In this document: positions 1 through 64,000 of the stretch, one piece after another | Layout: the number at the start of each line of letters is the position of its first letter | Numbering within the stretch: position 1 is the stretch's first letter | Assembly: GCA_016931455.1 (NCBI GenBank) | Contig: JAFGES010000125.1 | Coordinates: forward strand, 2,561-66,560 | Reading direction: 5' to 3' | Source of the DNA: Desulfobacterales bacterium | Lineage (GTDB): Bacteria > Desulfobacterota > Desulfobacteria > Desulfobacterales > JAHDSC01 | DNA length: 64,000 bases | Translations under genes and position numbers: made by a program | Notes under the pieces: model-generated | What the model saw: the letters and a program-made list of their open reading frames with translations, nothing else | Database searches by the model: none | What the model was told of the DNA's origin: nothing

Positions 1-547
1 CGAACGGACGGCTTTGAATTTTCTGCAACGCCTTTCAGGCATTGCCACAAATGTACGTTCATATTTAAACGAAATCGAAAATACAGGTGTCCGCTTGGTC
101 GATACCCGTAAAACAACACCTGGATGGCGCGTACTGGAGAAATATGCAGTGCGCGTCGGCGGAGCCTACAACCATCGTATGGGTTTATATGACGGGGTCT
201 TGATTAAAGACAATCACATTGCGGTTTGCGGTGGTATTCGCCGGTCCATTGAGCGTGCCAAAAAATATGTATCCCATCTTATCAAAATCGAAGTGGAAGT
301 TACCGACCTAAACGGTGTCAAGGAGGCAATTGCTGCCGGTGCCGATGTGATCATGCTCGACAATATGTCCATCGACCAAATAAAAGAAGCTGTTGCTTAC
401 ATCGATAAAAGAGCGATTGTTGAAGTCTCAGGTGGCGTCACAAAAAAAGATCTTGCGGCTTTGGCCGACGTGGGGGTAGACATCATATCGGTAGGAGCAT
501 TGACCCATTCTGCCAGATGTATGGATATAAGTATGCGGATAATTTGA
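1..547 (+). CDS. nadC: Nicotinate-nucleotide (quinolinate) pyrophosphorylase, C-terminal part. The 5' end lies outside the window.
   Basis: The frame is open from the window edge. The translation RKTTPGWRVLEKYAVRVGGAYNHRMGLYDGVLIKDNHI...DNMS...VSGG is typical of NadC/QPRTase. Confidence 0.85.
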   Translation, partial: ERTALNFLQRLSGIATNVRSYLNEIENTGVRLVDTRKTTPGWRVLEKYAVRVGGAYNHRMGLYDGVLIKDNHIAVCGGIRRSIERAKKYVSHLIKIEVEVTDLNGVKEAIAAGADVIMLDNMSIDQIKEAVAYIDKRAIVEVSGGVTKKDLAALADVGVDIISVGALTHSARCMDISMRII

Positions 548-574
548 TTTTAGCCGTTTACCCCCCCTTTACCT

Positions 575-1546
575 ATGATACCCATTCGCGATACCATTTC
601 ATCCAAAAATTATCCGATCGTCAATAACTGTCTTATTGGTATCAATGGGATCATTTATTTGGTGCAGCTGGCACAAGGGCCCTTTTTGGAACACTTTATT
701 TATACCTACGGCCTTGTTCCCGCACGTTTTTCCATACCCCAGCTTGCAGCCTACTTTTCTACAGGTCAACAACTGTTTTCACTAATCTCTTTCATGTTTC
801 TGCACGGCAGCTTCTGGCACCTTCTCGGCAATATGTGGTCGCTGTATATATTCGGCGATAATGTCGAAGACAGTCTGGGTCCTTTGCGTTATCTTTTATT
901 TTACCTGCTCTGCGGCCTGGCTTCCGGATTGTCCTATCTATTTTTAAATATAAACTCAAATATCCCGACCATTGGTGCAAGCGGAGCGATCGCAGGGGTC
1001 ATGGGCGCCTATTTTATACTCCATCCAAAATCAAAAATATTAACCCTGATTCCGATTTTTATTATACCCTATTTCATCGAGATACCGGCCTTTTTCTTCC
1101 TTGGTATTTGGTTTTTGCTGCAATTTATCAACGCCGCCGGAAGCCATGGGGATATCAGCGGTATTGCCTGGTGGGCTCATATCGGTGGATTTATATTCGG
1201 CATCATATTTTTGAAAATTTTTCTAGCTCTGCCCGGCAGCGGAGTCAGCGACCGGATACGTCAACTGACCGTTAAAAAAAAGACCGAGCACCTCCAAGTC
1301 ATTCATCCAATCGGTACTGGAGATGATTCCAACCTTTACGGCACAATCCATATCACTCCTTACGAAGCTCATGAAGGCAGTCAAAAACTGGTCAATATCC
1401 CCTGGGGATTCTATAAGCGGCCTTTTAGAGTCGTAATTCCACCGGGAATAAAAGAAGGCACCATTTTACGTCTTAGAGGATTAGGCAGGCAAACGGGAGG
1501 TGGTCGAAGCGGAGATTTGTTTCTGAAAGTGATTATTCAATCTTAA
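575..1546 (+). CDS. Rhomboid-family intramembrane serine protease with a C-terminal DnaJ-C-like domain
   Basis: Typical MIPIRD start. Motifs HGSFWHLLGNMWSLYIFG, GASGAIAGVMGAY (catalytic Ser) and AHIGGFIFG (His), with about 6 TM segments. The last ~85 aa (NLYGTIHITPYEAHEGSQKLV...IPPGIKEGTILRLRGLG...GDLFLKVII) follow the DnaJ/CbpA C-terminal domain pattern. Confidence 0.85.
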   Translation: MIPIRDTISSKNYPIVNNCLIGINGIIYLVQLAQGPFLEHFIYTYGLVPARFSIPQLAAYFSTGQQLFSLISFMFLHGSFWHLLGNMWSLYIFGDNVEDSLGPLRYLLFYLLCGLASGLSYLFLNINSNIPTIGASGAIAGVMGAYFILHPKSKILTLIPIFIIPYFIEIPAFFFLGIWFLLQFINAAGSHGDISGIAWWAHIGGFIFGIIFLKIFLALPGSGVSDRIRQLTVKKKTEHLQVIHPIGTGDDSNLYGTIHITPYEAHEGSQKLVNIPWGFYKRPFRVVIPPGIKEGTILRLRGLGRQTGGGRSGDLFLKVIIQS

Positions 1547-2479
1547 TTAGGACTGTGCTGAAGCGGGTTTTTCAACAAAAATGCCGGATACCGTATTGCG
1601 TCCTTTTTGCTTGGAGGTGTACATTGCTTTATCGGCTCTTTTGACAAATGTCGATAAATCTTCTTTGGAACAATATTCTGTCACGCCGACACTAATGGTA
1701 ATCCGGGTTGCCTTTCTTTTGTCGCTTTCTGCAATAAATTTTTCAGATTCCACAGCTACCCTGATCCGTTGAGCAACCGCTAAAGCTTCATTGCCGCTTG
1801 TTTCCGGCAAAATAATGGTGAATTCCTCCCCACCGTACCGGTAGGCGGAATCCATAGTTCTAAGGCAGGACTTTATTATTTCACCGAGTCTAACGAGTAC
1901 TTTATCACCTTCTATATGACCATAGGTATCATTATAGATTTTGAAGTGATCAATATCCAACAATAACAATGCCAGCGGATGATGGTACCGGCTGGATCTG
2001 TCTACTTCCATTTCGAGCTGGGAATAAAAGTGCCTTGAATTGTAAAGTTTAGTCAGTCCATCGGTAATCGCCAGTTTTTGTAAGGTTTCCAGCATTTGAG
2101 CACGCTCTTTGGCAAGCTGTCGCTCTTTCAAGACTCTTTTCAGCCGCAGCAGCAGTTCTTCGAAACGTACCGGTTTGAAAACAAAATCACTGGCACCTTT
2201 GCTGATTGCCTCTTCATAGGAATAATCACCGCTGTAACCCGTCATCACGATAATATCCGTATCATACTTCGCCTTAATTCGGTCGGTAAGTTCAAGACCG
2301 TCTAACCCAGGTAACATAATATCCGCGATGACAACCTGCACCGATTTTTTTTTGAGAAACTCAAGTGCCTCTTCTGCACTAGCGGCAGTATAAGATTTAT
2401 AGCCGGCCAGCATGATTATCTCATTCATGGTATCTCGGACGGCTTCGTCGTCATCAACGATTAAAATTTTTGTATCCAT
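1547..2479 (-). CDS. Response regulator receiver domain fused to a GGDEF diguanylate cyclase (PleD-like)
   Basis: N-terminal ILIVDDD...ADIMLPGLDG receiver. C-terminal DGLTKLYN...RYGGEEF GGDEF domain. Confidence 0.9.
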   Translation of the reverse strand: MDTKILIVDDDEAVRDTMNEIIMLAGYKSYTAASAEEALEFLKKKSVQVVIADIMLPGLDGLELTDRIKAKYDTDIIVMTGYSGDYSYEEAISKGASDFVFKPVRFEELLLRLKRVLKERQLAKERAQMLETLQKLAITDGLTKLYNSRHFYSQLEMEVDRSSRYHHPLALLLLDIDHFKIYNDTYGHIEGDKVLVRLGEIIKSCLRTMDSAYRYGGEEFTIILPETSGNEALAVAQRIRVAVESEKFIAESDKRKATRITISVGVTEYCSKEDLSTFVKRADKAMYTSKQKGRNTVSGIFVEKPASAQS

Positions 2480-2531
2480 TCCTGATTACCGATCCGAATT
2501 TTTTGTAGGTCTGACCCATTGCTGACTATTG

Positions 2532-2560
2532 TTGACAGAACATAAATTAATTTATATTAT
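2532..2560 (+). promoter_or_regulatory. Sigma70-like promoter candidate upstream of lepA
   Basis: TTGACA (2532-2537), 17-nt spacer, TATTAT (2555-2560). Sequence pattern only. Confidence 0.35.
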
Positions 2561-2682
2561 ATTCATTTTAAATTAATTTTTAAAAATAACTCGAAAATTT
2601 CAATGTGTCAACCGACTTTTATGTCACAATCCCTTAAACAATGCTTTTAACATCTAAAAATACTGGTGTCTCCATCACAAGA

Positions 2683-4479
2683 ATGCAAAATATACGTAAC
2701 TTTAGCATTATTGCTCATATTGATCACGGCAAATCGACCTTGTCGGATCGCCTGATTCAAGCAACTCATATTGTGTCGGATCGGAATTTTAAAGATCAGA
2801 TTCTCGACAACATGGATATCGAACGTGAACGCGGTATTACCATAAAAAGTCAAACGGTCTGTCTACCATATACCGCCAAAGACGGACAAACTTATTTTTT
2901 GAATTTAATCGACACCCCCGGCCATGTCGATTTTACCTATGAAGTCTCCCGAGCTCTGGCATCTTGTGAAGGTGCTATTCTTCTAATCGACGCCAGCCAG
3001 GGGGTGGAAGCTCAGACGCTGGCCAACCTCTATCTGGCCTTGGAACATGATCTTGAAATTATCCCTGTGATCAATAAGATCGACCTGCCGTCAGCGGATG
3101 TTGACCGGGTAAAGAACCAAATAAAGGAAGATCTTGGACTCGATCCTGCAGCAGCAATTCTTGTATCGGCTAAAGAAGGAATCGGAATTGAAGATGTATT
3201 AGAAGGCATCATCAAATCTTTACCCGCACCGACGGGAGATTCCGAAGCTCCGTTGCAGGCATTGATTTTTGATTCGCATTATGATCCTTTCCGAGGAACT
3301 ATTATTCACTGCCGTATCAATCAGGGGTCTATCGAAGCCGGCGATACGATTTTGTTTATGTCCAATAAGGCGACATATCGTGTTGAAGAGGTTGGAATCT
3401 TCCAGATTGAACGGGTGCCTCAAAGAAAAATTTCAGCCGGTCAAGTGGGCTATATCATCGCAGGAATAAAGACCGTTAGCGACACACGCTGCGGCGATAC
3501 CATAACCTTAAAAAACAGACCCTGCAACACCCCCCTGCCGGGATTCCGGGAAGTAAAACCCGTAGTTTTTTCATCGATTTATCCTGTCGCTTCGGATGGA
3601 TATGAAGAATTGGCTTCCGCCTTGGAAAAACTTAAATTGAATGATGCCTCTTTAGTTTATGAAAAAGATGCTTCAGTTGCTTTGGGATTTGGTTTTCGTT
3701 GCGGCTTTCTCGGCCTTTTGCATCTAGAGGTGGTCCAGGAACGTTTGGAGCGTGAATATGATCTCTCGCTTATATTAACTGCGCCATCGGTTCGATACCA
3801 GCTTTTTATGAATGACGGTTCAATGTTAAGGATTGACAATCCGGCGCTATATCCGGACCCGACAATAATTGAAAAAACAATGGAACCTTTCATTCGCGCC
3901 TCTATCATAATTCCGGATCGTTACATGGGCGTCGTTATGAAGCTTTGCCTTGATCGTCGTGGCATTAATAAAAATTATCAATATCTTACAAACAATCGTT
4001 TAGAAATGATATTTGAACTTCCGTTGTCGGAGGTTGTTTTTGATTTTTATGATAAGCTCAAATCCGTTACACAGGGTTATGGCTCATTCGATTATGAACT
4101 CATCGATTATCGCGAAACGGATCTTGTCAAAGTGGACATTCTTATCAACGGGGAACGGGTGGATGCGCTTTCCCAATTGGTTCACAGAGACCGAGCGGAT
4201 CAACGTGCCAGAGTTGCCTGTGAAAAGCTTCGAGATGAAATTCCACGACAAATGTTCAAAATCGCTATCCAAGGGGCTATCGGTGCAAAAATAATCGCCC
4301 GTAAAACAGTCTCACCATTTAGAAAAGATGTTACCGCCAAATGTTACGGCGGGGATATCACCCGTAAACGCAAACTTCTCGAAAAGCAGAAAAAAGGCAA
4401 AAAAAGGATGAAGATGGTAGGCAAGGTCATGATTCCTCAGGCCGCATTTCTTTCGGTTTTAAAAACGGATACGGACTAA
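2683..4479 (+). CDS. lepA: Elongation factor 4 (LepA)
   Basis: [36 protein letters not shown], and the LepA-specific C-terminus ...[25 protein letters not shown]. The start is set at the Met matching usual LepA N-termini; an alternative ATG lies at 2641. Confidence 0.92.
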
Positions 4480-4559
4480 TTTATAAAAAACCACCGACCG
4501 TCGCGAACACTTTCCAACATGGAAAAACTATTTTTTCATGAAAATTATAGTGAGGTTAC

Positions 4560-5846
4560 ATGGGCAAAACCATTGCTGAAAAAATATTTGACTCTCATCA
4601 AATTGATAACCCATCGGAAGATATCCATGTTATCAGATTAGATGCGGTTTTCTGCCATGAAATTACAACACCGATCGCAATCAATGATCTGATCGGCCGC
4701 GGTAAGGATCGGGTATTTGATTCTTCGAAGATCAAAGCGGTGATTGATCATGTAACACCTGCCAAGGATTCAAAAACGGCTATGCAGGGTAAGATACTCA
4801 GAGATTGGGCTCGGCGCCATGATATTCGTAATTTTTTTGATATCGGACGAAATGGTGTTTGCCATGCGATCTTTCCCGAAAAAGGATTTGCAAGACCCGG
4901 CTATACGATCATCATGGGAGATTCACATACCTGCACATACGGTGCATTCGGAGCATTTGCCGCCGGCGTGGGAACAACCGCACTAGAGGTGGGTATTTTA
5001 AAAGGAGTGTGCGCATTCCGCTATCCAAAAACAATTCAGATCCAAATCACCGGTCGTGTGCCGGATGGAGTTTTTTCAAAAGATATTATTTTATCGATCA
5101 TCGGGCGTTTGGGCGTAAATGGGGCAACCAATAAAATTATCGAATTTACCGGTCCGGTTGTGGAAAAGATGAGCATGGAGGCGCGAATGACCCTTTGCAA
5201 CATGGCCATAGAAGCCGGTGCCACCTGCGGCATATGTTATCCGGATATGACAACCGTGGAATATCTCTGGGAGTTTATTAAAAATGAATACACTTCTCAA
5301 GAGACAGCCTTAAAAGCCTATGAGATATATGTATCCGATCCGGATGCACAATACGACGATCTCATCGAACATGATGTCGGCAATCTTTCACCCCAGATCA
5401 CCTTCGGGTATAAACCCGATCATGTCAGGCCGGTTAAAGATATGGAAGGAGTAAAAATCGATCAAGTATACATCGGATCATGTACCAACGGCAGAATCGA
5501 AGACCTTCGGGTTGCAGCGCAAGTACTCAAAAATAACGCTGTCCATGAATCCGTACGCGGTATTGTTTCGCCGGCAACGCCGACCGTTTACCTCCGGGCA
5601 CTTGAGGAAGGACTGATTCAGATTTTTATGGATGCAGGATTCTGCGTGACCAATCCGACCTGTGGAGCCTGCCTGGGCATGAGCAATGGGGTACTGGCGG
5701 AAGGAGAAGTCTGCGCTTCCACAACCAACCGAAACTTCAACGGCCGAATGGGCAAAGGCGGCATGGTGCATCTTATGAGCCCGGCCACTGCAGCGGCCAC
5801 TGCCATAGCAGGGCATATTACCAATTCTAAGCTTTTTAAGGGTTAA
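4560..5846 (+). CDS. leuC: Aconitase-fold dehydratase large subunit (3-isopropylmalate dehydratase / homoaconitase type, short archaeal-like form)
   Basis: MGKTIAEKI..., GDSHT, IGSCTNGR and the CGACLG cluster-ligand motifs. Followed by the small-subunit gene. Confidence 0.85.
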   Translation: MGKTIAEKIFDSHQIDNPSEDIHVIRLDAVFCHEITTPIAINDLIGRGKDRVFDSSKIKAVIDHVTPAKDSKTAMQGKILRDWARRHDIRNFFDIGRNGVCHAIFPEKGFARPGYTIIMGDSHTCTYGAFGAFAAGVGTTALEVGILKGVCAFRYPKTIQIQITGRVPDGVFSKDIILSIIGRLGVNGATNKIIEFTGPVVEKMSMEARMTLCNMAIEAGATCGICYPDMTTVEYLWEFIKNEYTSQETALKAYEIYVSDPDAQYDDLIEHDVGNLSPQITFGYKPDHVRPVKDMEGVKIDQVYIGSCTNGRIEDLRVAAQVLKNNAVHESVRGIVSPATPTVYLRALEEGLIQIFMDAGFCVTNPTCGACLGMSNGVLAEGEVCASTTNRNFNGRMGKGGMVHLMSPATAAATAIAGHITNSKLFKG

Positions 5847-5855
5847 AAAATAGAG

Positions 5856-6380
5856 ATGAAAAAATTCAACGGCAAGGTACTTTTTCTCGATAGATCCGAT
5901 ATCAATACAGACGAAATCATTCCGGCAAAATATTTGACGGAAGTATCCAAAAAAGCACTAAAACCCTATCTGCTTGAGGATCTCAACCTCGAAGGGTTTA
6001 ACCCGCAGATTGATACACGATGTAAAAGCGTTATCATCACACGTGCGAATTTTGGGTGCGGATCTTCCCGTGAACATGCCCCTTGGGCTCTTGAAGTCAA
6101 TGGATTTTTTTTGGTGATAGCCCAAAGCTTTGCGAGAATTTTCAGGCAAAATATGTTTAACTGCGGTATGCTGGCCGCCGAACTTCCCGATAAAACCATT
6201 AATTATATTTTCAATACGTTTTCGGGAAAAGAAACATTTATTGAAACCATCCTTGAAAAAAAAGAATTTATTATCAAAGCCGATGACCTGATTGAAAAAG
6301 TAAATTTTGTTCTTTCCGATTTTGATCTTTCACTTTTGAAGTCCGGTGGTTGGGTTGAATACGCGGATTCGAAGTATTAA
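5856..6380 (+). CDS. leuD: 3-isopropylmalate dehydratase / homoaconitase small subunit
   Basis: NTDEIIPAKYL and NFGCGSSREHAPWAL motifs. Starts 10 nt after leuC. Confidence 0.85.
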   Translation: MKKFNGKVLFLDRSDINTDEIIPAKYLTEVSKKALKPYLLEDLNLEGFNPQIDTRCKSVIITRANFGCGSSREHAPWALEVNGFFLVIAQSFARIFRQNMFNCGMLAAELPDKTINYIFNTFSGKETFIETILEKKEFIIKADDLIEKVNFVLSDFDLSLLKSGGWVEYADSKY

Positions 6381-6407
6381 AAATTTGTCCACTTTAAAGA
6401 GATTTTC

Positions 6408-6515
6408 TATAGACTTTCAGATCATTAATTTCACAAGGATAGAAGGAGGAAGGCGTATTAGTTTTATACGTCGACGACTGATAACGCAGTGAAATTAATG
6501 ATCTGAAAGTCTATA
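6408..6515. repeat. Perfect 27-bp inverted repeat (arms 6408-6434 and 6489-6515) around a 54-nt spacer
   Basis: The left arm TATAGACTTTCAGATCATTAATTTCAC is the exact reverse complement of the right arm. It lies between convergent leuD and the FAH gene. No U-tract on either side. Confidence 0.9.
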
Positions 6516-6519
6516 TGGA

Positions 6520-7350
6520 TCAAACACATGGATTAATAATTGAGCCGATCTTCTCGATACGGCATTCCACCACATTACCCGGCTTGAGAACAATGGGTGG
6601 ATCTCTAAATATCCCCACCCCGGAAGGTGTGCCCGTCGAAATAATATCGCCGGGTAGAAGGGTGATATCTTCACTGATATCCTCGATTATGGTTGGGATA
6701 TCAAAAATCATATCGCGGGTATTTCCATCCTGCATGACGACGTCGTCGACAAGCGCAGTCAGTCTGAGATTTCTCACATCTTCCAACTCATCCGGCGTGA
6801 CTATAACCGGACCTATAGGCGCAAAGGTATCAAAGGATTTCCCGCGAAACCACTGTGAATCATTAAATTGGGCTTCGCGTTCGGAAACATCATTCATGAC
6901 TGTGTAACCTGCAATATAACTAAATGCGTTTTTCTTCTTTATCCTTTTACCTTCCCTGCTGATGATAACGGCCAATTCCACCTCCCAATCTACCTGACTG
7001 CCGCTGACCGGTAAAATAATAGGGTCATAGGGACCGTTAATGGTATTGAGCGTTTTGCAAAAAAGAAGCGGCCGAGGTGGATTTTCAAAGCCGCCCTCGT
7101 TGACATGCTCACTATAATTTTTTCCCAGGCAAATTATTTTTGACGGGCGATCGATCGGACTACCTATACGAACATTCATTTTTCGGCCGGAATCTTCTAT
7201 TCGGCGAACCTTATTGATCCAATCGTTTCTGAAAAATTTTTCGCCAATATCCGGAATCTCCGGAATGATTGCTTTTAAATCAACGATTCTACCGTCTTTC
7301 CAAAGCCCCGGCCTTTCTTTTCCTTTTTCTCCGAATCGAATAAGTTGCAT
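6520..7350 (-). CDS. Fumarylacetoacetate hydrolase (FAH) family protein
   Basis: MQLIRFGEKG...KIICLGKNYSEH...EVELAVIIS...GYTVMNDVSER...GTPSGVG pattern. The start is moved to the Met at 7350, which avoids overlap with the upstream gene. The longest ORF reaches 7401. Confidence 0.85.
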   Translation of the reverse strand: MQLIRFGEKGKERPGLWKDGRIVDLKAIIPEIPDIGEKFFRNDWINKVRRIEDSGRKMNVRIGSPIDRPSKIICLGKNYSEHVNEGGFENPPRPLLFCKTLNTINGPYDPIILPVSGSQVDWEVELAVIISREGKRIKKKNAFSYIAGYTVMNDVSEREAQFNDSQWFRGKSFDTFAPIGPVIVTPDELEDVRNLRLTALVDDVVMQDGNTRDMIFDIPTIIEDISEDITLLPGDIISTGTPSGVGIFRDPPIVLKPGNVVECRIEKIGSIINPCV

Positions 7351-7354
7351 ATAT

Positions 7355-8113
7355 TTATCGCCTTTCCGCCTGTTTGCCGTCTTGGTAACGTTTTTCTCCA
7401 TACCAGTTTATTTGCCTGCAAATCCCTCGAATGATATTAACCTCTCTCGACCTAAGCGGAAGCCGATTGAAAAAACGTCTCAGGTTGTTTAGCCAGTAGT
7501 CGGGGTTATCTGCATTGATAAAGCTGATCCTGACTAAAATATCTTTCAATTGCGCATACATACCCTCAAGCTCATATCGATCGGCAAGCCGCGGAATAAA
7601 TTTATTATATTCCACCTGTCGGGCAACAAAAATTTCATAGCACATAATCATGACGGCCTGGGCCAAGTTCAATGAAGAAAATTCAGCGGTCGGAATATTC
7701 ACAAGTCCATGACAGTACCGAAGATCATCGTTGGAAAGTCCCCGATCTTCGGGCCCGAAGACAACGGCGATATGGTTTTCTCTCGAAATTGAAATGAGTC
7801 TTTCGGCCACTTCTGCAGGCGAATCGACCATCGTTCGCTGACGTCCCAAACGAGCGGTCGTTCCGACGACATAATTATATGAAGAAAGCGCATCTTGAAG
7901 ATCTCCAAAAATTTTTATTTGCTCAACGATATTCGAGGCTTCATGCGTTGCCATCTTTAAAACTTTGTCAAGATCGAAATTCAGGGGATCGACCACGACA
8001 AGTTGATCGATTCCCATATTTCGCATGGCACGTGCCGCAGCACCAATATTTTCAGGAAACCTGGGTCGATGCAGCACAATTGAAACATTTTCAAAAATAA
8101 CTTTGGTGGACAT
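7355..8113 (-). CDS. trmJ: SpoU/TrmH-class RNA 2'-O-methyltransferase, TrmJ-like
   Basis: IVLHRPRFPENIGAAARAMRNMG...VVFGPEDRGLSNDDL...IPT...SLNLAQAVMIMCYE. The ATG at 8113 overlaps the ndk stop (TGATG). Confidence 0.8.
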   Translation of the reverse strand: MSTKVIFENVSIVLHRPRFPENIGAAARAMRNMGIDQLVVVDPLNFDLDKVLKMATHEASNIVEQIKIFGDLQDALSSYNYVVGTTARLGRQRTMVDSPAEVAERLISISRENHIAVVFGPEDRGLSNDDLRYCHGLVNIPTAEFSSLNLAQAVMIMCYEIFVARQVEYNKFIPRLADRYELEGMYAQLKDILVRISFINADNPDYWLNNLRRFFNRLPLRSREVNIIRGICRQINWYGEKRYQDGKQAERR

Positions 8114-8529
8114 CAATTGACTATTTCAAAGCTATTGAAAAAATAACTGATTTCAAATGCTGCGGATTCAGGCGAATCCGAACCGTGAACGACATTTTTT
8201 TCGATATCCGTAGCAAAATCTCTTCGAATCGTGCCTTCTTCCGCTTCCTTGTAATTAGTGGCGCCCATCAGCTTGCGGTAGCGTGCAATCACATTTTCAC
8301 CTTCAAGAACCATCACCACAATCGGTCCGGATATCATAAAATCCGTGAGGCTTTTAAAAAAAGGCCGCTCTTTATGGACCGCATAAAAACCTTCTGCCTG
8401 CGTCCGAGTCATATGCAGCATTTTCATACCCGTTATAGTGATATCGTTTTTTTCCAAACGTTTTATAACTTCACCGATCAATCCACGACTGACGCCATCG
8501 GGCTTAATAATTGATAATGTTTTTTCCAT
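8113..8529 (-). CDS. ndk: Nucleoside diphosphate kinase
   Basis: [13 protein letters not shown]...NVVHGSDS (catalytic His motif); 138 aa. Confidence 0.95.
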
Positions 8530-8656
8530 AATTCTTTATTCCTTTCATTCGAATGTTAGAGTCTCGTTGTGATATCAAAAGGATAGATTTTAGTCAACTT
8601 TTTGGTCATCATTTAGTCATCAATCAATTACCGGCTGGAATTTGGGTTTAAGGCTG

Positions 8657-8685
8657 TTGACAAAGATATAATCAAATTTTATGAT
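8657..8685 (+). promoter_or_regulatory. Sigma70-like promoter candidate
   Basis: TTGACA (8657-8662), 17-nt spacer, TATGAT (8680-8685), about 60 nt upstream of the 8744 start. Pattern only. Confidence 0.35.
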
Positions 8686-8743
8686 TTTGAGTAAAGTTTA
8701 TTCGTAGATGACGGATTCGATATGAAAAAAGGAATGGATAAAT

Positions 8744-9238
8744 ATGCCGATATACGAATTTTATTGCAAGGACTGTCATACAATTTTTAATTTCTTTTCC
8801 AAAACCGTCAATACCACCAAAAATCCCAACTGCCCGAAATGTAAACATCAAACGCTTTCAAGGCAGGTTTCTATCTTTGCCGTAACCGGAAAGGCCAAAG
8901 AAGAAACAGGTGGTGACGATCTACCCTTTGATGAGAACAAGATGGAACAAGCCATACAGATGGTGGCCGGTGAGGCGGAAAAAATAAATGAAGATGATCC
9001 CCGGCAAGCTGCCGATCTGATGCGCAGGCTTTCGGATATGACCGGCCTAGAGCTCGGCGCGGGTATGAATGAAGCCTTAAAACGAATGGAAAAAGGTGAA
9101 GATCCCGAGCAAATTGAAGCTGAGATGGGTGATCTTCTTGAGAAAGAAGAACCTTTTTTACTTCCGGATAAAAAGGGTAAAGCATTCAAGGTAAAATACA
9201 AAGCTCCTATCAAGGATGAAACCTTGTATGATCTTTGA
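8744..9238 (+). CDS. FmdB-family zinc-ribbon protein with an acidic C-terminal region
   Basis: MPIYEFYCKDCHTIF...CPKCK is the characteristic CxxC...CxxC FmdB/CxxC_CxxC_SSSS N-terminus. Confidence 0.75.
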   Translation: MPIYEFYCKDCHTIFNFFSKTVNTTKNPNCPKCKHQTLSRQVSIFAVTGKAKEETGGDDLPFDENKMEQAIQMVAGEAEKINEDDPRQAADLMRRLSDMTGLELGAGMNEALKRMEKGEDPEQIEAEMGDLLEKEEPFLLPDKKGKAFKVKYKAPIKDETLYDL

Positions 9239-9329
9239 TGGCCATGTCTATATTGCATAAGCCGAAATTATATTTACGGTTTTGAAAATACACTTTCAAA
9301 TCCAACTTTGACAAAGTATGGGAGGAAAC

Positions 9330-9860
9330 ATGAACAAGGATATTCTCGATAGAATAGAAGTCATGCAGGCCGATATAACCCAACTGGAAGTTGACGCCAT
9401 TGTAAATGCAGCCAATAAAACCTTACTGGGCGGTGGCGGTGTGGATGGAGCCATTCACCGAGCAGCAGGTCCCGGATTATTGGCGGAATGCCGTACACGA
9501 GGTGGATGCCGGACCGGCGAAGCCAAGATTACCATGGGCCATAATCTCCTTGCGCAATATGTGATTCATACGGTAGGTCCTGTTTACAGCGGTAAAAGCG
9601 AAGATAGTAAACTTTTATCGCAATGTTATCAAAATAGCCTTCAACTTGCCGTGGATCATGATGTTATCTCAATTGCTTTTCCGGCCATAAGTTGTGGAAT
9701 TTACGGCTACCCGATCGAAGAGGCATGCAAAATTGCGTTGGATACAACCTGCAATTTTCTTAATAAAAATAAGTCCATTAAAAAAGTTATATTTACTCTT
9801 TTTTCATCCGCAGATTATCAAATCTATACAGATTATCTCAAAAAATTATCGAACCAATAA
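9330..9860 (+). CDS. ymdB: Macro-domain protein (O-acetyl-ADP-ribose deacetylase, YmdB-like)
   Basis: GDITQLEVDAIVNAAN...LLGGGGVDGAIHRAAG...HTVGPV...IAFPAISCGIYGYP. The start is set at the ATG 5 nt after a GGGAGG RBS; the ORF opens at 9318. Confidence 0.88.
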   Translation: MNKDILDRIEVMQADITQLEVDAIVNAANKTLLGGGGVDGAIHRAAGPGLLAECRTRGGCRTGEAKITMGHNLLAQYVIHTVGPVYSGKSEDSKLLSQCYQNSLQLAVDHDVISIAFPAISCGIYGYPIEEACKIALDTTCNFLNKNKSIKKVIFTLFSSADYQIYTDYLKKLSNQ

Positions 9861-9918
9861 AATTGAGGCAAATTTTTACAGCTTTATCTCCTGAATAATT
9901 TTTATATGATGTTGTGCA

Positions 9919-9947
9919 TTGACAATTTTGATCCTTATGATTAAAAT
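9919..9947 (+). promoter_or_regulatory. Sigma70-like promoter candidate for the selenoprotein gene
   Basis: TTGACA (9919-9924), 17-nt spacer, TAAAAT (9942-9947). Pattern only. Confidence 0.4.
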
Positions 9948-10078
9948 CATTTAAAAAATTTATATTTCTAAAAATTGGGCTTGTTCATTTAACGAACCTA
10001 ATTTTTATTTAAAAGGAGCACAAAAATTGCTTCGCAAATTAACCGAAGGAATAAACTAAAGTTTATTGGGAGAAAAGC

Positions 10079-10399
10079 ATGTTTGAAGTAACAAAGTCAG
10101 CCTCAGAAAAAATATCTGAATATTTTAAAGGGAAAAAGATTTCCCCGATTCGGATTTTTCTGAACCAGGGCGGATGAGCCGGGCCTTCACTTGCATTGGC
10201 CCTGGATGCGCCAAAAGACACGGATGATGTTTATGAGATTGATAATTTCAAATATCTCATAGAAAAAGATTTATTGAAAAGATTAAAACCAATTAAGGTA
10301 GATTTCTTGGATCAGCGATTCAAGATAACCTGTGGCATAAATTTGGGAGGAGGATGCGGCAGCAGTTGCGGGTCAGGAGCATCCTGCAGTACCCAATAA
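10079..10399 (+). CDS. HesB/IscA-like Fe-S cluster assembly-type protein with in-frame UGA (selenocysteine) at codon 33
   Basis: ATG at 10079, 6 nt after GGGAG. It reads MFEVTKSASEKISEYFKGKKISPIRIFLNQGG-UGA(10175-10177)-AGPSLALALDAPKD...GGGCGSSCGSGASCSTQ, all in one frame with track ORF 10196..10399. The UGA falls where IscA/HesB proteins have the first conserved Cys (GGC-SG). A hairpin follows directly, and there is a terminator at 10420. Confidence 0.75.
10179..10205 (+). promoter_or_regulatory. SECIS-like hairpin immediately 3' of the UGA
   Basis: CC-GGGCC (10179-10185) pairs with GGCCC-u-GG (10198-10205), with one bulged U and a 12-nt apical loop UUCACUUGCAUU. It begins 2 nt after the UGA, as expected for bacterial SECIS elements. 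Confidence 0.55.
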
Positions 10400-10419
10400 G
10401 TTTGGAAGCTGCAAAGCAC

Positions 10420-10450
10420 AAGGCAACATCGTGTTGATGTTGCCTTTTTT
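10420..10450 (+). terminator. Rho-independent terminator
   Basis: AAGGCAACATC / GTGTT loop / GATGTTGCCTT followed by a T-run, 21 nt after the stop codon. Confidence 0.8.
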
Positions 10451-10721
10451 GTTTTATTTTGACCCGGGTCTTCGTATATGTTCGTTGGAAAAGATTCAAC
10501 TAAACCTTAAAATTTATAAATATCTTAAAGTTCGTATCTTCCCACAACACTTTGTTTTTTTTACCATCTCCTCTTGCATAATATATATTGCCTTTGAAAG
10601 TCGTCCCCGCTAAAATAAAAAAATAAATATTCAACGAAAAAATCCTGCGGGAATGCCTTTACTTCGGTTAAACCCACGATGACCCAATAAATGCGATTTT
10701 ATCAACAATAGGAGGTGTCAT

Positions 10722-11624
10722 ATGAAAATTTTTATTACAGGTGGAACAGGTTTTGTAGGTACCCATTTGTCAAATTTCCTTCTGAGCAGAGGGCATGAAG
10801 TTACCGCCGTCGGCATTCGTCCGAGTCAGAATCGGATTAACCACGAAAATTTTCATTACATTTCGGGCGACACATCTAAAGAAGGTCGCTGGCAGGAAGA
10901 ATTAAAAAATATTGATGCCGTCGTCAACCTAGCAGGAGCCTCTATATTCAAGCGCTGGAACAAAAGCTATAAGCAACTGATTTATGACAGTCGAATTTTA
11001 ACAACACGCAACTTAGTTGGATCTTTGCCCAAAGATAAAAAAGTTGTCCTTTGTAGCACTTCAGCAGTCGGATATTATGGTGATCGCGGTAATGATACGC
11101 TCACTGAAGAAGAACCGAATGGGGATGGTTTTCTTGCCCAGGTCTGCGCAGACTGGGAAAAAGAAGCTCGACGGGCGGAAGAAAAGGGGATTCGAGTTGC
11201 AACCACAAGGTTTGGTATTGTCTTGGGCAAAAACGGAGGCGCACTGAAAAAAATGATTGCAGCTTTCCGTTTTTATTTAGGTGGTCCACTGGGAAACGGT
11301 ATGCAGTGGTTTCCCTGGATTCACATGGAGGATCTCGTGTCTGCAATGCTCTTTATTATGGAAAATGAGAAAATGAATGGTCCGGTTAACTTCTGTTCCC
11401 CCAACCCGGTCAGAAACCGTGACCTTGCAAAAACGCTCGGACATATACTCAATAGACCGGCACTAATGCCTGCCCCGGCTTTTATAATTCGCCTCGTGAT
11501 GGGAGAATTTGGAAATACGATTTTAACTAGCCAGAAAGCGGTTCCGGAAAAACTTTTAAAGCATGGTTTTAATTTTCAGTATTCAGGTATTCAGGCAGCC
11601 ATCAGCGACATAGTCAAAAGTTGA
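10722..11624 (+). CDS. NAD-dependent epimerase-like SDR, TIGR01777/YfcH-type (with DUF1731-like C-terminus)
   Basis: MKIFITGGTGFVG Rossmann start; 300 aa; C-terminal ...PEKLLKHGFNFQY typical of the YfcH family. AGGAGG RBS. Confidence 0.8.
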   Translation: MKIFITGGTGFVGTHLSNFLLSRGHEVTAVGIRPSQNRINHENFHYISGDTSKEGRWQEELKNIDAVVNLAGASIFKRWNKSYKQLIYDSRILTTRNLVGSLPKDKKVVLCSTSAVGYYGDRGNDTLTEEEPNGDGFLAQVCADWEKEARRAEEKGIRVATTRFGIVLGKNGGALKKMIAAFRFYLGGPLGNGMQWFPWIHMEDLVSAMLFIMENEKMNGPVNFCSPNPVRNRDLAKTLGHILNRPALMPAPAFIIRLVMGEFGNTILTSQKAVPEKLLKHGFNFQYSGIQAAISDIVKS

Positions 11625-11725
11625 AGCTTTTAACCTGCAGAAAATTATATCCAGTGCAATTTAATGCGGATTTATAATTTCCCGAGGCTCTTACCTAAAA
11701 AAATATTTTTGGTATCTAGTTATTT

Positions 11726-14362
11726 ATGAAACACATAAAATTTTTGAAACATACCTCACATCCAAATTTTAAGTCATTTTATTTTGAAATTACTTGCATT
11801 ATTTTTATTCTTATATTTCTACTGATAGATTCTGTATCGGCTCAGAAAACAGAAAATCAAATGCCTAAAAATCAGATCAATCATTCCGATCTCAGTGACT
11901 CACTCGATAAAACTATTCAGATCGAAAAAGAAAATATAAAGGAACTCAATGAAACGTTAAAAAATGTTCAACGTTTAGAAAAAACCATGGATGTAGAGCT
12001 CAATGCCTACATGATACAAATTCCAGCTTATAACACCTTGCTGCATACTGCAACGACCGACATTGACGACCTGCAAAAGGCTTGGCTGAATAATCGAGAC
12101 ACCTTGGCCGCAATCACCGCCACGCTTAAAGAGTTGAATCAAAAGCGTAGCGCAATTGAGCAATTGCAGATTCAAACCGATGAACAATATACCCTGAATC
12201 AAAACAAATTATCGGAAATCAAGGCCAAAGATTCTATTACGGAAAGTTCTTTGAAAAAGCTCCAAATTTTAACGCAAATCCTTTCAAATAAGAATGAAGT
12301 GCTTGAAAAAATTAATAAAATACATATTAAACAAATAAGCAAGCTCAATATAATCCAGCAGGACTTCACCGTTTTTGCGGAAAAATTCGACAAACGGATT
12401 AAAGAGAGGAAAAAGCAGGAACTTTTCCAGCGTAAAGCCAACCAACTGGCGTTGTTATCCTGGGATCTGATCGAACTTGAACTTAAACAATTAACGGATC
12501 AAGGGCGCTTGCTCATATCAAGCAATTTTTGGAAGGAACAGTTTCAAACTTTTTGGAAATCGAACGGTTTTTTATTTTTCAGCTTTATTCTGCTTTTCGG
12601 CGTTATTCAGACCTTGCTGTTTCGTTTTCGTATTTTTCTCAACCGTCTGGAACAAAAACCCTTTTACAGTCAACAGGTGTGGTGCTGCCTTACTTTACAA
12701 GTTTTTCAAAGTTCATTGCCGCTGCTCGTCACAACCCTTTTTGTTTACATTTATAGCCGTTTGCAACTTTTCTATCCTTCGGTTCCCTTTATACGAGTCA
12801 TCGTTTTTGTGTTGTTGATCCGTCTGTTTACACAATGGATATTGGATTTTTTAAAGCTATTGAATCGTGAAAAAGCGCTTAAAATATCCGGCCATTTGAT
12901 AACTCGTCTGCGGATTCTTATCATTTCGATTCGATATTATGCGTTTGCTTACGTGATCTTCGAATGGGCTTTGGGCAATTCCAGCGTTATTTTACTTTTT
13001 GGCCGTATCCTTGCTGAAATCAGCTTGTTTATCTGGTGTTTGCTCTCTTTAAAAATTTTCAAAAAAACACTGGAACAAAGCTTTCAAGCCAAACCAAAGT
13101 TAAATCTGATCTTAAAGCCGCTGATTATAGGCATAGTTGACTTGGTTGCCGGTGGTGGTTTGTTTCTTGAATTCATCGGATACGGTCAACTCGCATTGTA
13201 TTGGTATGTTTCATGGGGCCGAAGTATTGTTGTCTTTTTATGGGGCACTTTAATTATTTTAGTTCTGCATGAATGGGATCAAGAGATCCGCAAAAGCCTC
13301 CTATCGGAGAAAAAAGGTTCCGTAAAACCGGTTTATCCGTTTCGATGGCTTTTCATTCGAGTTTCTTGGCTCGCTGCTACCGGCCTTATTATTATGTGTC
13401 TCTTTTTCGCATGGGGTACAAAACAAACTGCCATCATTGCCTTTTTAAGCGCCTTAAATCATCAGATTTCCATCGGCGGAATGCGCTTCAGCCTGCTGGG
13501 GTTTGTATATGCTTTTGTAATTTTATTGGTCACGCATGCGGCCACGCGTCTGTGGCGGCGTGTCTTTAAGAACAAAATCATAGCCGATAGCGGCTTGGAG
13601 TTAGGCCTTCAAGAGTCCGTCACCACGATCACCGCTTATATCCTATGGACTTTTGGAATATTAGGGGCACTTTACGCTTTTGGAATCAACCCCACTTCGC
13701 TGGCGGTCTTATTCGGCGCCTTAGGTATTGGTCTGGGGTTTGGTCTTCAAAACATTTTCAATAATTTTGTAAGTGGCCTTATCCTTCTTTTTGAAAGGCC
13801 GATCCAGGTCGGCGATGTGGTCGAAGTCAACGGTATTTGGGGCAAAGTAAATAAAATCAACGTGAGATCCACATTGGTGCAGACTTATGACAATGCTTCG
13901 CTTATCATCCCCAACTCCGAATTTATCAGCAGCCAACTGACCAATTGGAGTTTCAAAGATTCACGAATACGCCGTAAAATCACTGTCGGGGTTGCTTATG
14001 GCTCTGATTTGAGTCTTGTCCGTCAAACATTAATGGAAGTCGCTGAAAATCATCCCAGGGTATTGACCGAACCACAGCCTGATATTCTCTTTGAAGATTT
14101 TGGTGACAGCGCCCTTGTCTTTACATTGCGTATCTGGACTCTCGTGGATTATGCGTTATCAACCGATACGGAAATCCGTTTGGAAATCGATCGACTCTTC
14201 AGAAAACGAAACATTCAAATTCCATTTCCACAGCGAGATATTCACCTTCAATCAACCTCAGTGCAAAAAAATCTTGATCAAGCTGAAAAAGAAATTAATG
14301 TTTCACAAACTTCTATTTTACCGGCAACCAGGGGAGAAGATGTCAAATCGACTGATCAATGA
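11726..14362 (+). CDS. Large mechanosensitive channel, MscS family (MscK/KefA-like)
   Basis: Signal/TM start, a long N-terminal coiled-coil, multiple TM segments, and a C-terminal MscS core ([38 protein letters not shown]). Confidence 0.88.
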
Positions 14363-16430
14363 AAAAAGCCCCTATCTCCTCCAGCACGCGCATAATCCGG
14401 TCGACTGGTACCCTTGGTCGGATGCCGCTTTTGCACGTGCGAAAGCAGAGAACAGACCTGTTTTTCTCTCGATTGGTTACGCTACCTGCCATTGGTGTCA
14501 CGTCATGGAAAAGGAGTCTTTTGAAGATGAAGAGACAGCTCGATATCTCAACGAAACCTTTATTTGCATCAAGGTCGATCGGGAAGAGCGCCCCGACATA
14601 GACGCAGTGTACATGAACCTATGCCAAATGCTCATTGGAAGCGGCGGCTGGCCTCTGACGATTTTTATGACACCGAATAAAAAACCCTTTTTTGCCTCCA
14701 CTTACCTGCCTAAACGCAATCGATTCGGCCGAACCGGATTGATTGAACTTTGTAAAAAAATTAAAGAAACTTGGCGGTCGGAAAGGCAAAAAGTCATGGA
14801 GGCAGCCGAAACTATTTCTACTAAATTAGCAGATACTTTTATATTTTCTCCAGCCGAACAGACGGATGCATCTTTATTGGATCAGGCCTACAATGAAATC
14901 CGGCCAACCTTTGATTCTCGATTTGGGGGTTTCAGTCCGGCACCTAAATTCCCAATGCCGCATCGATTGCTTTTTCTGATGCGCTATTATCATCAAAGCG
15001 GCAATGAAAAGGCGCTTGAAATGGTTAAAAAAACACTGATCACGATGCGTTTGGGAGGGATATGGGATCATGTGGGTTTTGGTTTTCATCGATACGCCAC
15101 CGATAAAAAATGGTTACTGCCTCATTTTGAAAAAATGCTTTACGATCAGGCTTTAATATCTATGGCTTACCTTGAGATCTTTCAAATTACACGGGATTCC
15201 TTTTTTTCTCAAACCGCTAAGGAAATTTTTACTTATGTGATAGGGGAAATGACTTCAGAGCAAGGGGCTTTTTTTGCGGCTCAAGATGCTGACAGCGAAG
15301 GTGAGGAAGGCAAATTTTTTACCTGGACAACCGAAAAATTTCGACAGGTTCTTGGAGAAGAAGAAGCAAAGTTTTGGAAAAAAATTTTTAATCTCAGCCC
15401 CGACGGCAACTTTTTTGAAGAGGCAACCGGCCAAAAGACCGGAACCAATATTCTTCATTTAACCAAGCCCTTGGTTCAGTGGGCAAATGAATTAGAAATA
15501 GAAGAAAAGCAGTTTTTATTGAAATGGAAAACAGCTAGAAAAAAGCTGTATCAACAAAGACAGCATCGAATTCATCCGTTTAAAGATGACAAAATATTGA
15601 CCGACTGGAATGGGTTAATGATCGCTTCCTTGGCCCTGGCTTCTCGTGTATTGGATATCCCCGCGTACATAAAGGTTGCTGAGAAGACAGCTAATTTTAT
15701 TCTGACAAAAATGCAGGATGATTCCGGGGGGCTATGGCATCGTTTTAGAGATAATGAAGCTGCAGTCAAACCGCACGCAAACGACTACGCTTTTTTTATC
15801 TGGGGACTTTTACATTTATACCAAGCCGCATTTAACCCGACCTATTTGCATCATGCAATCAGGCTTCAAAATCGCATGCTCGATGATTATTGGGACACGG
15901 AAAATGGTGGTTTCTTCCTTTCAGCAAAAACAGATACGGAGCTGCCGATTCGTCCCAAAGAGTTATATGACGGTGCAACCCCATCGGCGAACTCAGTATC
16001 CCTTTTCAACCTAATGTGCCTATCGCGACTAAGCGGTGAGGTAAAATGGGAGAATAAGGCTAAAGACTTGGTTCGCAGCTTTGCCGGGACGGTTAAAATT
16101 TATCCCGCAGCCTACACCCACTTTCTTTCGAGTCTGTATTTCGCCCTTGGGCGGGAAGGGGAAGTAGTTATCACCGGCAAAGAGGATGCGGCCGATACTC
16201 GGGAAATGCTATCGAGTCTGAACGGCAGATTTGCTCCTAATCAGGTCGTACTTTTTAAGTCGGATAAAAATAAAAATGAGTTGGCCGAGGTTGCCGAATT
16301 TACGGTCAACTTACAACCGGTGAAAGGAAAAGCCACAGCTTATGTATGCGCCGATTTGAGCTGCAGCCAACCGACTAACGATGTCCGGAAAATGCTCGAA
16401 TTGATTCGATCAAACGAAAAGATACCATAA
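14340..16430 (+). CDS. Thioredoxin-domain protein of the DUF255/YyaL (SPATA20-like) family
   Basis: [26 protein letters not shown]...[13 protein letters not shown]. The start is set at the ATG after GGGGAGAAG. It overlaps the channel gene by 23 nt. The upstream 83 codons of the track ORF lie inside that gene. Confidence 0.88.
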
Positions 16431-16482
16431 AAAAATACCGTCCCGGATATCTCGTTGATTGACCAGGTCAAATATATTGTGT

Positions 16483-17136
16483 TTAATCAATTTCTTCGAC
16501 TGGGGCGTACTCTTCACAGAGTCGGTGATAAACGCATAGCTCTGAGACGCATTCTTCAGGTTCAAGCAATTGATCGAGTTCATTGGGAGAAAATGGTAAG
16601 CAATTGAAAAGTCTCTCCTCGAGCTGCTCCGTTTTCTTCCAAAGCCAATGAATACGCTGCCGATATTCAGGTTTAGTACCATAGCGCTGCAAGATATAAT
16701 TCATCCGGTCGTAAAGAAGGACAACTTCGTTATGGAGAACACGCTTGTCGGCATAGTTGACAATTTCCGCCTCCGCGGGTATCTCTGAGTTAAAGTACGC
16801 ATTCAGCTGCACGTGCTGGCCGACAATCTTTCCCACTTCCAAGTAACCCAAGTGACTCAAAAGCTCTTCGCCCGTTAAAGCATGGTTCTCTTTTGTTTTG
16901 AAACTTCTTGTTTTGGTGATATCATGCAGCAGTGCAGAGGCTTGAACCAGGTCATGGTTTAACTGGATACCCTGAATTTTGAACTGGTGAGTCAAAAATA
17001 TGGCGACTTGGCAAACCTGCAGAGAATGGGCAACGATATGGTCCAACATTTTCATTTCATGTATGAGTTGATAACATTTTTTTCTCGAAGGAATTTGCAT
17101 TCTTTTTTTCTCCATAATAATTTTTAACAGATTCAT
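16483..17136 (-). CDS. HD-domain phosphohydrolase family protein
   Basis: HSLQV...ALLHDITK HD motif. The true start may be an internal Met (17115 or 17100). Confidence 0.7.
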   Translation of the reverse strand: MNLLKIIMEKKRMQIPSRKKCYQLIHEMKMLDHIVAHSLQVCQVAIFLTHQFKIQGIQLNHDLVQASALLHDITKTRSFKTKENHALTGEELLSHLGYLEVGKIVGQHVQLNAYFNSEIPAEAEIVNYADKRVLHNEVVLLYDRMNYILQRYGTKPEYRQRIHWLWKKTEQLEERLFNCLPFSPNELDQLLEPEECVSELCVYHRLCEEYAPVEEID

Positions 17137-17206
17137 AAAAAAAATGCCAGAAAGTTTTAATGCTGAATCGAACCCCTTTAACCTCTATTTCGTAAGGAGT
17201 GATCCT

Positions 17207-19837
17207 ATGCTTAAGTTATATTTTGGCCGGTTAATCCACGTCTTCATGTTATTCTATCTAATTTTTCTCTTCAGTTGCAGCGGCGGCTCAGGGGATGAAA
17301 ATAAGGCCGCATCAACGTTTACGATAAGCGGAACGATTCGGGCCAATGAAAATAATGCAATGGATAGTGATGTGAACGATCCTTTCGCCCTCTATACGGC
17401 CAATGATACATTCCGGGACGCCCAAGAAATTCCCAATCCCGTCACCTTGTGCGGCTATGTCAATGTTGCCGGAGCCGGTCCAAGCGGTCGATCAAAAGTT
17501 GCCGGTGATCGAATGGACATTTTTAAGGTCAAAATGGCGTTGAATCAGGCCCTAACGCTTTATACGGCCGATCCCGATCAAGCGGATTTGGATCTTTATC
17601 TTTATGATGAAACCGGGAATAATCTGCTTGATTTCTCAGTTGGAACAGAATCAACTGAATATTTGCAAGTGACAAAAGCCGGTACGTATCTTGTTACGGT
17701 GTATGCATGCAGTTTTTTCGATGACGGTACAGTCAATTCAGCATCAAATTACACTTTGGTTATTGGTCAAACACTAAAAATCGACAGGGAATCGATACTG
17801 AAAATTAGCAGTGAATTTGTAAATGGTGAAGCGATTGTACGTTTTAGAGATGATATTTTATCTATTAAAACCGACGACAATTTTACAGAGCAAACCGAAT
17901 CATTGAAACGGCTGGCCAAAGGTGGTGCTTCCGGACGCGCTTTATTATTAGATTTTACTGAGAATGAAAACAAACAGCAAACTTTCCATATTCTGGGAAT
18001 CAACAAAGAAAGCTCCAGCAGGGGTCTTTCCACGAGTGCGGATTCCCGGATTCAAGACAAGATAGATACCTTACGCATAATTAAGGCGCTTCGCAATCGC
18101 TCGGATGTATTGTATGCGGAACCGAATTATATTCGGCGATGTTTTTCCGTTCCCAATGATGATTACTATCGGTTTCAGTGGCATTATCCCTTAATTCAAT
18201 TACCTCAAGCCTGGGATCTGACCACGGGTGACGGCAATGTGATCATCGCCGTTATTGATACCGGTGTTCTTTTAGATCATCCGGATTTGCAGGGTCAACT
18301 GGTCGCAGGCTATGACTTCATCCGTGATCCTGCCAACGCCCTTGACGGTGACGGCATCGATACCGACCCGAATGATCCCGGCGATCAAGGACTTAACAGC
18401 AGTTCCTTTCATGGAACACACGTTGCCGGCATTGTGGCGGCAACCATGAACAATGAAATAGGGGGCTGTGGTGTAGCCGGATTAAGCAGGATCATGCCTC
18501 TGCGTGTTATCGGCAAAAACGGTGCTACCTCCTATGATATCCAGCAGGCCGTGCGTTATGCAGCCGGTCTCGCAAATGACAGCGGCAAAACCCCCTCCAA
18601 GCGGGCCGACATTATCAATCTGAGTCTAGGAGGACCTTCTTTTTCTCAAATCGAACAAGACGTTTATACAGCCGCCCGTAATGAGGGGGTTATCATCATT
18701 GCTGCTGCAGGTAACGAATCTACAGAGGTTCCATTATATCCGGCAGCCTATGACGGCATCGTATCGGTTAATGCGGTAGACATGAATGCGGATCTTACAC
18801 CGTATTCAAATTACGGCTCAAGCATTGATGTGGCAGCACCCGGCGGAGATATATCCCAAGACGTCAATGGAGACGGTTATGGTGATGGTATACTGAGTGC
18901 AGCCGGAGATAATTCAGCCGGTGTAACCGAGTTTGTATATAAATTTCTTCAAGGAACTTCAATGGCATCGCCCCATGTGGCAGGCATTGCAGCCTTGATG
19001 CAATCAGTAAATCCGAATCTAACTCCCGAGCAATTCGATCTTTTGCTGAAAAGTGGGAATATTTCGTTGGATATCGGTGAGATCGGTTGGGATAATACCT
19101 TTGGCTTTGGACTGATTGATGCTTATCGTGCGGTTGTTGCCGCTCGTAATTTAATCGGAGATAATTTAACAATTCCGGCAATACTTATCATTAATCCGAT
19201 GGCACTTAATTTCGGTGCAACGCTGAATAGGGCCTTACTTTCCGTCCAAAATGGCGGCGGCGAAACACTAACAATCACTGATGTGGTGACAGATGCCCAA
19301 TGGCTCAGTGTCGAAACGGTGACAGTAGATGACAACGGTCTTGGAAAATATAGTGTTGAAGTCGACCGCGGTGAAATGGCGCCGGGCACTTATACGGCGA
19401 CCATCTCGTTTATGTCCTCAGTAAATATGGTAGAGATTGCCGTAATTATGGAGGTGCGTATTTTAACCCTAACAGGCGATTTAGGTTATCAATATATTTT
19501 ATTAGTAAAGTCCGATACCGGCGGGGCTGAAATGCAAGTGGAATCTCAAATAAGCAATGGGGAAGCTGAATATTATTTTCAGAATGTCAATCCAGGTAGT
19601 TATCAAATCTTTGCAGGAACCGATATCAACAATGATGGTTATATCGGCGATGCGGGGGAGGCATTAGGCGCCTTTATAACCATAGATCAACCTATGTCCA
19701 TTTTAGTCGATGGCAATAGGTCCGATTTAGATTTTTATATTGGATTGAATTGGAATTTGCCGGCCCAATATTTAGCGGAATCAACGACAAACAAAATACA
19801 GCTTTTAGATTACAAAATGAAGAGGGTATCAAGGTAA
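17207..19837 (+). CDS. Subtilisin-like S8 serine peptidase, probable lipoprotein, with accessory beta-rich domains
   Basis: AAGGAG RBS, then MLKLYFG...LFSCSGG lipobox. Catalytic triad motifs VIDTGV, HGTHVAG, GTSMASPHVAG. The track ORF opens at 17144. Confidence 0.88.
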   Translation: MLKLYFGRLIHVFMLFYLIFLFSCSGGSGDENKAASTFTISGTIRANENNAMDSDVNDPFALYTANDTFRDAQEIPNPVTLCGYVNVAGAGPSGRSKVAGDRMDIFKVKMALNQALTLYTADPDQADLDLYLYDETGNNLLDFSVGTESTEYLQVTKAGTYLVTVYACSFFDDGTVNSASNYTLVIGQTLKIDRESILKISSEFVNGEAIVRFRDDILSIKTDDNFTEQTESLKRLAKGGASGRALLLDFTENENKQQTFHILGINKESSSRGLSTSADSRIQDKIDTLRIIKALRNRSDVLYAEPNYIRRCFSVPNDDYYRFQWHYPLIQLPQAWDLTTGDGNVIIAVIDTGVLLDHPDLQGQLVAGYDFIRDPANALDGDGIDTDPNDPGDQGLNSSSFHGTHVAGIVAATMNNEIGGCGVAGLSRIMPLRVIGKNGATSYDIQQAVRYAAGLANDSGKTPSKRADIINLSLGGPSFSQIEQDVYTAARNEGVIIIAAAGNESTEVPLYPAAYDGIVSVNAVDMNADLTPYSNYGSSIDVAAPGGDISQDVNGDGYGDGILSAAGDNSAGVTEFVYKFLQGTSMASPHVAGIAALMQSVNPNLTPEQFDLLLKSGNISLDIGEIGWDNTFGFGLIDAYRAVVAARNLIGDNLTIPAILIINPMALNFGATLNRALLSVQNGGGETLTITDVVTDAQWLSVETVTVDDNGLGKYSVEVDRGEMAPGTYTATISFMSSVNMVEIAVIMEVRILTLTGDLGYQYILLVKSDTGGAEMQVESQISNGEAEYYFQNVNPGSYQIFAGTDINNDGYIGDAGEALGAFITIDQPMSILVDGNRSDLDFYIGLNWNLPAQYLAESTTNKIQLLDYKMKRVSR

Positions 19838-19906
19838 CAATCAAATTAATATTACTGGTGCTGGTTCCCTTCACTTTATCTGGTTGTTGAAGAACTGAGG
19901 CGGATT

Positions 19907-20284
19907 TCAGATTAATCCTTTTTGTTTTAAAACAGCACGGATGGTCGGTTCGATAAAACCATCAATTTTAATATCGTCAATAAAAATTAACGGAACACCT
20001 CTCCCGCCGACTTTTTGAAAAACACGCCTTACCTTTTCAGATCTATTCAAATCAATTTCTAAATAATCGATATGGTTTTTTTTAAAAAATGCCTTGGCCA
20101 TGTCGCAGTAACGGCACTGTGCAGTGGTGAAAATGACGATTTTTTTCGAATGCCCCAAATTATTCATGTCGGAATTTTGGTCTGGATCTATAGGTTTCAA
20201 AAATAAGGTACCCAAAATAAGCGCAATGATTGCCGGTGTTAAAACCAAGCCGATAGGAGTACTTGCAAGTTTTTTAAAATTCAT
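19907..20284 (-). CDS. Membrane-anchored glutaredoxin-like protein
   Basis: N-terminal TM segment, then the glutaredoxin fold IVIFTTAQCRYCDMAKAFF...GVPLIFID. Confidence 0.75.
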   Translation of the reverse strand: MNFKKLASTPIGLVLTPAIIALILGTLFLKPIDPDQNSDMNNLGHSKKIVIFTTAQCRYCDMAKAFFKKNHIDYLEIDLNRSEKVRRVFQKVGGRGVPLIFIDDIKIDGFIEPTIRAVLKQKGLI

Positions 20285-20686
20285 TTCAATCCATTTTTAA
20301 ATTTGATGAATTCGTAAAAAGTCAAAATTGAGACGGCAAAGTAAAAAGTTCAAGTATTTTAAATCATCGGCGCAGATATGGTTTAGCTTGATAAATCCGA
20401 AAAAATTATAAAGATATTCAAATATGATGATAGATCCAAAAAACAACAATCTTCTATAATTCATGAATTTATTTGACACTTTTTCGAAAATTTACCATTA
20501 TTATTATAATGATTTTCAGAGTAATCTTTCATAAATTTAATCGCTTACCAAATTTTTTTGATCCATCTTGATCCATCGGGCCCGCAGAATTCATCTGCCT
20601 GATACTAAATTTAAAATGTTTTTAACTGCGGCTCGGTCCGAGATAGATATTTTTCATAGTATAAATTTAAAACGGGAGGGGCGTTG

Positions 20687-21556
20687 ATGATGAAGAAAAT
20701 ATTTAAGTTTGTTTTGGTACTTTTTTTATTGGTTTTAGTGGCATTAGCAGTGATTTATTACCTGCTCGGAAACATCATTCGCACCGGTGTTGAAACCATT
20801 GGCCCGGAGGCTACCGGAGCCGATGTGACCTTAGCCGATGTGGATCTGAGTCTCTTCTCGGGTCAGGCGGCGTTGGGTGGTTTTGTGATCGGGAACCCGG
20901 AGGGATTCATTTCCAAAAACGCATTCGAACTTGGAAAGGTGGCGGTCGGCGTTGACCTCTTTACTGTGCTTGACGATGTCATCATTGTTAAGAATATTCT
21001 CATCGATGGTGCCAAAATTACCTGGGATGGCTGGGCCGGTGATAATCACAGAAAAATTATGGAAAACATAGAAAAATATACCGGCGGTCCTTCAAAAAAA
21101 GAAACCGAGCTGGAAAAGAAAGAACCGTCCGGGCCGCAAAAAAAGGTTATTATTGAAAATTTCCAATTTCAGAACAGTTCCATTGCTTTTGTAATCAGCG
21201 GTAAGCAAATCGCAGAGCTTGAATTTCCAACTTTGCACTTGACCGATATCGGTCGCAAGCAAGGCGGGCAGACGATAAAGGAGGCTTTGCAGCAAACGTA
21301 TCAGCAGATTATTGAAAGTCTCGGTCGTGCCGTAACCCTGAATAGTCAAATGCTACAGCAAAAGGCCGCGGAATTACAGTTAAAGGGTATAGAAATGCTG
21401 CAACAAGGCAAGGAAACGCTTGAAAAAGGAAGGCAAGTTATTGAAAAGGGTAAGGAGGCACTTGAAAAAGGTGATTTAAAAAGTGTGCAGGAAAAGGCGA
21501 CGGAAGGAGTCAAAGATTTTACAAAAAGCATAGGAGATTTATTGAATAAAAAATAG
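20687..21556 (+). CDS. Hypothetical N-terminally anchored protein with a C-terminal coiled-coil (AsmA-like N-terminal flavour)
   Basis: GGGAGGG RBS 6 nt before the ATG. One TM (FKFVLVLFLLVLVALAVIYYLL). Repetitive KG-E-LEKG C-terminus. No catalytic motif recognised. Confidence 0.6.
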   Translation: MMKKIFKFVLVLFLLVLVALAVIYYLLGNIIRTGVETIGPEATGADVTLADVDLSLFSGQAALGGFVIGNPEGFISKNAFELGKVAVGVDLFTVLDDVIIVKNILIDGAKITWDGWAGDNHRKIMENIEKYTGGPSKKETELEKKEPSGPQKKVIIENFQFQNSSIAFVISGKQIAELEFPTLHLTDIGRKQGGQTIKEALQQTYQQIIESLGRAVTLNSQMLQQKAAELQLKGIEMLQQGKETLEKGRQVIEKGKEALEKGDLKSVQEKATEGVKDFTKSIGDLLNKK

Positions 21557-21578
21557 GGCATACGCGAATCATGCAATG

Positions 21579-21625
21579 AAATATACTGCAGTCGCAGGGT
21601 AAAGGCTTGTGACTGCAGTATATTT
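21579..21625. terminator. 15-bp perfect hairpin between convergent genes (candidate bidirectional terminator)
   Basis: AAATATACTGCAGTC (21579-21593) pairs with GACTGCAGTATATTT (21611-21625), with a 17-nt loop and A/T-rich flanks. Confidence 0.55.
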
Positions 21626-21648
21626 ATGAATGCAATAGGCAAGACGGC

Positions 21649-21903
21649 CTATGATTCGCTACGGCTCGCTTTTTTTTGTTTCGAATTTGAATCTGTTTTT
21701 TTATTGGTTTGATTGTCTCTGTCGGTATTCAATATTTTGTCACGTTCCTCTTTGGGTTTGGGCTTTAAGGTCATTACGGGCACTAACGTTTTGCTGATTA
21801 AATAAATTTCTTCCACATTTCTTAATTGTTCCGGATCGGGTTGCTTCTCGTCTAAATTTTCAAGCACTTCAAGAGTTCCATCGAATTTTTTGGCAATATA
21901 CAT
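21649..21903 (-). CDS. Small hypothetical protein (84 aa) with a Lys-rich, probably disordered tail
   Basis: A strong SD (AGGAGA) sits ~9 nt upstream of the ATG at 21903 (MYIAKKFDGTLEVLENL...). The longest ORF extends to 22122 but has no RBS. No domain recognised. Confidence 0.5.
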   Translation of the reverse strand: MYIAKKFDGTLEVLENLDEKQPDPEQLRNVEEIYLISKTLVPVMTLKPKPKEERDKILNTDRDNQTNKKTDSNSKQKKASRSES

Positions 21904-22181
21904 TTTTTTTATTCTCCTGGAAATTAACGTTAGGAAATTGATATCCATCAACGGGGATATGCTGAGCATGTTCAAGTCCTGTGACGTTAAACGGTTACAG
22001 GGATAATAATGGCATGTCGGGCAAGACATAAATGCCGTGTAACATTGAAGCTTACAGCACCAAAATGAAACATTGATAGATAATGGATCATCTTTATCAT
22101 AAGGAATAAATTTCATCATCATTTAAGCCAAGTAATGGGCATCGTTTTTGAACTGTTTGATTTAATTGAAAATAAAAATAG

Positions 22182-22210
22182 TTGTCAAATGCGCCTATTT
22201 TGTTTATAAA
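22182..22210 (+). promoter_or_regulatory. Promoter candidate of the repressor gene
   Basis: TTGTCA (22182-22187), 17-nt spacer, TATAAA (22205-22210). The -10 element lies inside the palindrome 22201-22218. Confidence 0.4.
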
Positions 22211-22218
22211 AATAAACA
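22201..22218. promoter_or_regulatory. Operator-like inverted repeat TGTTTAT-N4-ATAAACA
   Basis: TGTTTATAAAAATAAACA: 7-bp perfect arms overlapping the predicted -10 element. The same arms recur at 22951-22968. Confidence 0.55.
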
Positions 22219-22253
22219 TATTTTGTCAACACTTTATCAACGGGTGCCGAACG

Positions 22254-22907
22254 ATGACTATATCGAAATTCGAATCTTTTCTACAAAGGGTATTTGAGGC
22301 GACTGGATTTTCATCTCAAAATGAATTGGCTGCCGCCATCGGAGTGAACCGTTCCGCAATCACACAAGCCAGGAAAAAGGGTTCAATTCCGGACAAGTGG
22401 ATTTTGAAATTGTATCGTTTATACGGATTAAATCCCGATTGGATTGAGACGGGTATAGAGCCGGTTTTCCTGAAAAAGTTAAAGGCTGGTGAAACTGAAT
22501 TTAAAACAGTGCCGAAAGTAAAAGCAAGACTTTGTGCCGGGGGTGGATCTTTTGAAGTCGGATCTGAAATTCAGGGTTATTACTCGTTTCAAGAGAAATG
22601 GCTCAGGAAAAAAGGGAATTTGGGTACGATGATTTTAATGGATGTCTTCGGCAACAGCATGGAGCCCGCATTAAAAGATGGAGATACCGTCATGATCGAT
22701 GTATCCCAAAAAAATATTTTAGCCGGCGTTTTATATGCAGTGGGTATTGAGGATGTTATCATGGTAAAAAGATTGGAGAAACATCCGAATAAGCTTGTTC
22801 TGCTCAGCGATAATAAGGATTATGCTCCGATTTATCTGCAAAAAGAAGAGGTTGATCATATTCGGATTATCGGGAAAGTGATTTGGCTTTGTAGAGAATT
22901 AAAGTAG
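22254..22907 (+). CDS. CI-type HTH repressor fused to an S24 (LexA-like) autopeptidase domain
   Basis: N-terminal phage-CI-type HTH (SQNELAAAIGVNRSAITQARKKGSIPDKWILKLYRLYGLNPDWIETG). Ala-Gly candidate cleavage site (RLCAGGGS). S24 motifs GNSMEP (Ser) and MVKRL (Lys). Confidence 0.88.
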   Translation: MTISKFESFLQRVFEATGFSSQNELAAAIGVNRSAITQARKKGSIPDKWILKLYRLYGLNPDWIETGIEPVFLKKLKAGETEFKTVPKVKARLCAGGGSFEVGSEIQGYYSFQEKWLRKKGNLGTMILMDVFGNSMEPALKDGDTVMIDVSQKNILAGVLYAVGIEDVIMVKRLEKHPNKLVLLSDNKDYAPIYLQKEEVDHIRIIGKVIWLCRELK

Positions 22908-22940
22908 TTGGGCTCAAATCTACCTGCAAAGGCGATTTTT

Positions 22941-22978
22941 TTGCATTTTATGTTTATATATATAAACATAAAATGCAA
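22941..22978. promoter_or_regulatory. Perfect 38-bp palindrome containing a second copy of the operator motif
   Basis: TTGCATTTTATGTTTATATATATAAACATAAAATGCAA equals its own reverse complement. Its core is TGTTTAT-ATAT-ATAAACA. It starts 34 nt after the repressor stop and ends 65 nt before the 23043 start. Confidence 0.7.
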
Positions 22979-23042
22979 GCATATAAACTTTAACGGATTT
23001 AAATATCAACATAACGAATCAAAGCCGAAAGGAATTTGAATC

Positions 23043-23330
23043 ATGAAAGGACGGATTGTTAAAACCTATGCCGTGGGTTTGATGTGGGCGCTTGGCCTTC
23101 TGCTGGCGGGAAGTGACAATGTTTATATGCCTTGGCCGAATTTGTTGGGCATTGCAATGTTCGGGCTCGCCGGTGGGTTGATGAACAGTAAGCGCTTAAA
23201 GTTTGAAAGATTTTTTTCAAGACCGATACTGAAAACCTGTGAGCTGAAAAATTCGGTAAAAACCGTTTGGGTAATATCATATGTCAATATTGCGGCTGTT
23301 CTGAATAGAAAATCTTCCGGGCCATCCTAA
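23043..23330 (+). CDS. Small hypothetical membrane protein (95 aa, 2 predicted TM segments, basic C-terminal half)
   Basis: The only long ORF in this interval. Hydrophobic stretches YAVGLMWALGLLLAG and LLGIAMFGLAGGLM. Weak RBS (AAAGGAA). Confidence 0.5.
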   Translation: MKGRIVKTYAVGLMWALGLLLAGSDNVYMPWPNLLGIAMFGLAGGLMNSKRLKFERFFSRPILKTCELKNSVKTVWVISYVNIAAVLNRKSSGPS

Positions 23331-23784
23331 GATTCTTTTGTTGCTTTAAAGATATAGACAATTGAAGAATACAAGGATAAGCATTTTTGAAATTATTTCT
23401 TGACAAGCTGATATTTGTGGTTAGAGTTTTAGAAAATTCTTAGTAGGGAAAAGTTGCCTTGATATCCTTAGATATCTTATAGGGTGTTATTTTTTTCTAA
23501 TTGCATCATGTATTTTCAGATTAAAATTTACAAGCCGGATTATCCTGTACTACAATAATATATTAAACCATTTATAGAAGAATATCTTTTACGCTACGGA
23601 TGCAAATTTATAATCCGTTTAATCAGCACCTTCGAGGCTGCATTTTTTTGCAATCTTAATTGGGATGCCGGGTTAACAAAAGAAAGTAAAAATCGGCATC
23701 CTGAAATTTTTTAGGCAATCGGAAAATATATGAATTCAGAAAATACTTAAACGGCTCCAAAGACCATGCAAAGGAGAAAAGGAT

Positions 23785-24723
23785 ATGATCCATGTCGAAA
23801 ATCTGACGAAATATTACAATGATTTCTGTGCGGTGGATCGAATTAACCTTGACATTGAAAAAGGTGAAATTCTTGGATTGTTGGGCCCCAACGGCGCGGG
23901 TAAAACTACTACGCTTCGGATGTTGACCGGCTATTTTTTGCCGACATCCGGAACTATTCGAGTAAAAGATTATAGTATCGATGAGAGCTTGCTGGAAATA
24001 AAAAAACTGATGGGATATCTGCCTGAGTCCGCTCCTCTGTATCATAATATGTTGGTGTTTGATTATCTCAATTATGTTGCTGTGATTCGGGGTCTGAAAC
24101 AGGATGAAAAAATATCCAGAATCCGGGAATTGGCCGATTTATGCGGCTTGAACGACATTATGCACAACAGCATTGATGAACTTTCCAAAGGTCTGAAGCA
24201 GAGAGTGGGGCTAGCCCATGCAATGATGAGTGATCCTGAAATTTTAGTGCTGGACGAGCCTACTTCGGGATTGGATCCAAACCAGATTGCCGAGATACGA
24301 CAGATTATCCGGCAGATTGGAAAGGAAAAGACGATCATTCTTTCAACCCATATCCTCAGCGAAGCTGAGGCGACATGCGACCGAGTAGTGATTATCAACC
24401 AGGGAAAAATTATTGCCGATGACCGCATGGAAAACCTTAAACAATCCGGTGGTCAGGAAAATTTTATCCAAATTTCACTGCTTGATGCCGAATTCTCTGC
24501 AGTTAAAGACGCATTGAGTTCTATTGAAGGCATTATCAAAGTTCAACAGATGGATGAAACCCAAGACGGTATACTTAATATTCGACTTGCGTGCAAGACT
24601 GCTGTTGATCTTAGAAAAACCATTTATCAGGCCATCAAACAAACAGATTGGAATTTGATACAATTGTACCGGGAAACCAAAAACCTTGAAACCATATTCC
24701 GAGAATTAACCAAGGAGAACTGA
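23785..24723 (+). CDS. ABC transporter ATP-binding protein (GldA-like, ABC-2 type)
   Basis: Walker A GPNGAGKTT, signature LSKGLKQR, Walker B ILVLDEPTSGLD. AAGGAGAAAAGG RBS. Confidence 0.92.
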   Translation: MIHVENLTKYYNDFCAVDRINLDIEKGEILGLLGPNGAGKTTTLRMLTGYFLPTSGTIRVKDYSIDESLLEIKKLMGYLPESAPLYHNMLVFDYLNYVAVIRGLKQDEKISRIRELADLCGLNDIMHNSIDELSKGLKQRVGLAHAMMSDPEILVLDEPTSGLDPNQIAEIRQIIRQIGKEKTIILSTHILSEAEATCDRVVIINQGKIIADDRMENLKQSGGQENFIQISLLDAEFSAVKDALSSIEGIIKVQQMDETQDGILNIRLACKTAVDLRKTIYQAIKQTDWNLIQLYRETKNLETIFRELTKEN

Positions 24724-24724
24724 A

Positions 24725-25429
24725 ATGCAACAGGTTGTCCATATTTTTAGTAAAGAACTAAAGGATTATTTTATATCGCCCATTGCTTATATTGTAATCT
24801 CTGTTTTTCTTCTGGTAACGGGATGGCTTTTTTTTACAACCTTCTTTCTTTATAATCAGGCTGACCTGAGAAACTTTTTTAATCTACTACCGATCACTTT
24901 TGCGTTTGTTATTCCGGCGGTTACCATGAGGCTTTTCTCTGAGGAATTCAACGTGGGTTCATATGAGATTCTGCTGACTTTACCGGTCACATTCAGAGAC
25001 ATTATTATCGGAAAATTTTTAGCCGGTGTCGTTTTTATTGCCGCCATACTTATACCGACACTTTCCTATCCGATTTTTATCGCTTTTCTGGGCCAACTTG
25101 ACTGGGGACCGGTTATCGGCGGTTATGCCGGTGCGTTATTGCTAGGAGCGGCTTTTTCCGCCATCGGACTTTTTGCATCAGCGTTAACCCGTAACCAGAT
25201 TATCGCTTTTATCGTGGGTTTAGTCATTTGTTTTTCTCTGACTGTAATTGATAAAATGCTATTTTTCTTTCCCGAGAGGCTATTGGGAGTTATCGGCTAT
25301 ATAGGAGCGGATTTTCACTTTCAAAACATTTCTAAAGGCATCATTGATTCGAGAGATATTCTCTATTTCTTAAGTATTATTTTTATTGGTCTCTATTGTA
25401 CTCACATAGCCGTGCAGGAAAAGAAATAA
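24725..25429 (+). CDS. ABC-2 type permease (GldF-like)
   Basis: 6-TM hydrophobic protein starting 2 nt after the ATPase gene. Confidence 0.8.
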   Translation: MQQVVHIFSKELKDYFISPIAYIVISVFLLVTGWLFFTTFFLYNQADLRNFFNLLPITFAFVIPAVTMRLFSEEFNVGSYEILLTLPVTFRDIIIGKFLAGVVFIAAILIPTLSYPIFIAFLGQLDWGPVIGGYAGALLLGAAFSAIGLFASALTRNQIIAFIVGLVICFSLTVIDKMLFFFPERLLGVIGYIGADFHFQNISKGIIDSRDILYFLSIIFIGLYCTHIAVQEKK

Positions 25430-25439
25430 GGAGAGAGAA

Positions 25440-27647
25440 ATGGGTATTAAAAACAGATCTGAAAAATACATGAAACTTTTTATCTATCTGACGGCCATCG
25501 TATTGATTAATTTAGCGGGTATGACACTGTTTTTTAGAATCGATCTTACGAAAAACAAAATCTATTCCATATCCAATGCCAGTAAGAATGTAGCGTCCTC
25601 ACTTTCGGAGCCGCTCACCATCAACGTTTTTTTTACCAAAAACCTTCCTGCCCCCCATAATAATACGGAACGTTATCTTCATGATCTTCTGGAAGAATAT
25701 GCCATTCATGCCAATAAATATTTCAATTACCGATTTTATGATGTCAGCCCCGAAGGGGAAGGACAAAAACCGGGGGCTATTGAAAATCAGAAGTTGGCGG
25801 ATAATTACGGAATTCACCCGGTTCAAATTCAGGCTGTAGAACAAGATGAGGTTAAATTTAAAAAGGCTTACATGGGGCTTGTTCTAATCCACGGTGATAT
25901 AATTGAACGTATTCCTACAATTACATCTACCTATGCATTAGAATATAAACTAACCACTGCCATTCAAAAGCTCAGTAATAAGATTAGTGCGCTGCTGAGC
26001 TTGCCCGGAAAAATAAAAATCAAACTCTTTCTCTCTTCTTCTTTAAAGCAGGTTGCTCCTTATATGGGACTAAACGAACTTTCGGATTATCCTGATCAAC
26101 TTAAAGAGATTATAGCCAAGCTCAACGATAAAACTTACGGTAAACTTGAATATACCTATATTGACCCAACTGTGGAACAGATTTCTGAAAGCGAATTAAA
26201 AAAATATAATATCATGAGTTTGAAATGGCCGGCTCTCGGCGATGGGAAGGTTCAATCGGGTAGCGGGGTGATCGGCCTAGTGATGGAGTACGCGGACAAG
26301 GTTATGGAATTGCCGCTTTTAAAGGTTCTCCGGATTCCGATTATTGGAACACAATACGATTTGGTTGATATCAATCAAATGGAGGAAACCATCAACGACA
26401 ATCTGGAAGCTCTGGTGGATATCAATGAAGACTTAGGTTATCTATCCGATCACGGTACTCTTAAGATGGCGGACTTTTCACCGATGGGGATGCAGGACGA
26501 GGATTCATTGTCAAGCTTTTCAACACTTGCTTCACAAAATTATTCCATCAAACATATCAACCTGAAAGACGGTTCAATCCCCGATAGTCTTCAATGTCTA
26601 GTGATTGCCCGTCCGACCGAAAAATTTTCCGATTACGAATTGTACCAGATTGACCAGGCCTTGATGCGTGGAACAAATTTAGCTCTTTTTATAGACGCAT
26701 TCGAAGAAATCATGCCGAGCAATCAGCAGCCGTTCGGATATAACCAGGGGCCCTCTTTTGTACCTTTGGATACCGGACTTGAAAAATTACTCGATCATTA
26801 CGGTATCCGTATAAAGAAATCGTTTGTTTTGGATGAAAACTGTTTTAAGCAGCGTCTGCAAAGACAGTTGGGCGGTGGAGAAAGGGCTATTTATTTTGCG
26901 CCGATCATTAAAAATAAAAATATCACTAACGATTTTGATTTTATGAAAAATATAAAAGGATTGGTTGCAATTAAAATGTCACCTTTAGAGCTGGACGAAA
27001 AACGGATTGCTGAAAATAAGCTCAAAGCGATAAAATTATTTGCTTCATCTGAAAAATCCTGGGAAATGACTGGGCGTATTAATCTCAATCCCATGTTTAT
27101 CAATCCGCCTGTATCAGATGCCGAAAAAGGAAGTCTGCCGTTGGCATACATGCTGACAGGAGAATTTTCGAGTTATTTTGCAGGAAAACCTATGCCTGAG
27201 AAAACGTCGGAAGATACCGATTCTCAAATTGAAGATGAAAAAGAAAAAGCAGAGGTAAAACCAAAACAAAAGCCGGATATTGATTTGTCAAAAATTGAGG
27301 AAAAAGGTGGGTTTTTATCCAAAGGTAGACCGAGTAAAATTTTTCTCATGGCATCATCTGAGATGCTCAAAGACAATGTTCTGGACCCGGCCGGTGAGAG
27401 TCCGAATGATATGTTTATAATGAATATTCTGGATGCTCTCAATAATCGTGAAGACATTGCAGCAATGCGCAGTAAGGAACAGCGTTTCAATCCATTAGAT
27501 GATACAGGTGGATTAACCAAGACTTTTACTAAGACCTTTAATATTGCCGGGCTTCCAGTGCTGGTTGTATTTTTTGGCTTTTTCGTATGGCTGCGCAGAC
27601 GTTCGAGAAAAAAACAGATTCAGATGATTTTTAAAAAACAGAGATGA
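25440..27647 (+). CDS. GldG-like auxiliary component of the ABC system
   Basis: N-terminal and C-terminal TM anchors flank a large soluble region. The size and the position after the GldA/GldF-like genes fit the GldG family. Confidence 0.7.
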   Translation: MGIKNRSEKYMKLFIYLTAIVLINLAGMTLFFRIDLTKNKIYSISNASKNVASSLSEPLTINVFFTKNLPAPHNNTERYLHDLLEEYAIHANKYFNYRFYDVSPEGEGQKPGAIENQKLADNYGIHPVQIQAVEQDEVKFKKAYMGLVLIHGDIIERIPTITSTYALEYKLTTAIQKLSNKISALLSLPGKIKIKLFLSSSLKQVAPYMGLNELSDYPDQLKEIIAKLNDKTYGKLEYTYIDPTVEQISESELKKYNIMSLKWPALGDGKVQSGSGVIGLVMEYADKVMELPLLKVLRIPIIGTQYDLVDINQMEETINDNLEALVDINEDLGYLSDHGTLKMADFSPMGMQDEDSLSSFSTLASQNYSIKHINLKDGSIPDSLQCLVIARPTEKFSDYELYQIDQALMRGTNLALFIDAFEEIMPSNQQPFGYNQGPSFVPLDTGLEKLLDHYGIRIKKSFVLDENCFKQRLQRQLGGGERAIYFAPIIKNKNITNDFDFMKNIKGLVAIKMSPLELDEKRIAENKLKAIKLFASSEKSWEMTGRINLNPMFINPPVSDAEKGSLPLAYMLTGEFSSYFAGKPMPEKTSEDTDSQIEDEKEKAEVKPKQKPDIDLSKIEEKGGFLSKGRPSKIFLMASSEMLKDNVLDPAGESPNDMFIMNILDALNNREDIAAMRSKEQRFNPLDDTGGLTKTFTKTFNIAGLPVLVVFFGFFVWLRRRSRKKQIQMIFKKQR

Positions 27648-27659
27648 AGCGAGGATGTC

Positions 27660-28616
27660 ATGAAATTAAAGAAAGAATACATCATACTTGGTGCGGTTAT
27701 TATTGGTGTGAGCCTATATTTGGGGTTACACAACGCGAATCGTACTCATTACCGAATGCCGAATCTTGCTGAAATTGATGGGAAATATATTTCAAAGATC
27801 GAGATTGGCAATGCGGGTGAATTCTTTACCCTAGACAAAAAAGATAACACTTGGTATATAGGGCCGGAGCAATACCCGGCTGATACGGAGAAAATAAAAA
27901 ATATGCTGGATGTGATTGAAAGCTTGACGGTAACCGCATTGGTTTCAGAATCAAAAAATTATATCCGTTATGATTTAAACGATGAAAAAAAAATTGCAGT
28001 GAAAGCATGGTCCGGCAGTACATTAAGTCGAGAGTTTGATATTGGAAAAGCCGCTCAGACCTATCAACATACGCATATTATGCTGGCCGGTGATTCTAAT
28101 GTATATCACGCCCGAGGGGATTTCAGACGAAAATTTGATCAGACCATTGCTAACTTGCGGGATAAGACCGTTTTATCTTTTGAACAAAATGAAATTCGAA
28201 AGATAGAATTTAAAAAAGATAATGAAATTTTATTAGTGCTTGAGCGTAAAGAAATACCGATTGTAAAGGCCAAGGAAAAGGATGCCGAAGGTACACCTCC
28301 AGCTTCAACCGAATCAAAGATTATCTGGCAAGATGCTGAAGAAAAAAGTGTGGATGAGACCAAAGTCAGGCAGCTGCTGACGACATTATCGTCGTTGACG
28401 TGTGAAACGTATATCAACAATAGCAAAAAAGAAGATTTCAAGAATCCCCTCCTCACATTCAACTTAAAAGGAACACAAGAATATTTTCTTTCCATATTCC
28501 CTAAAACCGATAAGGATGCTAAAAGCTATCCCGCCGTTTCATCAGGAAATACCTATCCGTTTTTATTGCCGGACCACCGAATTGATAATATGAAAACAAC
28601 GATTGATGAAATTTAG
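27660..28616 (+). CDS. N-terminally anchored protein, DUF4340-like by position and architecture
   Basis: Single N-terminal TM. Fourth gene of the operon, the usual neighbour of GldG-like genes. Family assignment not verified. Confidence 0.55.
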   Translation: MKLKKEYIILGAVIIGVSLYLGLHNANRTHYRMPNLAEIDGKYISKIEIGNAGEFFTLDKKDNTWYIGPEQYPADTEKIKNMLDVIESLTVTALVSESKNYIRYDLNDEKKIAVKAWSGSTLSREFDIGKAAQTYQHTHIMLAGDSNVYHARGDFRRKFDQTIANLRDKTVLSFEQNEIRKIEFKKDNEILLVLERKEIPIVKAKEKDAEGTPPASTESKIIWQDAEEKSVDETKVRQLLTTLSSLTCETYINNSKKEDFKNPLLTFNLKGTQEYFLSIFPKTDKDAKSYPAVSSGNTYPFLLPDHRIDNMKTTIDEI

Positions 28617-28658
28617 AAGAAGAAAAAAGAATCCTAAATTTTATGGATTTTGATTGGT

Positions 28659-28694
28659 AAAAGGCGTTCGGAGTGAAATCTCTGAACGCCTTTT
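28659..28694. terminator. Bidirectional Rho-independent terminator
   Basis: AAAAGGCGTTCGGAG / TGAAAT loop / CTCTGAACGCCTTTT, with A-run and T-run flanks. Between convergent genes. Confidence 0.8.
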
Positions 28695-28708
28695 TCGTTG
28701 AAAAGACT

Positions 28709-29491
28709 CTATCGTTGTATTTTTTTATTGTATTTTTTTCGTCCGATTGTTGCCACACCGATTAATCCGGAACCGAAAAGCAGTAAGGTCGCTGGTTCAG
28801 GATTGGGAACAGGACTAACTGATTCGACCATTAAGATCATATCATTAAAATCCTGGTCGTCACCACCCAGTGAGTCTTCCCAGGCAAAAATGAATTCATT
28901 GGGAGTAAAAGTTCCCGGCGAGAATGGCGGCAAGGATATTATATCAATATTATTGCCCTGAAAAGCCACCATGTGATCAAATCCATCGCTGTTTCTATTG
29001 GTATCCGAATAGAACGTATCTCCAGCCCCATTGATGAAATAATATCCGAATTCGTTTTGTGTAAAATCAATTCCCTGGTCAGAAAAGTTTTTGTAGACAC
29101 TTCCATCTGCAAAAATGGAGATAAGAACTAAATCCCCTTCTCCATTATTTCCACCAAAAAGTTCGACATGGGAAGAAGGATTATAGGGGTCGTATAACCC
29201 TAAACTATTTAGGTTAGCATAACCGGCGATTTCGATAATAAAGGTTGAGATACTGCCACCGGTTGCAGCAATACTCCAAAAAGAATCGACAAGATCAGAT
29301 AGTTGGTCGCTGTTGACATCGATGGAGCTATAGGTATTGCCGTCGGGGTCGACGGGGCCGACGGTTATATTATCTAGAATTGTTTGTAATGGAGTCTCAT
29401 CAGGGTTCTCTAAAATTTGGACGGCCTTTGTGTTTTCAGCTATTAAAAAGATCGTAAAAAATGAACATAATAAGATAATGTATTTTTTCAT
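28709..29491 (-). CDS. Secreted PEP-CTERM-anchored protein with a DUF4114-like domain
   Basis: Signal peptide. C-terminal VPNPEPATLLLFGSGLIGVATIGRKK (PEP motif, TM, basic tail). IFAWEDSLGGDDQDFNDM resembles the DUF4114 signature. Confidence 0.85.
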   Translation of the reverse strand: MKKYIILLCSFFTIFLIAENTKAVQILENPDETPLQTILDNITVGPVDPDGNTYSSIDVNSDQLSDLVDSFWSIAATGGSISTFIIEIAGYANLNSLGLYDPYNPSSHVELFGGNNGEGDLVLISIFADGSVYKNFSDQGIDFTQNEFGYYFINGAGDTFYSDTNRNSDGFDHMVAFQGNNIDIISLPPFSPGTFTPNEFIFAWEDSLGGDDQDFNDMILMVESVSPVPNPEPATLLLFGSGLIGVATIGRKKYNKKIQR

Positions 29492-29790
29492 TCAATTTCT
29501 CCATTGTGTAAGGATTTGATTTAAAGCGTATAACGGCAACCCACTTTAATATTGGAGGTCAACCGCAAATTATTTCCCGCATCTCAAGAAATTAAAAAGT
29601 ACTACTTACAACATGTTTCGGACATCGATTTTTAATTCAATTTTTATAATTTAATAACAAAGCGCTTTGATATTGAGTTAAAGCAAAAAAGATGCCGAAT
29701 GAAGATTGATAAAATTAAATGGTATTAATTCAATTATTTAAGTATATTAAGACGAGAATAAATAAGCGAGTTAAATGGTAGGTACAATTG

Positions 29791-29825
29791 TGATTCTATG
29801 TAAAGCAGTTATGATTCTATGTAAA
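29791..29825. repeat. Tandem direct repeat TGATTCTATGTAAA x2 with 21-bp periodicity
   Basis: Identical 14-mers at 29791-29804 and 29812-29825, in the 486-bp AT-rich intergenic region. Confidence 0.85.
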
Positions 29826-29977
29826 TATTTTCCTAATTAGATATTTCAGGATAGAAAATTAGTATCGGCCGCCATAAAAAGCATTGAGTCATGCACCTAT
29901 AAAGTACCGAACAGATCCTTGGAGCGCTGCAAGAATTGATTGAATGAAAAATATATTTTTAGTATACGAGTTACTGC

Positions 29978-30340
29978 TTATATTTCTTCATTTTTCTTCA
30001 TTTTTTTAGTATAGTATTCCTCCGGTATAAAGTGTTCCTGAATGACCCGTCCAACCAATGGCGAGTAGATTTGATATTCGGTCTTTTCTCCAAGCAAGTC
30101 ATAAATCTTATCTTCAACGTCATGTCTGTCCTTGCTGTGAAACCATCGATCCCAGTCTTCAAAGGATTGCCATGTACTGATGACCAGACATTCTCCCGGA
30201 TCATTGATGTTTCTCAAAGTCTCGCCGGAAATATATCCCGGCTGGCAGGTAGCAAGGCATCTTAGTTGGATGATTAAACGGATCAGATCCCGAGCCTGAT
30301 GCTGTTTGAACTTACGTGTGATCATAACCTCAACCGCCAT
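29978..30340 (-). CDS. Antibiotic-biosynthesis-monooxygenase (ABM) fold protein
   Basis: About 100-aa ferredoxin-like pattern: VEVMITRKF...QPGYISGETL...ECLVISTWQSFEDWDRW. Confidence 0.7.
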   Translation of the reverse strand: MAVEVMITRKFKQHQARDLIRLIIQLRCLATCQPGYISGETLRNINDPGECLVISTWQSFEDWDRWFHSKDRHDVEDKIYDLLGEKTEYQIYSPLVGRVIQEHFIPEEYYTKKMKKNEEI

Positions 30341-30455
30341 TTTACTCTCCTTCCAGCTTAACAGTTTGTGAATGATGATATGACTTAAAATTGATTAGAT
30401 AATATCTAAAAATAGCATTTTTTTATATAAAAATCAAAATAATGATTCGATCGCT

Positions 30456-30698
30456 TTAAATTTTTTTAAAGGTCAAAATTGCCTTGCCTCGACGTGGACG
30501 TCGAACTGATAAATCAATTTTCAAGGCATAATTTTTATTAATTTTATTGACTTTGGACTCAATTTTGCGAACGATATGGGAAGGATATTTTTCATTGATC
30601 GGAATTTTTTCTGCCAGCTTCACGGCGTCAATGGACCACGTGTCACGATTTTGAAAGATTTTCACAAGGATTTCATTGAGTTTTTTTGATTTTTCCAT
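30456..30698 (-). CDS. Small basic hypothetical protein (80 aa)
   Basis: ATG at 30698 preceded by GAAGGAAGGAG. No recognisable domain. The track ORF start at 30713 is a TTG inside the RBS. Confidence 0.55.
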   Translation of the reverse strand: MEKSKKLNEILVKIFQNRDTWSIDAVKLAEKIPINEKYPSHIVRKIESKVNKINKNYALKIDLSVRRPRRGKAILTFKKI

Positions 30699-31228
30699 AA
30701 CTCCTTCCTTCAATGGGGGACAGCTTTATAGTGCATTACGATGTCGCTGCCCAGATAACAGCGAAAATATGATAAACGATTCTGCCGGCACAATTTTGTT
30801 GAATTCTTTTTTTAATTCATATTTTTGAGAGCGTTGAAATATGACAGATTTAGAATTTGAGAGTCTTGATTTATTATTTTTAGGTTTAAATGCAAAAATC
30901 ATGCGAAATCGGATAGTTATGTGAAATATAAATATAATTCAAACGCTTAACTTAAAATGGATGGAAACTCAAACCGGCTGATTCGCCACAAATTGTGAAA
31001 TAATTTACTTAATTTTAGCTAAAATTTTTTATAAAATAACAGAAATAAAATTCACAGTTGCAGCTGGGCTTGAATCCTTGTAGTAGCACCGAATTTCATT
31101 GTAATTTAGACTTATTTACCAGAAATATTGACAATAAAGATCTTTTTCGTTAATGAATGTCAATTCGGGTAAATTAGATGGCTAAACTTTAAAAAGGTTT
31201 TTAAAATTGAAAAGACTAGGAAAATGCA

Positions 31229-32938
31229 ATGATTATTGGACTCGATGTTGGCGGCACACACGCAGATGTGGTCCTCTTGGGAAATGAAGGTCTTATAAAA
31301 TACATCAAGGTACCCACCGACCCCACCGATCTTTTTACCACGGTACTTTCGGGCCTAGAAAAAATTACTGAAGGGGTAAAACCTGAAAGGATAAGCCGCA
31401 TTGTCCTCAGCACAACGCTTACTACCAACGCTATCGTTCAAAAAAAATATTCTCCGGTTGGTATGATTGTTTCCAGCGGGCCGGGTATCGATCCGGAAGT
31501 TTTTTGCACCAATAGTCATTACTATCCTGCTTCCGGCTCTATTGACCACAGGGGGCGAGAAATAGAACCGATTGATCAAAATCAGATAAAAGCGATTGCC
31601 GAACATTTAAAAGAAGCCGGAATACAACATGTTGGAGTTGTTTGTAAGTTTTCGGTTAGAAATCCTGATCAGGAATTGCAAATCAGTGAAATATTAAATA
31701 AATCCTTTGAAAAAGTTTTTTTAGGACATCAGATTTCAGGAAATCTTAATTTTCCCCGCCGTATTGCCACAACTTACTTTAACGCGGCAGTATACCCAAT
31801 ACATAGAAAATTTTTCGAAGCAGTTAGAAAATCCCTAGAAAAAAAAGGACTTAAGGTACCGATTCATATTCTTAAAGCCGATGGTGGTACGATGACTTTT
31901 GAGTCGTCAATAGATTTTCCAGGGCAGACGATACTTTCCGGGCCAGCCGCCAGTGTTATGGGTTCGATTGCTTTTGCGTCGGATGAGGAAGAGAGTCTTG
32001 TACTGGATATCGGTGGTACGACAACCGATATGGCGATCCTTATCAATCGTGTTCCCCTCCTCAATCCAATGGGCATTCAATTAGGCCCTTATAAAACCTT
32101 AATTCGATCTTTGGAGACTCACTCCATCGGTATTGGCGGAGATAGTGCGGTGCGGGTTGAAAATGGGAAACTTAAAATCGGGCCTGAACGTAAGGGACAT
32201 GCGATGGCCTATGGCGGACCGGTTCCTACACCTACTGATGCGCTTTTTGCTATGGGAATTATGCAAGAAGGTGATCGGGAAAGATCAGTTAAAGGCCTCA
32301 ATTCTATTGCTGCCGAACTAGGAATCGGCCTTCGAGATGTTTCCGCTAAAATTTTTAATCTTGCTTGCCGAAAAATTTTGGCTGAAGCTCAGGGCATGAT
32401 CAATCGGATCAACAGTAAGCCAGTTTATACCGTTCATGAGCTTCAGGAAGGATATACGGTCTGCCCTAAGAAAATGCTGGTATTGGGGGGGCCGGCTCCC
32501 TATTTTGCAAAACACTTAGAGAAACTATCTGATTTTGATGTCAGTGTAGTTCCGGGGTGGGGGGTGGCAAATGCAATAGGAGCGGCGCTTGCCAGAACAA
32601 CTTGCGAAGTTACGCTGTTCGCCGATACCGAACGGGGATTCGTGACCGCCCCTGAAGAAAAATTCACCGAAAGGGTAAACAAAGATTTTTCCAAAAAAGA
32701 TGCTGTCGACAAGGCTTATGAACTTTTAAAACAAAAAGCCTTGCAAAGGGGTGCAAATCTAGATGATCTTGAAATGGAAGTATTGGAAGAACTGCAATTC
32801 AATATGGTGCGTGGTTTTTATACAACGGGGCGGAACATCCGGGTAAAAGCGCAAGTAAAACCAGGGCTTATTCATAAATTCAATTCCGTCGCCGATTGGA
32901 TTTCATCAGATTCGGGGAGACTGTGCAACTCGCTGTAA
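31229..32938 (+). CDS. Hydantoinase/oxoprolinase (HyuA-type, ASKHA-fold ATPase) family protein
   Basis: MIIGLDVGGTHADVVLL...TTLTTNAIVQ...LVLDIGGTTTDMAI...IGIGGDS. Confidence 0.8.
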   Translation: MIIGLDVGGTHADVVLLGNEGLIKYIKVPTDPTDLFTTVLSGLEKITEGVKPERISRIVLSTTLTTNAIVQKKYSPVGMIVSSGPGIDPEVFCTNSHYYPASGSIDHRGREIEPIDQNQIKAIAEHLKEAGIQHVGVVCKFSVRNPDQELQISEILNKSFEKVFLGHQISGNLNFPRRIATTYFNAAVYPIHRKFFEAVRKSLEKKGLKVPIHILKADGGTMTFESSIDFPGQTILSGPAASVMGSIAFASDEEESLVLDIGGTTTDMAILINRVPLLNPMGIQLGPYKTLIRSLETHSIGIGGDSAVRVENGKLKIGPERKGHAMAYGGPVPTPTDALFAMGIMQEGDRERSVKGLNSIAAELGIGLRDVSAKIFNLACRKILAEAQGMINRINSKPVYTVHELQEGYTVCPKKMLVLGGPAPYFAKHLEKLSDFDVSVVPGWGVANAIGAALARTTCEVTLFADTERGFVTAPEEKFTERVNKDFSKKDAVDKAYELLKQKALQRGANLDDLEMEVLEELQFNMVRGFYTTGRNIRVKAQVKPGLIHKFNSVADWISSDSGRLCNSL

Positions 32939-33010
32939 AAGAATTGAAGTCATTTTCATCTCAGCTGGATCTTCTGATTATTATTATTTTATTCAAATCC
33001 GGAGAAATGA

Positions 33011-34330
33011 ATGCTGCATGCTAAATATAAAACCGGACTGGTATTTTTTCCCGCTTTTGACTGGGCAATAAGCCCTACCCATCCTGAAAGGGAAGAACGC
33101 CTCCTTTATACTCAGGACCAGGTCTTTGAAGAGGGGCTCTTTGATATCGACGGTATAATAGAATTTAAACCAGACCTGGTAACGATTGAAGACGTTCAGC
33201 GTGTTCATTTTTGTGTCCCGGACGTCTGTAATGTGATGACCGAATCCCATTTTATCAGCGCCGGTGGTGCAAAGACGATCGGAATGGCTTTACTTGACCG
33301 GAAGATTGAAAGAGGGTTTGCACTCGTGCGGCCTCCGGGTCACCATGCCATGCGTGTGGTCCATGGAGCCAGAGGTTTCTGTAATATCAATATTGAAGCC
33401 ATCATGATCGAATTTTTACGACAGACCTATAATATAAAAAAGGTTGCCATCGTTGATACGGACTGTCATCACGGCGATGGAACCCAGGATATTTATTGGC
33501 ATGATCCGAATACGCTCTTTATATCTCTGCATCAAGATGGCCGGACGCTTTATCCCGGATCCGGATTCACAAATGAGATGGGTGGGCCGACTGCAATAGG
33601 TACGACACTTAACATTCCTTTGCCGCCGCAGACATCTGAAGAAGGATTTTTATATACCATTGAAAATATCGTATTGCCGATCATTAATGATTTTAAACCG
33701 GAAATTATTATCAACTCGGCTGGACAGGACAATCACTTTTCAGATCCGATCACCAATATGAACTTTTCAGCTCAAGGATACGCCCATCTGACTAGACTCC
33801 TAAAACCGGATATCGCCGTGCTTGAAGGCGGATATTCGATTGAAGGGGCACTGCCCTATGTAAATTTAGGTATCATTTTAGCCATGGCCGGATTAGATTA
33901 CAGCCGAGTAAAAGAACCGAATTATGACCCGGCTAGTATTCGCCAGAAAACAAAAGTGACTGAGTGGATCAAGCAGACTGGAGAAGTCGTGCTGAATAAC
34001 TGGCAGCAAAAGGAAAAGATCAAGTCCGAAATTTTGAATGCAAAAGAATTTGATGAACGAAAACGTAATATCTATTATGATACGGACAATCTGATTGAAA
34101 CCCAAATTGAGACACTGCGTGTTTGCTCCGACTGCAGTGGTGTACTAAAGATTGATTCATCTTCAGACCGTGGCTTTCGCATTCTTGCCGTTCATATCCC
34201 TAGAAAAGCTTGTAAAGATTGCAAGGAAATCGGCTATCGATGGTATGAATCGGAAAAGTCGGATCGCTATGATTTCGTTTTTCTACAAGATCGCACCGAA
34301 GATCAGTACAGGGTAAAGAAGCTGAAATAA
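33011..34330 (+). CDS. Histone-deacetylase-family (arginase-fold) amidohydrolase with a C-terminal Cys4 zinc-ribbon-like extension
   Basis: RPPGHHA, DTDCHHGDGTQ, SAGQDNHFSDP and LEGGYS motifs. An extra ~70 aa carry CSDC...N25...CKDC. Confidence 0.85.
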   Translation: MLHAKYKTGLVFFPAFDWAISPTHPEREERLLYTQDQVFEEGLFDIDGIIEFKPDLVTIEDVQRVHFCVPDVCNVMTESHFISAGGAKTIGMALLDRKIERGFALVRPPGHHAMRVVHGARGFCNINIEAIMIEFLRQTYNIKKVAIVDTDCHHGDGTQDIYWHDPNTLFISLHQDGRTLYPGSGFTNEMGGPTAIGTTLNIPLPPQTSEEGFLYTIENIVLPIINDFKPEIIINSAGQDNHFSDPITNMNFSAQGYAHLTRLLKPDIAVLEGGYSIEGALPYVNLGIILAMAGLDYSRVKEPNYDPASIRQKTKVTEWIKQTGEVVLNNWQQKEKIKSEILNAKEFDERKRNIYYDTDNLIETQIETLRVCSDCSGVLKIDSSSDRGFRILAVHIPRKACKDCKEIGYRWYESEKSDRYDFVFLQDRTEDQYRVKKLK

Positions 34331-34361
34331 TGCCCATTCGGCAATTGTTTTTTTCCATAAA

Positions 34362-35300
34362 ATGCAGTCGAAAAGATTTGTGAAGATTTATCGGCAATCA
34401 TTGATAAAAAAAAATCTCGAGTTAAGATCCCGAATAATCCAAGCGATTCGAATTTATTTTCAGGATTATGGTTATTTGGAAGTCGAGACTCCATGTCGAA
34501 TTCCTGCACCTGCACCGGAAGCATACATAGATGCAGAAGTATCAGGCAGTTGGTTTTTGCATACTTCTCCGGAATTATGTATGAAACGTCTCATTGCTGC
34601 CGGATATCCTAAAGTATTTCAGATTTGTAGATGTTTTCGACAAAATGAACGCGGCAGTCGGCATCTGCCTGAATTTACCCTTCTTGAATGGTATTGTACC
34701 CACTGTGACTATCGGGATCTAATGGATCAATGTGAAGATTTGATCCAACGGGTTGCCTGTGATAATGGTTTTAAAGATGCTATTATATATCAGGGTGAAA
34801 GAATTGAGCTCTCAAGTCCCTGGCAGAGAATGTCGGTGGCGGAAGCATTTGATGCGTTTGCATCCGTGTCCATTAGTGATGCGCTTTTATCCAACACCTT
34901 TGATGAAGTGATGGCTTGTGAAATAGAGCCTCATCTCGGGCGGCAAGCCCCTCTTTTTCTTTATGATTATCCAGCTTCCAAAGGGGCTCTTGCCAGACTG
35001 AAACCCACTGATAAATCCCTTGCGGAGCGATTCGAGCTCTATATAAGCGGTCTTGAACTTTGCAACGCCTTTACCGAACTTATCGATACGGATGAACAAA
35101 GCAAGCGCTTTGAAGCGGAAAACCACGAACGCAGTTTGGCGGGTAAGCACCTGTATCCTAATCCGGAAAAGTTTCTGAAGGCCTTGAAGCATATGCCTGA
35201 AACCTCCGGGAATGCGCTTGGCATTGATCGACTGGTGATGCTTTTTGCGGATTCAATTCATATTGATGAGGTGGTTGCTTTTGGGCCGGAGGAATTATAG
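34362..35300 (+). CDS. epmA: EF-P lysine-34 (R)-beta-lysine ligase (EpmA/GenX/PoxA), class II LysRS-core paralogue
   Basis: YLEVETP, FLHTSPE, VFQICRCFRQNERGSRHLPEFTLLEWY, ELCNAFTEL and GNALGIDRLVML (class II motifs 1-3). About 310 aa with no anticodon-binding domain. Confidence 0.85.
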   Translation: MQSKRFVKIYRQSLIKKNLELRSRIIQAIRIYFQDYGYLEVETPCRIPAPAPEAYIDAEVSGSWFLHTSPELCMKRLIAAGYPKVFQICRCFRQNERGSRHLPEFTLLEWYCTHCDYRDLMDQCEDLIQRVACDNGFKDAIIYQGERIELSSPWQRMSVAEAFDAFASVSISDALLSNTFDEVMACEIEPHLGRQAPLFLYDYPASKGALARLKPTDKSLAERFELYISGLELCNAFTELIDTDEQSKRFEAENHERSLAGKHLYPNPEKFLKALKHMPETSGNALGIDRLVMLFADSIHIDEVVAFGPEEL

Positions 35301-35335
35301 ACAATGACTTTACCCTTTAGCATGCATACTCAAGT

Positions 35336-36532
35336 TTATTTTTCAAAACCACTTGGCTTCAACGTCTCTTGTTTTTCATAGGCGCGGGCAAAAAAGACAA
35401 AAATTCCAACCGCCATAATAGCGGCTCCTAAAGGGAAAACCTGCTGGATATCAAACATATCTACCATTAATCCCCCAAGCAAAGCACCGGTGAGCATTCC
35501 AAAGCTGTGAGCCATGAACATCAGGCCCATAACGGATCCCATGGCCTTGACTTGATTGCCTTTTAATACTGCAAGGGCCATAAGCGCCGGCATTGCCGTG
35601 CCGCCTCCAAGACCAAAAAAAATATTACCCCAAAACAGGTCCCAGAAATCTTTTGCCCATCCGAGTGAAAGAATCGCACCTCCCGCTATAATACCGCCGG
35701 CGATAATCATCATTTTCCTGTTCCAACGATCTGATAGAAAGCCCATTGGAGCGTGAATCAATCCACTGATTAAGACGCCGAGCATCACCAAAACGCCGAT
35801 GGAGGAACTGGAAAGTGAAAATTTCGAGTCTGCAAAAAGGGGCATAAAACTCCAGATGATACTGATACAGGCCGTATAAGCGAACCTGAATAGGAAAAGG
35901 CCGGAAATAACTCCATCATTTAATAGCTGTTTCCACGTAATCGGATATTTTTCACGGTATACTATTTGTTCGCAATGAGTCGGCGGAAGGAAAAAAACGC
36001 TTAAAAAAAAACCAACAAGCGATAGAAAACCCATGCAGGCAAAGGATGTGTTGAGGCTGAAACGGTCATTAATAAATCCGCCGATAAGGGGGCCGATGCT
36101 CAACCCTCCAAATACGGATATATTAAACATTCCCATTGTTAGGCCTTCACTGCCTTCGGGAGTTATATCGCCCACATAAGCTTGGATGACAGGCATCATC
36201 ATCGCAGATCCGATCCCTTGCATAAATCGTATCAGAATCAGTGTTTCAATATCCTCAGAAAGCATGAAAGCCAATGAAACGAACGCATAGGCCAAAAGAC
36301 CTGCAACAATAAGCGGCTTACGTCCTTTTTGATCAGAAAGCCTTCCAAAGAAAGGCATTAAAAAAGTTCTCGAGAGAGAAAATGCACCGAATATTAACCC
36401 GATATATAACCCACCGGCACCCAAATTATGAGCATAGACGGGAAGCAAGGGGACAACGATTCCTACACCGGTAATTGAGGCGAATATAGAAAAGAACAGA
36501 GTAGCAAAGACTTTTTTATCTAATTTTTTCAT
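35336..36532 (-). CDS. MFS transporter
   Basis: 12-TM pattern with the GRLSDQKGRKP motif. The start is set at the ATG after GAAGGAAA; the track ORF begins at a TTG at 36550. Confidence 0.85.
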   Translation of the reverse strand: MKKLDKKVFATLFFSIFASITGVGIVVPLLPVYAHNLGAGGLYIGLIFGAFSLSRTFLMPFFGRLSDQKGRKPLIVAGLLAYAFVSLAFMLSEDIETLILIRFMQGIGSAMMMPVIQAYVGDITPEGSEGLTMGMFNISVFGGLSIGPLIGGFINDRFSLNTSFACMGFLSLVGFFLSVFFLPPTHCEQIVYREKYPITWKQLLNDGVISGLFLFRFAYTACISIIWSFMPLFADSKFSLSSSSIGVLVMLGVLISGLIHAPMGFLSDRWNRKMMIIAGGIIAGGAILSLGWAKDFWDLFWGNIFFGLGGGTAMPALMALAVLKGNQVKAMGSVMGLMFMAHSFGMLTGALLGGLMVDMFDIQQVFPLGAAIMAVGIFVFFARAYEKQETLKPSGFEK

Positions 36533-36771
36533 ATTCACTGTTTCCTTCAAAACGTACTTTCATAGCATTGTGGTTCCGGTTGTACAAGAAGCTTTTCAGA
36601 ATCTGATCATAATTATTTGAATTTTAAACAGAAAATCAATAAAATCGACTTTGCTGTTTTGCTGACCGATTCAGAATAAAGGGTGCGGTTGGCTTTGAAG
36701 GGATCAAAATAATGTAGGCGTATTTTATTTGCTTAAAGTTGGAGCTATTTAGTTCTTCATAGGTTCGGTTT

Positions 36772-37701
36772 TTATAACTGCTTTTTCTTTTGGCATATCC
36801 ACCTTAAGGTGTTGGGCAGTTGCAATTTTTTCCGATATGTTTTTAGAAAATTTTGTTTGACACTGTATTGAGGCTTATTTTCGGTTTTAGAGCTTTGAGA
36901 CGGTATTTGTAATTCTTGTGTGCATTCTTTGATAATTTTTTCTCCTATCACTTTGCAATCTTTTACATAACCGGTCAGCAAGGATAGATCACAAATGATA
37001 TTAATTAGGCGAGGATATCCTTGGGAAAAGCAAAAGATTTCACGAACAGCTTTGGAGCTGAAAATTTTACTTTCAGATCCCGCTACTTTTAGACGATAGC
37101 GGATATAAGCTTCTGTTTCCTCTTCAGTTAAAGGATCGATATTGTAATTTATGGATATTCGCTGCCTGAGTGCTTTATTTTCGGGTTTAACTAATATTTC
37201 GTTAAATTCATTTTGTCCGACAAAGAAAATATTTATTAGTTTTTTTTTCTGTTTCTCAATGTTGGAAAGCAGGCGTATTTCTTCAAGCAACTCATGATTG
37301 AGGCGTTGAGCCTCGTCAATGATCAGTAAGACTTGTTTATTGGAAGCGTAATTTTTATAAAGAAAGTTAGTGAAAATAATCAAAAAAGTTGCTTTGTTGT
37401 TGAAATTTAGATTAATTTTAAAAGAATTGGCAATGAAATTGAAAAAGTCAATCTTTTCAAGACCTGGATCGGAAACTTTTGCAATTGTAATATCTTCACC
37501 GAGGCTGTTAAGCAACGCGTTAATTAACGTAGTTTTCCCCGTACCCACGTCGCCGGTAAGAAGAAGAAAACCCTTATTGTCTTGGAGGCCGTACTTCAAT
37601 ACAGAAAGGGCTTCTTTGTGTTTTTCCCCCAACCAAAGAAATCTCGGGTCGGTGCTGATCTGAAATGGTTTTTCTTTTAAATTATAATGTGATAGATACA
37701 T
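36772..37701 (-). CDS. ExeA-like AAA ATPase (secretion/EPS-locus type)
   Basis: MYLSHYNLKEKPF...GDVGTGKTTL (Walker A), LLIIDEAQ (Walker B). Resembles the ExeA/MshM and PEP-CTERM-locus ATPase families. Confidence 0.8.
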   Translation of the reverse strand: MYLSHYNLKEKPFQISTDPRFLWLGEKHKEALSVLKYGLQDNKGFLLLTGDVGTGKTTLINALLNSLGEDITIAKVSDPGLEKIDFFNFIANSFKINLNFNNKATFLIIFTNFLYKNYASNKQVLLIIDEAQRLNHELLEEIRLLSNIEKQKKKLINIFFVGQNEFNEILVKPENKALRQRISINYNIDPLTEEETEAYIRYRLKVAGSESKIFSSKAVREIFCFSQGYPRLINIICDLSLLTGYVKDCKVIGEKIIKECTQELQIPSQSSKTENKPQYSVKQNFLKTYRKKLQLPNTLRWICQKKKQL

Positions 37702-37718
37702 TAGATGCTCAGACGTTT

Positions 37719-39065
37719 TTATTTTTGAAAATGAGTCAAGGTAGACTCTATCAGATTTCTGATTTCTTGAAGTCTTTTTTCCGACATGGCTTCAAAACGC
37801 AATACGAGAGCGGGCTGAGTATTGGATGCACGCACAAGCCCCCATCCATCTTCAAACAGGACTCGAACGCCATCGATATCGATCACATCGTAACGTGTCC
37901 GAAAATACTCGGTTACTTTTTGAATCAAGGCAAACTTTTTGTTATCCGGGCATGCAACACGTATTTCAGGCGTGCTATAGGTTTTGGGAACATCAGATAG
38001 CAGCTCCGATATTCGTTTGCCTGTATTGGAAAGGATTTCAAGGAGCCTGCAAGAGGCATAGACGGCATCATCATACCCCAGATAACGGTCGGCAAAAAAC
38101 ATGTGTCCGCTCATCTCAGCACCCAGTTCAGCTTTTTCAGCTTTTATCTTTTGTTTGATAATGGAATGCCCGGTTTTCCACATAATAGCCCTACCGCCAT
38201 GTTGTTCGATGTCATCATACATTGTTTTTGAGCATTTTACCTCGGATATAAATGTAGCACCGGGTTTGCGTGAAAGGATTTCGCGGGCAAATATGATCAT
38301 AAGCCTGTCCCCATATACAATGTTTCCTTTTTCATCCACAACGCCGATGCGATCTCCATCACCATCATAACCGATTCCCACGTCCAACTCTTTTTCTTTT
38401 ACCATTGTGATAAGATCTTGCATATTGGCTATAACTGTCGGATCGGCTTCATGATTGGGAAAGTTGCCGTCCATATCGCAATACAGGTCATAAACCATGC
38501 AATTCAAAGATTTGAGTAGGGGTACGGCAATGACTCCTGCAGTGCCGTTACCGGCATCTAAACCGACTTTAATAGGTTTGGGTATTTTAATGTTTTGCCG
38601 GACAAACTCTTTGTATGGGGTAACTGCATCGGCGGAGGTTGCCGAGCCTTTTCCTGTGGTGAACGATTTTTTAAAAATAATATCGGCTATTTTTTGGATC
38701 TCTTGACCATAAATAGAATCCATGCCGATACAAAGTTTAAAACCATTGTATTGAGGCGGATTATGGCTTGCGGTAACCATGACGCCGCCTTCCTGCTTAA
38801 AGTGCCTGATCGCAAAATATAATACAGGGGTGGGGCACACTCCGATATCGATGATGTCGCATCCGGTTGATTTTAACCCCTCAATAACTTTTTGAGCATA
38901 CTGCTTGGAGGTCAGTCTACAATCCCGCCCTACAGGAAGCTTTGAGCATCCGCGTTGTCGAAGATAGCTTCCGATACCTTTTCCAATCTGCAACACATCA
39001 TCCGGGGTCATATCCTTACCGGTAATGCCTCTGATATCATACTCTCTAAAAATTTCCGGATTCAT
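37719..39065 (-). CDS. Phosphomannomutase/phosphoglucomutase
   Basis: MNPEIFREYDIRG..., active-site TASHNP, GYDGDGDR metal loop, GAEMSGH sugar loop. The start is set at the Met that avoids overlap with uppP. Confidence 0.9.
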   Translation of the reverse strand: MNPEIFREYDIRGITGKDMTPDDVLQIGKGIGSYLRQRGCSKLPVGRDCRLTSKQYAQKVIEGLKSTGCDIIDIGVCPTPVLYFAIRHFKQEGGVMVTASHNPPQYNGFKLCIGMDSIYGQEIQKIADIIFKKSFTTGKGSATSADAVTPYKEFVRQNIKIPKPIKVGLDAGNGTAGVIAVPLLKSLNCMVYDLYCDMDGNFPNHEADPTVIANMQDLITMVKEKELDVGIGYDGDGDRIGVVDEKGNIVYGDRLMIIFAREILSRKPGATFISEVKCSKTMYDDIEQHGGRAIMWKTGHSIIKQKIKAEKAELGAEMSGHMFFADRYLGYDDAVYASCRLLEILSNTGKRISELLSDVPKTYSTPEIRVACPDNKKFALIQKVTEYFRTRYDVIDIDGVRVLFEDGWGLVRASNTQPALVLRFEAMSEKRLQEIRNLIESTLTHFQK

Positions 39066-39079
39066 ACGTATTTCCCTTT

Positions 39080-39907
39080 TTACCATCCTAAAATTAAAGT
39101 CGTAATTCCTGCTATCCAGCAATAGGGAGCAAAAAAATAAAACCGGCCTTTCTTGACCAGATGAAGCAGCCATTTGAGCGCCACATAACCGACGGCAAAC
39201 GATATCAGTGTTCCTAAAACCGTCATCATTATATTTGGAGTAATCGTGAGGGATGATAGATCCTTCAAACTCAGAATCTCGGCGCCTATAATGGCAGGCA
39301 GGAACAGAAGAAACGAATATCTGGCGGCTGTTTCGCGGTTTAAACCCAAAAAAAGACCGATGGCAATGGTTGAACCGGATCGCGATATCCCGGGCAATAT
39401 GGCTGCTCCCTGCATCAGTCCGATAAGCATAGCCTTTTTGATTGAAAAATGGATGATGCTTACGCCGTCCTTTTTAATGCGGCGGGTGCCCCATAAAAGT
39501 AAGCCCGTTATCAGAAGCATAAAGCCCACTAAAACGGTCGATGAAAAAATCCGATCCGATATTTTATGAAACAAGATCCCTAACAAAGCCGTTGGAATAG
39601 ACCCGACTACAATCAGCAGGGCCATTTTTAGGTCCGAATCTTCATGAATATAAGCAAAAGGAACTTCTTTTTTGAGTGCTGATACGATGAAACGGGAAAT
39701 GGAACCTAATATTGACCGTATTTCCGCCCAAAAGAAAATTATAACCGCTCCTAGAGTACCTAAATGCAAGCTGATATCAAAAAAAAGTGCCGGTTCTTTC
39801 AGCCCGAAAAGATGCTGAAAAATAACCAGGTGTCCTGAGCTGCTGACTGGTAAAAATTCCGTAATGCCTTGAATAACTCCCAGTGCAACTGCTTGTAAAG
39901 ATTCCAT
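39080..39907 (-). CDS. uppP: Undecaprenyl-diphosphate phosphatase
   Basis: GITEFLPVSSSGHL and PGISRSGSTI motifs; 8-TM protein. Confidence 0.92.
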   Translation of the reverse strand: MESLQAVALGVIQGITEFLPVSSSGHLVIFQHLFGLKEPALFFDISLHLGTLGAVIIFFWAEIRSILGSISRFIVSALKKEVPFAYIHEDSDLKMALLIVVGSIPTALLGILFHKISDRIFSSTVLVGFMLLITGLLLWGTRRIKKDGVSIIHFSIKKAMLIGLMQGAAILPGISRSGSTIAIGLFLGLNRETAARYSFLLFLPAIIGAEILSLKDLSSLTITPNIMMTVLGTLISFAVGYVALKWLLHLVKKGRFYFFAPYCWIAGITTLILGW

Positions 39908-40077
39908 TTAGACCAATTCCTGTTTGAGGTGATGAGCCATTAAAATTATACTTGAATGCATTGAAACAATCAACGAATAAAGGCAAGCAAGCTTTTATAT
40001 AGATATAACAAATAATCGGGATAATACCGATCAAACTTTAACTTTACTGTTGGATTGTTTTTTTTCACAGAGGCCAT

Positions 40078-42015
40078 CTAAACTTGAGCCCAGACCATCT
40101 CACCGGTTTTTTGAGTATCATAGCCGCCCAGGTTTTTTACATGGTTTTTAAATTCCGTACTGTTGATTATTTTCAGCAGTAGTTGGATATTTTCAGATTC
40201 AAAATGCTTTTCCGGAATGATCAGGTCATATTGTTCGGTGGCAACCGGAATAAATTCTAAGTTAAGGGCTTTAGCCGCTGCGCAAATTGCCAATCCGGTA
40301 TCCACGGAACCGCTTAACACTGCCACGGCAATGGCCATATGGGTGAACTCCTCGTTTCGGTAACCATTGATATGAACCGGGTCCAGATGCAGCTTTTGCA
40401 GATGATAGTCCAGCAGAATCCGGGTTCCGGATCCGATTTGTCGGTTGATAAAGGAGATATCGTTGCGCAACAAGTCCTTGAAACCCTTAATTTGCTTTGG
40501 ATTTCCCGGTGGTATAATCAGGCCTTGTTGCCGGAAAACAAGATTGACGACTTTTAACCGTACATTGGGCAAATATTTTTTTATATAGGTTATATTATAA
40601 GAGCCGTCGCTTGGATCCAGCAGATGGCATCCACCTAAATGGCATACTCCCTTTTTAATCGCCATCAATGCTCCCATGCTGCCCACATGACTGGATGACA
40701 GTGTCATTCGGTTATATTTTGCTCTGACTTGATCGGCTAAAATATCTAGTGTATTGTCATGACTGCCGACGACAACAATAGTATTGTCGATCCAGGGCAA
40801 CGGTCGCAGCAGTTCCGCCGAAACCGGATCATGGGCGTTTAATCCTTCAGTTTGACTCGGAATCCGGATAATTCCGTCGGCTTCCGTGATGCTGGTTATA
40901 CAGCCGGCTCCGCGGGGTAGAGGTGTTGCTACGACTCGATCTTCCACTTTTCCAAGTTTTACCCGTAGAAACTCTTCGACACCAAGTTTTGATGCAATTT
41001 TGCGAGTAGGTTCGACCTCAATTTTATCCTGTTGGTGATCCGGCAGCCCGGTTAGCATGTATATCAACGGCCGGACAAATTGCTCAAAAGCAATGATTGC
41101 CGAGACAGGGTATCCCGGAATACCGAAAACCGGTGTATTTTTAACTGCGCCAATAAGGACCGGTTTTCCGGGCATGATGGTGACCCCATGGACGAGAACT
41201 TGGCCTAGATTGGAAACGACCGCTTTGACATAATCCTCAGATCCCGCCGAGGAGCCGCCGATGGTCATTATAATTTGAAAATCATTACTTACGGCTTCAG
41301 CCACCGCTTGTTCGATCTTTTCCAGGTCATCGGCTATGATCGCATGTCGGTGATAAGTACCGCCGCAAGCTTCAACCAGCTTCCCGAGAACAAGAGAATT
41401 GATTTCAATAACCTGACCGGGTTTAAGATTCTTTAATTCGATATTGCGCCAGTCTACAAGTTCCGATCCGGTGGGGATAATAAGAATTTTCGGTTTCTTA
41501 CGAACGGTAACCGAAAATATCCCCGCTGTCAGAAGAGCTCCCACACAATACGGTGTGATGAAATGACTACGGGGGAACAGCAGTTCGGTAGCGACAATAT
41601 CTTCCCCAATTCTGCGGACATGTTGCCAAGGATAGACCGGTGCTTCAATTTCGATGCGGTTTTCATCCAAAACATGGATATGTTCTATCATGATAACCGC
41701 ATCGGTATTTTCAGGGATGACATGGCCGGTATTGACATAAAAAGCGTCTTTGCCGACAATGAGTTCTTTGGGACTTGCGGTGCTTGCGCCGAAGGTGGAT
41801 TCTGCTCGAACCGCAATACCGTCCATTGCGGCAGCATGAAAATGAGGTGAAGAAATTTTTGCCGACACCGGCTCGGCGAGAACCCGACCGACAGCCTCTG
41901 GAACCGAAATTGTTTCGGTAGGAGGATCGTCAGACGGTTGAAACCGTTTAAAAACGATATTCCGCGCGTCATTGAGCGATTTCATTTTCAAATATATATT
42001 CCGATGTGTATTCAT
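40078..42015 (-). CDS. MoeA-type molybdopterin molybdotransferase fused to a C-terminal periplasmic-binding-protein-like domain
   Basis: MoeA core (SPHFHAAAMDGIAV..., IIMTIGGSSAGSEDY, PGKP) plus a ~230-aa extra C-terminal domain. Confidence 0.8.
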   Translation of the reverse strand: MNTHRNIYLKMKSLNDARNIVFKRFQPSDDPPTETISVPEAVGRVLAEPVSAKISSPHFHAAAMDGIAVRAESTFGASTASPKELIVGKDAFYVNTGHVIPENTDAVIMIEHIHVLDENRIEIEAPVYPWQHVRRIGEDIVATELLFPRSHFITPYCVGALLTAGIFSVTVRKKPKILIIPTGSELVDWRNIELKNLKPGQVIEINSLVLGKLVEACGGTYHRHAIIADDLEKIEQAVAEAVSNDFQIIMTIGGSSAGSEDYVKAVVSNLGQVLVHGVTIMPGKPVLIGAVKNTPVFGIPGYPVSAIIAFEQFVRPLIYMLTGLPDHQQDKIEVEPTRKIASKLGVEEFLRVKLGKVEDRVVATPLPRGAGCITSITEADGIIRIPSQTEGLNAHDPVSAELLRPLPWIDNTIVVVGSHDNTLDILADQVRAKYNRMTLSSSHVGSMGALMAIKKGVCHLGGCHLLDPSDGSYNITYIKKYLPNVRLKVVNLVFRQQGLIIPPGNPKQIKGFKDLLRNDISFINRQIGSGTRILLDYHLQKLHLDPVHINGYRNEEFTHMAIAVAVLSGSVDTGLAICAAAKALNLEFIPVATEQYDLIIPEKHFESENIQLLLKIINSTEFKNHVKNLGGYDTQKTGEMVWAQV

Positions 42016-42036
42016 TTTTAGCTTCCGATACTGGAA

Positions 42037-43266
42037 CTACAAGGGAATAATCTCAACTTCGGTTCCTTTTTCAAGGCCCTCGGTGTGAATGTCGATTTTT
42101 ATCAGACCATCAGCTTCTACCATGGTACGGATGAGACCGGACTTGCCCAAAATTGGTTCCGCCCAGTAAACCCCGTCCTTTTGAATAAGTCTGACGCGGA
42201 TATAATCAATTCTTCCCTGGGCGGAAGATAAGTTTCTCATAAGTAAAGCGGTGGGTCTAAATTCTTTTTTATACCGTTTTTTGAGCCCACTGATTTGTTC
42301 AATAAAAGGTTTGACAATACTGGTAAATACGACCATGGCTGATGCTGCATGCCCGGGCAGGCCCCAAAAAGCCTTTTTCTGGGTTTTTGCCAAAATTGTG
42401 GGTTTGCCGGGACTGATTGCGATTCCATGAACAAGGATAGTTGTAGCGGGCAAACAGGACAGCACTTTAATGGTGAAATCGTGTAAGCCGACCGAACTTC
42501 CCCCTGAAATCAGCACCATGTCGGATTGCTCTATGGCCGATAGGCATTTGGCTAAAAGCGTCTCAAACTCATCCCGCACAATTCCGAAAATCAAGGGAAT
42601 GCCACCGGTCTCTTTTACCAGACCGGATAAAGTATAGGTATTAATATCGCGAATCTGACTCATATTGGGAGTTTCATTAATCGGAATAATTTCATCGCCT
42701 GTCGAGATAATCCCAATCCGCGGCTTTCTGTAAACACAAACTTTCTTTTTGCCCAGGGCTGCTAAAAGTCCTGTTTCTTGAGGCCTAATTTTTTGACCGC
42801 GAGAAAGGAGAATTTCACCTTTGCCGATATCTTCGCCGATCGCCACAATATGTGTCCCCGGTGCAACGCTGCGATAAACTTCTATGGTTGTATCGTCAAT
42901 TGCGGCGCTGTGTTCAATCATGACAACACTATCGGCACCAGCGGGCAGCATGCCGCCGGTTGGAATTCTAACTGCCTCTCCGGCTCTAATTAAAATATCC
43001 GGCTTTTTCCCCATGGTGACGGAACCCTTAACCGTCAAATAGGCAGGGTTTGCCTCTGAAGCCCCAAAAGTAGATGCGCCACAGACGGCATAGCCGTCCA
43101 TAGTGGATCTGACAAAATCGGGAAGGTCGAGGTCGGAGACAATATCCACCGCAAGGATTCTCCCTGCCGCATCGAATAAAGAAACTTTTTCTGCTGCGAC
43201 GGGAGGAAATTCAGTTCGGTATCCGAGCACCTCTTTCGGATCTGTTACATTGAAAAAGGAATGCAT
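42037..43266 (-). CDS. moeA: Molybdopterin molybdotransferase
   Basis: RSTMDGYAV, VLISGGSSVGLHDF, SPGKP; 409 aa. Confidence 0.88.
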   Translation of the reverse strand: MHSFFNVTDPKEVLGYRTEFPPVAAEKVSLFDAAGRILAVDIVSDLDLPDFVRSTMDGYAVCGASTFGASEANPAYLTVKGSVTMGKKPDILIRAGEAVRIPTGGMLPAGADSVVMIEHSAAIDDTTIEVYRSVAPGTHIVAIGEDIGKGEILLSRGQKIRPQETGLLAALGKKKVCVYRKPRIGIISTGDEIIPINETPNMSQIRDINTYTLSGLVKETGGIPLIFGIVRDEFETLLAKCLSAIEQSDMVLISGGSSVGLHDFTIKVLSCLPATTILVHGIAISPGKPTILAKTQKKAFWGLPGHAASAMVVFTSIVKPFIEQISGLKKRYKKEFRPTALLMRNLSSAQGRIDYIRVRLIQKDGVYWAEPILGKSGLIRTMVEADGLIKIDIHTEGLEKGTEVEIIPL

Positions 43267-43390
43267 TTGATTGGATCCTGAAATTTATACAACAAGTTGA
43301 TATCATAATACAGAGTTGAGTCAAGATTTGTTATTTTTTATCATAAAACCGAAAACATTTCAAACCATTGAGAGTAAGAACGGCGATTAT

Positions 43391-43900
43391 TCAAAAGTGA
43401 TCGTCCCCGTTAACAACCGAATTTGCCGGATGACTGAATCTGAGTGGAGAATCTTCAATTTCCCTTGCATCGATTAAATTGAGGATTAGCTTCATCGCTT
43501 TGCTAAGCTCGCGAACCTGTATCGGTTCCAAATCAACCAAACCCGAAATGAGCCTTTTTTCGATAGGATCGGGTAAAGATCGGCTCAAATCTTTACCCTT
43601 TTGCGTTAAGGTGATCAGGACGATTCGGCGATCCTCCTCTTTTCGAATCCTTTCGACCAGTCCTTTTTTTTCCAGACGATCAATGATACCGGTAATGTTA
43701 GAGGGGGTGACGTATAATTTGCGGCTCAAGTCGGCCGATGAAAGCGGACCATAGATGGCAATATTATGCAAGATGCCGCTTTGGGGTCCTGTAAGACCGA
43801 AACCTCTGCTCATCTTTGATGAATCAAGATAAACCGCTCGAACCAGTCGTCGGATAGCGCCGACGATTTCTTTTATTATCAATTCATTGTCAGTATGCAT
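43391..43900 (-). CDS. MarR-family transcriptional regulator
   Basis: Winged-HTH pattern LTGPQSGILHNIAIYGPLSSADLSRKLYVTPSNITGIIDRLEKKGLVER. Confidence 0.85.
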   Translation of the reverse strand: MHTDNELIIKEIVGAIRRLVRAVYLDSSKMSRGFGLTGPQSGILHNIAIYGPLSSADLSRKLYVTPSNITGIIDRLEKKGLVERIRKEEDRRIVLITLTQKGKDLSRSLPDPIEKRLISGLVDLEPIQVRELSKAMKLILNLIDAREIEDSPLRFSHPANSVVNGDDHF

Positions 43901-44090
43901 GCCTCGCTCCTTAAGAATTATTTCATCTGATATAGATTTAAAGGTTAATAGTCAAGTTCGAAACCTATATCGGATAAAATGCTTAGCGCATACCGTCGGC
44001 CGAGTGCATGCATCATCGATAACGGAAGATTATCAAGGCACTAAGGTTTTCCTCTTGAAAAAACAGCTTTTTTTTTTTAAAGTAAAATTT

Positions 44091-44834
44091 ATGGGTTATG
44101 TCTTTGATTTCAACGATGCCTTGGCCTACGAACAGTGGTTAAAAAAACCACAAAACCAATTTTTCGCCGAACTCGGAAACCGGTTGATGCTCGATATGCT
44201 CCAGCCGATGCGAGGCGAGACGCTGCTTGATATCGGTTGTGGAGCCGGGGCCGGACTGCTTCCGTTAATTGATTTGGGAATACAGGTAACCGGGATAGAT
44301 CCTTCCCCATATATGCTGGATATTGCTTCTAATAAATTAGGTCATCGCGTGGACTTGCATCGCGGTTATGCTGAAGAACTTCCCTTTGATGATAATTCCT
44401 TTAATTATGCCTGCATCAATACCACACTGGAATTTGTCGAAGATCCCAAAAAAGCCCTTAAAGAAGTATGTCGGGTCACAAAGGACAGAATTTTTATCGG
44501 TATGCTGAATCGATATGCCGTTAAAGGCATTCAGATGCGTCTCAAATGTCTTTTTGTAGAGTCGGTTTTCAAACATGCCCATTTTTTTAGTATCGGTGAA
44601 TTAAAAAAAATCATCCGATCTTTCCTCGGTGATGTCCCTATCTCCTGCAGAAGTGTCGGCCATCTTCCGGCAACCGGCAAGATTGCTCACTGCATTGAAC
44701 GGTTTTATTTGGTCCAAAAATGTCCGTTCGGCGCTTATGTCGGTATGATGGTCGTTCTTGTGCCACGCTTCAGAACTCGGCCCCTTCCATTGACTTATAA
44801 AGCCAAGCATACCAGCGGGGCAATGGTAGGATAG
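44091..44834 (+). CDS. Class I SAM-dependent methyltransferase
   Basis: LLDIGCGAGAG motif I and a Methyltransf_11-like layout. The start is set at MGYVFDF. The upstream part of the track ORF (from 43887) overlaps the MarR start and promoter region. Confidence 0.8.
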   Translation: MGYVFDFNDALAYEQWLKKPQNQFFAELGNRLMLDMLQPMRGETLLDIGCGAGAGLLPLIDLGIQVTGIDPSPYMLDIASNKLGHRVDLHRGYAEELPFDDNSFNYACINTTLEFVEDPKKALKEVCRVTKDRIFIGMLNRYAVKGIQMRLKCLFVESVFKHAHFFSIGELKKIIRSFLGDVPISCRSVGHLPATGKIAHCIERFYLVQKCPFGAYVGMMVVLVPRFRTRPLPLTYKAKHTSGAMVG

Positions 44835-44981
44835 AAAACGCCTTATAATTAAGTTCAGTCATGCGGTATTTGTACTTCCCTTCGCACTTTCAGCAGTTAT
44901 CCTCGCCTGACGACAATATCCGATTACAGTTTTAGATATTGTTTGAATTCTGGCGGCCATTGTGAGGGTCGGTTTGACATT

Positions 44982-45215
44982 TTATTTAAGACTTCTGTAG
45001 TAATTTTTTTCGTAATATTTACTCGTTTTTTCATCATAGATAGTTTCGTTTTCATGGATAAACTTTGTTTCGGCTCCCCAGTTGCCATGGGCGACAACGA
45101 CTGTCTCACCCAGTGAAAACTTTTTGCCGCAGGCAGCGCACCCTTTCTCATTTAATGTGTTCATCAATTCAAGATCCAGGATCGTTTTTTGTCTGTGTTT
45201 GGTTTTATCGGGCAT
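44982..45215 (-). CDS. Small hypothetical protein (77 aa) with a single CxxC
   Basis: AAGGAG RBS ~10 nt upstream of the ATG. No domain recognised. Confidence 0.55.
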   Translation of the reverse strand: MPDKTKHRQKTILDLELMNTLNEKGCAACGKKFSLGETVVVAHGNWGAETKFIHENETIYDEKTSKYYEKNYYRSLK

Positions 45216-45467
45216 GGTTTTTTATCTCCTTATATTTTTTCAATTGATCTATATTTAATTATCATTGTTATTAATTTAAATCTAATCATATCCGACTTGG
45301 CAGTCAAGCCTTGAAACGTTTTCAATGTGTTAAGCGGCTTTTTCTAGTTAAAAATCTTAATCGATTTTATCCATCATCCACAGGAAGGGGGGTAAAAACA
45401 AAGGGGATGTTTAATGTCCTGGTATGAAAAAAATGAAAGGAAAAATTTTCGTATTTGAATATTTAGA

Positions 45468-46604
45468 TTAATTGGTCACCCAGCGCATAATTGCTTCCAA
45501 AGGGCCGTGTTTGAAACGTTTTGTCCAGAAATAGGCAAATGTAACGGCAAAAATGCAGAAAATAAAGGCACTAGTGCAGGCCGTCCATAAGGAATGTTTG
45601 ACCTCCATACGTCCGGTTATTGCAAGAACAAGCAGGCATATCAAGATATGGGCAATATAAAGTGTCAAAGCCAACCGACCGGTATCCAGAAAAGGACGTA
45701 TCCATTTGGATTGGGCGGCTTTCTCTGCAATATTAATACTTAAAATAATGGTTACCAACGCGCTTCCGCCGGCTGAAATCAAATAGAAAAAATTAACTGG
45801 AAATGAATATTTATCCAATAAATAAGTGCTCATGATGACACTGATTAAATCCGCGTTGTCGGAAACCAAAGGAGAAAGCAATCTAATGGCAGATTCTCCG
45901 ATAATAATGCTCAGGATGCTGAAAATAAGGAGTTTTTTTCTAAATACAGTATTCATCAAATTTTGCCGACCAAACCACATGCCGGTCAGAAAATAAGCAA
46001 TCCAAGGGAAAACCGGATAATAGCCGTTAATAAAAATATTGCGAATCATCCCCTCCAGTGTCCAGATGTCGGATTCGAGTAGTACTTCCCAATCTAAACC
46101 GGTATGATATAAAAATAGGGAAAGCAGCAATATAGAGATTGTCAGCGCCATGTTGGTCAGTGTTAGGAGTATATAGCTCGGTGCGGATAACAGAAGGGCT
46201 CCGAAAATCATATAAATACCATAGAAATGCAAGATATCCGCCTCCCATACTCGGGCAAAAAGTAGGCCGACGGCAAACAGAAAAAAAGCGCGTCTGATAC
46301 ATATTTTTCGATTTTTAGACATGCCGGCTGGGTCTTGAGTAATGCGAGCCCGGCTGCTCAACAAAGAAAAGCCGATTCCAGCCAGGACGACAAATGTAGC
46401 TGCCGAGCGTCCGTCTAACAGTTCGACTATCCAGCTAAGCCATTCCGGCCCACTACTATAGGCTTCCAACAAATATTTAAAATTGACTATGACCATGCCG
46501 AAAATAGCTATCGCACGAGCAAAATCATAACCGTCAATTCGTTGTTTCGGCGGGTTAATTGCACTTGGATGCGGTAGGGTAATGGGGATGGGATTTGCTG
46601 GCAA
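45468..46604 (-). CDS. Polytopic membrane protein, DUF1624/DUF418 (YeiB / acyltransferase-like) type
   Basis: RIDGYDFARAIAIFGMVIVNF start region and ~10 TM segments. Apparent TTG start after GAGGA. Confidence 0.65.
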   Translation of the reverse strand: MPANPIPITLPHPSAINPPKQRIDGYDFARAIAIFGMVIVNFKYLLEAYSSGPEWLSWIVELLDGRSAATFVVLAGIGFSLLSSRARITQDPAGMSKNRKICIRRAFFLFAVGLLFARVWEADILHFYGIYMIFGALLLSAPSYILLTLTNMALTISILLLSLFLYHTGLDWEVLLESDIWTLEGMIRNIFINGYYPVFPWIAYFLTGMWFGRQNLMNTVFRKKLLIFSILSIIIGESAIRLLSPLVSDNADLISVIMSTYLLDKYSFPVNFFYLISAGGSALVTIILSINIAEKAAQSKWIRPFLDTGRLALTLYIAHILICLLVLAITGRMEVKHSLWTACTSAFIFCIFAVTFAYFWTKRFKHGPLEAIMRWVTN

Positions 46605-47073
46605 CCTATATTTTCCTCAAAAATATTTTTAAAAAACTATTGTATCCAGAACTCATCAAAAATTATGCCAATCTTATATCTTGCTGATTTATTTACCTAT
46701 ATTAATATATTGATTGGATTTATCGGAACTTTATAATCTGTATTTTTTAAGACGGGTACTATTTGGTACTAGAGAATTGCATCTTAATAAGACAGCCCTT
46801 TGAAATTAAAAAAAGAAATGCAATAGGAATTAAAATTTCCGCTTAATTGGATTTCGGAACTTAAAGTTCTTCAACACTTATTTGATTTTTTTTTTAATAA
46901 GTTTTTTAAAATCAAGGCGATACGGATTAATATGGAGTCAAAGCATTTGAATCCTCAAAAAATAGCTTGTCATTATCCAAAGTGTTTGTTAGAAATTGAA
47001 CCTTTTGAAATCGAACAAATTTTTTTTCATATTTGTGCTTCTTTTTCAATCGCAACCGCAGCTGGAGTGATAG

Positions 47074-47520
47074 ATGAAACATGAGAAACTAGAAAACATT
47101 CAGAAGCTGATACTTGAATTTCTACCGCTTTTACATCAGAAGTTTGCCGACGTATTTCATAAAAGCCCGGATCACCGCTACCCCTGCAGTAAGAACCAGA
47201 ATAGAACCATCATGATCATCAAAAAAAACAGCAAGATTACACATACGGACCTGGGGCGGTGCCTGGATATGCAAAAAGGCAGCCTCACTTCTTTGATTGA
47301 CTCACTCGAATCGATGCGTCTGGTCCACCGCGAAACCGATCCGAGAGACCGCCGGAAAACGCTTTTGTCGTTGACTGATGCCGGTGAAGCTTACGTAAAA
47401 CTTCTGCTTAAGGAATTGGAAAGACATTTGCATGCAACCTTTGAGACTACACCCATTGAAGTAGTTGAAACGTTTGAAAAAAACCTAGGGGGTCTTGTCG
47501 GAATCATGAAGCGCCTATAG
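47074..47520 (+). CDS. MarR-family transcriptional regulator
   Basis: Winged-HTH ...ITHTDLGRCLDMQKGSLTSLIDSLESMRLVHRETDPRDRR. Lies 13 nt upstream of the MATE gene. Confidence 0.85.
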   Translation: MKHEKLENIQKLILEFLPLLHQKFADVFHKSPDHRYPCSKNQNRTIMIIKKNSKITHTDLGRCLDMQKGSLTSLIDSLESMRLVHRETDPRDRRKTLLSLTDAGEAYVKLLLKELERHLHATFETTPIEVVETFEKNLGGLVGIMKRL

Positions 47521-47533
47521 GAAAGTTCAACAT

Positions 47534-48925
47534 ATGGATCATTCGAAGCAGCTGGGAGAAGGAGGCATCTCGCAGCTTTTATTAAAATTTTCGATCCCCG
47601 GCATTGTTGGTATGGTGGCCAATGCGCTCTATAACGTGGTTGACCGGATTTTTGTCGGAAGAGTCTCCGGCTCCGAAGGAATTGCCGCACTGACGGTTTC
47701 TTTTCCGGCCATGCTCATTTTGATGGCCTTTGGCATGTTGGTCGGGATGGGTGCTAATGCATTGATCAGTATGCAGCTAGGGGCCGGAAGAAAAGACGAA
47801 GCGGAATTAGTCCTGGGAAATGCGCTGTTTTTACTGATTCTGAAATCAATTTTACTATCGGTAGCGGGGGTGATGTTTATCAACCGCTTTTTAAATATTT
47901 TCGGCGCTAGTGAACAGATTCTGCCCTATGCTCGTTCTTACCTGATTATCATTTTAATGGGTACGGTATTTCAGGCCATTGGATTTGGGATGAACAATTT
48001 CATTCGCGGCGAAGGCAACCCACGCATGGCCATGTTGACCATGCTGATTGGCGCCGCTTTGAATGTTCTTTTTGATGCGATTTTTATTTTTGTTTTCGGT
48101 TTAGGAATCCAGGGCGCTGCTTTTGCCACGGTAACGGCACAGGCTATCTCGGCTGCTTGGGTGCTGCACTACTTTTTGAGCGGTGGCAGCACCTTGAAAC
48201 TAAAACTTAAAAACTTAAAAGTTCGCTGGAGCATTGCCGCCAAGATTATAGTTATCGGTTCGCCGCCCTTTGCTATGCAGATCGCGGCCAGTGTACTCAA
48301 TGCGGTTTTAAATAACCAACTTTTGAATTATGGTGGCGATTTGGCTATTTCGGTGATGGGAATTGTCTTTAGCCTGATGATGATCATTTTAATGCCGATC
48401 TTCGGCATCACCCAGGGAGCTCAACCGATAATTGGATATAACTATGGCGCCGAAAAGTTTGATCGGGTTAAAAGCGCGCTTCAGCTGGCAAGCTTGGCCG
48501 CAACCCTGATTACGATTATGGGTTTTATCATCACCCGGCTTTTCCCGGAACAGTTAATCCGTCTTTTCAGCAAAAATGATCCGGCTCTGCTTGCAATGGG
48601 TACGCATGCCATGGGAATTTTTTTGATGATGTTGCCGATTGTCGGTTTCCAGATCGTAAGCGCCAATTATTTTCAGGCGGTCGGCAAGGCCAGACAATCC
48701 ATGTTTTTAAGCCTTTCCAGACAGGTTCTGCTTTTGATTCCGGCGCTGATCGTTTTGCCGCATTTTTGGGGGCTGGATGGTGTATGGTTTGCGGGGCCGC
48801 TGGCAGATTTAGGGTCTTCTATCTTAACCGGTATCTGGTTGTTTTTTGAGCTGCGCAGCTTGGATTTAAAACAGAAAGCTAATCACAGCCGGGCCAAAGT
48901 ACCGGTGACGGTTCTTCGAATATGA
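47534..48925 (+). CDS. MATE-family efflux transporter
   Basis: 12-TM protein, N-terminal LLLKFSIPGIVGMVANALYNVVDRIFVG typical of the MATE/NorM family. Confidence 0.88.
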   Translation: MDHSKQLGEGGISQLLLKFSIPGIVGMVANALYNVVDRIFVGRVSGSEGIAALTVSFPAMLILMAFGMLVGMGANALISMQLGAGRKDEAELVLGNALFLLILKSILLSVAGVMFINRFLNIFGASEQILPYARSYLIIILMGTVFQAIGFGMNNFIRGEGNPRMAMLTMLIGAALNVLFDAIFIFVFGLGIQGAAFATVTAQAISAAWVLHYFLSGGSTLKLKLKNLKVRWSIAAKIIVIGSPPFAMQIAASVLNAVLNNQLLNYGGDLAISVMGIVFSLMMIILMPIFGITQGAQPIIGYNYGAEKFDRVKSALQLASLAATLITIMGFIITRLFPEQLIRLFSKNDPALLAMGTHAMGIFLMMLPIVGFQIVSANYFQAVGKARQSMFLSLSRQVLLLIPALIVLPHFWGLDGVWFAGPLADLGSSILTGIWLFFELRSLDLKQKANHSRAKVPVTVLRI

Positions 48926-48952
48926 TGGACTTTCATTATTTATCCCTTAATT

Positions 48953-49444
48953 TTATCTATTTTCTGCAGTTATTCCCTCCAGCGATATTTGACCATCCGA
49001 CCTGAAGGGAATGATACCGGGGACTAAAAATCCGCTGACAATATGAATTTTTCCGGAAAATTTATATTTTAAGTCCTCTTTCTGCTTAAATCCCTGCAAA
49101 CTCTTTAATACATCCAGAACCGATGAATATAAGACCAGCGGCACGGTTGTAGTGCCGAAGGCGGGGATTTTTATTTTGGTATTTGCAACTCCGGAGGCAA
49201 ATTTTCTGTCATTGAGTTCAAGATCGCAGTCGATCCCCTTGATTTCAAAAGGCATATCATTGGTGTTGAAAATCCTTATTTCCACTTGAAAAATCGATTC
49301 AAAAACTTTCAGCTCCTGAACCTGGATATTGGCCAGCGTTATGCGTGGCGGCTCCAATCGTTTGCCGAGTCCGGCGCAACCGTTCAACAGCAATGGTGGT
49401 AATATGATGAAAATTATTAAGGCATATCTTAATTGAGTCCGCAT
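48953..49444 (-). CDS. LEA type-2 / WHy-domain lipoprotein
   Basis: Lipobox LLNGCAG, followed by the LEA_2 pattern (ITLANIQVQELKVFESIFQVEIRIFNTNDMPFEIKGIDCDLELNDRKFASG). Confidence 0.7.
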   Translation of the reverse strand: MRTQLRYALIIFIILPPLLLNGCAGLGKRLEPPRITLANIQVQELKVFESIFQVEIRIFNTNDMPFEIKGIDCDLELNDRKFASGVANTKIKIPAFGTTTVPLVLYSSVLDVLKSLQGFKQKEDLKYKFSGKIHIVSGFLVPGIIPFRSDGQISLEGITAENR

Positions 49445-49661
49445 GGCGGTAAATTCCTTTTTTAAAGTTGAGTAGAAACGAAAGCTTGTGTTCGCCTATT
49501 TCGATGTAGCGCATAATATATTTTATTTATTTTATTGTCCGTAAAGCGGGATTGCAAGTTCCATTTAAGTGCGTCCCGTAAAAAGCCTTTTTAAAAACCT
49601 TTTGATTTCCATTAGAAATATGTAATAATAGACTAAATTTTAGATAGAATTAATTTTGAAA

Positions 49662-50516
49662 ATGGTCAAAAATTCTAAACCACTGGTCAGCGTCATTATC
49701 CCGACCTATAATCGAGGCTGGACTCTCAAGGAGGCCGTTGATTCGGTACTGACCCAAGATTTTAGGGATTTTGAGCTGATTGTGGTAGATGACGGTTCAG
49801 ACGACAATACCCCGGAAATACTCGAAAGCTACGCAAACTCCATCTGCGTGATACGCCAAAATAATCAAGGGGTCAGTGCCGCCCGAAACAAAGGTGTTGC
49901 TGCGGCTTCAGGTCGATTTCTGGCTTTTCTGGATTCGGACGATCTTTGGCTCCCGAAAAAGCTTTTAGCCCAAGTTGAGTTCTTCAATCAAGATCTAAAG
50001 GCCTTGATTTGTCAGACGGAAGAGCTATGGATTCGAAACGGCTTGCGGGTGAATCCCAAAAAGCGGCATCAAAAACCATCCGGTAATATTTTTGAGCGAT
50101 CTCTGGCTTTATGCCTGGTGAGTCCTTCGGCGGTTATGATTGCCCGCAGCCTTTTTGAAAGCGTCGGTGGGTTTGATGAAAATCTGCCGGCTTGCGAAGA
50201 TTATGATTTGTGGCTTCGGATAAGCTGCCGGTATCCGGTATATTTGATTGATACTCCTCTAATCATCAAGCGGGGGGGGCATGCGGATCAGCTTTCCCGG
50301 TCGCCGGCGTTGGACGAGTATCGAATTCGTGCGTTAGTCAAGATCATAGAGAGCCGGCGGCTATCAAAAACACAATTGAAGCAGGCGTTGAACATGCTCA
50401 AGATCAAATGCACGATCTATGCGGCTGGATGCCGGAAACGGGGGCGGGAGACTGAAGCCTGCGATTACGATCGCCTTTACGAACATTATCTATCTGCTAC
50501 ATTCCCCAAAAATTAG
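49662..50516 (+). CDS. Family 2 glycosyltransferase
   Basis: VSVIIPTYNR, VVDDGSDD and LDSDD motifs. ATG at 49662; the track ORF begins at a TTG at 49656. Confidence 0.85.
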   Translation: MVKNSKPLVSVIIPTYNRGWTLKEAVDSVLTQDFRDFELIVVDDGSDDNTPEILESYANSICVIRQNNQGVSAARNKGVAAASGRFLAFLDSDDLWLPKKLLAQVEFFNQDLKALICQTEELWIRNGLRVNPKKRHQKPSGNIFERSLALCLVSPSAVMIARSLFESVGGFDENLPACEDYDLWLRISCRYPVYLIDTPLIIKRGGHADQLSRSPALDEYRIRALVKIIESRRLSKTQLKQALNMLKIKCTIYAAGCRKRGRETEACDYDRLYEHYLSATFPKN

Positions 50517-50575
50517 TCATCTATTCTTCTTATGAATTAAAACTCAATCTAAACTTATCCCTTTTAAATAAAATT

Positions 50576-53500
50576 CTATACCATCCGTTCGATTTCGTTG
50601 AGTTTGTGATCCAGCCGTTTTTTGGAAATCGGTATAGAGGTTTTAAGCTCCTGCGCAAACAGCGAAACTTTATATTCTTCGATTAACCAGAAGTATTCCT
50701 CGATTGCGTTTTTCTTTTCTGCGGACATTGACTCCGAAAGTTCATTTAAAAGCCGTTTTAGGTTTTCCGTATAAACTTTCAAACCGTTTGACTTGGCTCG
50801 ATCTTTTTCAAAATTTTCAAAACCTCTACAGCCTCGAATGGATATAGCTTTGATATAGCGTTCAAGATGAGTGAGTCGATCCGCATCATATAGATACATG
50901 AATGTTTGGGGGACAAGTTTGGAAAGTTCCATTCGCAACTCCTTCAAAAAATCCACCATATAAGGATTGTTTCGGTTGATCGTTTCCAGGTGGTAGAGGG
51001 TTGATCTTGATTCATGATACATTTCAAGAATCGGCATCACTCGGTCTAATTTTTCTTGCCCCTGTTTAAGAATATTAGGGGTTACAGATGCGGCATAAGC
51101 GTAAAATGCTTTTTCTGTTCGTATGTTTTGATAGAAAAGGTTTTTAACTACACTTTCATATAGATTTTTTTCAAACACATTTTTGCCGCCAAAATAATCA
51201 GCTCGATTTTCCATTTCTTTGGGAAGTACGAGATTTTTGCGCAAGAACTTTAAGTCTTTTGTAAAATAAAGGCTAAAAAGAAAGGCAACCCCTTGTTGAT
51301 GAGATTTTAGCGATTCATTACGGTTTTGAAAAAGGCGCAGGGCAACACATTTTTTATCGATTTCCAAACCCGGATAGACCATCCATTGGGCACCGTTTTT
51401 ACCGGCTAAACGAATTGTGTCGGGCAGATCACCAAAATTCCAAGTGGTAATATCGGTCTTCTCCCAATTTTTTCTGATCGCTTCAAATTCATCTGTTGAT
51501 TTTTGTTTGAATAAATCACGGCGAAGGACATTGGGATCTCTGCTGGAACAAATTTCTTCCCCCTTGGGATCAGTAATGGAAATCCGGATTTTAAGGTGTT
51601 CCGGCAGGTCGTCAGATGACCAGGCCGGAGCCGGAATATCGATCCCAAACCGTTTATAGATGAATTTGCCGAGCTGACTGATCAGCGATCTTTCCTCTCG
51701 TGGCATTTCATTGAGGATGATATCGACGGTAACCGAGATAGGAACGAGTTTTTTACGGTATGTTTTGGGTAAACCTTTTAGAAGGCCGGTGATTTTTTCC
51801 CTTAAAAGTCCGGGTACGATCCAATCGGTAGATTCTATCGGAACCATTGCACCTAGCGTCGAAGGTACCTGAATCGTCACGCCGTCTTCTTTTTGGCCGG
51901 GATTAAAACTGTAGGTACAGGGAAAACTTTTGTTTCCCAGTGTAATCTCGTTGGGATAAAGCATCAGCTCTTTTTCATCCGGACGGTACAGAAGGAGATC
52001 CGCTTTTTTCATTTTTAAAAACGTGTCATTGCCCTTTTTTTTCAACAAATTCTGCAGGGATCGGATGTCGTAGATTCCAGGCAGCTGTTTCTTGTAGAAC
52101 TGAAACATGTCCTGCTCGGCGATTAGAAGATCTCGGCGCCTGATTTTATCCTCTATTTGCTTGACTTCATTGATAATATTTTGATTGTAATGCATAAATG
52201 GAAAAGGTTTTTTGATATCTTCTTCAATCAGGGCTGATCGAATAAAAATATCAGAGGCTTCTTCCGGATTAATCCGGCCATACGACACCTTTCTCTGCGG
52301 CACGATGATTAAACCATATAAGCTGACCTGTTCGTCGGCAATGACTTGCCCTTGATTTTTTTCCCAGTGCGGATGTAGGTAGCTGTAGCGGCATTGGGAT
52401 TTTCCCAGCGCTTCCAGCCAGCTGTTGTCGATATTGGCCGCGGTACGAGCAAAAAGTCTTGATGTCTCTACCATTTCAGCGGCTACGATCCAGGTTTTTG
52501 CCTGGTTGAACAGATTGGAGCCCGGAAAAATCATGACCTCTTTGTCTTTGGCGGCTTTAAAAATATTATTTTCTTTTTTTACGGCAATATTGGAGATGAA
52601 CCCACTAAGGATTGATTTATGAATAGCGGTATAAAGGGGGCTGAATACTTCTAATTTTGTGGTTTTAGGCTCGCTGGTATCCAGGCTTTTCTTTTGATTC
52701 TTTAAACCGTATTCTTTTAATATATCGATAACTTGTGCATGAATGTCACGCCACTCTCTCATCCGCCTAAATGAAAGATAATGTTGCTTACAGAATTTTT
52801 TCATTTTGCCGCTGCTTTTTTTTTCATGCCGGCTGTTGTGATATCTATTCCAGATATTGAGCAGCGTAATAAAATCAGATGAAGGGTCGGCAAAGACGGC
52901 ATGCATACGGTCGGCTTCTTCGCTTTTTTCAACCGGCCGCTCTCGCGGGTCTTGAAGACTTAAAACTGATGCGATCACGGCAATTTCTTTAATGCAGTCT
53001 TCTGTTTGGGCTTCGATAAGCATGCGAGAGAGCCTGGGATCCATCGGTATTTTTGCCATCAGTTTTCCCTTTTGCGTGAGACGGAAACGATTAGGGTTCT
53101 TTGAGGCCTGTTTGTTCTCCGCAGGAATGATTGCTTCGAGTTCGATGAGAAGATCGAAAGCATCCTTTGTATTTTTTTGCGCCGGTCTGTCGATAAAAGG
53201 AAAATCGGATATATCGCCGAGCTTCAGAGAGATCATTCTTAGAATAACTTCCGATAAATTGGCCCTCAATATTTCCGGCTGGGTAAAAAGCGGGCGGGAA
53301 AAAAAATCCTCTTCAGAAAATAAGCGGATACAAACACCATTTTCGACGCGTCCGCAGCGACCTTTTCTTTGATCGGCACTGCTCCTTGAGATAGGCAAAA
53401 TCGGCAAGGCGGTTGTCCGAGATCTGGGGTTGTACTGCGAGATTCTTGCCAAGCCGGTATCGATGACGTATTTAATGCCCGGGATGGTGATTGACGTTTC

Positions 53501-54439
53501 GGCAATGTTGGTGGCAACGATGATTTTTTTTGCAATGCTGCGGGCAAAGACCTTTGACTGTTGAGAAGCGGAAAGCCGTGCAAATAGAGGCAGAACCGTA
53601 ACACCGGCATAATCTCGACTCTCGATGAGTTCACAGGTCTCACGGATATCTTGCTCGGTGGGCATAAAAACCAGAATATCGCCGGACAGTCTTTTGCGCA
53701 ACAGATCGTCAATCGCACGGATCGTCATTTCAATATAGCTTTGTTCACCTTTTTCATCCGGTACGGTTTCGACGGGAAGATACCGAACGTTTACCGGATA
53801 CATGCGGCCGGAAACTTCAATGATGGGCGCATGGTCAAAAGCCTTTGAGAATTTTTTCGTGTCAATGGTTGCGGAAGTGATGATGAGTTTGAGATCTTTT
53901 CTTTTTTTGATAAGGGTTTTTAAAATTCCCAGTATAAAATCAATATTCAGGCTTCTTTCATGGGCTTCATCCACGATCAGGGTATCGTATTGGTTCAGAT
54001 ACGGATCACTTTGGGTTTCGGCCAGCAGAATGCCGTCGGTCATGATTTTAATAAATGCGTCCGGGTGCGTCTTTTCTTTAAACCGGATCTTGTAACCGAC
54101 CGATTTGCCGGGTTCTTCTCCAAGTTCTTCGGCGATACGGTTGGCTACGGTTACGGCGGCAATTCTTCTTGGTTGGGTGCAGCCGATGAGGCCGTCAATT
54201 CCCCGACCGGCCGCCAGAGAAAATTTTGGGATTTGGGTGGTTTTTCCGGAACCGGTTTCACCGGAGATGATTACCACCGGATTGTTTTTGATGGCCGTAA
54301 TAATTTCATCTTTTTTAGCGGTGATGGGTAGGTCCGGGTTATCCGCCCATGTAGGCTTATTTCTTTGCCGTAATGATGCTTTATTGATAGTATTGATGAT
54401 ATTTTTAGATCGAATCAAATTTTTATCAGGGACAATCAC
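50576..54439 (-). CDS. hrpA: ATP-dependent RNA helicase HrpA (DEAH-box)
   Basis: GETGSGKTTQ, DEAHERS, SAT, TNIAETSITI and QRKGRCGR; 1287 aa. Apparent GTG start. Confidence 0.92.
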   Translation of the reverse strand: MIVPDKNLIRSKNIINTINKASLRQRNKPTWADNPDLPITAKKDEIITAIKNNPVVIISGETGSGKTTQIPKFSLAAGRGIDGLIGCTQPRRIAAVTVANRIAEELGEEPGKSVGYKIRFKEKTHPDAFIKIMTDGILLAETQSDPYLNQYDTLIVDEAHERSLNIDFILGILKTLIKKRKDLKLIITSATIDTKKFSKAFDHAPIIEVSGRMYPVNVRYLPVETVPDEKGEQSYIEMTIRAIDDLLRKRLSGDILVFMPTEQDIRETCELIESRDYAGVTVLPLFARLSASQQSKVFARSIAKKIIVATNIAETSITIPGIKYVIDTGLARISQYNPRSRTTALPILPISRSSADQRKGRCGRVENGVCIRLFSEEDFFSRPLFTQPEILRANLSEVILRMISLKLGDISDFPFIDRPAQKNTKDAFDLLIELEAIIPAENKQASKNPNRFRLTQKGKLMAKIPMDPRLSRMLIEAQTEDCIKEIAVIASVLSLQDPRERPVEKSEEADRMHAVFADPSSDFITLLNIWNRYHNSRHEKKSSGKMKKFCKQHYLSFRRMREWRDIHAQVIDILKEYGLKNQKKSLDTSEPKTTKLEVFSPLYTAIHKSILSGFISNIAVKKENNIFKAAKDKEVMIFPGSNLFNQAKTWIVAAEMVETSRLFARTAANIDNSWLEALGKSQCRYSYLHPHWEKNQGQVIADEQVSLYGLIIVPQRKVSYGRINPEEASDIFIRSALIEEDIKKPFPFMHYNQNIINEVKQIEDKIRRRDLLIAEQDMFQFYKKQLPGIYDIRSLQNLLKKKGNDTFLKMKKADLLLYRPDEKELMLYPNEITLGNKSFPCTYSFNPGQKEDGVTIQVPSTLGAMVPIESTDWIVPGLLREKITGLLKGLPKTYRKKLVPISVTVDIILNEMPREERSLISQLGKFIYKRFGIDIPAPAWSSDDLPEHLKIRISITDPKGEEICSSRDPNVLRRDLFKQKSTDEFEAIRKNWEKTDITTWNFGDLPDTIRLAGKNGAQWMVYPGLEIDKKCVALRLFQNRNESLKSHQQGVAFLFSLYFTKDLKFLRKNLVLPKEMENRADYFGGKNVFEKNLYESVVKNLFYQNIRTEKAFYAYAASVTPNILKQGQEKLDRVMPILEMYHESRSTLYHLETINRNNPYMVDFLKELRMELSKLVPQTFMYLYDADRLTHLERYIKAISIRGCRGFENFEKDRAKSNGLKVYTENLKRLLNELSESMSAEKKNAIEEYFWLIEEYKVSLFAQELKTSIPISKKRLDHKLNEIERMV

Positions 54440-54664
54440 GTTGGGTTCAATAAATATTTTTTTTGATACACAGGGCTCGGCAACGGGGCTTTATCGAGGT
54501 ATTCGCATATTCCGATACACATATGAGGGAAAAACATTTGCAGATGGAAAATAGTTCATGTAAGGAACAAGGTATCCTGTTTTAAACCAAAATTAAAAAC
54601 AACAGTTTATATATAGGCACTTAAACATAAAAATCAAGAGTAATATTGCAAAAAGGGGAGCGGA

Positions 54665-55081
54665 ATGAAAAGCTATCGTAAAGAATTGTGGTTTCAAGTG
54701 CCTTCGCGGCGTGCGTTTGTCAATATTACACCTCAAATTGAGGATTGTTTACAGAAAAGTGGTATTCAGGAGGGATTGGTGCTGGTAAATGCGATGCATA
54801 TCACGGCCTCTGTTTTTATCAATGATGATGAATCGGGATTGCATCAGGATTTTGATCTATGGCTTGAAAAGCTGGCCCCGCATGAACCGGTATCGAACTA
54901 TCGTCACAATGTGGGCGAGGATAATGCCGATGCCCACATGAAGCGACAGATCATGGGACGAGAAGTGGTCGTTGCCGTGACGGATGGAAAACTTGATTTT
55001 GGAACCTGGGAACAGATATTTTACGGAGAATTTGACGGCAGAAGGCGTAAAAGAGTGTTGGTGAAGATTATTGGGGAATAG
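54665..55081 (+). CDS. yjbQ: YjbQ/UPF0047 family protein (secondary thiamin-phosphate synthase type)
   Basis: [15 protein letters not shown]...[13 protein letters not shown]...[19 protein letters not shown]. Confidence 0.85.
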
Positions 55082-55574
55082 CGCCGGATGATTTATTAGC
55101 CTCGATAAGGTTTTCGATTTTTTTTGATTCAGGAATTTTAAATTCCGTTTGTCTTTTTTTCAGCACGGTCAGATAATAAAAATAGACACCGCAAATGCTT
55201 CCGAGAATATCGGCCGAAAGATCCAATAGATCCGCATCCCTGGATGGAACATAATATTGGTGAATTTCATCACTGAGTCCATATAGCGAAGAAGAAAGAA
55301 TACCAAATAAAATCAGCAGATGGATACGATTTCTAATCGGAAGTGTTATGAAGGCTCTAAAGAATAAAATTCCCAAAATGAAATAAGCTGCAAAATGAAG
55401 CAGCTTGTCGATGTGGGGAATGTGAGGAATACTTCCGGGCGCTGGATGGGAAGATTGAAAATAAATCAAAAAGCAGAATACAAGCAGAGGCAGCCAGTAA
55501 AATAAGAAAACCTTATATTTTTTTGTCATCGATTGTCGATCCGGATTTAAATGGATTTTTCCGACTTTGCACAT
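55068..55574 (-). CDS. VanZ-family membrane protein
   Basis: [13 protein letters not shown]...[25 protein letters not shown]. Its 3' end overlaps yjbQ by 14 nt (convergent). The start may be the internal Met at 55529. Confidence 0.75.
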
Positions 55575-57485
55575 TTAGAATTCAAGCGGTTCCAGCTTTC
55601 TTTCTCGAATATGAGTCAGAACACGATTTAAAAACTCCTCATAGGCAAGGCCGAATTTCACCTTACCGTCCAACGTTCTGACGGAAAGCGTTTCGGATTC
55701 TTTTTCCTTTGCCCCGATTGTGAGGATTAGGGGAATCTTATTGATCTGGGCGTCTCGAATTTTTTTATTCAGGCTCTCGGTTCGGTGGTCGACTTCCGCT
55801 CGTATCGATAGGTTTTCGAGTTTCATTTTGACATCATTTGCATAGGGTAGTAAATCATCGTTGATCGGCAAGATAGCAGTCTGAATCGGGGCCAGCCATA
55901 AGGGAAATTTTCCTGCAAAGTGTTCGATAAGAATACCGAGAAAGCGCTCGATTGAACCGTAAACTACGCGATGAATCATGATCGGCCGGTGTTTTTCATT
56001 GTCTTTGCCGACATAAGTAAGATTAAATCTTTCCGGCAGTGCCATATCCAGTTGGACCGTTCCGCACTGCCAGGTTCGCCCCAGGGCATCCTTGATATGG
56101 ATATCGATTTTGGGCCCGTAGAAGGCACCGTCACCTTCGTTAATGCGATAGTCTTGGCCATATTTGTTTAGGGCCGATTTTAAACCGTCCGTGGCCATTT
56201 CCCACTGCTTTGTAGTTCCAATGGATTTCTCGGGACGGGTTGAAAGCTCCAGATGAAAACCAAGCCCAAACGTGCTGTAGACTCGATCAACAAGTTGCAG
56301 TACGCCTAGAATTTCATCTTCTATTTGTTCAGGGGTCATGAAAATGTGGGCATCATCCTGATGGAAAGCCCGGACCCTAAATAGGCCGGATAAGACACCG
56401 CTCAATTCATGTCGGTGGACGAGGCCTATTTCTGCGGCGCGAATCGGCAGATCTTTATATGAATGCGGTTTTATATCATACAGAAGCATTCCACCTGGGC
56501 AGTTCATGGGTTTGATCGCATATTCCGTTTCATCAATTACGGATGTATACATATTTTCACGATAGTTCTCCCAATGGCCGCTTCTTTCCCAGAGACTGCG
56601 ATTGAGCATAATGGGGGTTTTGGTCTCGACATAACCTGCGGCTCGGTGTTCAACCCGCCAGTAATCGATTAAAGCATTCCAGATATTGATTCCTTTGGCA
56701 TGAAAAAAAGGCATTCCAGGGGCTTCATCGTGGAAGCTGAAAAGGTCGAGCTCGGTGCCGATTTTTCGATGATTTCTTTTTTTGGCTTCTTCAAGAAAGT
56801 GAAGATATTGCTTAAGTTCTTTCTTATTAAAAAAAGCGGTTCCATAGATCCTCTGGAGTTGGGCTTTGGTCTGATCTGCACGCCAATAGGCGCCGGAGAC
56901 TTTCATCAGCTTGACGGCCTTGATAAAGCCGGTATGAGGCAGATGCGGCCCGCGGCATAAATCCGTAAAATCTCCCTGTTGGTAAAGTGAGATGGTCCCG
57001 TCTTCCAATTCTGAAATTAATTCCAGCTTATAGGGCTCATTTCGGTAAAATTCCATTGCTTCGGCTTTTGAAACTATCCTACGTTCAAAAGGAGTTTTTG
57101 CCTGAATGATTTTTTTTATCTCGGCCTCTATTTGGGGGAAATCATCTTCTGAAATCGGCGGCATATCGATGTCATAATAGAAACCGTCTTCCACCACCGG
57201 TCCGATGGTCAGTTTTGCGTCCTTATAAAGATGTAAAATTGCCTCAGCCATGACATGCGCTGCACTGTGACGTAGAATTTTTAGAGCTTCATCGTCCTTG
57301 GTCGTAATCAGCCTGATACGGCTGTCCTGAGTAATGGGGGTATTTAAATCAACAATTTTGCTATCTAGTTCCAAGGCAACGCAATTGCCGGCCAGTGATT
57401 CCGAGAGGCTTTTGGCGACGTCTAGTCCCGTCGGAATATTTTCAAAACTCTTTATGCTTCCATCAGGAAGTGTTATGTTAACCAT
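55575..57485 (-). CDS. thrS: Threonine--tRNA ligase
   Basis: TGS N-terminus (ITLPDGS), RHSAAHVMA editing motif, class II core (FRVRAFHQDDAHIF), C-terminal anticodon-binding domain. Confidence 0.95.
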   Translation of the reverse strand: MVNITLPDGSIKSFENIPTGLDVAKSLSESLAGNCVALELDSKIVDLNTPITQDSRIRLITTKDDEALKILRHSAAHVMAEAILHLYKDAKLTIGPVVEDGFYYDIDMPPISEDDFPQIEAEIKKIIQAKTPFERRIVSKAEAMEFYRNEPYKLELISELEDGTISLYQQGDFTDLCRGPHLPHTGFIKAVKLMKVSGAYWRADQTKAQLQRIYGTAFFNKKELKQYLHFLEEAKKRNHRKIGTELDLFSFHDEAPGMPFFHAKGINIWNALIDYWRVEHRAAGYVETKTPIMLNRSLWERSGHWENYRENMYTSVIDETEYAIKPMNCPGGMLLYDIKPHSYKDLPIRAAEIGLVHRHELSGVLSGLFRVRAFHQDDAHIFMTPEQIEDEILGVLQLVDRVYSTFGLGFHLELSTRPEKSIGTTKQWEMATDGLKSALNKYGQDYRINEGDGAFYGPKIDIHIKDALGRTWQCGTVQLDMALPERFNLTYVGKDNEKHRPIMIHRVVYGSIERFLGILIEHFAGKFPLWLAPIQTAILPINDDLLPYANDVKMKLENLSIRAEVDHRTESLNKKIRDAQINKIPLILTIGAKEKESETLSVRTLDGKVKFGLAYEEFLNRVLTHIRERKLEPLEF

Positions 57486-57642
57486 TTCACAATCACCAAA
57501 TAATAACGGTTTTAATTTTGATCATTATGATCCATCAGTTAAAAAATCAAATATTTAGGCAAAACGATGTTGTGGGTCAAGAAAAAAATGAAAGCAGGGT
57601 TGCCCACTAACCTGAATTTCAGGTATAATAAAAAATAATATA

Positions 57643-58791
57643 ATGAAAAATCCGATTCCAAATAAGTATCCACTGGTTGAAACCTTATCAGGACTTGAAA
57701 AAATTGCAACCATTTTTGCCCAAGAAGAGGCGCTTGCCATTGATCTTGAAGCCGATTCCATGTATCATTTTCAAGAAAAGGTTTGTCTACTTCAGATGGC
57801 CTCGCATAAAACATGTACTCTGATTGACCCTTTACAAGTGGGAGACTTATCGTCATTACACACTCTTTTTTTAAATCCTGCGATAAAAAAAATATTTCAC
57901 GGAGCGGACTACGATGTCCGTTCCCTTTTTAGAGATTTTAAACTGGAACTCAATAACCTCTTTGACACACAGCTGGCCTGTCGATTTTTAGGTGTCAGGG
58001 AAACCAGCCTGGAGGCGGTACTGCAGAAAAGATTCAATATTTCTCTTTATAAAAAATATCAAATGAAAGATTGGTCCAAGCGGCCGTTTACCGATGAAAT
58101 GCTGGCTTATGCAGCTATGGACGTGGTCTATCTCTTGCCGCTATCAGAGATTCTCATCGAAGAACTCAAAATAAAGCAGCGGCTTGCATGGGTTACTGAA
58201 GAGTGTCGATATCTGAGTAAAGTGAGACCGGTTCCATCCAATTCGAATCCTCTATATCTTAAGTTCAGAGGTGCGGGTCGGCTAAATCCGAGAGCCCTTG
58301 CCGTACTTGAAGCTTTGCTTCAACAGCGACGGCAATTCGCCCAAAAAAAAGATAAGCCCTTATTTAAAGTATGCAGCAATGCTTCTTTATTGAAAATTGC
58401 GGCATCCATGCCGGTTTCCTTAAAACATTTGGAGCGTATAGATGCCCTCAGTCAGATACAGGTTCACATGTATGGTAATGCAATGGTTAATGCTGTCAGA
58501 AATGCTTTAAAGACACCCTGTGAAGATCTGCCGATTTACCCACACAAAAAGATGCCTATTCCGGAGTCTGCCGTTCGCGAGAGAATAAAAGCGTTGAAAT
58601 GCTGGCGCGATGATAGAGCTGAGGCGCTTGAAATAGAGGCTGGACTGCTTTGCAATAATGCGCTGATCAGTGATATTGCGATTCGCAATCCGGAGCATCC
58701 GCAGGATCTGAAGACAATTGAAAATATGAAAAACTGGCAACGGGACACATTCGGCAAGGAAATCTTACAAGTTTTGAGGAAATGCAAATGA
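57643..58791 (+). CDS. rnd: Ribonuclease D (DEDD 3'-5' exonuclease plus HRDC domain)
   Basis: AIDLEADS, HGADYDV and YAAMDV exonuclease motifs with a downstream HRDC-like region. Confidence 0.85.
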   Translation: MKNPIPNKYPLVETLSGLEKIATIFAQEEALAIDLEADSMYHFQEKVCLLQMASHKTCTLIDPLQVGDLSSLHTLFLNPAIKKIFHGADYDVRSLFRDFKLELNNLFDTQLACRFLGVRETSLEAVLQKRFNISLYKKYQMKDWSKRPFTDEMLAYAAMDVVYLLPLSEILIEELKIKQRLAWVTEECRYLSKVRPVPSNSNPLYLKFRGAGRLNPRALAVLEALLQQRRQFAQKKDKPLFKVCSNASLLKIAASMPVSLKHLERIDALSQIQVHMYGNAMVNAVRNALKTPCEDLPIYPHKKMPIPESAVRERIKALKCWRDDRAEALEIEAGLLCNNALISDIAIRNPEHPQDLKTIENMKNWQRDTFGKEILQVLRKCK

Positions 58792-59390
58792 AAAAAATTA
58801 TCTTTCATTCCGAGGGCTATGAATTAGAAGGTTTGCATGAAGAAGGCTATGATGAGGAAAAAGGTGTCGTGATCACACACCCGCATCCGCTCTATGGCGG
58901 TGATATGTATAATATTGTGGTGGAGACAATTTCCGATGCCTATCATCGTAAAGGATATACCACCTTGAGGCCTAACTTCAGGGGGGTGGGAAAAAGTCAA
59001 GGATGCTATGATAATGGCGTCGGTGAACAAAAGGATGTCCTTTCCGCCTTGAGGTTCCTTTTCGAAATGGGGATTGGCACACTTGATTTGGTCGGCTATT
59101 CTTTTGGTGCATGGGTCAATGCACATATATCCATTAAAGACGTTCCCTTACAAAAGATGCTCATGGTATCGCCACCTGTTGCATTTATGGATTTTCAGAA
59201 TATCGGGTGCATTGATTTTCTAAAACTCGTTGTGACCGGTGGTCGCGATGAAATTGCATCGCCGGCAATGATAAGAAAATCACTGCCCCAGTGGAACCGG
59301 CAAGCTCTTGTCGAAGTGATTGAGGGCGCGAACCATTTTTATGAAGGATGTCTTGAAAATCTAAAGTCGATATTATCGAATCACCTCTGA
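58788..59390 (+). CDS. Alpha/beta-fold hydrolase
   Basis: GYSFGA nucleophile elbow. The ATG at 58788 overlaps the rnd stop (ATGA); an alternative ATG lies at 58782. Confidence 0.75.
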   Translation: MKKIIFHSEGYELEGLHEEGYDEEKGVVITHPHPLYGGDMYNIVVETISDAYHRKGYTTLRPNFRGVGKSQGCYDNGVGEQKDVLSALRFLFEMGIGTLDLVGYSFGAWVNAHISIKDVPLQKMLMVSPPVAFMDFQNIGCIDFLKLVVTGGRDEIASPAMIRKSLPQWNRQALVEVIEGANHFYEGCLENLKSILSNHL

Positions 59391-59585
59391 TCGGGTTGGT
59401 CAAATATTTCAGCATAGAGTCCGGATGGGCGACCTTCCGGGGTTTATAAGCTTGACACTGCCCCGGCTTTATCCTAAATATTTAATTTAAAAGCTAAGTG
59501 AAAACGTGTTTCATAGATAAGGTATCAAAATTGCCATATGCAGACCCAACGCATTTTCTGAATTTCTCATAATTAAGGAGGGATC

Positions 59586-60260
59586 ATGAAGACAAAGGGC
59601 CATTCAATTCAGCAGATTGTTGAGCATCAGGTGCAGAAGTGGCACAATAACCGGTTAAAGCAAAAAGATCCGGAAACCGATATGCCGGTGATAACTCTGT
59701 CCAGAGAACCGGGAAGTGGCGGCCGAATCATCGCTCAAAAAATTTCGGAAAAATTTGGACTTGATTTATTTTATCGAGAAATTATCCTTGAGATGGCTCA
59801 AAATCCTCATCTCAGTACCACCGTCATCGAAACTTTGGGTGAAGAAGAACTATTGGATTTGGATGATTGGGTTACATCGTTTATTTATGATCGACATCTA
59901 TGGCCGGAGCGATACCTTCAGGATCTAATCAAAATTATTGTGACCATCGGCAAGCATGGTCGGGCGGTCATCGTAGGCAGTGGAGCCAATCTCATCCTAC
60001 CGTCTGAAAATACGTTCAGGGTTAGAATCGTTGCCCCTCTGGATTTGAGATCAAAACAAATAGCCCGTCAGTTCAGTATACCGCGCGGAGAAGCGCAACG
60101 CCGTGCGATTAAGACGGAATCGAGCCGCAAGGCTTTTATCGAAAAGTATTTCAATGTTGATATCATAGATCCGGTTAACTATGATCTGGTGATCAATACG
60201 GAGACTATTAGTCTTGATAGGGCTGTAAAAATAATCTGTACTGCAATGGGAAAAGGATGA
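59586..60260 (+). CDS. Cytidylate-kinase-like (Cytidylate_kin2-type) family protein, copy 1
   Basis: ITLSREPGSGGRIIA degenerate P-loop; 224 aa; AAGGAGGG RBS. Confidence 0.75.
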   Translation: MKTKGHSIQQIVEHQVQKWHNNRLKQKDPETDMPVITLSREPGSGGRIIAQKISEKFGLDLFYREIILEMAQNPHLSTTVIETLGEEELLDLDDWVTSFIYDRHLWPERYLQDLIKIIVTIGKHGRAVIVGSGANLILPSENTFRVRIVAPLDLRSKQIARQFSIPRGEAQRRAIKTESSRKAFIEKYFNVDIIDPVNYDLVINTETISLDRAVKIICTAMGKG

Positions 60261-60452
60261 TATGACTGAGGGGGTAATTTTTTTAATTGCAGCTCACTTG
60301 ACATTTTAGATGTTTTATTTTAGAGCATAAAAAAATTTTAGTCCGAAAAAAAGAATTATTTTTAGAGTGCTCTATATCCATAGGTAGACACTGACTACTT
60401 TCCAAAAAGGTATATACAGACCCAATGCATTTTTGAGAATTAAGGAGGGATT

Positions 60453-61121
60453 ATGAAGACAAGGGGCCCATCGATTCAGCAGATGATTGAGCAGCAGGTG
60501 CAAAAGTGGCAGTTTGAGAGTAAAGAAAAAGAAAAGGAACCTGAAATCCCCGTAATAACCATTTCCAGAGAACCTGGCAGTGGAGGCCGTATTATAGCCA
60601 AGAAGGTTGCCGAAAGACTTGGCTTGGATCTATATTACCAGGAAGTTATCCATGAAATGGCTGAAAATGCTCAAGTGAGTGCAACACTGGTAGAAACGCT
60701 TGATGAAAAGGGACTTAACGTATTAGATGAATGGATAACTTCTCTAGTAGACAGCCGGCATTTATGGCCGGATCAGTACATGCAGCATCTTATGAAAGTC
60801 GTGGGAACCATCGGTAAACATGGTAAGGCTGTCATCGTAGGGCGTGGATCAAATTTTATTCTCCCGGAGGAGATCCGATTCAGGGTTCGAATTATAGCGC
60901 CTCTTGACGTTAGAGCAAAACATATTGCCCGTACGTATAGTATTTCGATTCAAGAGGCTGAGCGACGTGCCATCAAGACTGAATCAGGACGAAAAGCTTC
61001 TATAAGAAAATATTTCAATGCGGATATCACCGACCCCATTAATTACGATCTAGTGATAAATACAGGTACCATCAGTATTGACAAGGCGGTTGATACAATA
61101 TGTACTGCTATTGAAAAATAA
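60453..61121 (+). CDS. Cytidylate-kinase-like family protein, copy 2 (tandem paralogue)
   Basis: Collinear with copy 1 over its full length (roughly 60% identity by eye). The leader and RBS are also conserved. Confidence 0.75.
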   Translation: MKTRGPSIQQMIEQQVQKWQFESKEKEKEPEIPVITISREPGSGGRIIAKKVAERLGLDLYYQEVIHEMAENAQVSATLVETLDEKGLNVLDEWITSLVDSRHLWPDQYMQHLMKVVGTIGKHGKAVIVGRGSNFILPEEIRFRVRIIAPLDVRAKHIARTYSISIQEAERRAIKTESGRKASIRKYFNADITDPINYDLVINTGTISIDKAVDTICTAIEK

Positions 61122-61397
61122 AAATTTTCTATATTCGGATTTAATTGAATGCGTTGTCTATTTAATCAGATCCTTCGCCGGAGCAACGTATTTTGCAAAA
61201 AAAAGATGTATGATTCATTCAAACCATAGCGCCTATGCTGATCCTTTAGCATAGGCGCTGCGATCAGCAATTAAATTGATGCCGGCAATTTTTTATACAA
61301 ACCCTGTCACACTCCCTTCCTTAGGTCTAAATGTTTTCATTCGGCACCTGACTATAGGTTTATCAGCGTGATTTTAACAATTATGAGGTGATATTTA

Positions 61398-61853
61398 ATG
61401 GGAAACCGAATAGAAGAGGGGATTTCCTTTTTGCGCTCTCAGCATTACGATAAGGCGATTAAGGCTTTTACCGACGCTTTGAAAGAAAATCCTCGCGATG
61501 CAAGCGCCTATTACCATCGGGCAAACGCCTATTATTACCAAGGTGATTATGATCGGGCCATTGACGACTATACGGAAACCTTAGCCATAGATCCTTCAAA
61601 TGCTTTGGCTTACAATAATCGTGGAAACGGCTGGTCGATTAAAGGTGACTATGACCGCGCTATCGATGATTTTACCAAGGCACTGGAAATTGAGCCAAGG
61701 CATGCTTGGGCATATAGCAATCGAGGAAAAGCATGGAGCAGTAAAGGAGATTTTAAAAAGGCCTTGACTGATGGAAGAAAAGCTTTAGAACTCAGTCCGA
61801 AAAATACTACCTATCAAAAGTTTGTGGAGTCAATGGAAGCTAAATTAAAATAG
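61398..61853 (+). CDS. Tetratricopeptide-repeat protein
   Basis: Four consecutive 34-aa repeats of the type AYxNRGxAxxxxGDYDRAIDDYTxALxIDP. Confidence 0.88.
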   Translation: MGNRIEEGISFLRSQHYDKAIKAFTDALKENPRDASAYYHRANAYYYQGDYDRAIDDYTETLAIDPSNALAYNNRGNGWSIKGDYDRAIDDFTKALEIEPRHAWAYSNRGKAWSSKGDFKKALTDGRKALELSPKNTTYQKFVESMEAKLK

Positions 61854-62068
61854 TGATCAACAATTGAAGATTGTAGCAGATTGCCTAAAATAAAATCGAT
61901 AGGTACGGCCTACTTCCCATACCACATTAGTATAGAAAAAAACCTATTTTAAGTCTCAGATTTATGCCTATCATTTGTCTAAAGGTTTTGGCCTATCCGT
62001 TCGAATACAATAGTTATAGAAAAAAATGATTTAATTCATGGAGTCATTAAATAAATCTAAAAATAAAT

Positions 62069-62980
62069 ATGGATAATATAAACAGAATTCAATTTGAAAA
62101 ACCCAATCTTGCTGAATTAACACAAAAATATACTGTTGTTGATATGCACTTTCATACCCGATATTCTGATGGGAAGGATGGGGTAAAAGATGTTGCGGAT
62201 TATGCCTATGAATTAGGTATTGGGATTGCCGTTACAGACCATAATGAAATTAAAGGTGCGGTTGAGATTGATTGCGATAAGCGCGTACTCAGCATTCCCG
62301 GAATTGAAATCACGTCGAAAGAAGGGACTCATTTTCTGATTTATTTTTATGAAATTGAGAGTCTGAAGCAATTCTATGAAAATGATGTAAAGCCATTTAT
62401 GGGTAATGATGTAATGAGTTCCATCTCTTTGGAGATGGAGGAAATTATTCAGCGAACAAAAGCATTTAAGACCCTTTCCATATTCCCGCATCCTTATTCA
62501 ACCGCTTATACAGGCATCTGCAACCTTCATTTTTCAAAAGCCGGACTGAATCGATTATTCGATAGGGTGGATGGCATTGAGGTGATTAATTCGGAAAACA
62601 TCCATAAATGGAATTTAAAAAGTGCTTTATTGGGCTTTAATCTGAATAAAGCGATAACCGGAGGCAGTGATGGCCATCGATTGGCTCATATAGGAAAAAC
62701 AGTAAGCTATGCTGATTGCAAACCGAATCGAAAAGCTTTTCTGGATGCCGTCAAAAAGAAGCAAAATCGAGTCATTGGAAAAGAAATTGATATCCTGCGC
62801 AAGGTTACCTCCAATGGTTTTAAACTTAGAAATAATTTAAGAAATTATCCGGATCTCGTTGAAAAGAATATTAAATACAGCTGTATCGTCATTAATTCAA
62901 AATCAAAGCTGCTACGGGAGAATGTTATCCGTAGCATTCATGAAAGAATCAATAAAAAGCAAAAAAGGAAAGCGGGTTAG
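62069..62980 (+). CDS. PHP-domain phosphoesterase family protein
   Basis: [17 protein letters not shown] and GGSDGH metal-ligand motifs. Confidence 0.75.
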   Translation: MDNINRIQFEKPNLAELTQKYTVVDMHFHTRYSDGKDGVKDVADYAYELGIGIAVTDHNEIKGAVEIDCDKRVLSIPGIEITSKEGTHFLIYFYEIESLKQFYENDVKPFMGNDVMSSISLEMEEIIQRTKAFKTLSIFPHPYSTAYTGICNLHFSKAGLNRLFDRVDGIEVINSENIHKWNLKSALLGFNLNKAITGGSDGHRLAHIGKTVSYADCKPNRKAFLDAVKKKQNRVIGKEIDILRKVTSNGFKLRNNLRNYPDLVEKNIKYSCIVINSKSKLLRENVIRSIHERINKKQKRKAG

Positions 62981-62992
62981 TTTTTCTTATAT

Positions 62993-64000
62993 TCAGAGAT
63001 AGGGTGAGAAGAGCCAGGCGACGGCATCGCGTGTTCGGACGGCCAGAGACCTTTTATCCACCATTTCGAGTGATATCCGGCGTGATCTCTGAATACTTTT
63101 TTGCATATAGTCTGCAAGGATTTTAGTAAATGGTTTGTCGTAAATTTCGATATTAAGCTCGAAATTTAGGCGTAGACTTCTGGGATCGATGTTAGCGGAG
63201 CCGATGTGAGCATAATAGTCGTCTACGATGAATAACTTCGTATGAACAAATGGGGGCAGTTGATAATAAACCTCGACCCCCCGTTGCAGCAATTCCCATA
63301 ATAAATTTTCAGTCGCCCATTGGACAAACGGAAGGTTGCTTTTGGAAGGCAGTACGACCGATACTCCCACACCTCTTAACGCGGCGATCTTGATGGCGGC
63401 AATCAGCTCTCGTGAGGGCAGAAAATAAGGCGTCATGATAAACACTCTCCAGCGAGCGGAAGATACAGCACCGGATAGAATGGTGGCTAGTTTTTCCGGA
63501 TCCTCATTCGGACCTTCGGCAATGGCGCGACAAATTGAATGGCCGCTATATAAAGAAGGAGTTTCGGATGGTGAGAGTTGTTCTCCAGTGCTGAAAAACC
63601 AATCCTCAATGAAGGTCTGTTCGATTTGCTTGACCACCGGTCCCGTCAGCAGAAAATGGGTATCGATCACCCGTGAAAGATTATTGTAGTTTTCAGCTAA
63701 ATGACGATCGCCGATATTCATACCCCCGGTGAAACCGATTTGACCATCGGAGATTAAAATCTTTCTATGATTGCGCAGGTTGATGTTTAACGTCGGAGGG
63801 ATGAGTTTTGGCGGAAGAAATCGTGTAACCCGAACCCCGAGTTTTTGTAGAATTTTTCCGGCGCGGGGGATAGAATATAACTCGCCGATTCCATCCAGCA
63901 TCACCCTGACGTCCACACCGCGTTCGGCTGCATGAGCCAAGGAATTGATAAATTGCTTTCCGGTCCGATTGGTTTCAAAGATATAGGTTGTCAGGAAGAG
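62993..64000 (-). CDS. cls: Cardiolipin synthase (PLD superfamily). The N-terminal part lies outside the window.
   Basis: Two HKD motifs (HRKILISDGQIGFTGGMNIGD and HTKLFIVDDYYAHIGSANID). The frame stays open upstream of the track start (a TTG at 63940) to the window end. Confidence 0.88.
   Translation of the reverse strand, partial: LFLTTYIFETNRTGKQFINSLAHAAERGVDVRVMLDGIGELYSIPRAGKILQKLGVRVTRFLPPKLIPPTLNINLRNHRKILISDGQIGFTGGMNIGDRHLAENYNNLSRVIDTHFLLTGPVVKQIEQTFIEDWFFSTGEQLSPSETPSLYSGHSICRAIAEGPNEDPEKLATILSGAVSSARWRVFIMTPYFLPSRELIAAIKIAALRGVGVSVVLPSKSNLPFVQWATENLLWELLQRGVEVYYQLPPFVHTKLFIVDDYYAHIGSANIDPRSLRLNFELNIEIYDKPFTKILADYMQKSIQRSRRISLEMVDKRSLAVRTRDAVAWLFSPYL

What the first reader, a model, noticed from the sequence alone, without database searches (positions are those of the whole stretch)
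10079..10399. HesB/IscA-like gene that is intact only with UGA read as selenocysteine (split by the ORF track)
Seen in sequence: a good RBS (GGGAG) and an ATG at 10079 open a frame encoding MFEVTKSASEKISEYFKGKKISPIRIFLNQGG. That frame hits TGA at 10175-10177 and continues in the same frame as AGPSLALALDAPKD...GGGCGSSCGSGASCSTQ to 10399. The track reports only the 3' part, from an artificial TTG. The two halves together give a complete IscA/HesB-fold layout. The N-terminal beta-strand region ends in GG-X-xG, where X is the first invariant cluster-ligand Cys of IscA/HesB proteins. The Cys-rich C-terminus corresponds to the CGCG ligand pair. A 7-bp GC-rich hairpin (10179-10205) starts 2 nt after the UGA, which is the position expected for a bacterial SECIS. 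Established knowledge: HesB-like selenoproteins were reported in prokaryotic selenoproteome surveys, notably in delta-proteobacteria, so the family is not new. This locus would still be missed or truncated by standard gene calling, and it marks the organism as a Sec user.
Basis: partly seen in the sequence, partly recalled or inferred. Interest (0 to 1): 0.65.

Follow-up and report, generated by a model that had tools for sequence, protein, structure and literature searches.

The report
HesB/IscA-like selenoprotein gene split by UGA

Summary
A single frame runs from ATG 10079 to TAA 10397-10399, interrupted only by TGA 10175-10177. With Cys in place of the UGA, the 106-aa product passes the curated NCBIfam model NF038090 'IscA_HesB_Se' (115.2 bits, cut-off 85). 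The UGA codon aligns with the ligand Cys of the GCSG motif in solved IscA structures. All 90 related loci first examined (80 from named Desulfobacterales-type assemblies, 10 from database look-ups) have TGA at the same codon, and the 32 upstream codons are conserved at protein level. Other relatives carry TGT or TGC there. The family's real SECIS core is GGCUC-UGGAY-GAGCC, 20 nt after the UGA. Its synonymous sites are nearly frozen, one stem pair covaries, and the loop G is invariant in 103 of 103 Sec forms but not in Cys forms. The window's copy (10196-10214) carries a C·C mismatch and is at the weak end of the family. No Sec machinery was found in the window. Verdict: a new member of a known kind, of low interest.

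The parts
9919..9947 (+). Sigma-70-like promoter (TTGACA, 17 nt spacer, TAAAAT). It implies a leader of about 125 nt.
   Evidence: 11 of 12 consensus matches, the best site in the region. This is a consensus match only, and function is inferred.
10068..10072 (+). Shine-Dalgarno sequence GGGAG, 6 nt before the ATG.
   Evidence: read from the sequence. Relatives have AGGAG or GGAGA at the same place.
10079..10399 (+). Complete coding sequence of the HesB/IscA-like selenoprotein: 106 codons including Sec33, plus the TAA stop at 10397-10399.
   Evidence: frame. NF038090 at 115.2 bits against a cut-off of 85; relatives score 105-122 bits; tblastn matches residues 1-106 across the TGA.
10175..10177 (+). 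In-frame TGA, codon 33, predicted selenocysteine in the motif GG-U-AGP (the published UxGP motif).
   Evidence: TGA sits at the same codon in all 90 loci L001-L090 and in 24 further matches in the metagenome loci. TGT or TGC sits there in 55 matches. The column aligns with the Cys of GGCSG/SGCSG in solved IscA structures 1nwb, 1r94 and 1s98.
10196..10214 (+). Homologue of the family's SECIS core. The stem is UUGGCCC/GCGCCAA with a C·C mismatch at 10201/10209. The apical loop is UGGAU (10203-10207), with the conserved G at 10204.
   Evidence: synonymous variation is nearly frozen at codons 41, 42 and 44; 97 of 103 Sec forms are fully paired, the loop is UGGAY in 103 of 103, and pair 3 covaries C-G with U-A; the window hairpin is -5.9 kcal/mol against -10.0 for the family consensus.
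10179..10205 (+). It is a window-strengthened structure that competes with the SECIS core, not the conserved SECIS.
   Evidence: z = +0.40; no support beyond shuffles, and two of its seven pairs are unpaired in most relatives.: -11.9 kcal/mol, and it dominates the free RNA; fourth most stable of 103 sequences in this region.
10355..10387 (+). C-terminal Cys cluster C93-x3-C97-x5-C103 (CGSSCGSGASC), the presumed partner ligands of Sec33.
   Evidence: C93, C97 and C103 are conserved in at least 90% of homologues. C93 and C97 align with the CGC of Aquifex IscA; the tail has low confidence (is flexible) in the AF2 model of a relative.
10420..10456 (+). Intrinsic terminator: 12-bp stem, 3-nt loop and a T-run. 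The gene is monocistronic.
   Evidence: the only terminator-like site in 9800-10750.

Best explanation
Window 10079-10399 is one monocistronic gene for a 106-residue A-type-carrier-like (IscA/HesB fold) selenoprotein of the curated NCBIfam family NF038090 (IscA_HesB_Se). Codon 33 (UGA, 10175-10177) is read as selenocysteine. This occurs when SelB·GTP·Sec-tRNA(Sec) binds a small hairpin in the coding sequence about 20 nt downstream. In the family this hairpin is GGCUC-UGGAY-GAGCC. In the window it is UUGGCCC-UGGAU-GCGCCAA at 10196-10214. Sec33 occupies the position of the first cluster-ligand cysteine (Cys35 of E. coli IscA by established knowledge). Together with the C-terminal C-x3-C-x5-C tail, it most likely binds or transfers an Fe-S cluster or a related metal or chalcogen species. 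It would have to be melted by the ribosome when the UGA reaches the A site. What is shown: the frame, family membership, Sec/Cys column homology, conservation of TGA, RNA-level constraint on the hairpin, and the IscA fold of a 55%-identical relative. What is inferred: actual Sec insertion in this organism, SelB binding to this hairpin, and the Fe-S function.
For: Frame and split ORFs. Family: NF038090 at 115.2 bits against cut-off 85, inside the 105-122 range of relatives. Column homology: full-length database homologues have Cys at column 33, or W where TGA was misread. The column aligns to the GCSG Cys of solved IscA structures. Conservation: 496 relatives were found in one-genome-per-species contigs. 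The best 80 are nearly all labelled Desulfobacterales, Desulfobacteraceae or 'delta proteobacterium'. All 90 loci L001-L090 have TGA at codon 33 behind a conserved 32-codon N-terminus with normal synonymous variation. SECIS: relative synonymous entropy is 0.06-0.09 at codons 41, 42 and 44, against 0.33-1.0 (mostly above 0.6) at every other codon. The 5-bp stem is intact in 97 of 103 distinct Sec forms against 10 of 40 Cys forms. The loop is UGGAY in 103 of 103 Sec forms against 29 of 40 Cys forms. Pair 3 switches C-G to U-A in 15 distinct sequences, and RNAalifold picks the same helix. The loop starts 25 nt after the UGA with G at loop position 2, which fits the published bSECIS model (PMC13188914). 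Fold: the AF2 model of Cys relative P0003 (pLDDT 83) matches IscA 1x0g, 1r94 and 1s98 and SufA 2d2a at probability 1.0. Standard genetic code: 12 of 39 window genes end in TGA. Expression signals: promoter, SD and terminator. Literature: HesB-like selenoproteins with the UxGP motif are established in Deltaproteobacteria (PMC1794560, PMC1976440, PMC13188914).
Against: No selA, selB, selD or tRNA-Sec was found in the 64-kb window, so the Sec trait of this organism is unverified. The window's SECIS homologue has a C·C mismatch. At -5.9 kcal/mol it misses the -7.5 kcal/mol criterion of the bSECIS model, and it is out-competed by the upstream hairpin in free RNA. Only 6 of 103 Sec forms have any stem mismatch. 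The window protein deviates from the family at several well-conserved columns: G34A, E44A, G56N and G80R. No close relative (above 64% identity) is available to test purifying selection on this particular lineage. Pfam PF01521 and TIGR00049 are not reached at their curated cut-offs. The biochemical function of HesB-like selenoproteins is untested (PMC13188914).
Confidence: 0.9

Rival explanations
1. Pseudogene. A Cys codon (TGC or TGT) mutated to TGA, so the gene is dead or dying in this organism.
For: The window's SECIS homologue is weakened by a C·C mismatch, at -5.9 kcal/mol. Several conserved residues are substituted. No Sec machinery was seen in the window.
Against: TGA is the ancestral state, present in all 90 loci L001-L090 and in 24 further matches in the metagenome loci. 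The 73 codons after the TGA are open, with about a 1% chance of that. The family HMM score is typical of relatives. Promoter, SD and terminator are intact. The loop UGGAU and six of seven stem pairs are retained.
Confidence: 0.04
2. Two separate products. A 32-aa peptide ends at the UGA, and an independent 67-aa protein starts at TTG 10196 (or the equivalent Met40 in relatives), as gene callers annotate it.
For: Gene callers report exactly this in the window and in relatives. Codon 40 is ATG in 85% of relatives.
Against: There is no SD sequence before the TTG. The 67-aa piece would lack β1-β2 and the ligand residue of the IscA fold. Both pieces are always adjacent, in one frame, with exactly one TGA between them, and full-length Cys forms join them seamlessly. 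The ATG at codon 40 flanks the constrained hairpin, not a start site.
Confidence: 0.03
3. The UGA is read through as another amino acid (Trp or Gly in a reassigned code, or Cys by near-cognate or mis-charged tRNA) without the selenocysteine machinery.
For: Some database entries translate the codon as W. The Sec machinery is not verified for this genome.
Against: TGA is a normal stop for 12 of 39 genes in the window. The downstream hairpin with an invariant loop G is constrained only in TGA forms and relaxes in Cys forms. That is the signature of SelB-dependent recoding. Trp or Gly at an invariant ligand-Cys column would be non-functional.
Confidence: 0.03

Closest known systems
NCBIfam NF038090 'IscA_HesB_Se' (IscA/HesB family protein; Sec/Cys subfamily)
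   Same: The full-length HMM match is above the curated cut-off. Length is about 103-106 aa. The GG-[U/C]-xGP motif, the conserved DxPKDTDD segment and the C-terminal three-Cys tail are all present. Relatives from Desulfobacterales score the same.
   Different: The window is a divergent member, at most 64% identical to any relative found. It has AGP instead of GGP after Sec, Ala instead of Glu at codon 44, Arg at the G80 column, and a mismatched SECIS stem.
HesB-like selenoprotein family of the selenoproteome surveys (TIGR01911, motif UxGP; Zhang et al. 2006, PMC1794560; PMC13188914)
   Same: A small HesB-related protein with Sec in a UxGP motif, common in Deltaproteobacteria. Sec-to-Cys conversions with remnant SECIS structures are reported there and are also seen here.
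   Different: The window protein scores only 32.9 bits against TIGR01911 (cut-off 66.35), so it belongs to the sister model NF038090, not to TIGR01911 itself.
A-type Fe-S carriers IscA/SufA/ErpA (PF01521, TIGR00049; structures 1r94, 1s98, 1x0g, 2d2a, 1nwb)
   Same: The same fold (on a 55%-identical relative). The first ligand Cys column equals Sec33. A flexible Cys-bearing C-terminal tail is present.
   Different: Sec replaces Cys at ligand 1. The C-terminal CGC is replaced by C-x3-C-x5-C, giving three conserved Cys. Scores are below the curated cut-offs of PF01521 and TIGR00049. The gene is not in an isc or suf operon.
Bacterial SECIS element (E. coli fdhF type; consensus bSECIS model, PMC13188914 Fig. 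2)
   Same: A hairpin inside the coding sequence, with a 5-nt apical loop, G at loop position 2 followed by G, and a loop that starts 25 nt after the UGA (allowed range 16-37). The family stem is 5-7 bp at about -10 kcal/mol.
   Different: The window's copy has an internal C·C mismatch and only -5.9 kcal/mol (model criterion at most -7.5). A stronger upstream hairpin competes for its 5' arm.

Membership tests
NF038090 IscA_HesB_Se | Whole-protein HMM score at or above the curated cut-off (85 bits) | tested here: met
   115.2 bits, E=1.4e-33, residues 1-95 on profile positions 1-101 of 101 (U replaced by C). Relatives score 105-122 bits.
NF038090 IscA_HesB_Se | Sec or Cys at the GG-[U/C]-xGP column, with homologues showing both states | tested here: met
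   TGA is present in all 90 loci L001-L090 and in 24 further matches in the metagenome loci. TGT or TGC is present in 55 matches.
NF038090 IscA_HesB_Se | Conserved C-terminal Cys residues (three, spaced C-x2-3-C-x4-6-C) | tested here: met
   C93, C97 and C103 are conserved in at least 90% of homologues. All three are present in the window.
HesB-like selenoprotein, TIGR01911 (HesB_rel_seleno) | HMM score at or above the curated cut-off (66.35 bits) | tested here: not met
   32.9 bits. Relatives score 27-37 bits.
HesB-like selenoprotein, TIGR01911 (HesB_rel_seleno) | UxGP motif around the Sec (PMC13188914 table) | tested here: met
   Window has U-A-G-P. Relatives have U-G-G-P.
A-type Fe-S carrier (PF01521 / TIGR00049) | Curated HMM cut-offs | tested here: not met
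   no Pfam hit for the full product, and the N-terminal fragment scores 13.3 bits against 26.3. TIGR00049 scores 39.6 against 58.8. Many relatives do carry a precomputed PF01521 hit.
A-type Fe-S carrier (PF01521 / TIGR00049) | IscA fold | tested here: met
   The AF2 model of Cys relative P0003 (55% identical to the window product) matches 1x0g, 1r94, 1s98 and 2d2a with TM 0.6-0.7 and probability 1.0. The window sequence itself could not be submitted.
A-type Fe-S carrier (PF01521 / TIGR00049) | Three ligand cysteines C-x(n)-C-G-C | tested here: inconclusive
   the first ligand column equals Sec33. C93 and C97 align to the CGC only across a 2-residue insertion. The family has a different C-terminal pattern, and cluster binding is untested.
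Bacterial SECIS (bSECIS consensus model, PMC13188914) | Apical loop of 3-9 nt on an upper stem of at least 4 bp | tested here: met
5-nt loop. The family has a 5-bp core stem. The window has 6 of 7 pairs with a C·C mismatch one pair below the loop-closing pair.
Bacterial SECIS (bSECIS consensus model, PMC13188914) | G in the first two loop positions, usually followed by G or U | tested here: met
Loop UGGAU at 10203-10207. G at position 2 is invariant in 103 of 103 Sec forms and lost in 11 of 40 Cys forms.
Bacterial SECIS (bSECIS consensus model, PMC13188914) | 16-37 nt between the UGA and the apical loop | tested here: met
25 nt (10178-10202).
Bacterial SECIS (bSECIS consensus model, PMC13188914) | MFE at or below -7.5 kcal/mol | tested here: not met
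   the window hairpin is -5.9 kcal/mol and the family consensus -10.0; the family median is -8.8, and the window is the sixth weakest of 103.
Sec-decoding trait of the host genome | selA, selB, selC (tRNA-Sec) and selD present | not testable with these tools
   Only 64 kb is available. ARAGORN finds no tRNA, and none of the 30 scanned ORFs is a sel gene.

The most novel reading that the evidence does not exclude
In the window's lineage the SECIS may have been remodelled into a two-state element. Three lineage-specific substitutions strengthen an upstream hairpin (10179-10205), and two weaken the canonical SelB-binding hairpin (10196-10214). The SECIS 5' arm is therefore sequestered until a translating ribosome melts the upstream stem. 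This could couple Sec insertion efficiency to translation rate or selenium supply, or it could reflect a SelB with altered hairpin preference.
Probability: 0.08. Interest if true: 0.45.

Novelty: new member of a known kind. Interest (0 to 1): 0.2.

Why it matters
The practical value is for annotation. The gene should be called as one 106-codon selenoprotein CDS (transl_except at 10175-10177), not as a 67-aa hypothetical protein. The same correction applies to about a hundred relatives from Desulfobacterales-type and unnamed metagenome assemblies, which appear in public protein sets as 32-aa plus 65-67-aa fragments or with Trp at the Sec position. The comparative data also give a precise, testable SECIS definition for this family: GGYUC-UGGAY-GARCC, 20 nt after the UGA. 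They further show the element decaying in Cys forms. That agrees with earlier reports of remnant SECIS structures, and with the published inference that this family converts only from Sec to Cys. None of this changes current understanding of selenoproteins. The biochemical role of Sec in an IscA-like scaffold remains an open but already recognised question.

Tried and rejected
(1) Single-sequence folding of 10170-10230.

It was rejected as the conserved element.

(3) Rfam at gathering and at E-value thresholds gave no SECIS or other meaningful RNA family. Bacterial SECIS elements are not usefully modelled there.

(4) Pfam on the joined product gave no hit. NCBIfam was needed.

(5) The search for the Sec machinery in the window found nothing. 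ARAGORN found no tRNA at all. NCBIfam or Pfam scans of 30 ORFs, including every ORF of selA, selB or selD size, gave LepA, an aconitase-family large subunit, two MoeA, ThrRS, MATE, PGM, MFS, RNase D, EpmA and others, but no sel gene.

(6) A scan for other ORF pairs split by a TGA in the window gave no convincing second selenoprotein gene.

It was repeated with 10 closer sequences.

The 55%-identical Cys relative P0003 was used instead.

(9) Attempts to identify the source organism or a close strain by exact protein look-ups found only a 2987-nt Logan contig (SRR13394437) carrying NDK. Nothing was found for the 67-aa ORF or the macro-domain neighbour.

(10) A search for a Cys paralogue in the window found none.

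Full report
**Observation.** GGGAG at 10068-10072 is followed after 6 nt by ATG 10079. Thirty-two sense codons (MFEVTKSASEKISEYFKGKKISPIRIFLNQGG) lead to TGA at 10175-10177. The same frame continues for 73 codons (AGPSLALALDAPKD...GGGCGSSCGSGASCSTQ) to TAA at 10397-10399. The mechanical ORF list shows the gene as two pieces: 10079-10177 (32 aa) and 10196-10399 (67 aa, from TTG). A strong sigma-70-like promoter lies at 9919-9947 (11 of 12 matches). The only terminator-like hairpin of the region lies at 10420-10446, followed by a T-run. The gene is therefore monocistronic.

**Family.** With Cys in place of the UGA, the 106-aa product matches NCBIfam NF038090 'IscA_HesB_Se' end to end (115.2 bits, curated cut-off 85, E=1.4e-33).
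- Sec and Cys relatives score 105-122 bits, so the window protein is a typical member by score.
- It does not reach the cut-offs of TIGR01911 'HesB_rel_seleno' (32.9 against 66.35), TIGR00049 (39.6 against 58.8) or Pfam PF01521.
- Against solved structures, it aligns with Aquifex IscA (1nwb, E=1e-5) and E. coli IscA (1r94, 1s98).
- In those alignments residue 33 lies on the Cys of the GGCSG/SGCSG motif, and C93 and C97 lie on the C-terminal CGC across a 2-residue insertion.
- An AlphaFold2 model of the 55%-identical Cys relative P0003 (pLDDT 83, flexible C-terminal tail) matches IscA 1x0g, 1r94 and 1s98 and SufA 2d2a at probability 1.0.
- The window sequence with U replaced by C could not be submitted to that tool.

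**Is the TGA a Sec codon?** Several lines say yes.
- In the protein database, full-length homologues have Cys at column 33, or W where a gene caller misread TGA. A second group are 65-67-aa stubs that start at 'MALDE'.
- The contigs that encode those stubs show the same layout as the window: a conserved 32-codon ORF, one TGA, then the stub in the same frame.
- A scan of one genome per species found 496 relatives. The best 80 are nearly all labelled Desulfobacterales, Desulfobacteraceae or 'delta proteobacterium'.
- All 90 loci then in hand have TGA at codon 33.
- A metagenome scan seeded with Cys forms added 55 TGT or TGC matches and 24 more TGA matches. Two contigs (L121, L162) carry a Sec and a Cys paralogue side by side.
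- The 32 codons before the TGA are conserved at protein level while their third positions vary freely, so they are translated in this frame.
- TGA is an ordinary stop for 12 of 39 window genes, which excludes a reassigned genetic code.

**SECIS.** It is no better than shuffled sequence, however (z = +0.40). Across 103 distinct Sec forms it shows no pairing or covariation beyond shuffled controls.

It also fails three of the four criteria of the published bacterial SECIS model (PMC13188914). That model requires:
- an apical loop of 3-9 nt;
- G in the first two loop positions;
- 16-37 nt between the UGA and the loop;
- MFE at or below -7.5 kcal/mol.

The family's conserved element lies further downstream: GGCUC-UGGAY-GAGCC, whose stem starts 20 nt after the UGA. 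The evidence is as follows.
- Relative synonymous entropy falls to 0.06-0.09 at codons 41 (GCT in 85 of 87 sequences), 42 (CTG in 85 of 87) and 44 (GAG in 84 of 85). Every other codon lies between 0.33 and 1.0, mostly above 0.6.
- The five core pairs are all intact in 97 of 103 Sec forms, against 10 of 40 Cys forms (p=1.5e-16).
- The loop is UGGAY in 103 of 103 Sec forms. In 11 of 40 Cys forms the loop G is lost through synonymous Leu changes (p=2.7e-7).
- These p-values are only indicative, because the sequences are related.
- The third pair switches from C-G to U-A in 15 distinct sequences (GCU-Ala with GAG, against GUU-Val with GAA), with U·G intermediates.
- RNAalifold recovers the same helix.
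- Remnant SECIS structures in Cys forms of HesB-like proteins were already reported (PMC1794560).

**The window's copy of this element.** The window's copy of this hairpin is UUGGCCC-UGGAU-GCGCCAA at 10196-10214. The loop and six of seven pairs are kept, and two extra outer U-A pairs are present. GCU-to-GCC at codon 41 and GAG-to-GCG (Glu to Ala) at codon 44 create a C·C mismatch at 10201/10209.
- The hairpin is worth -5.9 kcal/mol, against -10.0 for the family consensus.
- In free RNA the upstream hairpin, which uses the same GGCCC arm, dominates with probability about 0.95.
- If the 9-15 nt after the UGA are held single-stranded, as they would be in the ribosome's mRNA channel (an inference from established footprint sizes), the SECIS pairs form with probability 0.34-0.57.
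- This places the window at the edge of the family range but inside it. It is the sixth weakest SECIS region and the fourth strongest upstream structure of 103.
- Fifteen of 103 Sec forms also have the core hairpin out-competed in the free 48-mer.

**What could not be shown.** The window has no tRNA gene at all. None of its 30 scanned ORFs is selA, selB or selD. No second TGA-split gene is convincing. The organism is not in the genome collection, and only a 3-kb contig from run SRR13394437 shares its NDK exactly. Synteny (SpoU methylase and NDK upstream, as in L001; epimerase/DUF1731 downstream, as in L009) and the best protein matches place it among the Desulfobacterales. This group is known for large selenoproteomes (PMC1794560, PMC1976440, PMC13188914). 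Sec decoding in this organism is therefore a strong inference, not a demonstration.

**Mechanism and comparison with known systems.** The most likely mechanism is SelB-dependent recoding of UGA33, directed by the 10196-10214 hairpin. The product is an IscA-fold protein in which Sec replaces the first cluster-ligand Cys and works with a C-x3-C-x5-C tail.
- It is a member of NF038090.
- It works like, but by HMM cut-off is not a member of, the TIGR01911 HesB-like selenoproteins (motif UxGP) described in the selenoproteome surveys.
- It is a distant, sub-threshold relative of canonical IscA, SufA and ErpA.

Rival readings (pseudogene, two separate ORFs, non-Sec read-through) together deserve about 10%.

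**Verdict.** The finding is real and correctly interpreted in its main point. The family is already curated, so this is a new member of a known kind and of low interest. The useful corrections are the true position of the SECIS and the nature of the C-terminal Cys motif.

Noticed in passing
L162:380-1300 and L121:1190-2620: Two metagenome contigs carry a Cys form and a Sec form of this HesB/IscA-like gene on the same strand, about 0.5-1 kb apart. These may be Sec/Cys isoform pairs, which would allow selenium-independent backup.
   Followed up: partly
L106, L114, L116, L122, L148 (about 20-40 nt after the Cys codon): Some Cys forms keep the complete GGCUC...GAGCC stem. Some of these have a loop mutated to UUGAU or UCGAU by synonymous Leu changes. 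These look like decaying 'fossil' SECIS elements, consistent with the Sec-to-Cys direction reported for this family.
   Followed up: partly
proteins P0001, P0002, P0014, P0020 and P0040-P0049: Public protein sets hold this family either with Trp at the Sec position (TGA translated under a wrong genetic code) or as 65-67-aa stubs named 'hypothetical protein'. This is systematic mis-annotation across many Desulfobacterales MAGs.
   Followed up: yes
window 10014-10059: Inside the roughly 125-nt leader of the gene there is an AGGAG (10014-10018). Eight nt further on is a 10-codon mini-ORF, TTG-CTT-CGC-AAA-TTA-ACC-GAA-GGA-ATA-AAC-TAA (10027-10059). It could be a leader peptide or chance.
   Followed up: no
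window 40078-43266 (- strand): Two tandem MoeA-type molybdopterin molybdotransferase genes: 409 aa, and a 645-aa fusion of the PRK14498 type. This fits an organism with heavy Mo/W-enzyme use, such as formate dehydrogenases, which are typical selenoproteins in this clade.
   Followed up: partly
window 50576-54439 (- strand): A 1287-aa ORF, the largest in the window. It was not scanned against any family library.
   Followed up: no
window 575-1546, 27660-28616, 33011-34330, 45468-46604: Four ORFs of 318-439 aa with no NCBIfam match at the thresholds used (E at most 1e-5 or 1e-10).
   Followed up: no
window 36772-37701 (- strand): An ATPase related to the XrtA/PEP-CTERM-system-associated family (TIGR03015, 275 bits, below the 324.5 cut-off), next to a phosphomannomutase/phosphoglucomutase gene. 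This hints at an exopolysaccharide/exosortase locus.
   Followed up: no
window 11726-14362 and 14091-16430 (+ strand): The listed ORF of the DUF255/thioredoxin-domain protein (from TTG 14091) overlaps the end of the 878-aa MscS-like channel gene by about 270 nt in another frame. Its true start is probably further downstream.
   Followed up: no

Follow-up and report, generated by a model that had tools for sequence, protein, structure and literature searches.

A phage-type S24 repressor fixed in Desulfobacterales chromosomes and the small-protein genes it is predicted to control

In a 64,000-nucleotide stretch of Desulfobacterales DNA (the window), we identified a phage-type repressor gene lying between two copies of one palindromic site, O1 and O2, with a divergent gene for a cysteine-rich protein (cys157) on one side and a gene for a small membrane protein (orf95) on the other (Table 1). 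The locus is probably a self-contained regulatory cassette, fixed in the chromosomes of the Desulfobacterales, run by an S24 repressor and triggered by damage, and we assign it to the domesticated CI-like S24 repressors, of the kind of FddR, AlpR, PrtR and the lexA-sosA type. Indeed, the repressor is chromosomal and found clade-wide, it has a palindrome in its own predicted promoter, and a gene that it is predicted to regulate lies next to it. Placed between two copies of its own predicted site, the repressor very probably switches itself and the neighboring tiny-protein genes. A preliminary description of this DNA was largely right in seeing a conserved unit of repressor, operator, and membrane protein gene. 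It was too narrow in that the repressor is not an orphan, the downstream cargo varies, and cys157 is part of the unit.

Table 1 Features of the repressor locus, with positions counted from the first nucleotide of the window.
Feature	Position	Strand	Description
cys157	21649-22122	-	Cysteine-rich protein, ~155-157 aa; start at 22116-22122
Repressor promoter (predicted)	22182-22210	+	-35 TTGTCA 22182-22187, 17-nt spacer, -10 TATAAA 22205-22210; consensus reading
O1	22201-22218	neutral	TGTTTAT-AAAA-ATAAACA; exact match; overlaps the -10 of both divergent predicted promoters
cys157 promoter (predicted)	22203-22229	-	-35 TTGACA 22229-22224, 15-nt spacer (suboptimal), -10 TATAAA 22208-22203
Repressor	22254-22907	+	217 aa; ATG at 22254, stop 22905-22907; NCBI MBN1932607.1
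Repressor layout			CI-type five-helix HTH ~5-66; predicted cleavage site Ala95-Gly96; S24 domain with Ser135 and Lys172
T7 tract	22936-22942	+	Ends 8 nt before the O2 core
Perfect 38-bp palindrome	22941-22978	neutral	TTGCATTTTATGTTTATAT-ATATAAACATAAAATGCAA; core 22951-22968 is O2, TGTTTAT-ATAT-ATAAACA
orf95 -10 (candidate)	22982-22987	+	TATAAA, 14 nt past the O2 core; read from the sequence
orf95	23043-23330	+	95 aa; AAGGA 9 nt before the ATG; NCBI MBN1932608.1 "hypothetical protein"

The two-domain nature of the repressor was established with several profile collections. Peptidase_S24 (4.5e-21) and Phage_CI_repr (4.8e-08) both exceeded the Pfam cut-offs, and the score against PF00717 (75.1 bits, cut-off 23.3) places the protein in the S24 superfamily of LexA, CI, and UmuD. 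Over its full length, it matches the PHROG_4 transcriptional repressors (7e-44). Among PDB entries, the C-terminal half resembles LexA crystal structures (E 4e-7) and the N-terminal half the phage 186 CI protein. An AF2 model built on a 12-sequence alignment, confident for the HTH half alone (pLDDT < 50 in the S24 half), shows the N-terminal half as five helices without a wing. The Pfam scan detected no LexA_DNA_bind domain at the N-terminus, where Phage_CI_repr was found instead, and the canonical LexA equivalog TIGR00498 aligned with residues 92-216 only, at 46.8 bits for a cut-off of 110.95. With the PADLOC defense models, the sole match was a weak one to a 26-residue HTH (mad1, E 0.0019).

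The residues needed for self-cleavage are all in place. The Ala-Gly pair lies in ARLCAGGG, the serine in GNSMEP, and the lysine in VKRL, a Ser/Lys dyad and cleavage site characteristic of Peptidase S24 regulators, with spacings of 40 and 37 residues; the equivalent spacings in LexA are 35 and 37 residues. In 118 distinct homologs, A95 is conserved at 99%, G96 at 100%, S135 at 99%, and K172 at 100%. The CI-type HTH, the Ala-Gly site, and the S24 dyad of the preliminary description are therefore well founded, and such near-absolute conservation argues, at the level of sequence, that proteolysis itself is under selection.

The repressor had been called an orphan, whereas it belongs to a chromosomal family conserved across the order, with relatives in at least 177 GTDB species. 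The best 80 of these relatives are all from Desulfobacterales or Thermodesulfobacteriota and share 62-73% identity with it, and the family as a whole has a length fixed at 217 aa and an identity near 70%. In one close relative, an IS element directly follows the repressor gene, and some repressor loci adjoin psp envelope-stress genes.

The motif TGTTTAT-N4-ATAAACA was reported to occur twice, and it does: the window holds exactly two copies, against none in 100 dinucleotide-preserving shuffles, and no further match in the window was found at up to two mismatches. O1 and O2 reach position weight matrix (PWM) scores of 30.6 and 32.4, with no score above noise in the remaining ~62 kb. Relatives carry the motif at both positions. 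An O1 equivalent (at most two mismatches, at most 130 nt upstream of the ATG) is present in 68 of 85 non-redundant loci, most commonly at position -52, and O2 follows the stop codon in most loci, the commonest offset being +17 and the commonest center 26 nt past the stop. Taking a PWM score of at least 17 as a strong site, of which shuffled sequence gave one, 821 kb of related loci contain 64 sites upstream of the repressor gene, 71 downstream, and 13 elsewhere, all within 250 bp of the repressor. The sites also co-vary with the protein, the recognition helix NRSAITQARKK being found with TGTTTAT-type sites and NRSGITHARNN with TGTTTAG/TTCAACA sites. The O2 center follows the start of the cargo gene, lying 42-46 nt before the orf95 ATG in 33 of 45 loci and 36-40 nt before the ATG of zinc-ribbon genes in 27 of 31, even though its spacing from the stop codon is variable. 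The window is an exception to this spacing, as its O2 lies 84 nt ahead of the orf95 ATG.

The promoters were read at the level of consensus. At this level, the earlier placement of O1 over the repressor -10 is upheld as a prediction (TTGTCA, 17 nt, TATAAA), and relatives have a TTGCAA, TTGCTA, or TTGTCA hexamer at the same place as the -35. A promoter scan does not list this promoter because it requires a T at the last -10 position. Upstream sequences were also read by eye; a perfect minus-strand TTGACA is present in the three loci with a divergent cys157 that were read (the window, L008, and L009) and is missing from five loci that lack a divergent cys157. On the downstream side, 111 of 118 loci have a run of at least six T residues that stops exactly 8 nt ahead of the O2 core and might be a UP-like or -35-proximal element. 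The block ATATAAACTTT at the candidate orf95 -10 is conserved in L009, and the orf95 -35 hexamer is poor. No terminator was detected by a terminator scan of positions 21400-23900, so the 38-bp palindrome is not a canonical terminator, and no known RNA family was found by Rfam over the whole window.

The divergent gene had been described as encoding 84 aa and as separated from the repressor gene by ~350 bp. That open reading frame (21649-21903) is the C-terminal half of cys157. As the conserved long frame starts at 22116-22122, the intergenic gap is ~131-137 bp, and O1 is common to both genes. Homologs of Cys157 have 138-179 aa, can be aligned from the N-terminus, and share the invariant residues C22, C34, C37, and C42; in comparison with L008, the N-terminal part shows seven synonymous and five non-synonymous codon changes, indicating purifying selection. 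The gene lies beside a repressor homolog in eight loci from at least five distinct lineages, being divergent in the window, L008, L009, and L108 and downstream in L010, L056, L093, and L094, and would be under O1 or O2 control in all eight, judging from its position. It also exists with neither repressor nor operator nearby (L095 and L096). The AF2 model of Cys157 has a mean pLDDT of 79.8, and a Foldseek search of the PDB returned no match at E ≤ 0.001.

The Orf95 protein was confirmed to have two hydrophobic segments (~9-23 and ~33-47) and a basic tail, the N-terminus carrying a net charge of +3 and the tail one of +8. The loop between the predicted helices is conserved (AGSD-NV-YMPW-P-N), and the tail evolves fast. 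We found 71 relatives among 1.84 billion cluster representatives, with a family core GLL-AGSD-x2-YMPW-x-N and the invariant residues W15, A22, G23, S24, P30, N33, and G36. Against L009, the first 42 codons show six synonymous and four non-synonymous changes, beyond which the tail diverges; orf95 is thus conserved as a coding sequence. A repressor homolog lies directly upstream of orf95 in ~47 of 52 metagenome loci, with O2 between the two genes in 45 of the 47, making the repressor, its two sites, and the membrane protein gene a real conserved unit. In a second clade, a mini-ORF between O2 and orf95 (ATGAAA box) was considered and rejected, its frames being inconsistent between loci. As a small membrane protein gene beside an S24 repressor and apparently under its operator, orf95 has the arrangement of the SOS-type membrane division inhibitors, although no homology to any known division inhibitor was found. 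Its layout is also compatible with a class II holin, but neither an endolysin nor another lysis gene was found in the vicinity, and searches of PHROG and Pfam gave no holin match. Our best guess is that Orf95 is a stress effector acting on the membrane, as a toxin or as an inhibitor of division like SidA and SosA. As no terminator separates the two genes, orf95 could be co-transcribed with the repressor gene.

The proposed pairing of repressor and membrane protein is conserved, but this protein is only one of several alternative cargos. Depending on the lineage, the slot after O2 holds different tiny genes: the two-TM AGSD-YMPW protein, a 54-56 aa soluble protein with a 31-aa hydrophobic peptide, two kinds of small zinc-ribbon-like proteins, or Cys157. 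Exchange of cargo can be followed on the repressor tree. In most relatives, the genes behind the repressor encode the 54-56 aa protein and the 31-aa peptide; both were sought in the window and are absent. Pfam gave no significant match for Orf95, Cys157, the 54-56 aa protein, the 31-aa peptide, or the two zinc-ribbon-like proteins, NCBIfam gave none for Orf95 and Cys157, and the PADLOC defense models matched none of the small proteins.

The combination of these analyses allows a mechanism to be proposed, in which we infer the binding, the promoters, the dependence on RecA, and the function of the effectors. A repressor dimer would bind the 18-22 bp palindrome (TA)TGTTTAT-N4-ATAAACA(TA). In the 131-bp gap, O1 would cover the -10 hexamers of the predicted repressor and cys157 promoters, from which we propose negative autoregulation and repression of cys157, while O2 would overlap the promoter region of the following gene, in the window orf95. 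The S24 domain would cut between Ala95 and Gly96 and so separate the DNA-binding domain from the dimerization domain. The analogous repressors LexA, lambda CI, PrtR, and AlpR point to RecA on single-stranded DNA as the most likely trigger. Operator occupancy would then drop, and the repressor gene, cys157, and orf95 would be transcribed.

Other explanations of the locus have to be weighed against this mechanism. The repressor could be a non-canonical LexA, the functional master regulator of the SOS response, with the sites described here being only the autoregulatory part of a larger repair and mutagenesis regulon. It is chromosomal, clade-wide, and strongly conserved, its cleavage apparatus is intact, its domain make-up is that of the non-canonical LexA of Bacteroidetes (PMC8565304), and the small membrane protein gene beside it recalls lexA-yneA and lexA-sosA. 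However, neither the 821 kb of related loci nor the rest of the window has a strong site beyond the repressor flanks, whereas ~20 sites per 4-Mb genome would predict ~4 of them in this sample. Moreover, no repair or translesion-polymerase gene adjoins the repressor in any locus examined. We therefore consider an SOS master regulator improbable. A search of the related loci sampled for recA or a canonical lexA, whose upstream regions could have been inspected for operators, found neither gene. Alternatively, the locus could be the decayed immunity region of a prophage or mobile element, with a leftover CI and with small genes that are remnants of a lysis or moron region (a class II holin, for instance). 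The best curated matches of the repressor are indeed phage repressors (PHROG_4; Desulfovibrio phage ProddE, the closest sequenced phage relative, with 33.5% identity), the two helices and charged tail of Orf95 recall class II holins, and the IS element mentioned above lies right behind one repressor gene. Nevertheless, the repressor keeps 55-93% identity and a constant length in well over 100 species, amid housekeeping neighbors that differ from locus to locus. The window locus is flanked by cellular genes and, in keeping with the preliminary description, which saw no intact prophage, shows no phage gene, integrase, terminase, endolysin, tRNA, or GC anomaly. The prophage location, cro-like or lytic operon, and integrase expected around a prophage CI immunity repressor are also missing from it, and no phage gene was found in the contexts of the relatives examined. 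Among 2.9 million viral contigs, no close relative of the repressor was found, matches being at 30-34% identity over most of the protein and reaching 40% only in an 83-residue S24 stretch; searches of IMG/VR and INPHARED gave no close relative. PHROG likewise returned nothing for Orf95, Cys157, or the 54-aa cargo protein. On conservation, genomic context, and absence from viral collections, we rejected a prophage remnant, which is extremely unlikely.

The unit could also be autoregulated but not responsive to damage, if the S24 domain mainly serves dimerization or if the trigger is an anti-repressor, redox change, or envelope stress, the small proteins then belonging to an unrelated stress response. 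The N-terminal domain resembles that of phage 186 CI, which is inactivated by an anti-repressor and not by cleavage, and psp genes neighbor some of the loci. On the other hand, the Ala-Gly pair, the serine, and the lysine are nearly invariant in the family, and, to our knowledge, the characterized HTH and S24 repressors with these residues respond to RecA on single-stranded DNA; a circuit blind to damage thus seems rather unlikely to us. The palindrome itself raises a last question, namely whether it is primarily structural, as a terminator, a 3′ stabilizer of the repressor mRNA, or a REP-like repeat. As RNA, it would form an 18-bp hairpin (z-score of the region -4.6), it lies just past the stop codon, and three further lineages have evolved long palindromes at this position, with flanks unrelated to its own (32 bp in L062, 28 bp in L083 and L009). 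However, the hairpin is AU-rich with no U-tract after it, the terminator scan gave no hit, and the core occurs nowhere else in the 821 kb of related loci. The 38-bp palindrome is perfect, as first described, but this length, the longest in the family, is specific to its lineage: the conserved portion is the 18-22 bp core, which is alike at the upstream site and beyond which the palindrome does not extend in most loci. A primarily structural role is accordingly quite unlikely, and we retain the damage-triggered cassette as the preferred reading.

Among known systems, several resemble this cassette. FddR of Francisella is likewise a phage-type HTH and S24 repressor that an entire clade carries as a fixed chromosomal gene, with conserved cleavage residues, a palindrome in its own promoter, and a tiny, self-contained network made of itself and an adjacent uncharacterized gene (PMC13148647). 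FddR recognizes GTG-N11-CAC instead of TGTTTAT-N4-ATAAACA and controls a divergent gene, whereas the second operator of the Desulfobacterales cassette, past the stop codon, would serve a downstream slot, in addition to the divergent gene in the lineage of the window. Exchangeable small-protein cargo is a feature of the cassette and not of FddR, and the evidence for FddR comes from RNA-seq and EMSA, that for the Desulfobacterales family from sequence comparison. PrtR and AlpR of Pseudomonas aeruginosa are chromosomal, self-cleaving LexA/CI-like repressors that act alongside LexA (PMC12796719, PMC7969949), and each, as would the cassette repressor, represses an adjacent gene and ties DNA damage to membrane or lysis functions (PMC12796719). 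Their direct targets are regulators, the activator PrtN and the antiterminator AlpA, that lead to large lysis and pyocin clusters; in the cassette, the predicted direct targets are themselves tiny proteins, with no lysis cluster nearby.

The division inhibitors YneA, SosA, and ChiZ, and SidA in Caulobacter, are, as predicted for Orf95, encoded by small membrane protein genes beside an S24 repressor and under its operator (PMC6851548, PMC13396833), and such lexA-adjacent inhibitors have little sequence conservation between groups (PMC6851548). Unlike the repressor described here, the repressors beside them are canonical LexA proteins, which have a winged HTH and govern large regulons. The inhibitors have one TM helix and are divergent, whereas Orf95, with its putative division role, has two helices and a conserved loop and is encoded downstream. 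The Bacteroidetes LexA shares with our repressor a CI-type HTH and S24 domain, a chromosomal and clade-wide presence, and a palindromic autoregulatory site, but controls dinB, umuDC, and other repair genes through GGA-N5-TCC or CTAA-N5-TTAG (PMC8565304); no repair gene lies under the motif in the 64-kb window or the 821 kb of related loci. Finally, lambdoid and other phage CI proteins have the same two-domain architecture, PHROG_4 extending over the full length of our repressor, which differs from them in lacking a cro-like partner, an integrase, and lytic genes and in belonging to a family that evolves slowly, as a cellular gene does.

From a biological perspective, the Desulfobacterales matter as sulfate reducers with a major part in the carbon and sulfur cycles of the sea and of sediments. 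A literature search on LexA/SOS and DNA-damage responses in this order returned nothing relevant, and we found no transcriptome data for carriers of the cassette. The circuit has no name in public annotation. Here, comparing the genomes of more than 100 species was enough to define the operator, the repressor, and the target, which offers a directly testable entry point, and several uncharacterized small-protein families appear to be placed under one stress-type switch. It is possible to go further, and we do so tentatively: an order-wide domesticated phage repressor may form a minimal damage-inducible circuit whose fixed targets are only itself and an exchangeable slot. The membrane cargos (the two-TM AGSD-YMPW protein and the 31-aa peptide) might then be new checkpoint effectors, as division inhibitors or depolarizing toxins, the soluble and zinc-ribbon cargos might be new response modulators, and, in the strongest form of this idea, the circuit might be the seed of, or a substitute for, an SOS network in the order. 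According to the proposal of the FddR study, self-contained units built around a phage repressor can serve to reconstruct SOS-like networks (PMC13148647). The Desulfobacterales cassette would be a further natural case of such a unit, with the addition of a slot in which the cargo is swapped.

The repressor had been described as an orphan, but it is a member of a conserved cellular family. Phage_CI_repr (4.8e-08) and Peptidase_S24 (4.5e-21) both match it past the Pfam cut-offs, as expected from the CI-type HTH and S24 architecture first read from its sequence; its public record (MBN1932607.1) is a 'helix-turn-helix transcriptional regulator'. Searched against 5.8 billion proteins, the repressor had 1492 matches; lengths among the best 120 are nearly always 216-219 aa (eight are 227-266 aa), and identity to the repressor is ~70%, with one exception at 93%. 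When one genome per species was scanned, relatives were found in at least 177 GTDB species; the best 80 of these matches (62-73% identity) all belong to Desulfobacterales or Thermodesulfobacteriota, and their carriers include Desulfatibia, Desulfosarcina, Desulfosudis oleivorans, Eth-SRB2, and an Olavius symbiont. The Ala-Gly site (Ala95, 99%; Gly96, 100%) and the Ser/Lys dyad (Ser135, 99%; Lys172, 100%) noted in the preliminary description are conserved throughout 118 distinct full-length homologs, which argues that the predicted self-cleavage is under selection. In one metagenome contig (L094, 3270-3692), the repressor is called as a truncated 140-aa protein, the locus being otherwise identical; this call may reflect a frameshift or an assembly error.

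The N-terminal half of the repressor resembles phage 186 CI, with five helices predicted, and PHROG_4 matches the protein at 7e-44. The best relatives among 2.9 million viral contigs reach only 30-34% identity across most of the repressor's length (40% in an 83-residue S24 stretch), and the nearest among sequenced phages is the repressor of Desulfovibrio phage ProddE (33.5% identity). Taken together, the PHROG_4 match, the distance of the viral relatives, and the conservation of the protein point to a family that descends from phage repressors and now evolves as a chromosomal gene. A canonical LexA identity is ruled out by the TIGR00498 score of 46.8 bits (cut-off 110.95), the alignment covering the S24 half only.

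The absence of flanking phage genes, seen from the outset, was borne out. One flank encodes an MscS channel, DUF255, an HD protein, a subtilase, a glutaredoxin, and an AsmA/DUF748 protein, and the other an ABC ATPase, an ABC-2 permease, an auxiliary ABC component, DUF4340, DUF4114, and ABM, all of them cellular; no tRNA, compositional shift, or Rfam match was found in the window, which comes from a Desulfobacterales MAG. The neighbors of the repressor vary between related loci, and phage genes were never found beside it in those examined. As listed, the MscS-channel ORF (11726-14362) and the DUF255 thioredoxin-like ORF (14091-16430) overlap by ~270 nt; because the DUF255 Pfam match begins at residue 86, translation of the latter probably starts at an internal Met near 14343. 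Between the small membrane-protein gene and the ABC-transporter operon, a 454-bp gap (23331-23784) is without an ORF of note; it contains sigma-70-like matches at 23400-23427 and 23527-23556, and the copies of a 26-nt direct repeat lie at 23519-23544 and 23599-23624.

Two predicted operators bracket the repressor gene, O1 upstream of its ATG and O2 after its stop codon. The motif TGTTTAT-N4-ATAAACA, reported earlier at these two places, has no exact copy in 100 dinucleotide-preserving shuffles of the 64 kb, and allowing two mismatches revealed no further copy in the window. It also recurs in orthologous loci: among 85 non-redundant repressor-anchored loci from the species scan, 68/85 have a site with up to two mismatches in the 130 nt before the ATG (most commonly at -52) and 49/85 have one in the 80 nt past the stop (most commonly at +17), the latter number rising with matrix scoring. 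The consensus is (TA)TGTTTAT-N4-ATAAACA(TA), with G2, T3, T4, and A6 of each half near-invariant. A matrix scan of all 821 kb of repressor-anchored loci (score >=17) yielded 64 sites upstream and 71 downstream of the repressor gene; the remaining 13 also fall no farther than 250 bp from it, and no site was found elsewhere. A shuffled control yielded one site. In the window, O1 scores 30.6 and O2 32.4, and the next best site (11.5) is at noise level. Within the 821 kb and the window, both predicted operators are thus conserved and confined to the cassette. A second repressor clade (54-60% identical) has TGTTGCA-ATTT-TTCAACA upstream and TGTTTAG-TTTT-TTCAACA downstream, and its recognition helix reads NRSGITHARNN versus NRSAITQARKK; this co-variation of helix and site fits direct recognition of the operator by the repressor.

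Features of the cassette in the window
Feature	Position	Strand	Description
cys157	21649-22122	-	157-aa long ORF; homologs align from N-terminus
O1	22201-22218		TGTTTAT-AAAA-ATAAACA, read from sequence
Promoter-like element		+	TTGTCA, 17 nt, TATAAA; consensus reading
Promoter-like element		-	TTGACA, 15 nt, TATAAA; consensus reading
Repressor	22254-22907 (stop 22905-22907)	+	217 aa, read from sequence
T-tract before O2	22936-22942		window copy
Perfect 38-bp palindrome	22941-22978		encloses O2 core, read from sequence
O2 core	22951-22968		TGTTTAT-ATAT-ATAAACA, read from sequence
orf95	23043-23330	+	95-aa ORF, AAGGA 9 nt before ATG

A run of at least six T precedes the O2 core in 111/118 loci, its end always exactly 8 nt away, and an A-run precedes the upstream operator in 96/117; these tracts may act as UP-like promoter elements or, as bent DNA, assist binding. 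The perfect palindrome around O2, already recognized in the preliminary description, has a length peculiar to the window lineage. Long perfect O2 palindromes occur in four lineages (38 bp in the window, 32 bp at L062 5813, 28 bp at L083 5490, and 28 bp at L009 1087); their flanking arms share no sequence relation, and no such extension is seen at the upstream operator. The O2 palindromes of the three other lineages have been extended independently, and extension may result from selection for a hairpin or cruciform, or from mechanical palindrome growth. In several loci (L001 6660, L052 5654, L053 4025, L027 1058, and others), a short repeat starting GTGTCCATCC lies right after the repressor stop codon and displaces O2 from it. 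The repeat recurs elsewhere in the same contigs, with an inverted repeat in L001, and looks like a small REP/MITE-type insert. In L008, whose repressor shares 93% identity with that of the window, the repressor stop is directly followed by a DDE_Tnp_1 transposase gene (1507-2670), in the place of O2 and the membrane-protein gene of the window.

The divergent gene, cys157, was initially taken to encode 84 aa across a ~350-bp gap; this short form, its C-terminal half, is what gene callers give on relatives' contigs (L008, L193). Its homologs are 138-179 aa long, with invariant cysteines C22, C34, C37, and C42 and a conserved VPVMTLKPKPK motif, and the part upstream of the 84-aa start differs from that of L008 by 7 synonymous and 5 non-synonymous changes. 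As this N-terminal half, with its four invariant cysteines, is conserved and under purifying selection, we infer a true product of about 155-157 aa; measured from the long ORF start, the gap to the repressor is about 131 bp. The protein collection contains no entry for the 157-aa sequence, and the predicted fold of the protein had no match in the PDB. L108 shares the divergent arrangement of the window; in L010, L056, and L093/L094 the gene follows the cargo, and in L095 and L096 it is found by itself with no operator. In the window, O1 is flanked by two facing promoter-like elements whose predicted -10 hexamers both fall inside it, in agreement with the overlap first proposed for the repressor promoter (TATAAA inside O1). 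In a comparison by eye that covered three of the four loci with divergent cys157 (the window, L008, and L009; the fourth is L108), the perfect minus-strand TTGACA was present in all three and missing from five loci that lack a divergent cys157. A strong hairpin at 21579-21625 (18-nt arms, 94% complementary, 11-nt loop) sits between the end of cys157 and that of a convergent AsmA/DUF748-like gene (21556); it was not listed by a simple terminator scan and is probably the shared terminator of both genes.

Downstream of O2 lies orf95, a two-helix membrane-protein gene (MBN1932608.1, 'hypothetical protein'). The two hydrophobic segments originally noticed span residues 9-23 and 33-47, and the charge distribution (N-terminus +3, loop -1, tail +8) is suggestive of a topology with both termini in the cytoplasm and the conserved loop on the outside. 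A phmmer search over all 1.84 billion cluster representatives found 71 relatives of ~90-110 aa with the common core G-x2-W-x2-GLL-x-AGSD-x2-YMPW-x-N-x2-G-x3-F; the basic tails behind it are variable. Conservation as a coding sequence also held in the comparison with L009 (repressor 93% identical), where the first 42 codons contain 6 synonymous and 4 non-synonymous changes and the tail diverges past about codon 56, with an indel. Among 52 loci from the metagenome scan with an orf95 alignment, ~47 have a repressor homolog (54-73% identical) directly upstream, and an operator-like site separates the two genes in 45/47 scored loci. Four of the five loci without a repressor have orf95 within ~110 nt of a contig end; in L125, the 3 kb upstream of orf95 contain neither repressor nor operator. 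These results mark orf95 as a genuine gene linked to the repressor. The invariant loop of its product would fit a specific partner better than a generic pore, and our guess on that reading is an inhibitor of the envelope or division machinery in the manner of SidA/SosA, in preference to a TisB-like toxin or a holin.

The proposed pairing of repressor and small membrane protein holds for the orf95 loci, but in the species scan the gene after O2 is usually another one. In 71/93 loci it encodes a 54-56 aa soluble protein (YEYHG-x-T-x-IE, then WI-x-FDSV-x-EA-x2-FF), often followed by a 31-aa hydrophobic peptide (MFDRIIDGILDVILMVMILIMSVLGTLIVGL; 45 loci, including L001 7177-7271 and L006 7225-7319). 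The peptide, which gene callers report in only some contigs examined, is a candidate small membrane effector by analogy with the two-helix protein of the window, where both it and the 54-56 aa protein were looked for and are absent. Other lineages carry a 56-aa or 50-aa zinc-ribbon-like protein as alternative cargo. On a neighbor-joining tree of repressors, one large clade has orf95 only, others have zinc-ribbon proteins, or the 54-aa protein plus a zinc-ribbon protein or the peptide, and the window and L009, both with orf95 plus cys157, are placed among 54-aa-protein lineages; the slot is exchangeable between lineages. From the O2 center to the cargo ATG, the distance is 36-40 nt for the 56-aa zinc-ribbon cargo (27/31 loci), 42-46 nt for orf95 (33/45 loci), and 84 nt for orf95 in the window. 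That this distance stays fixed while the distance from O2 to the stop codon varies argues that O2 belongs to a cargo promoter.

[quoted passage not shown] The lexA-sosA and lexA-yneA pairs (PMC6851548) and PrtR/AlpR (PMC12796719) are further parallels to the window arrangement. The cassette, known here from sequence alone, is set apart by its motif, its second operator after the stop codon, and its exchangeable cargo. In the most economical reading, the whole cassette would be a local, autoregulated switch. Repressor dimers on O1 would shut the repressor and cys157 promoters, and dimers on O2 would shut the cargo promoter. A cut at Ala95-Gly96, for which RecA-ssDNA is the presumed trigger given the characterized relatives LexA, CI, PrtR, AlpR, and FddR, would part the DNA-binding half from the dimerizing half and open all three promoters, and new repressor synthesis would then reset the switch.
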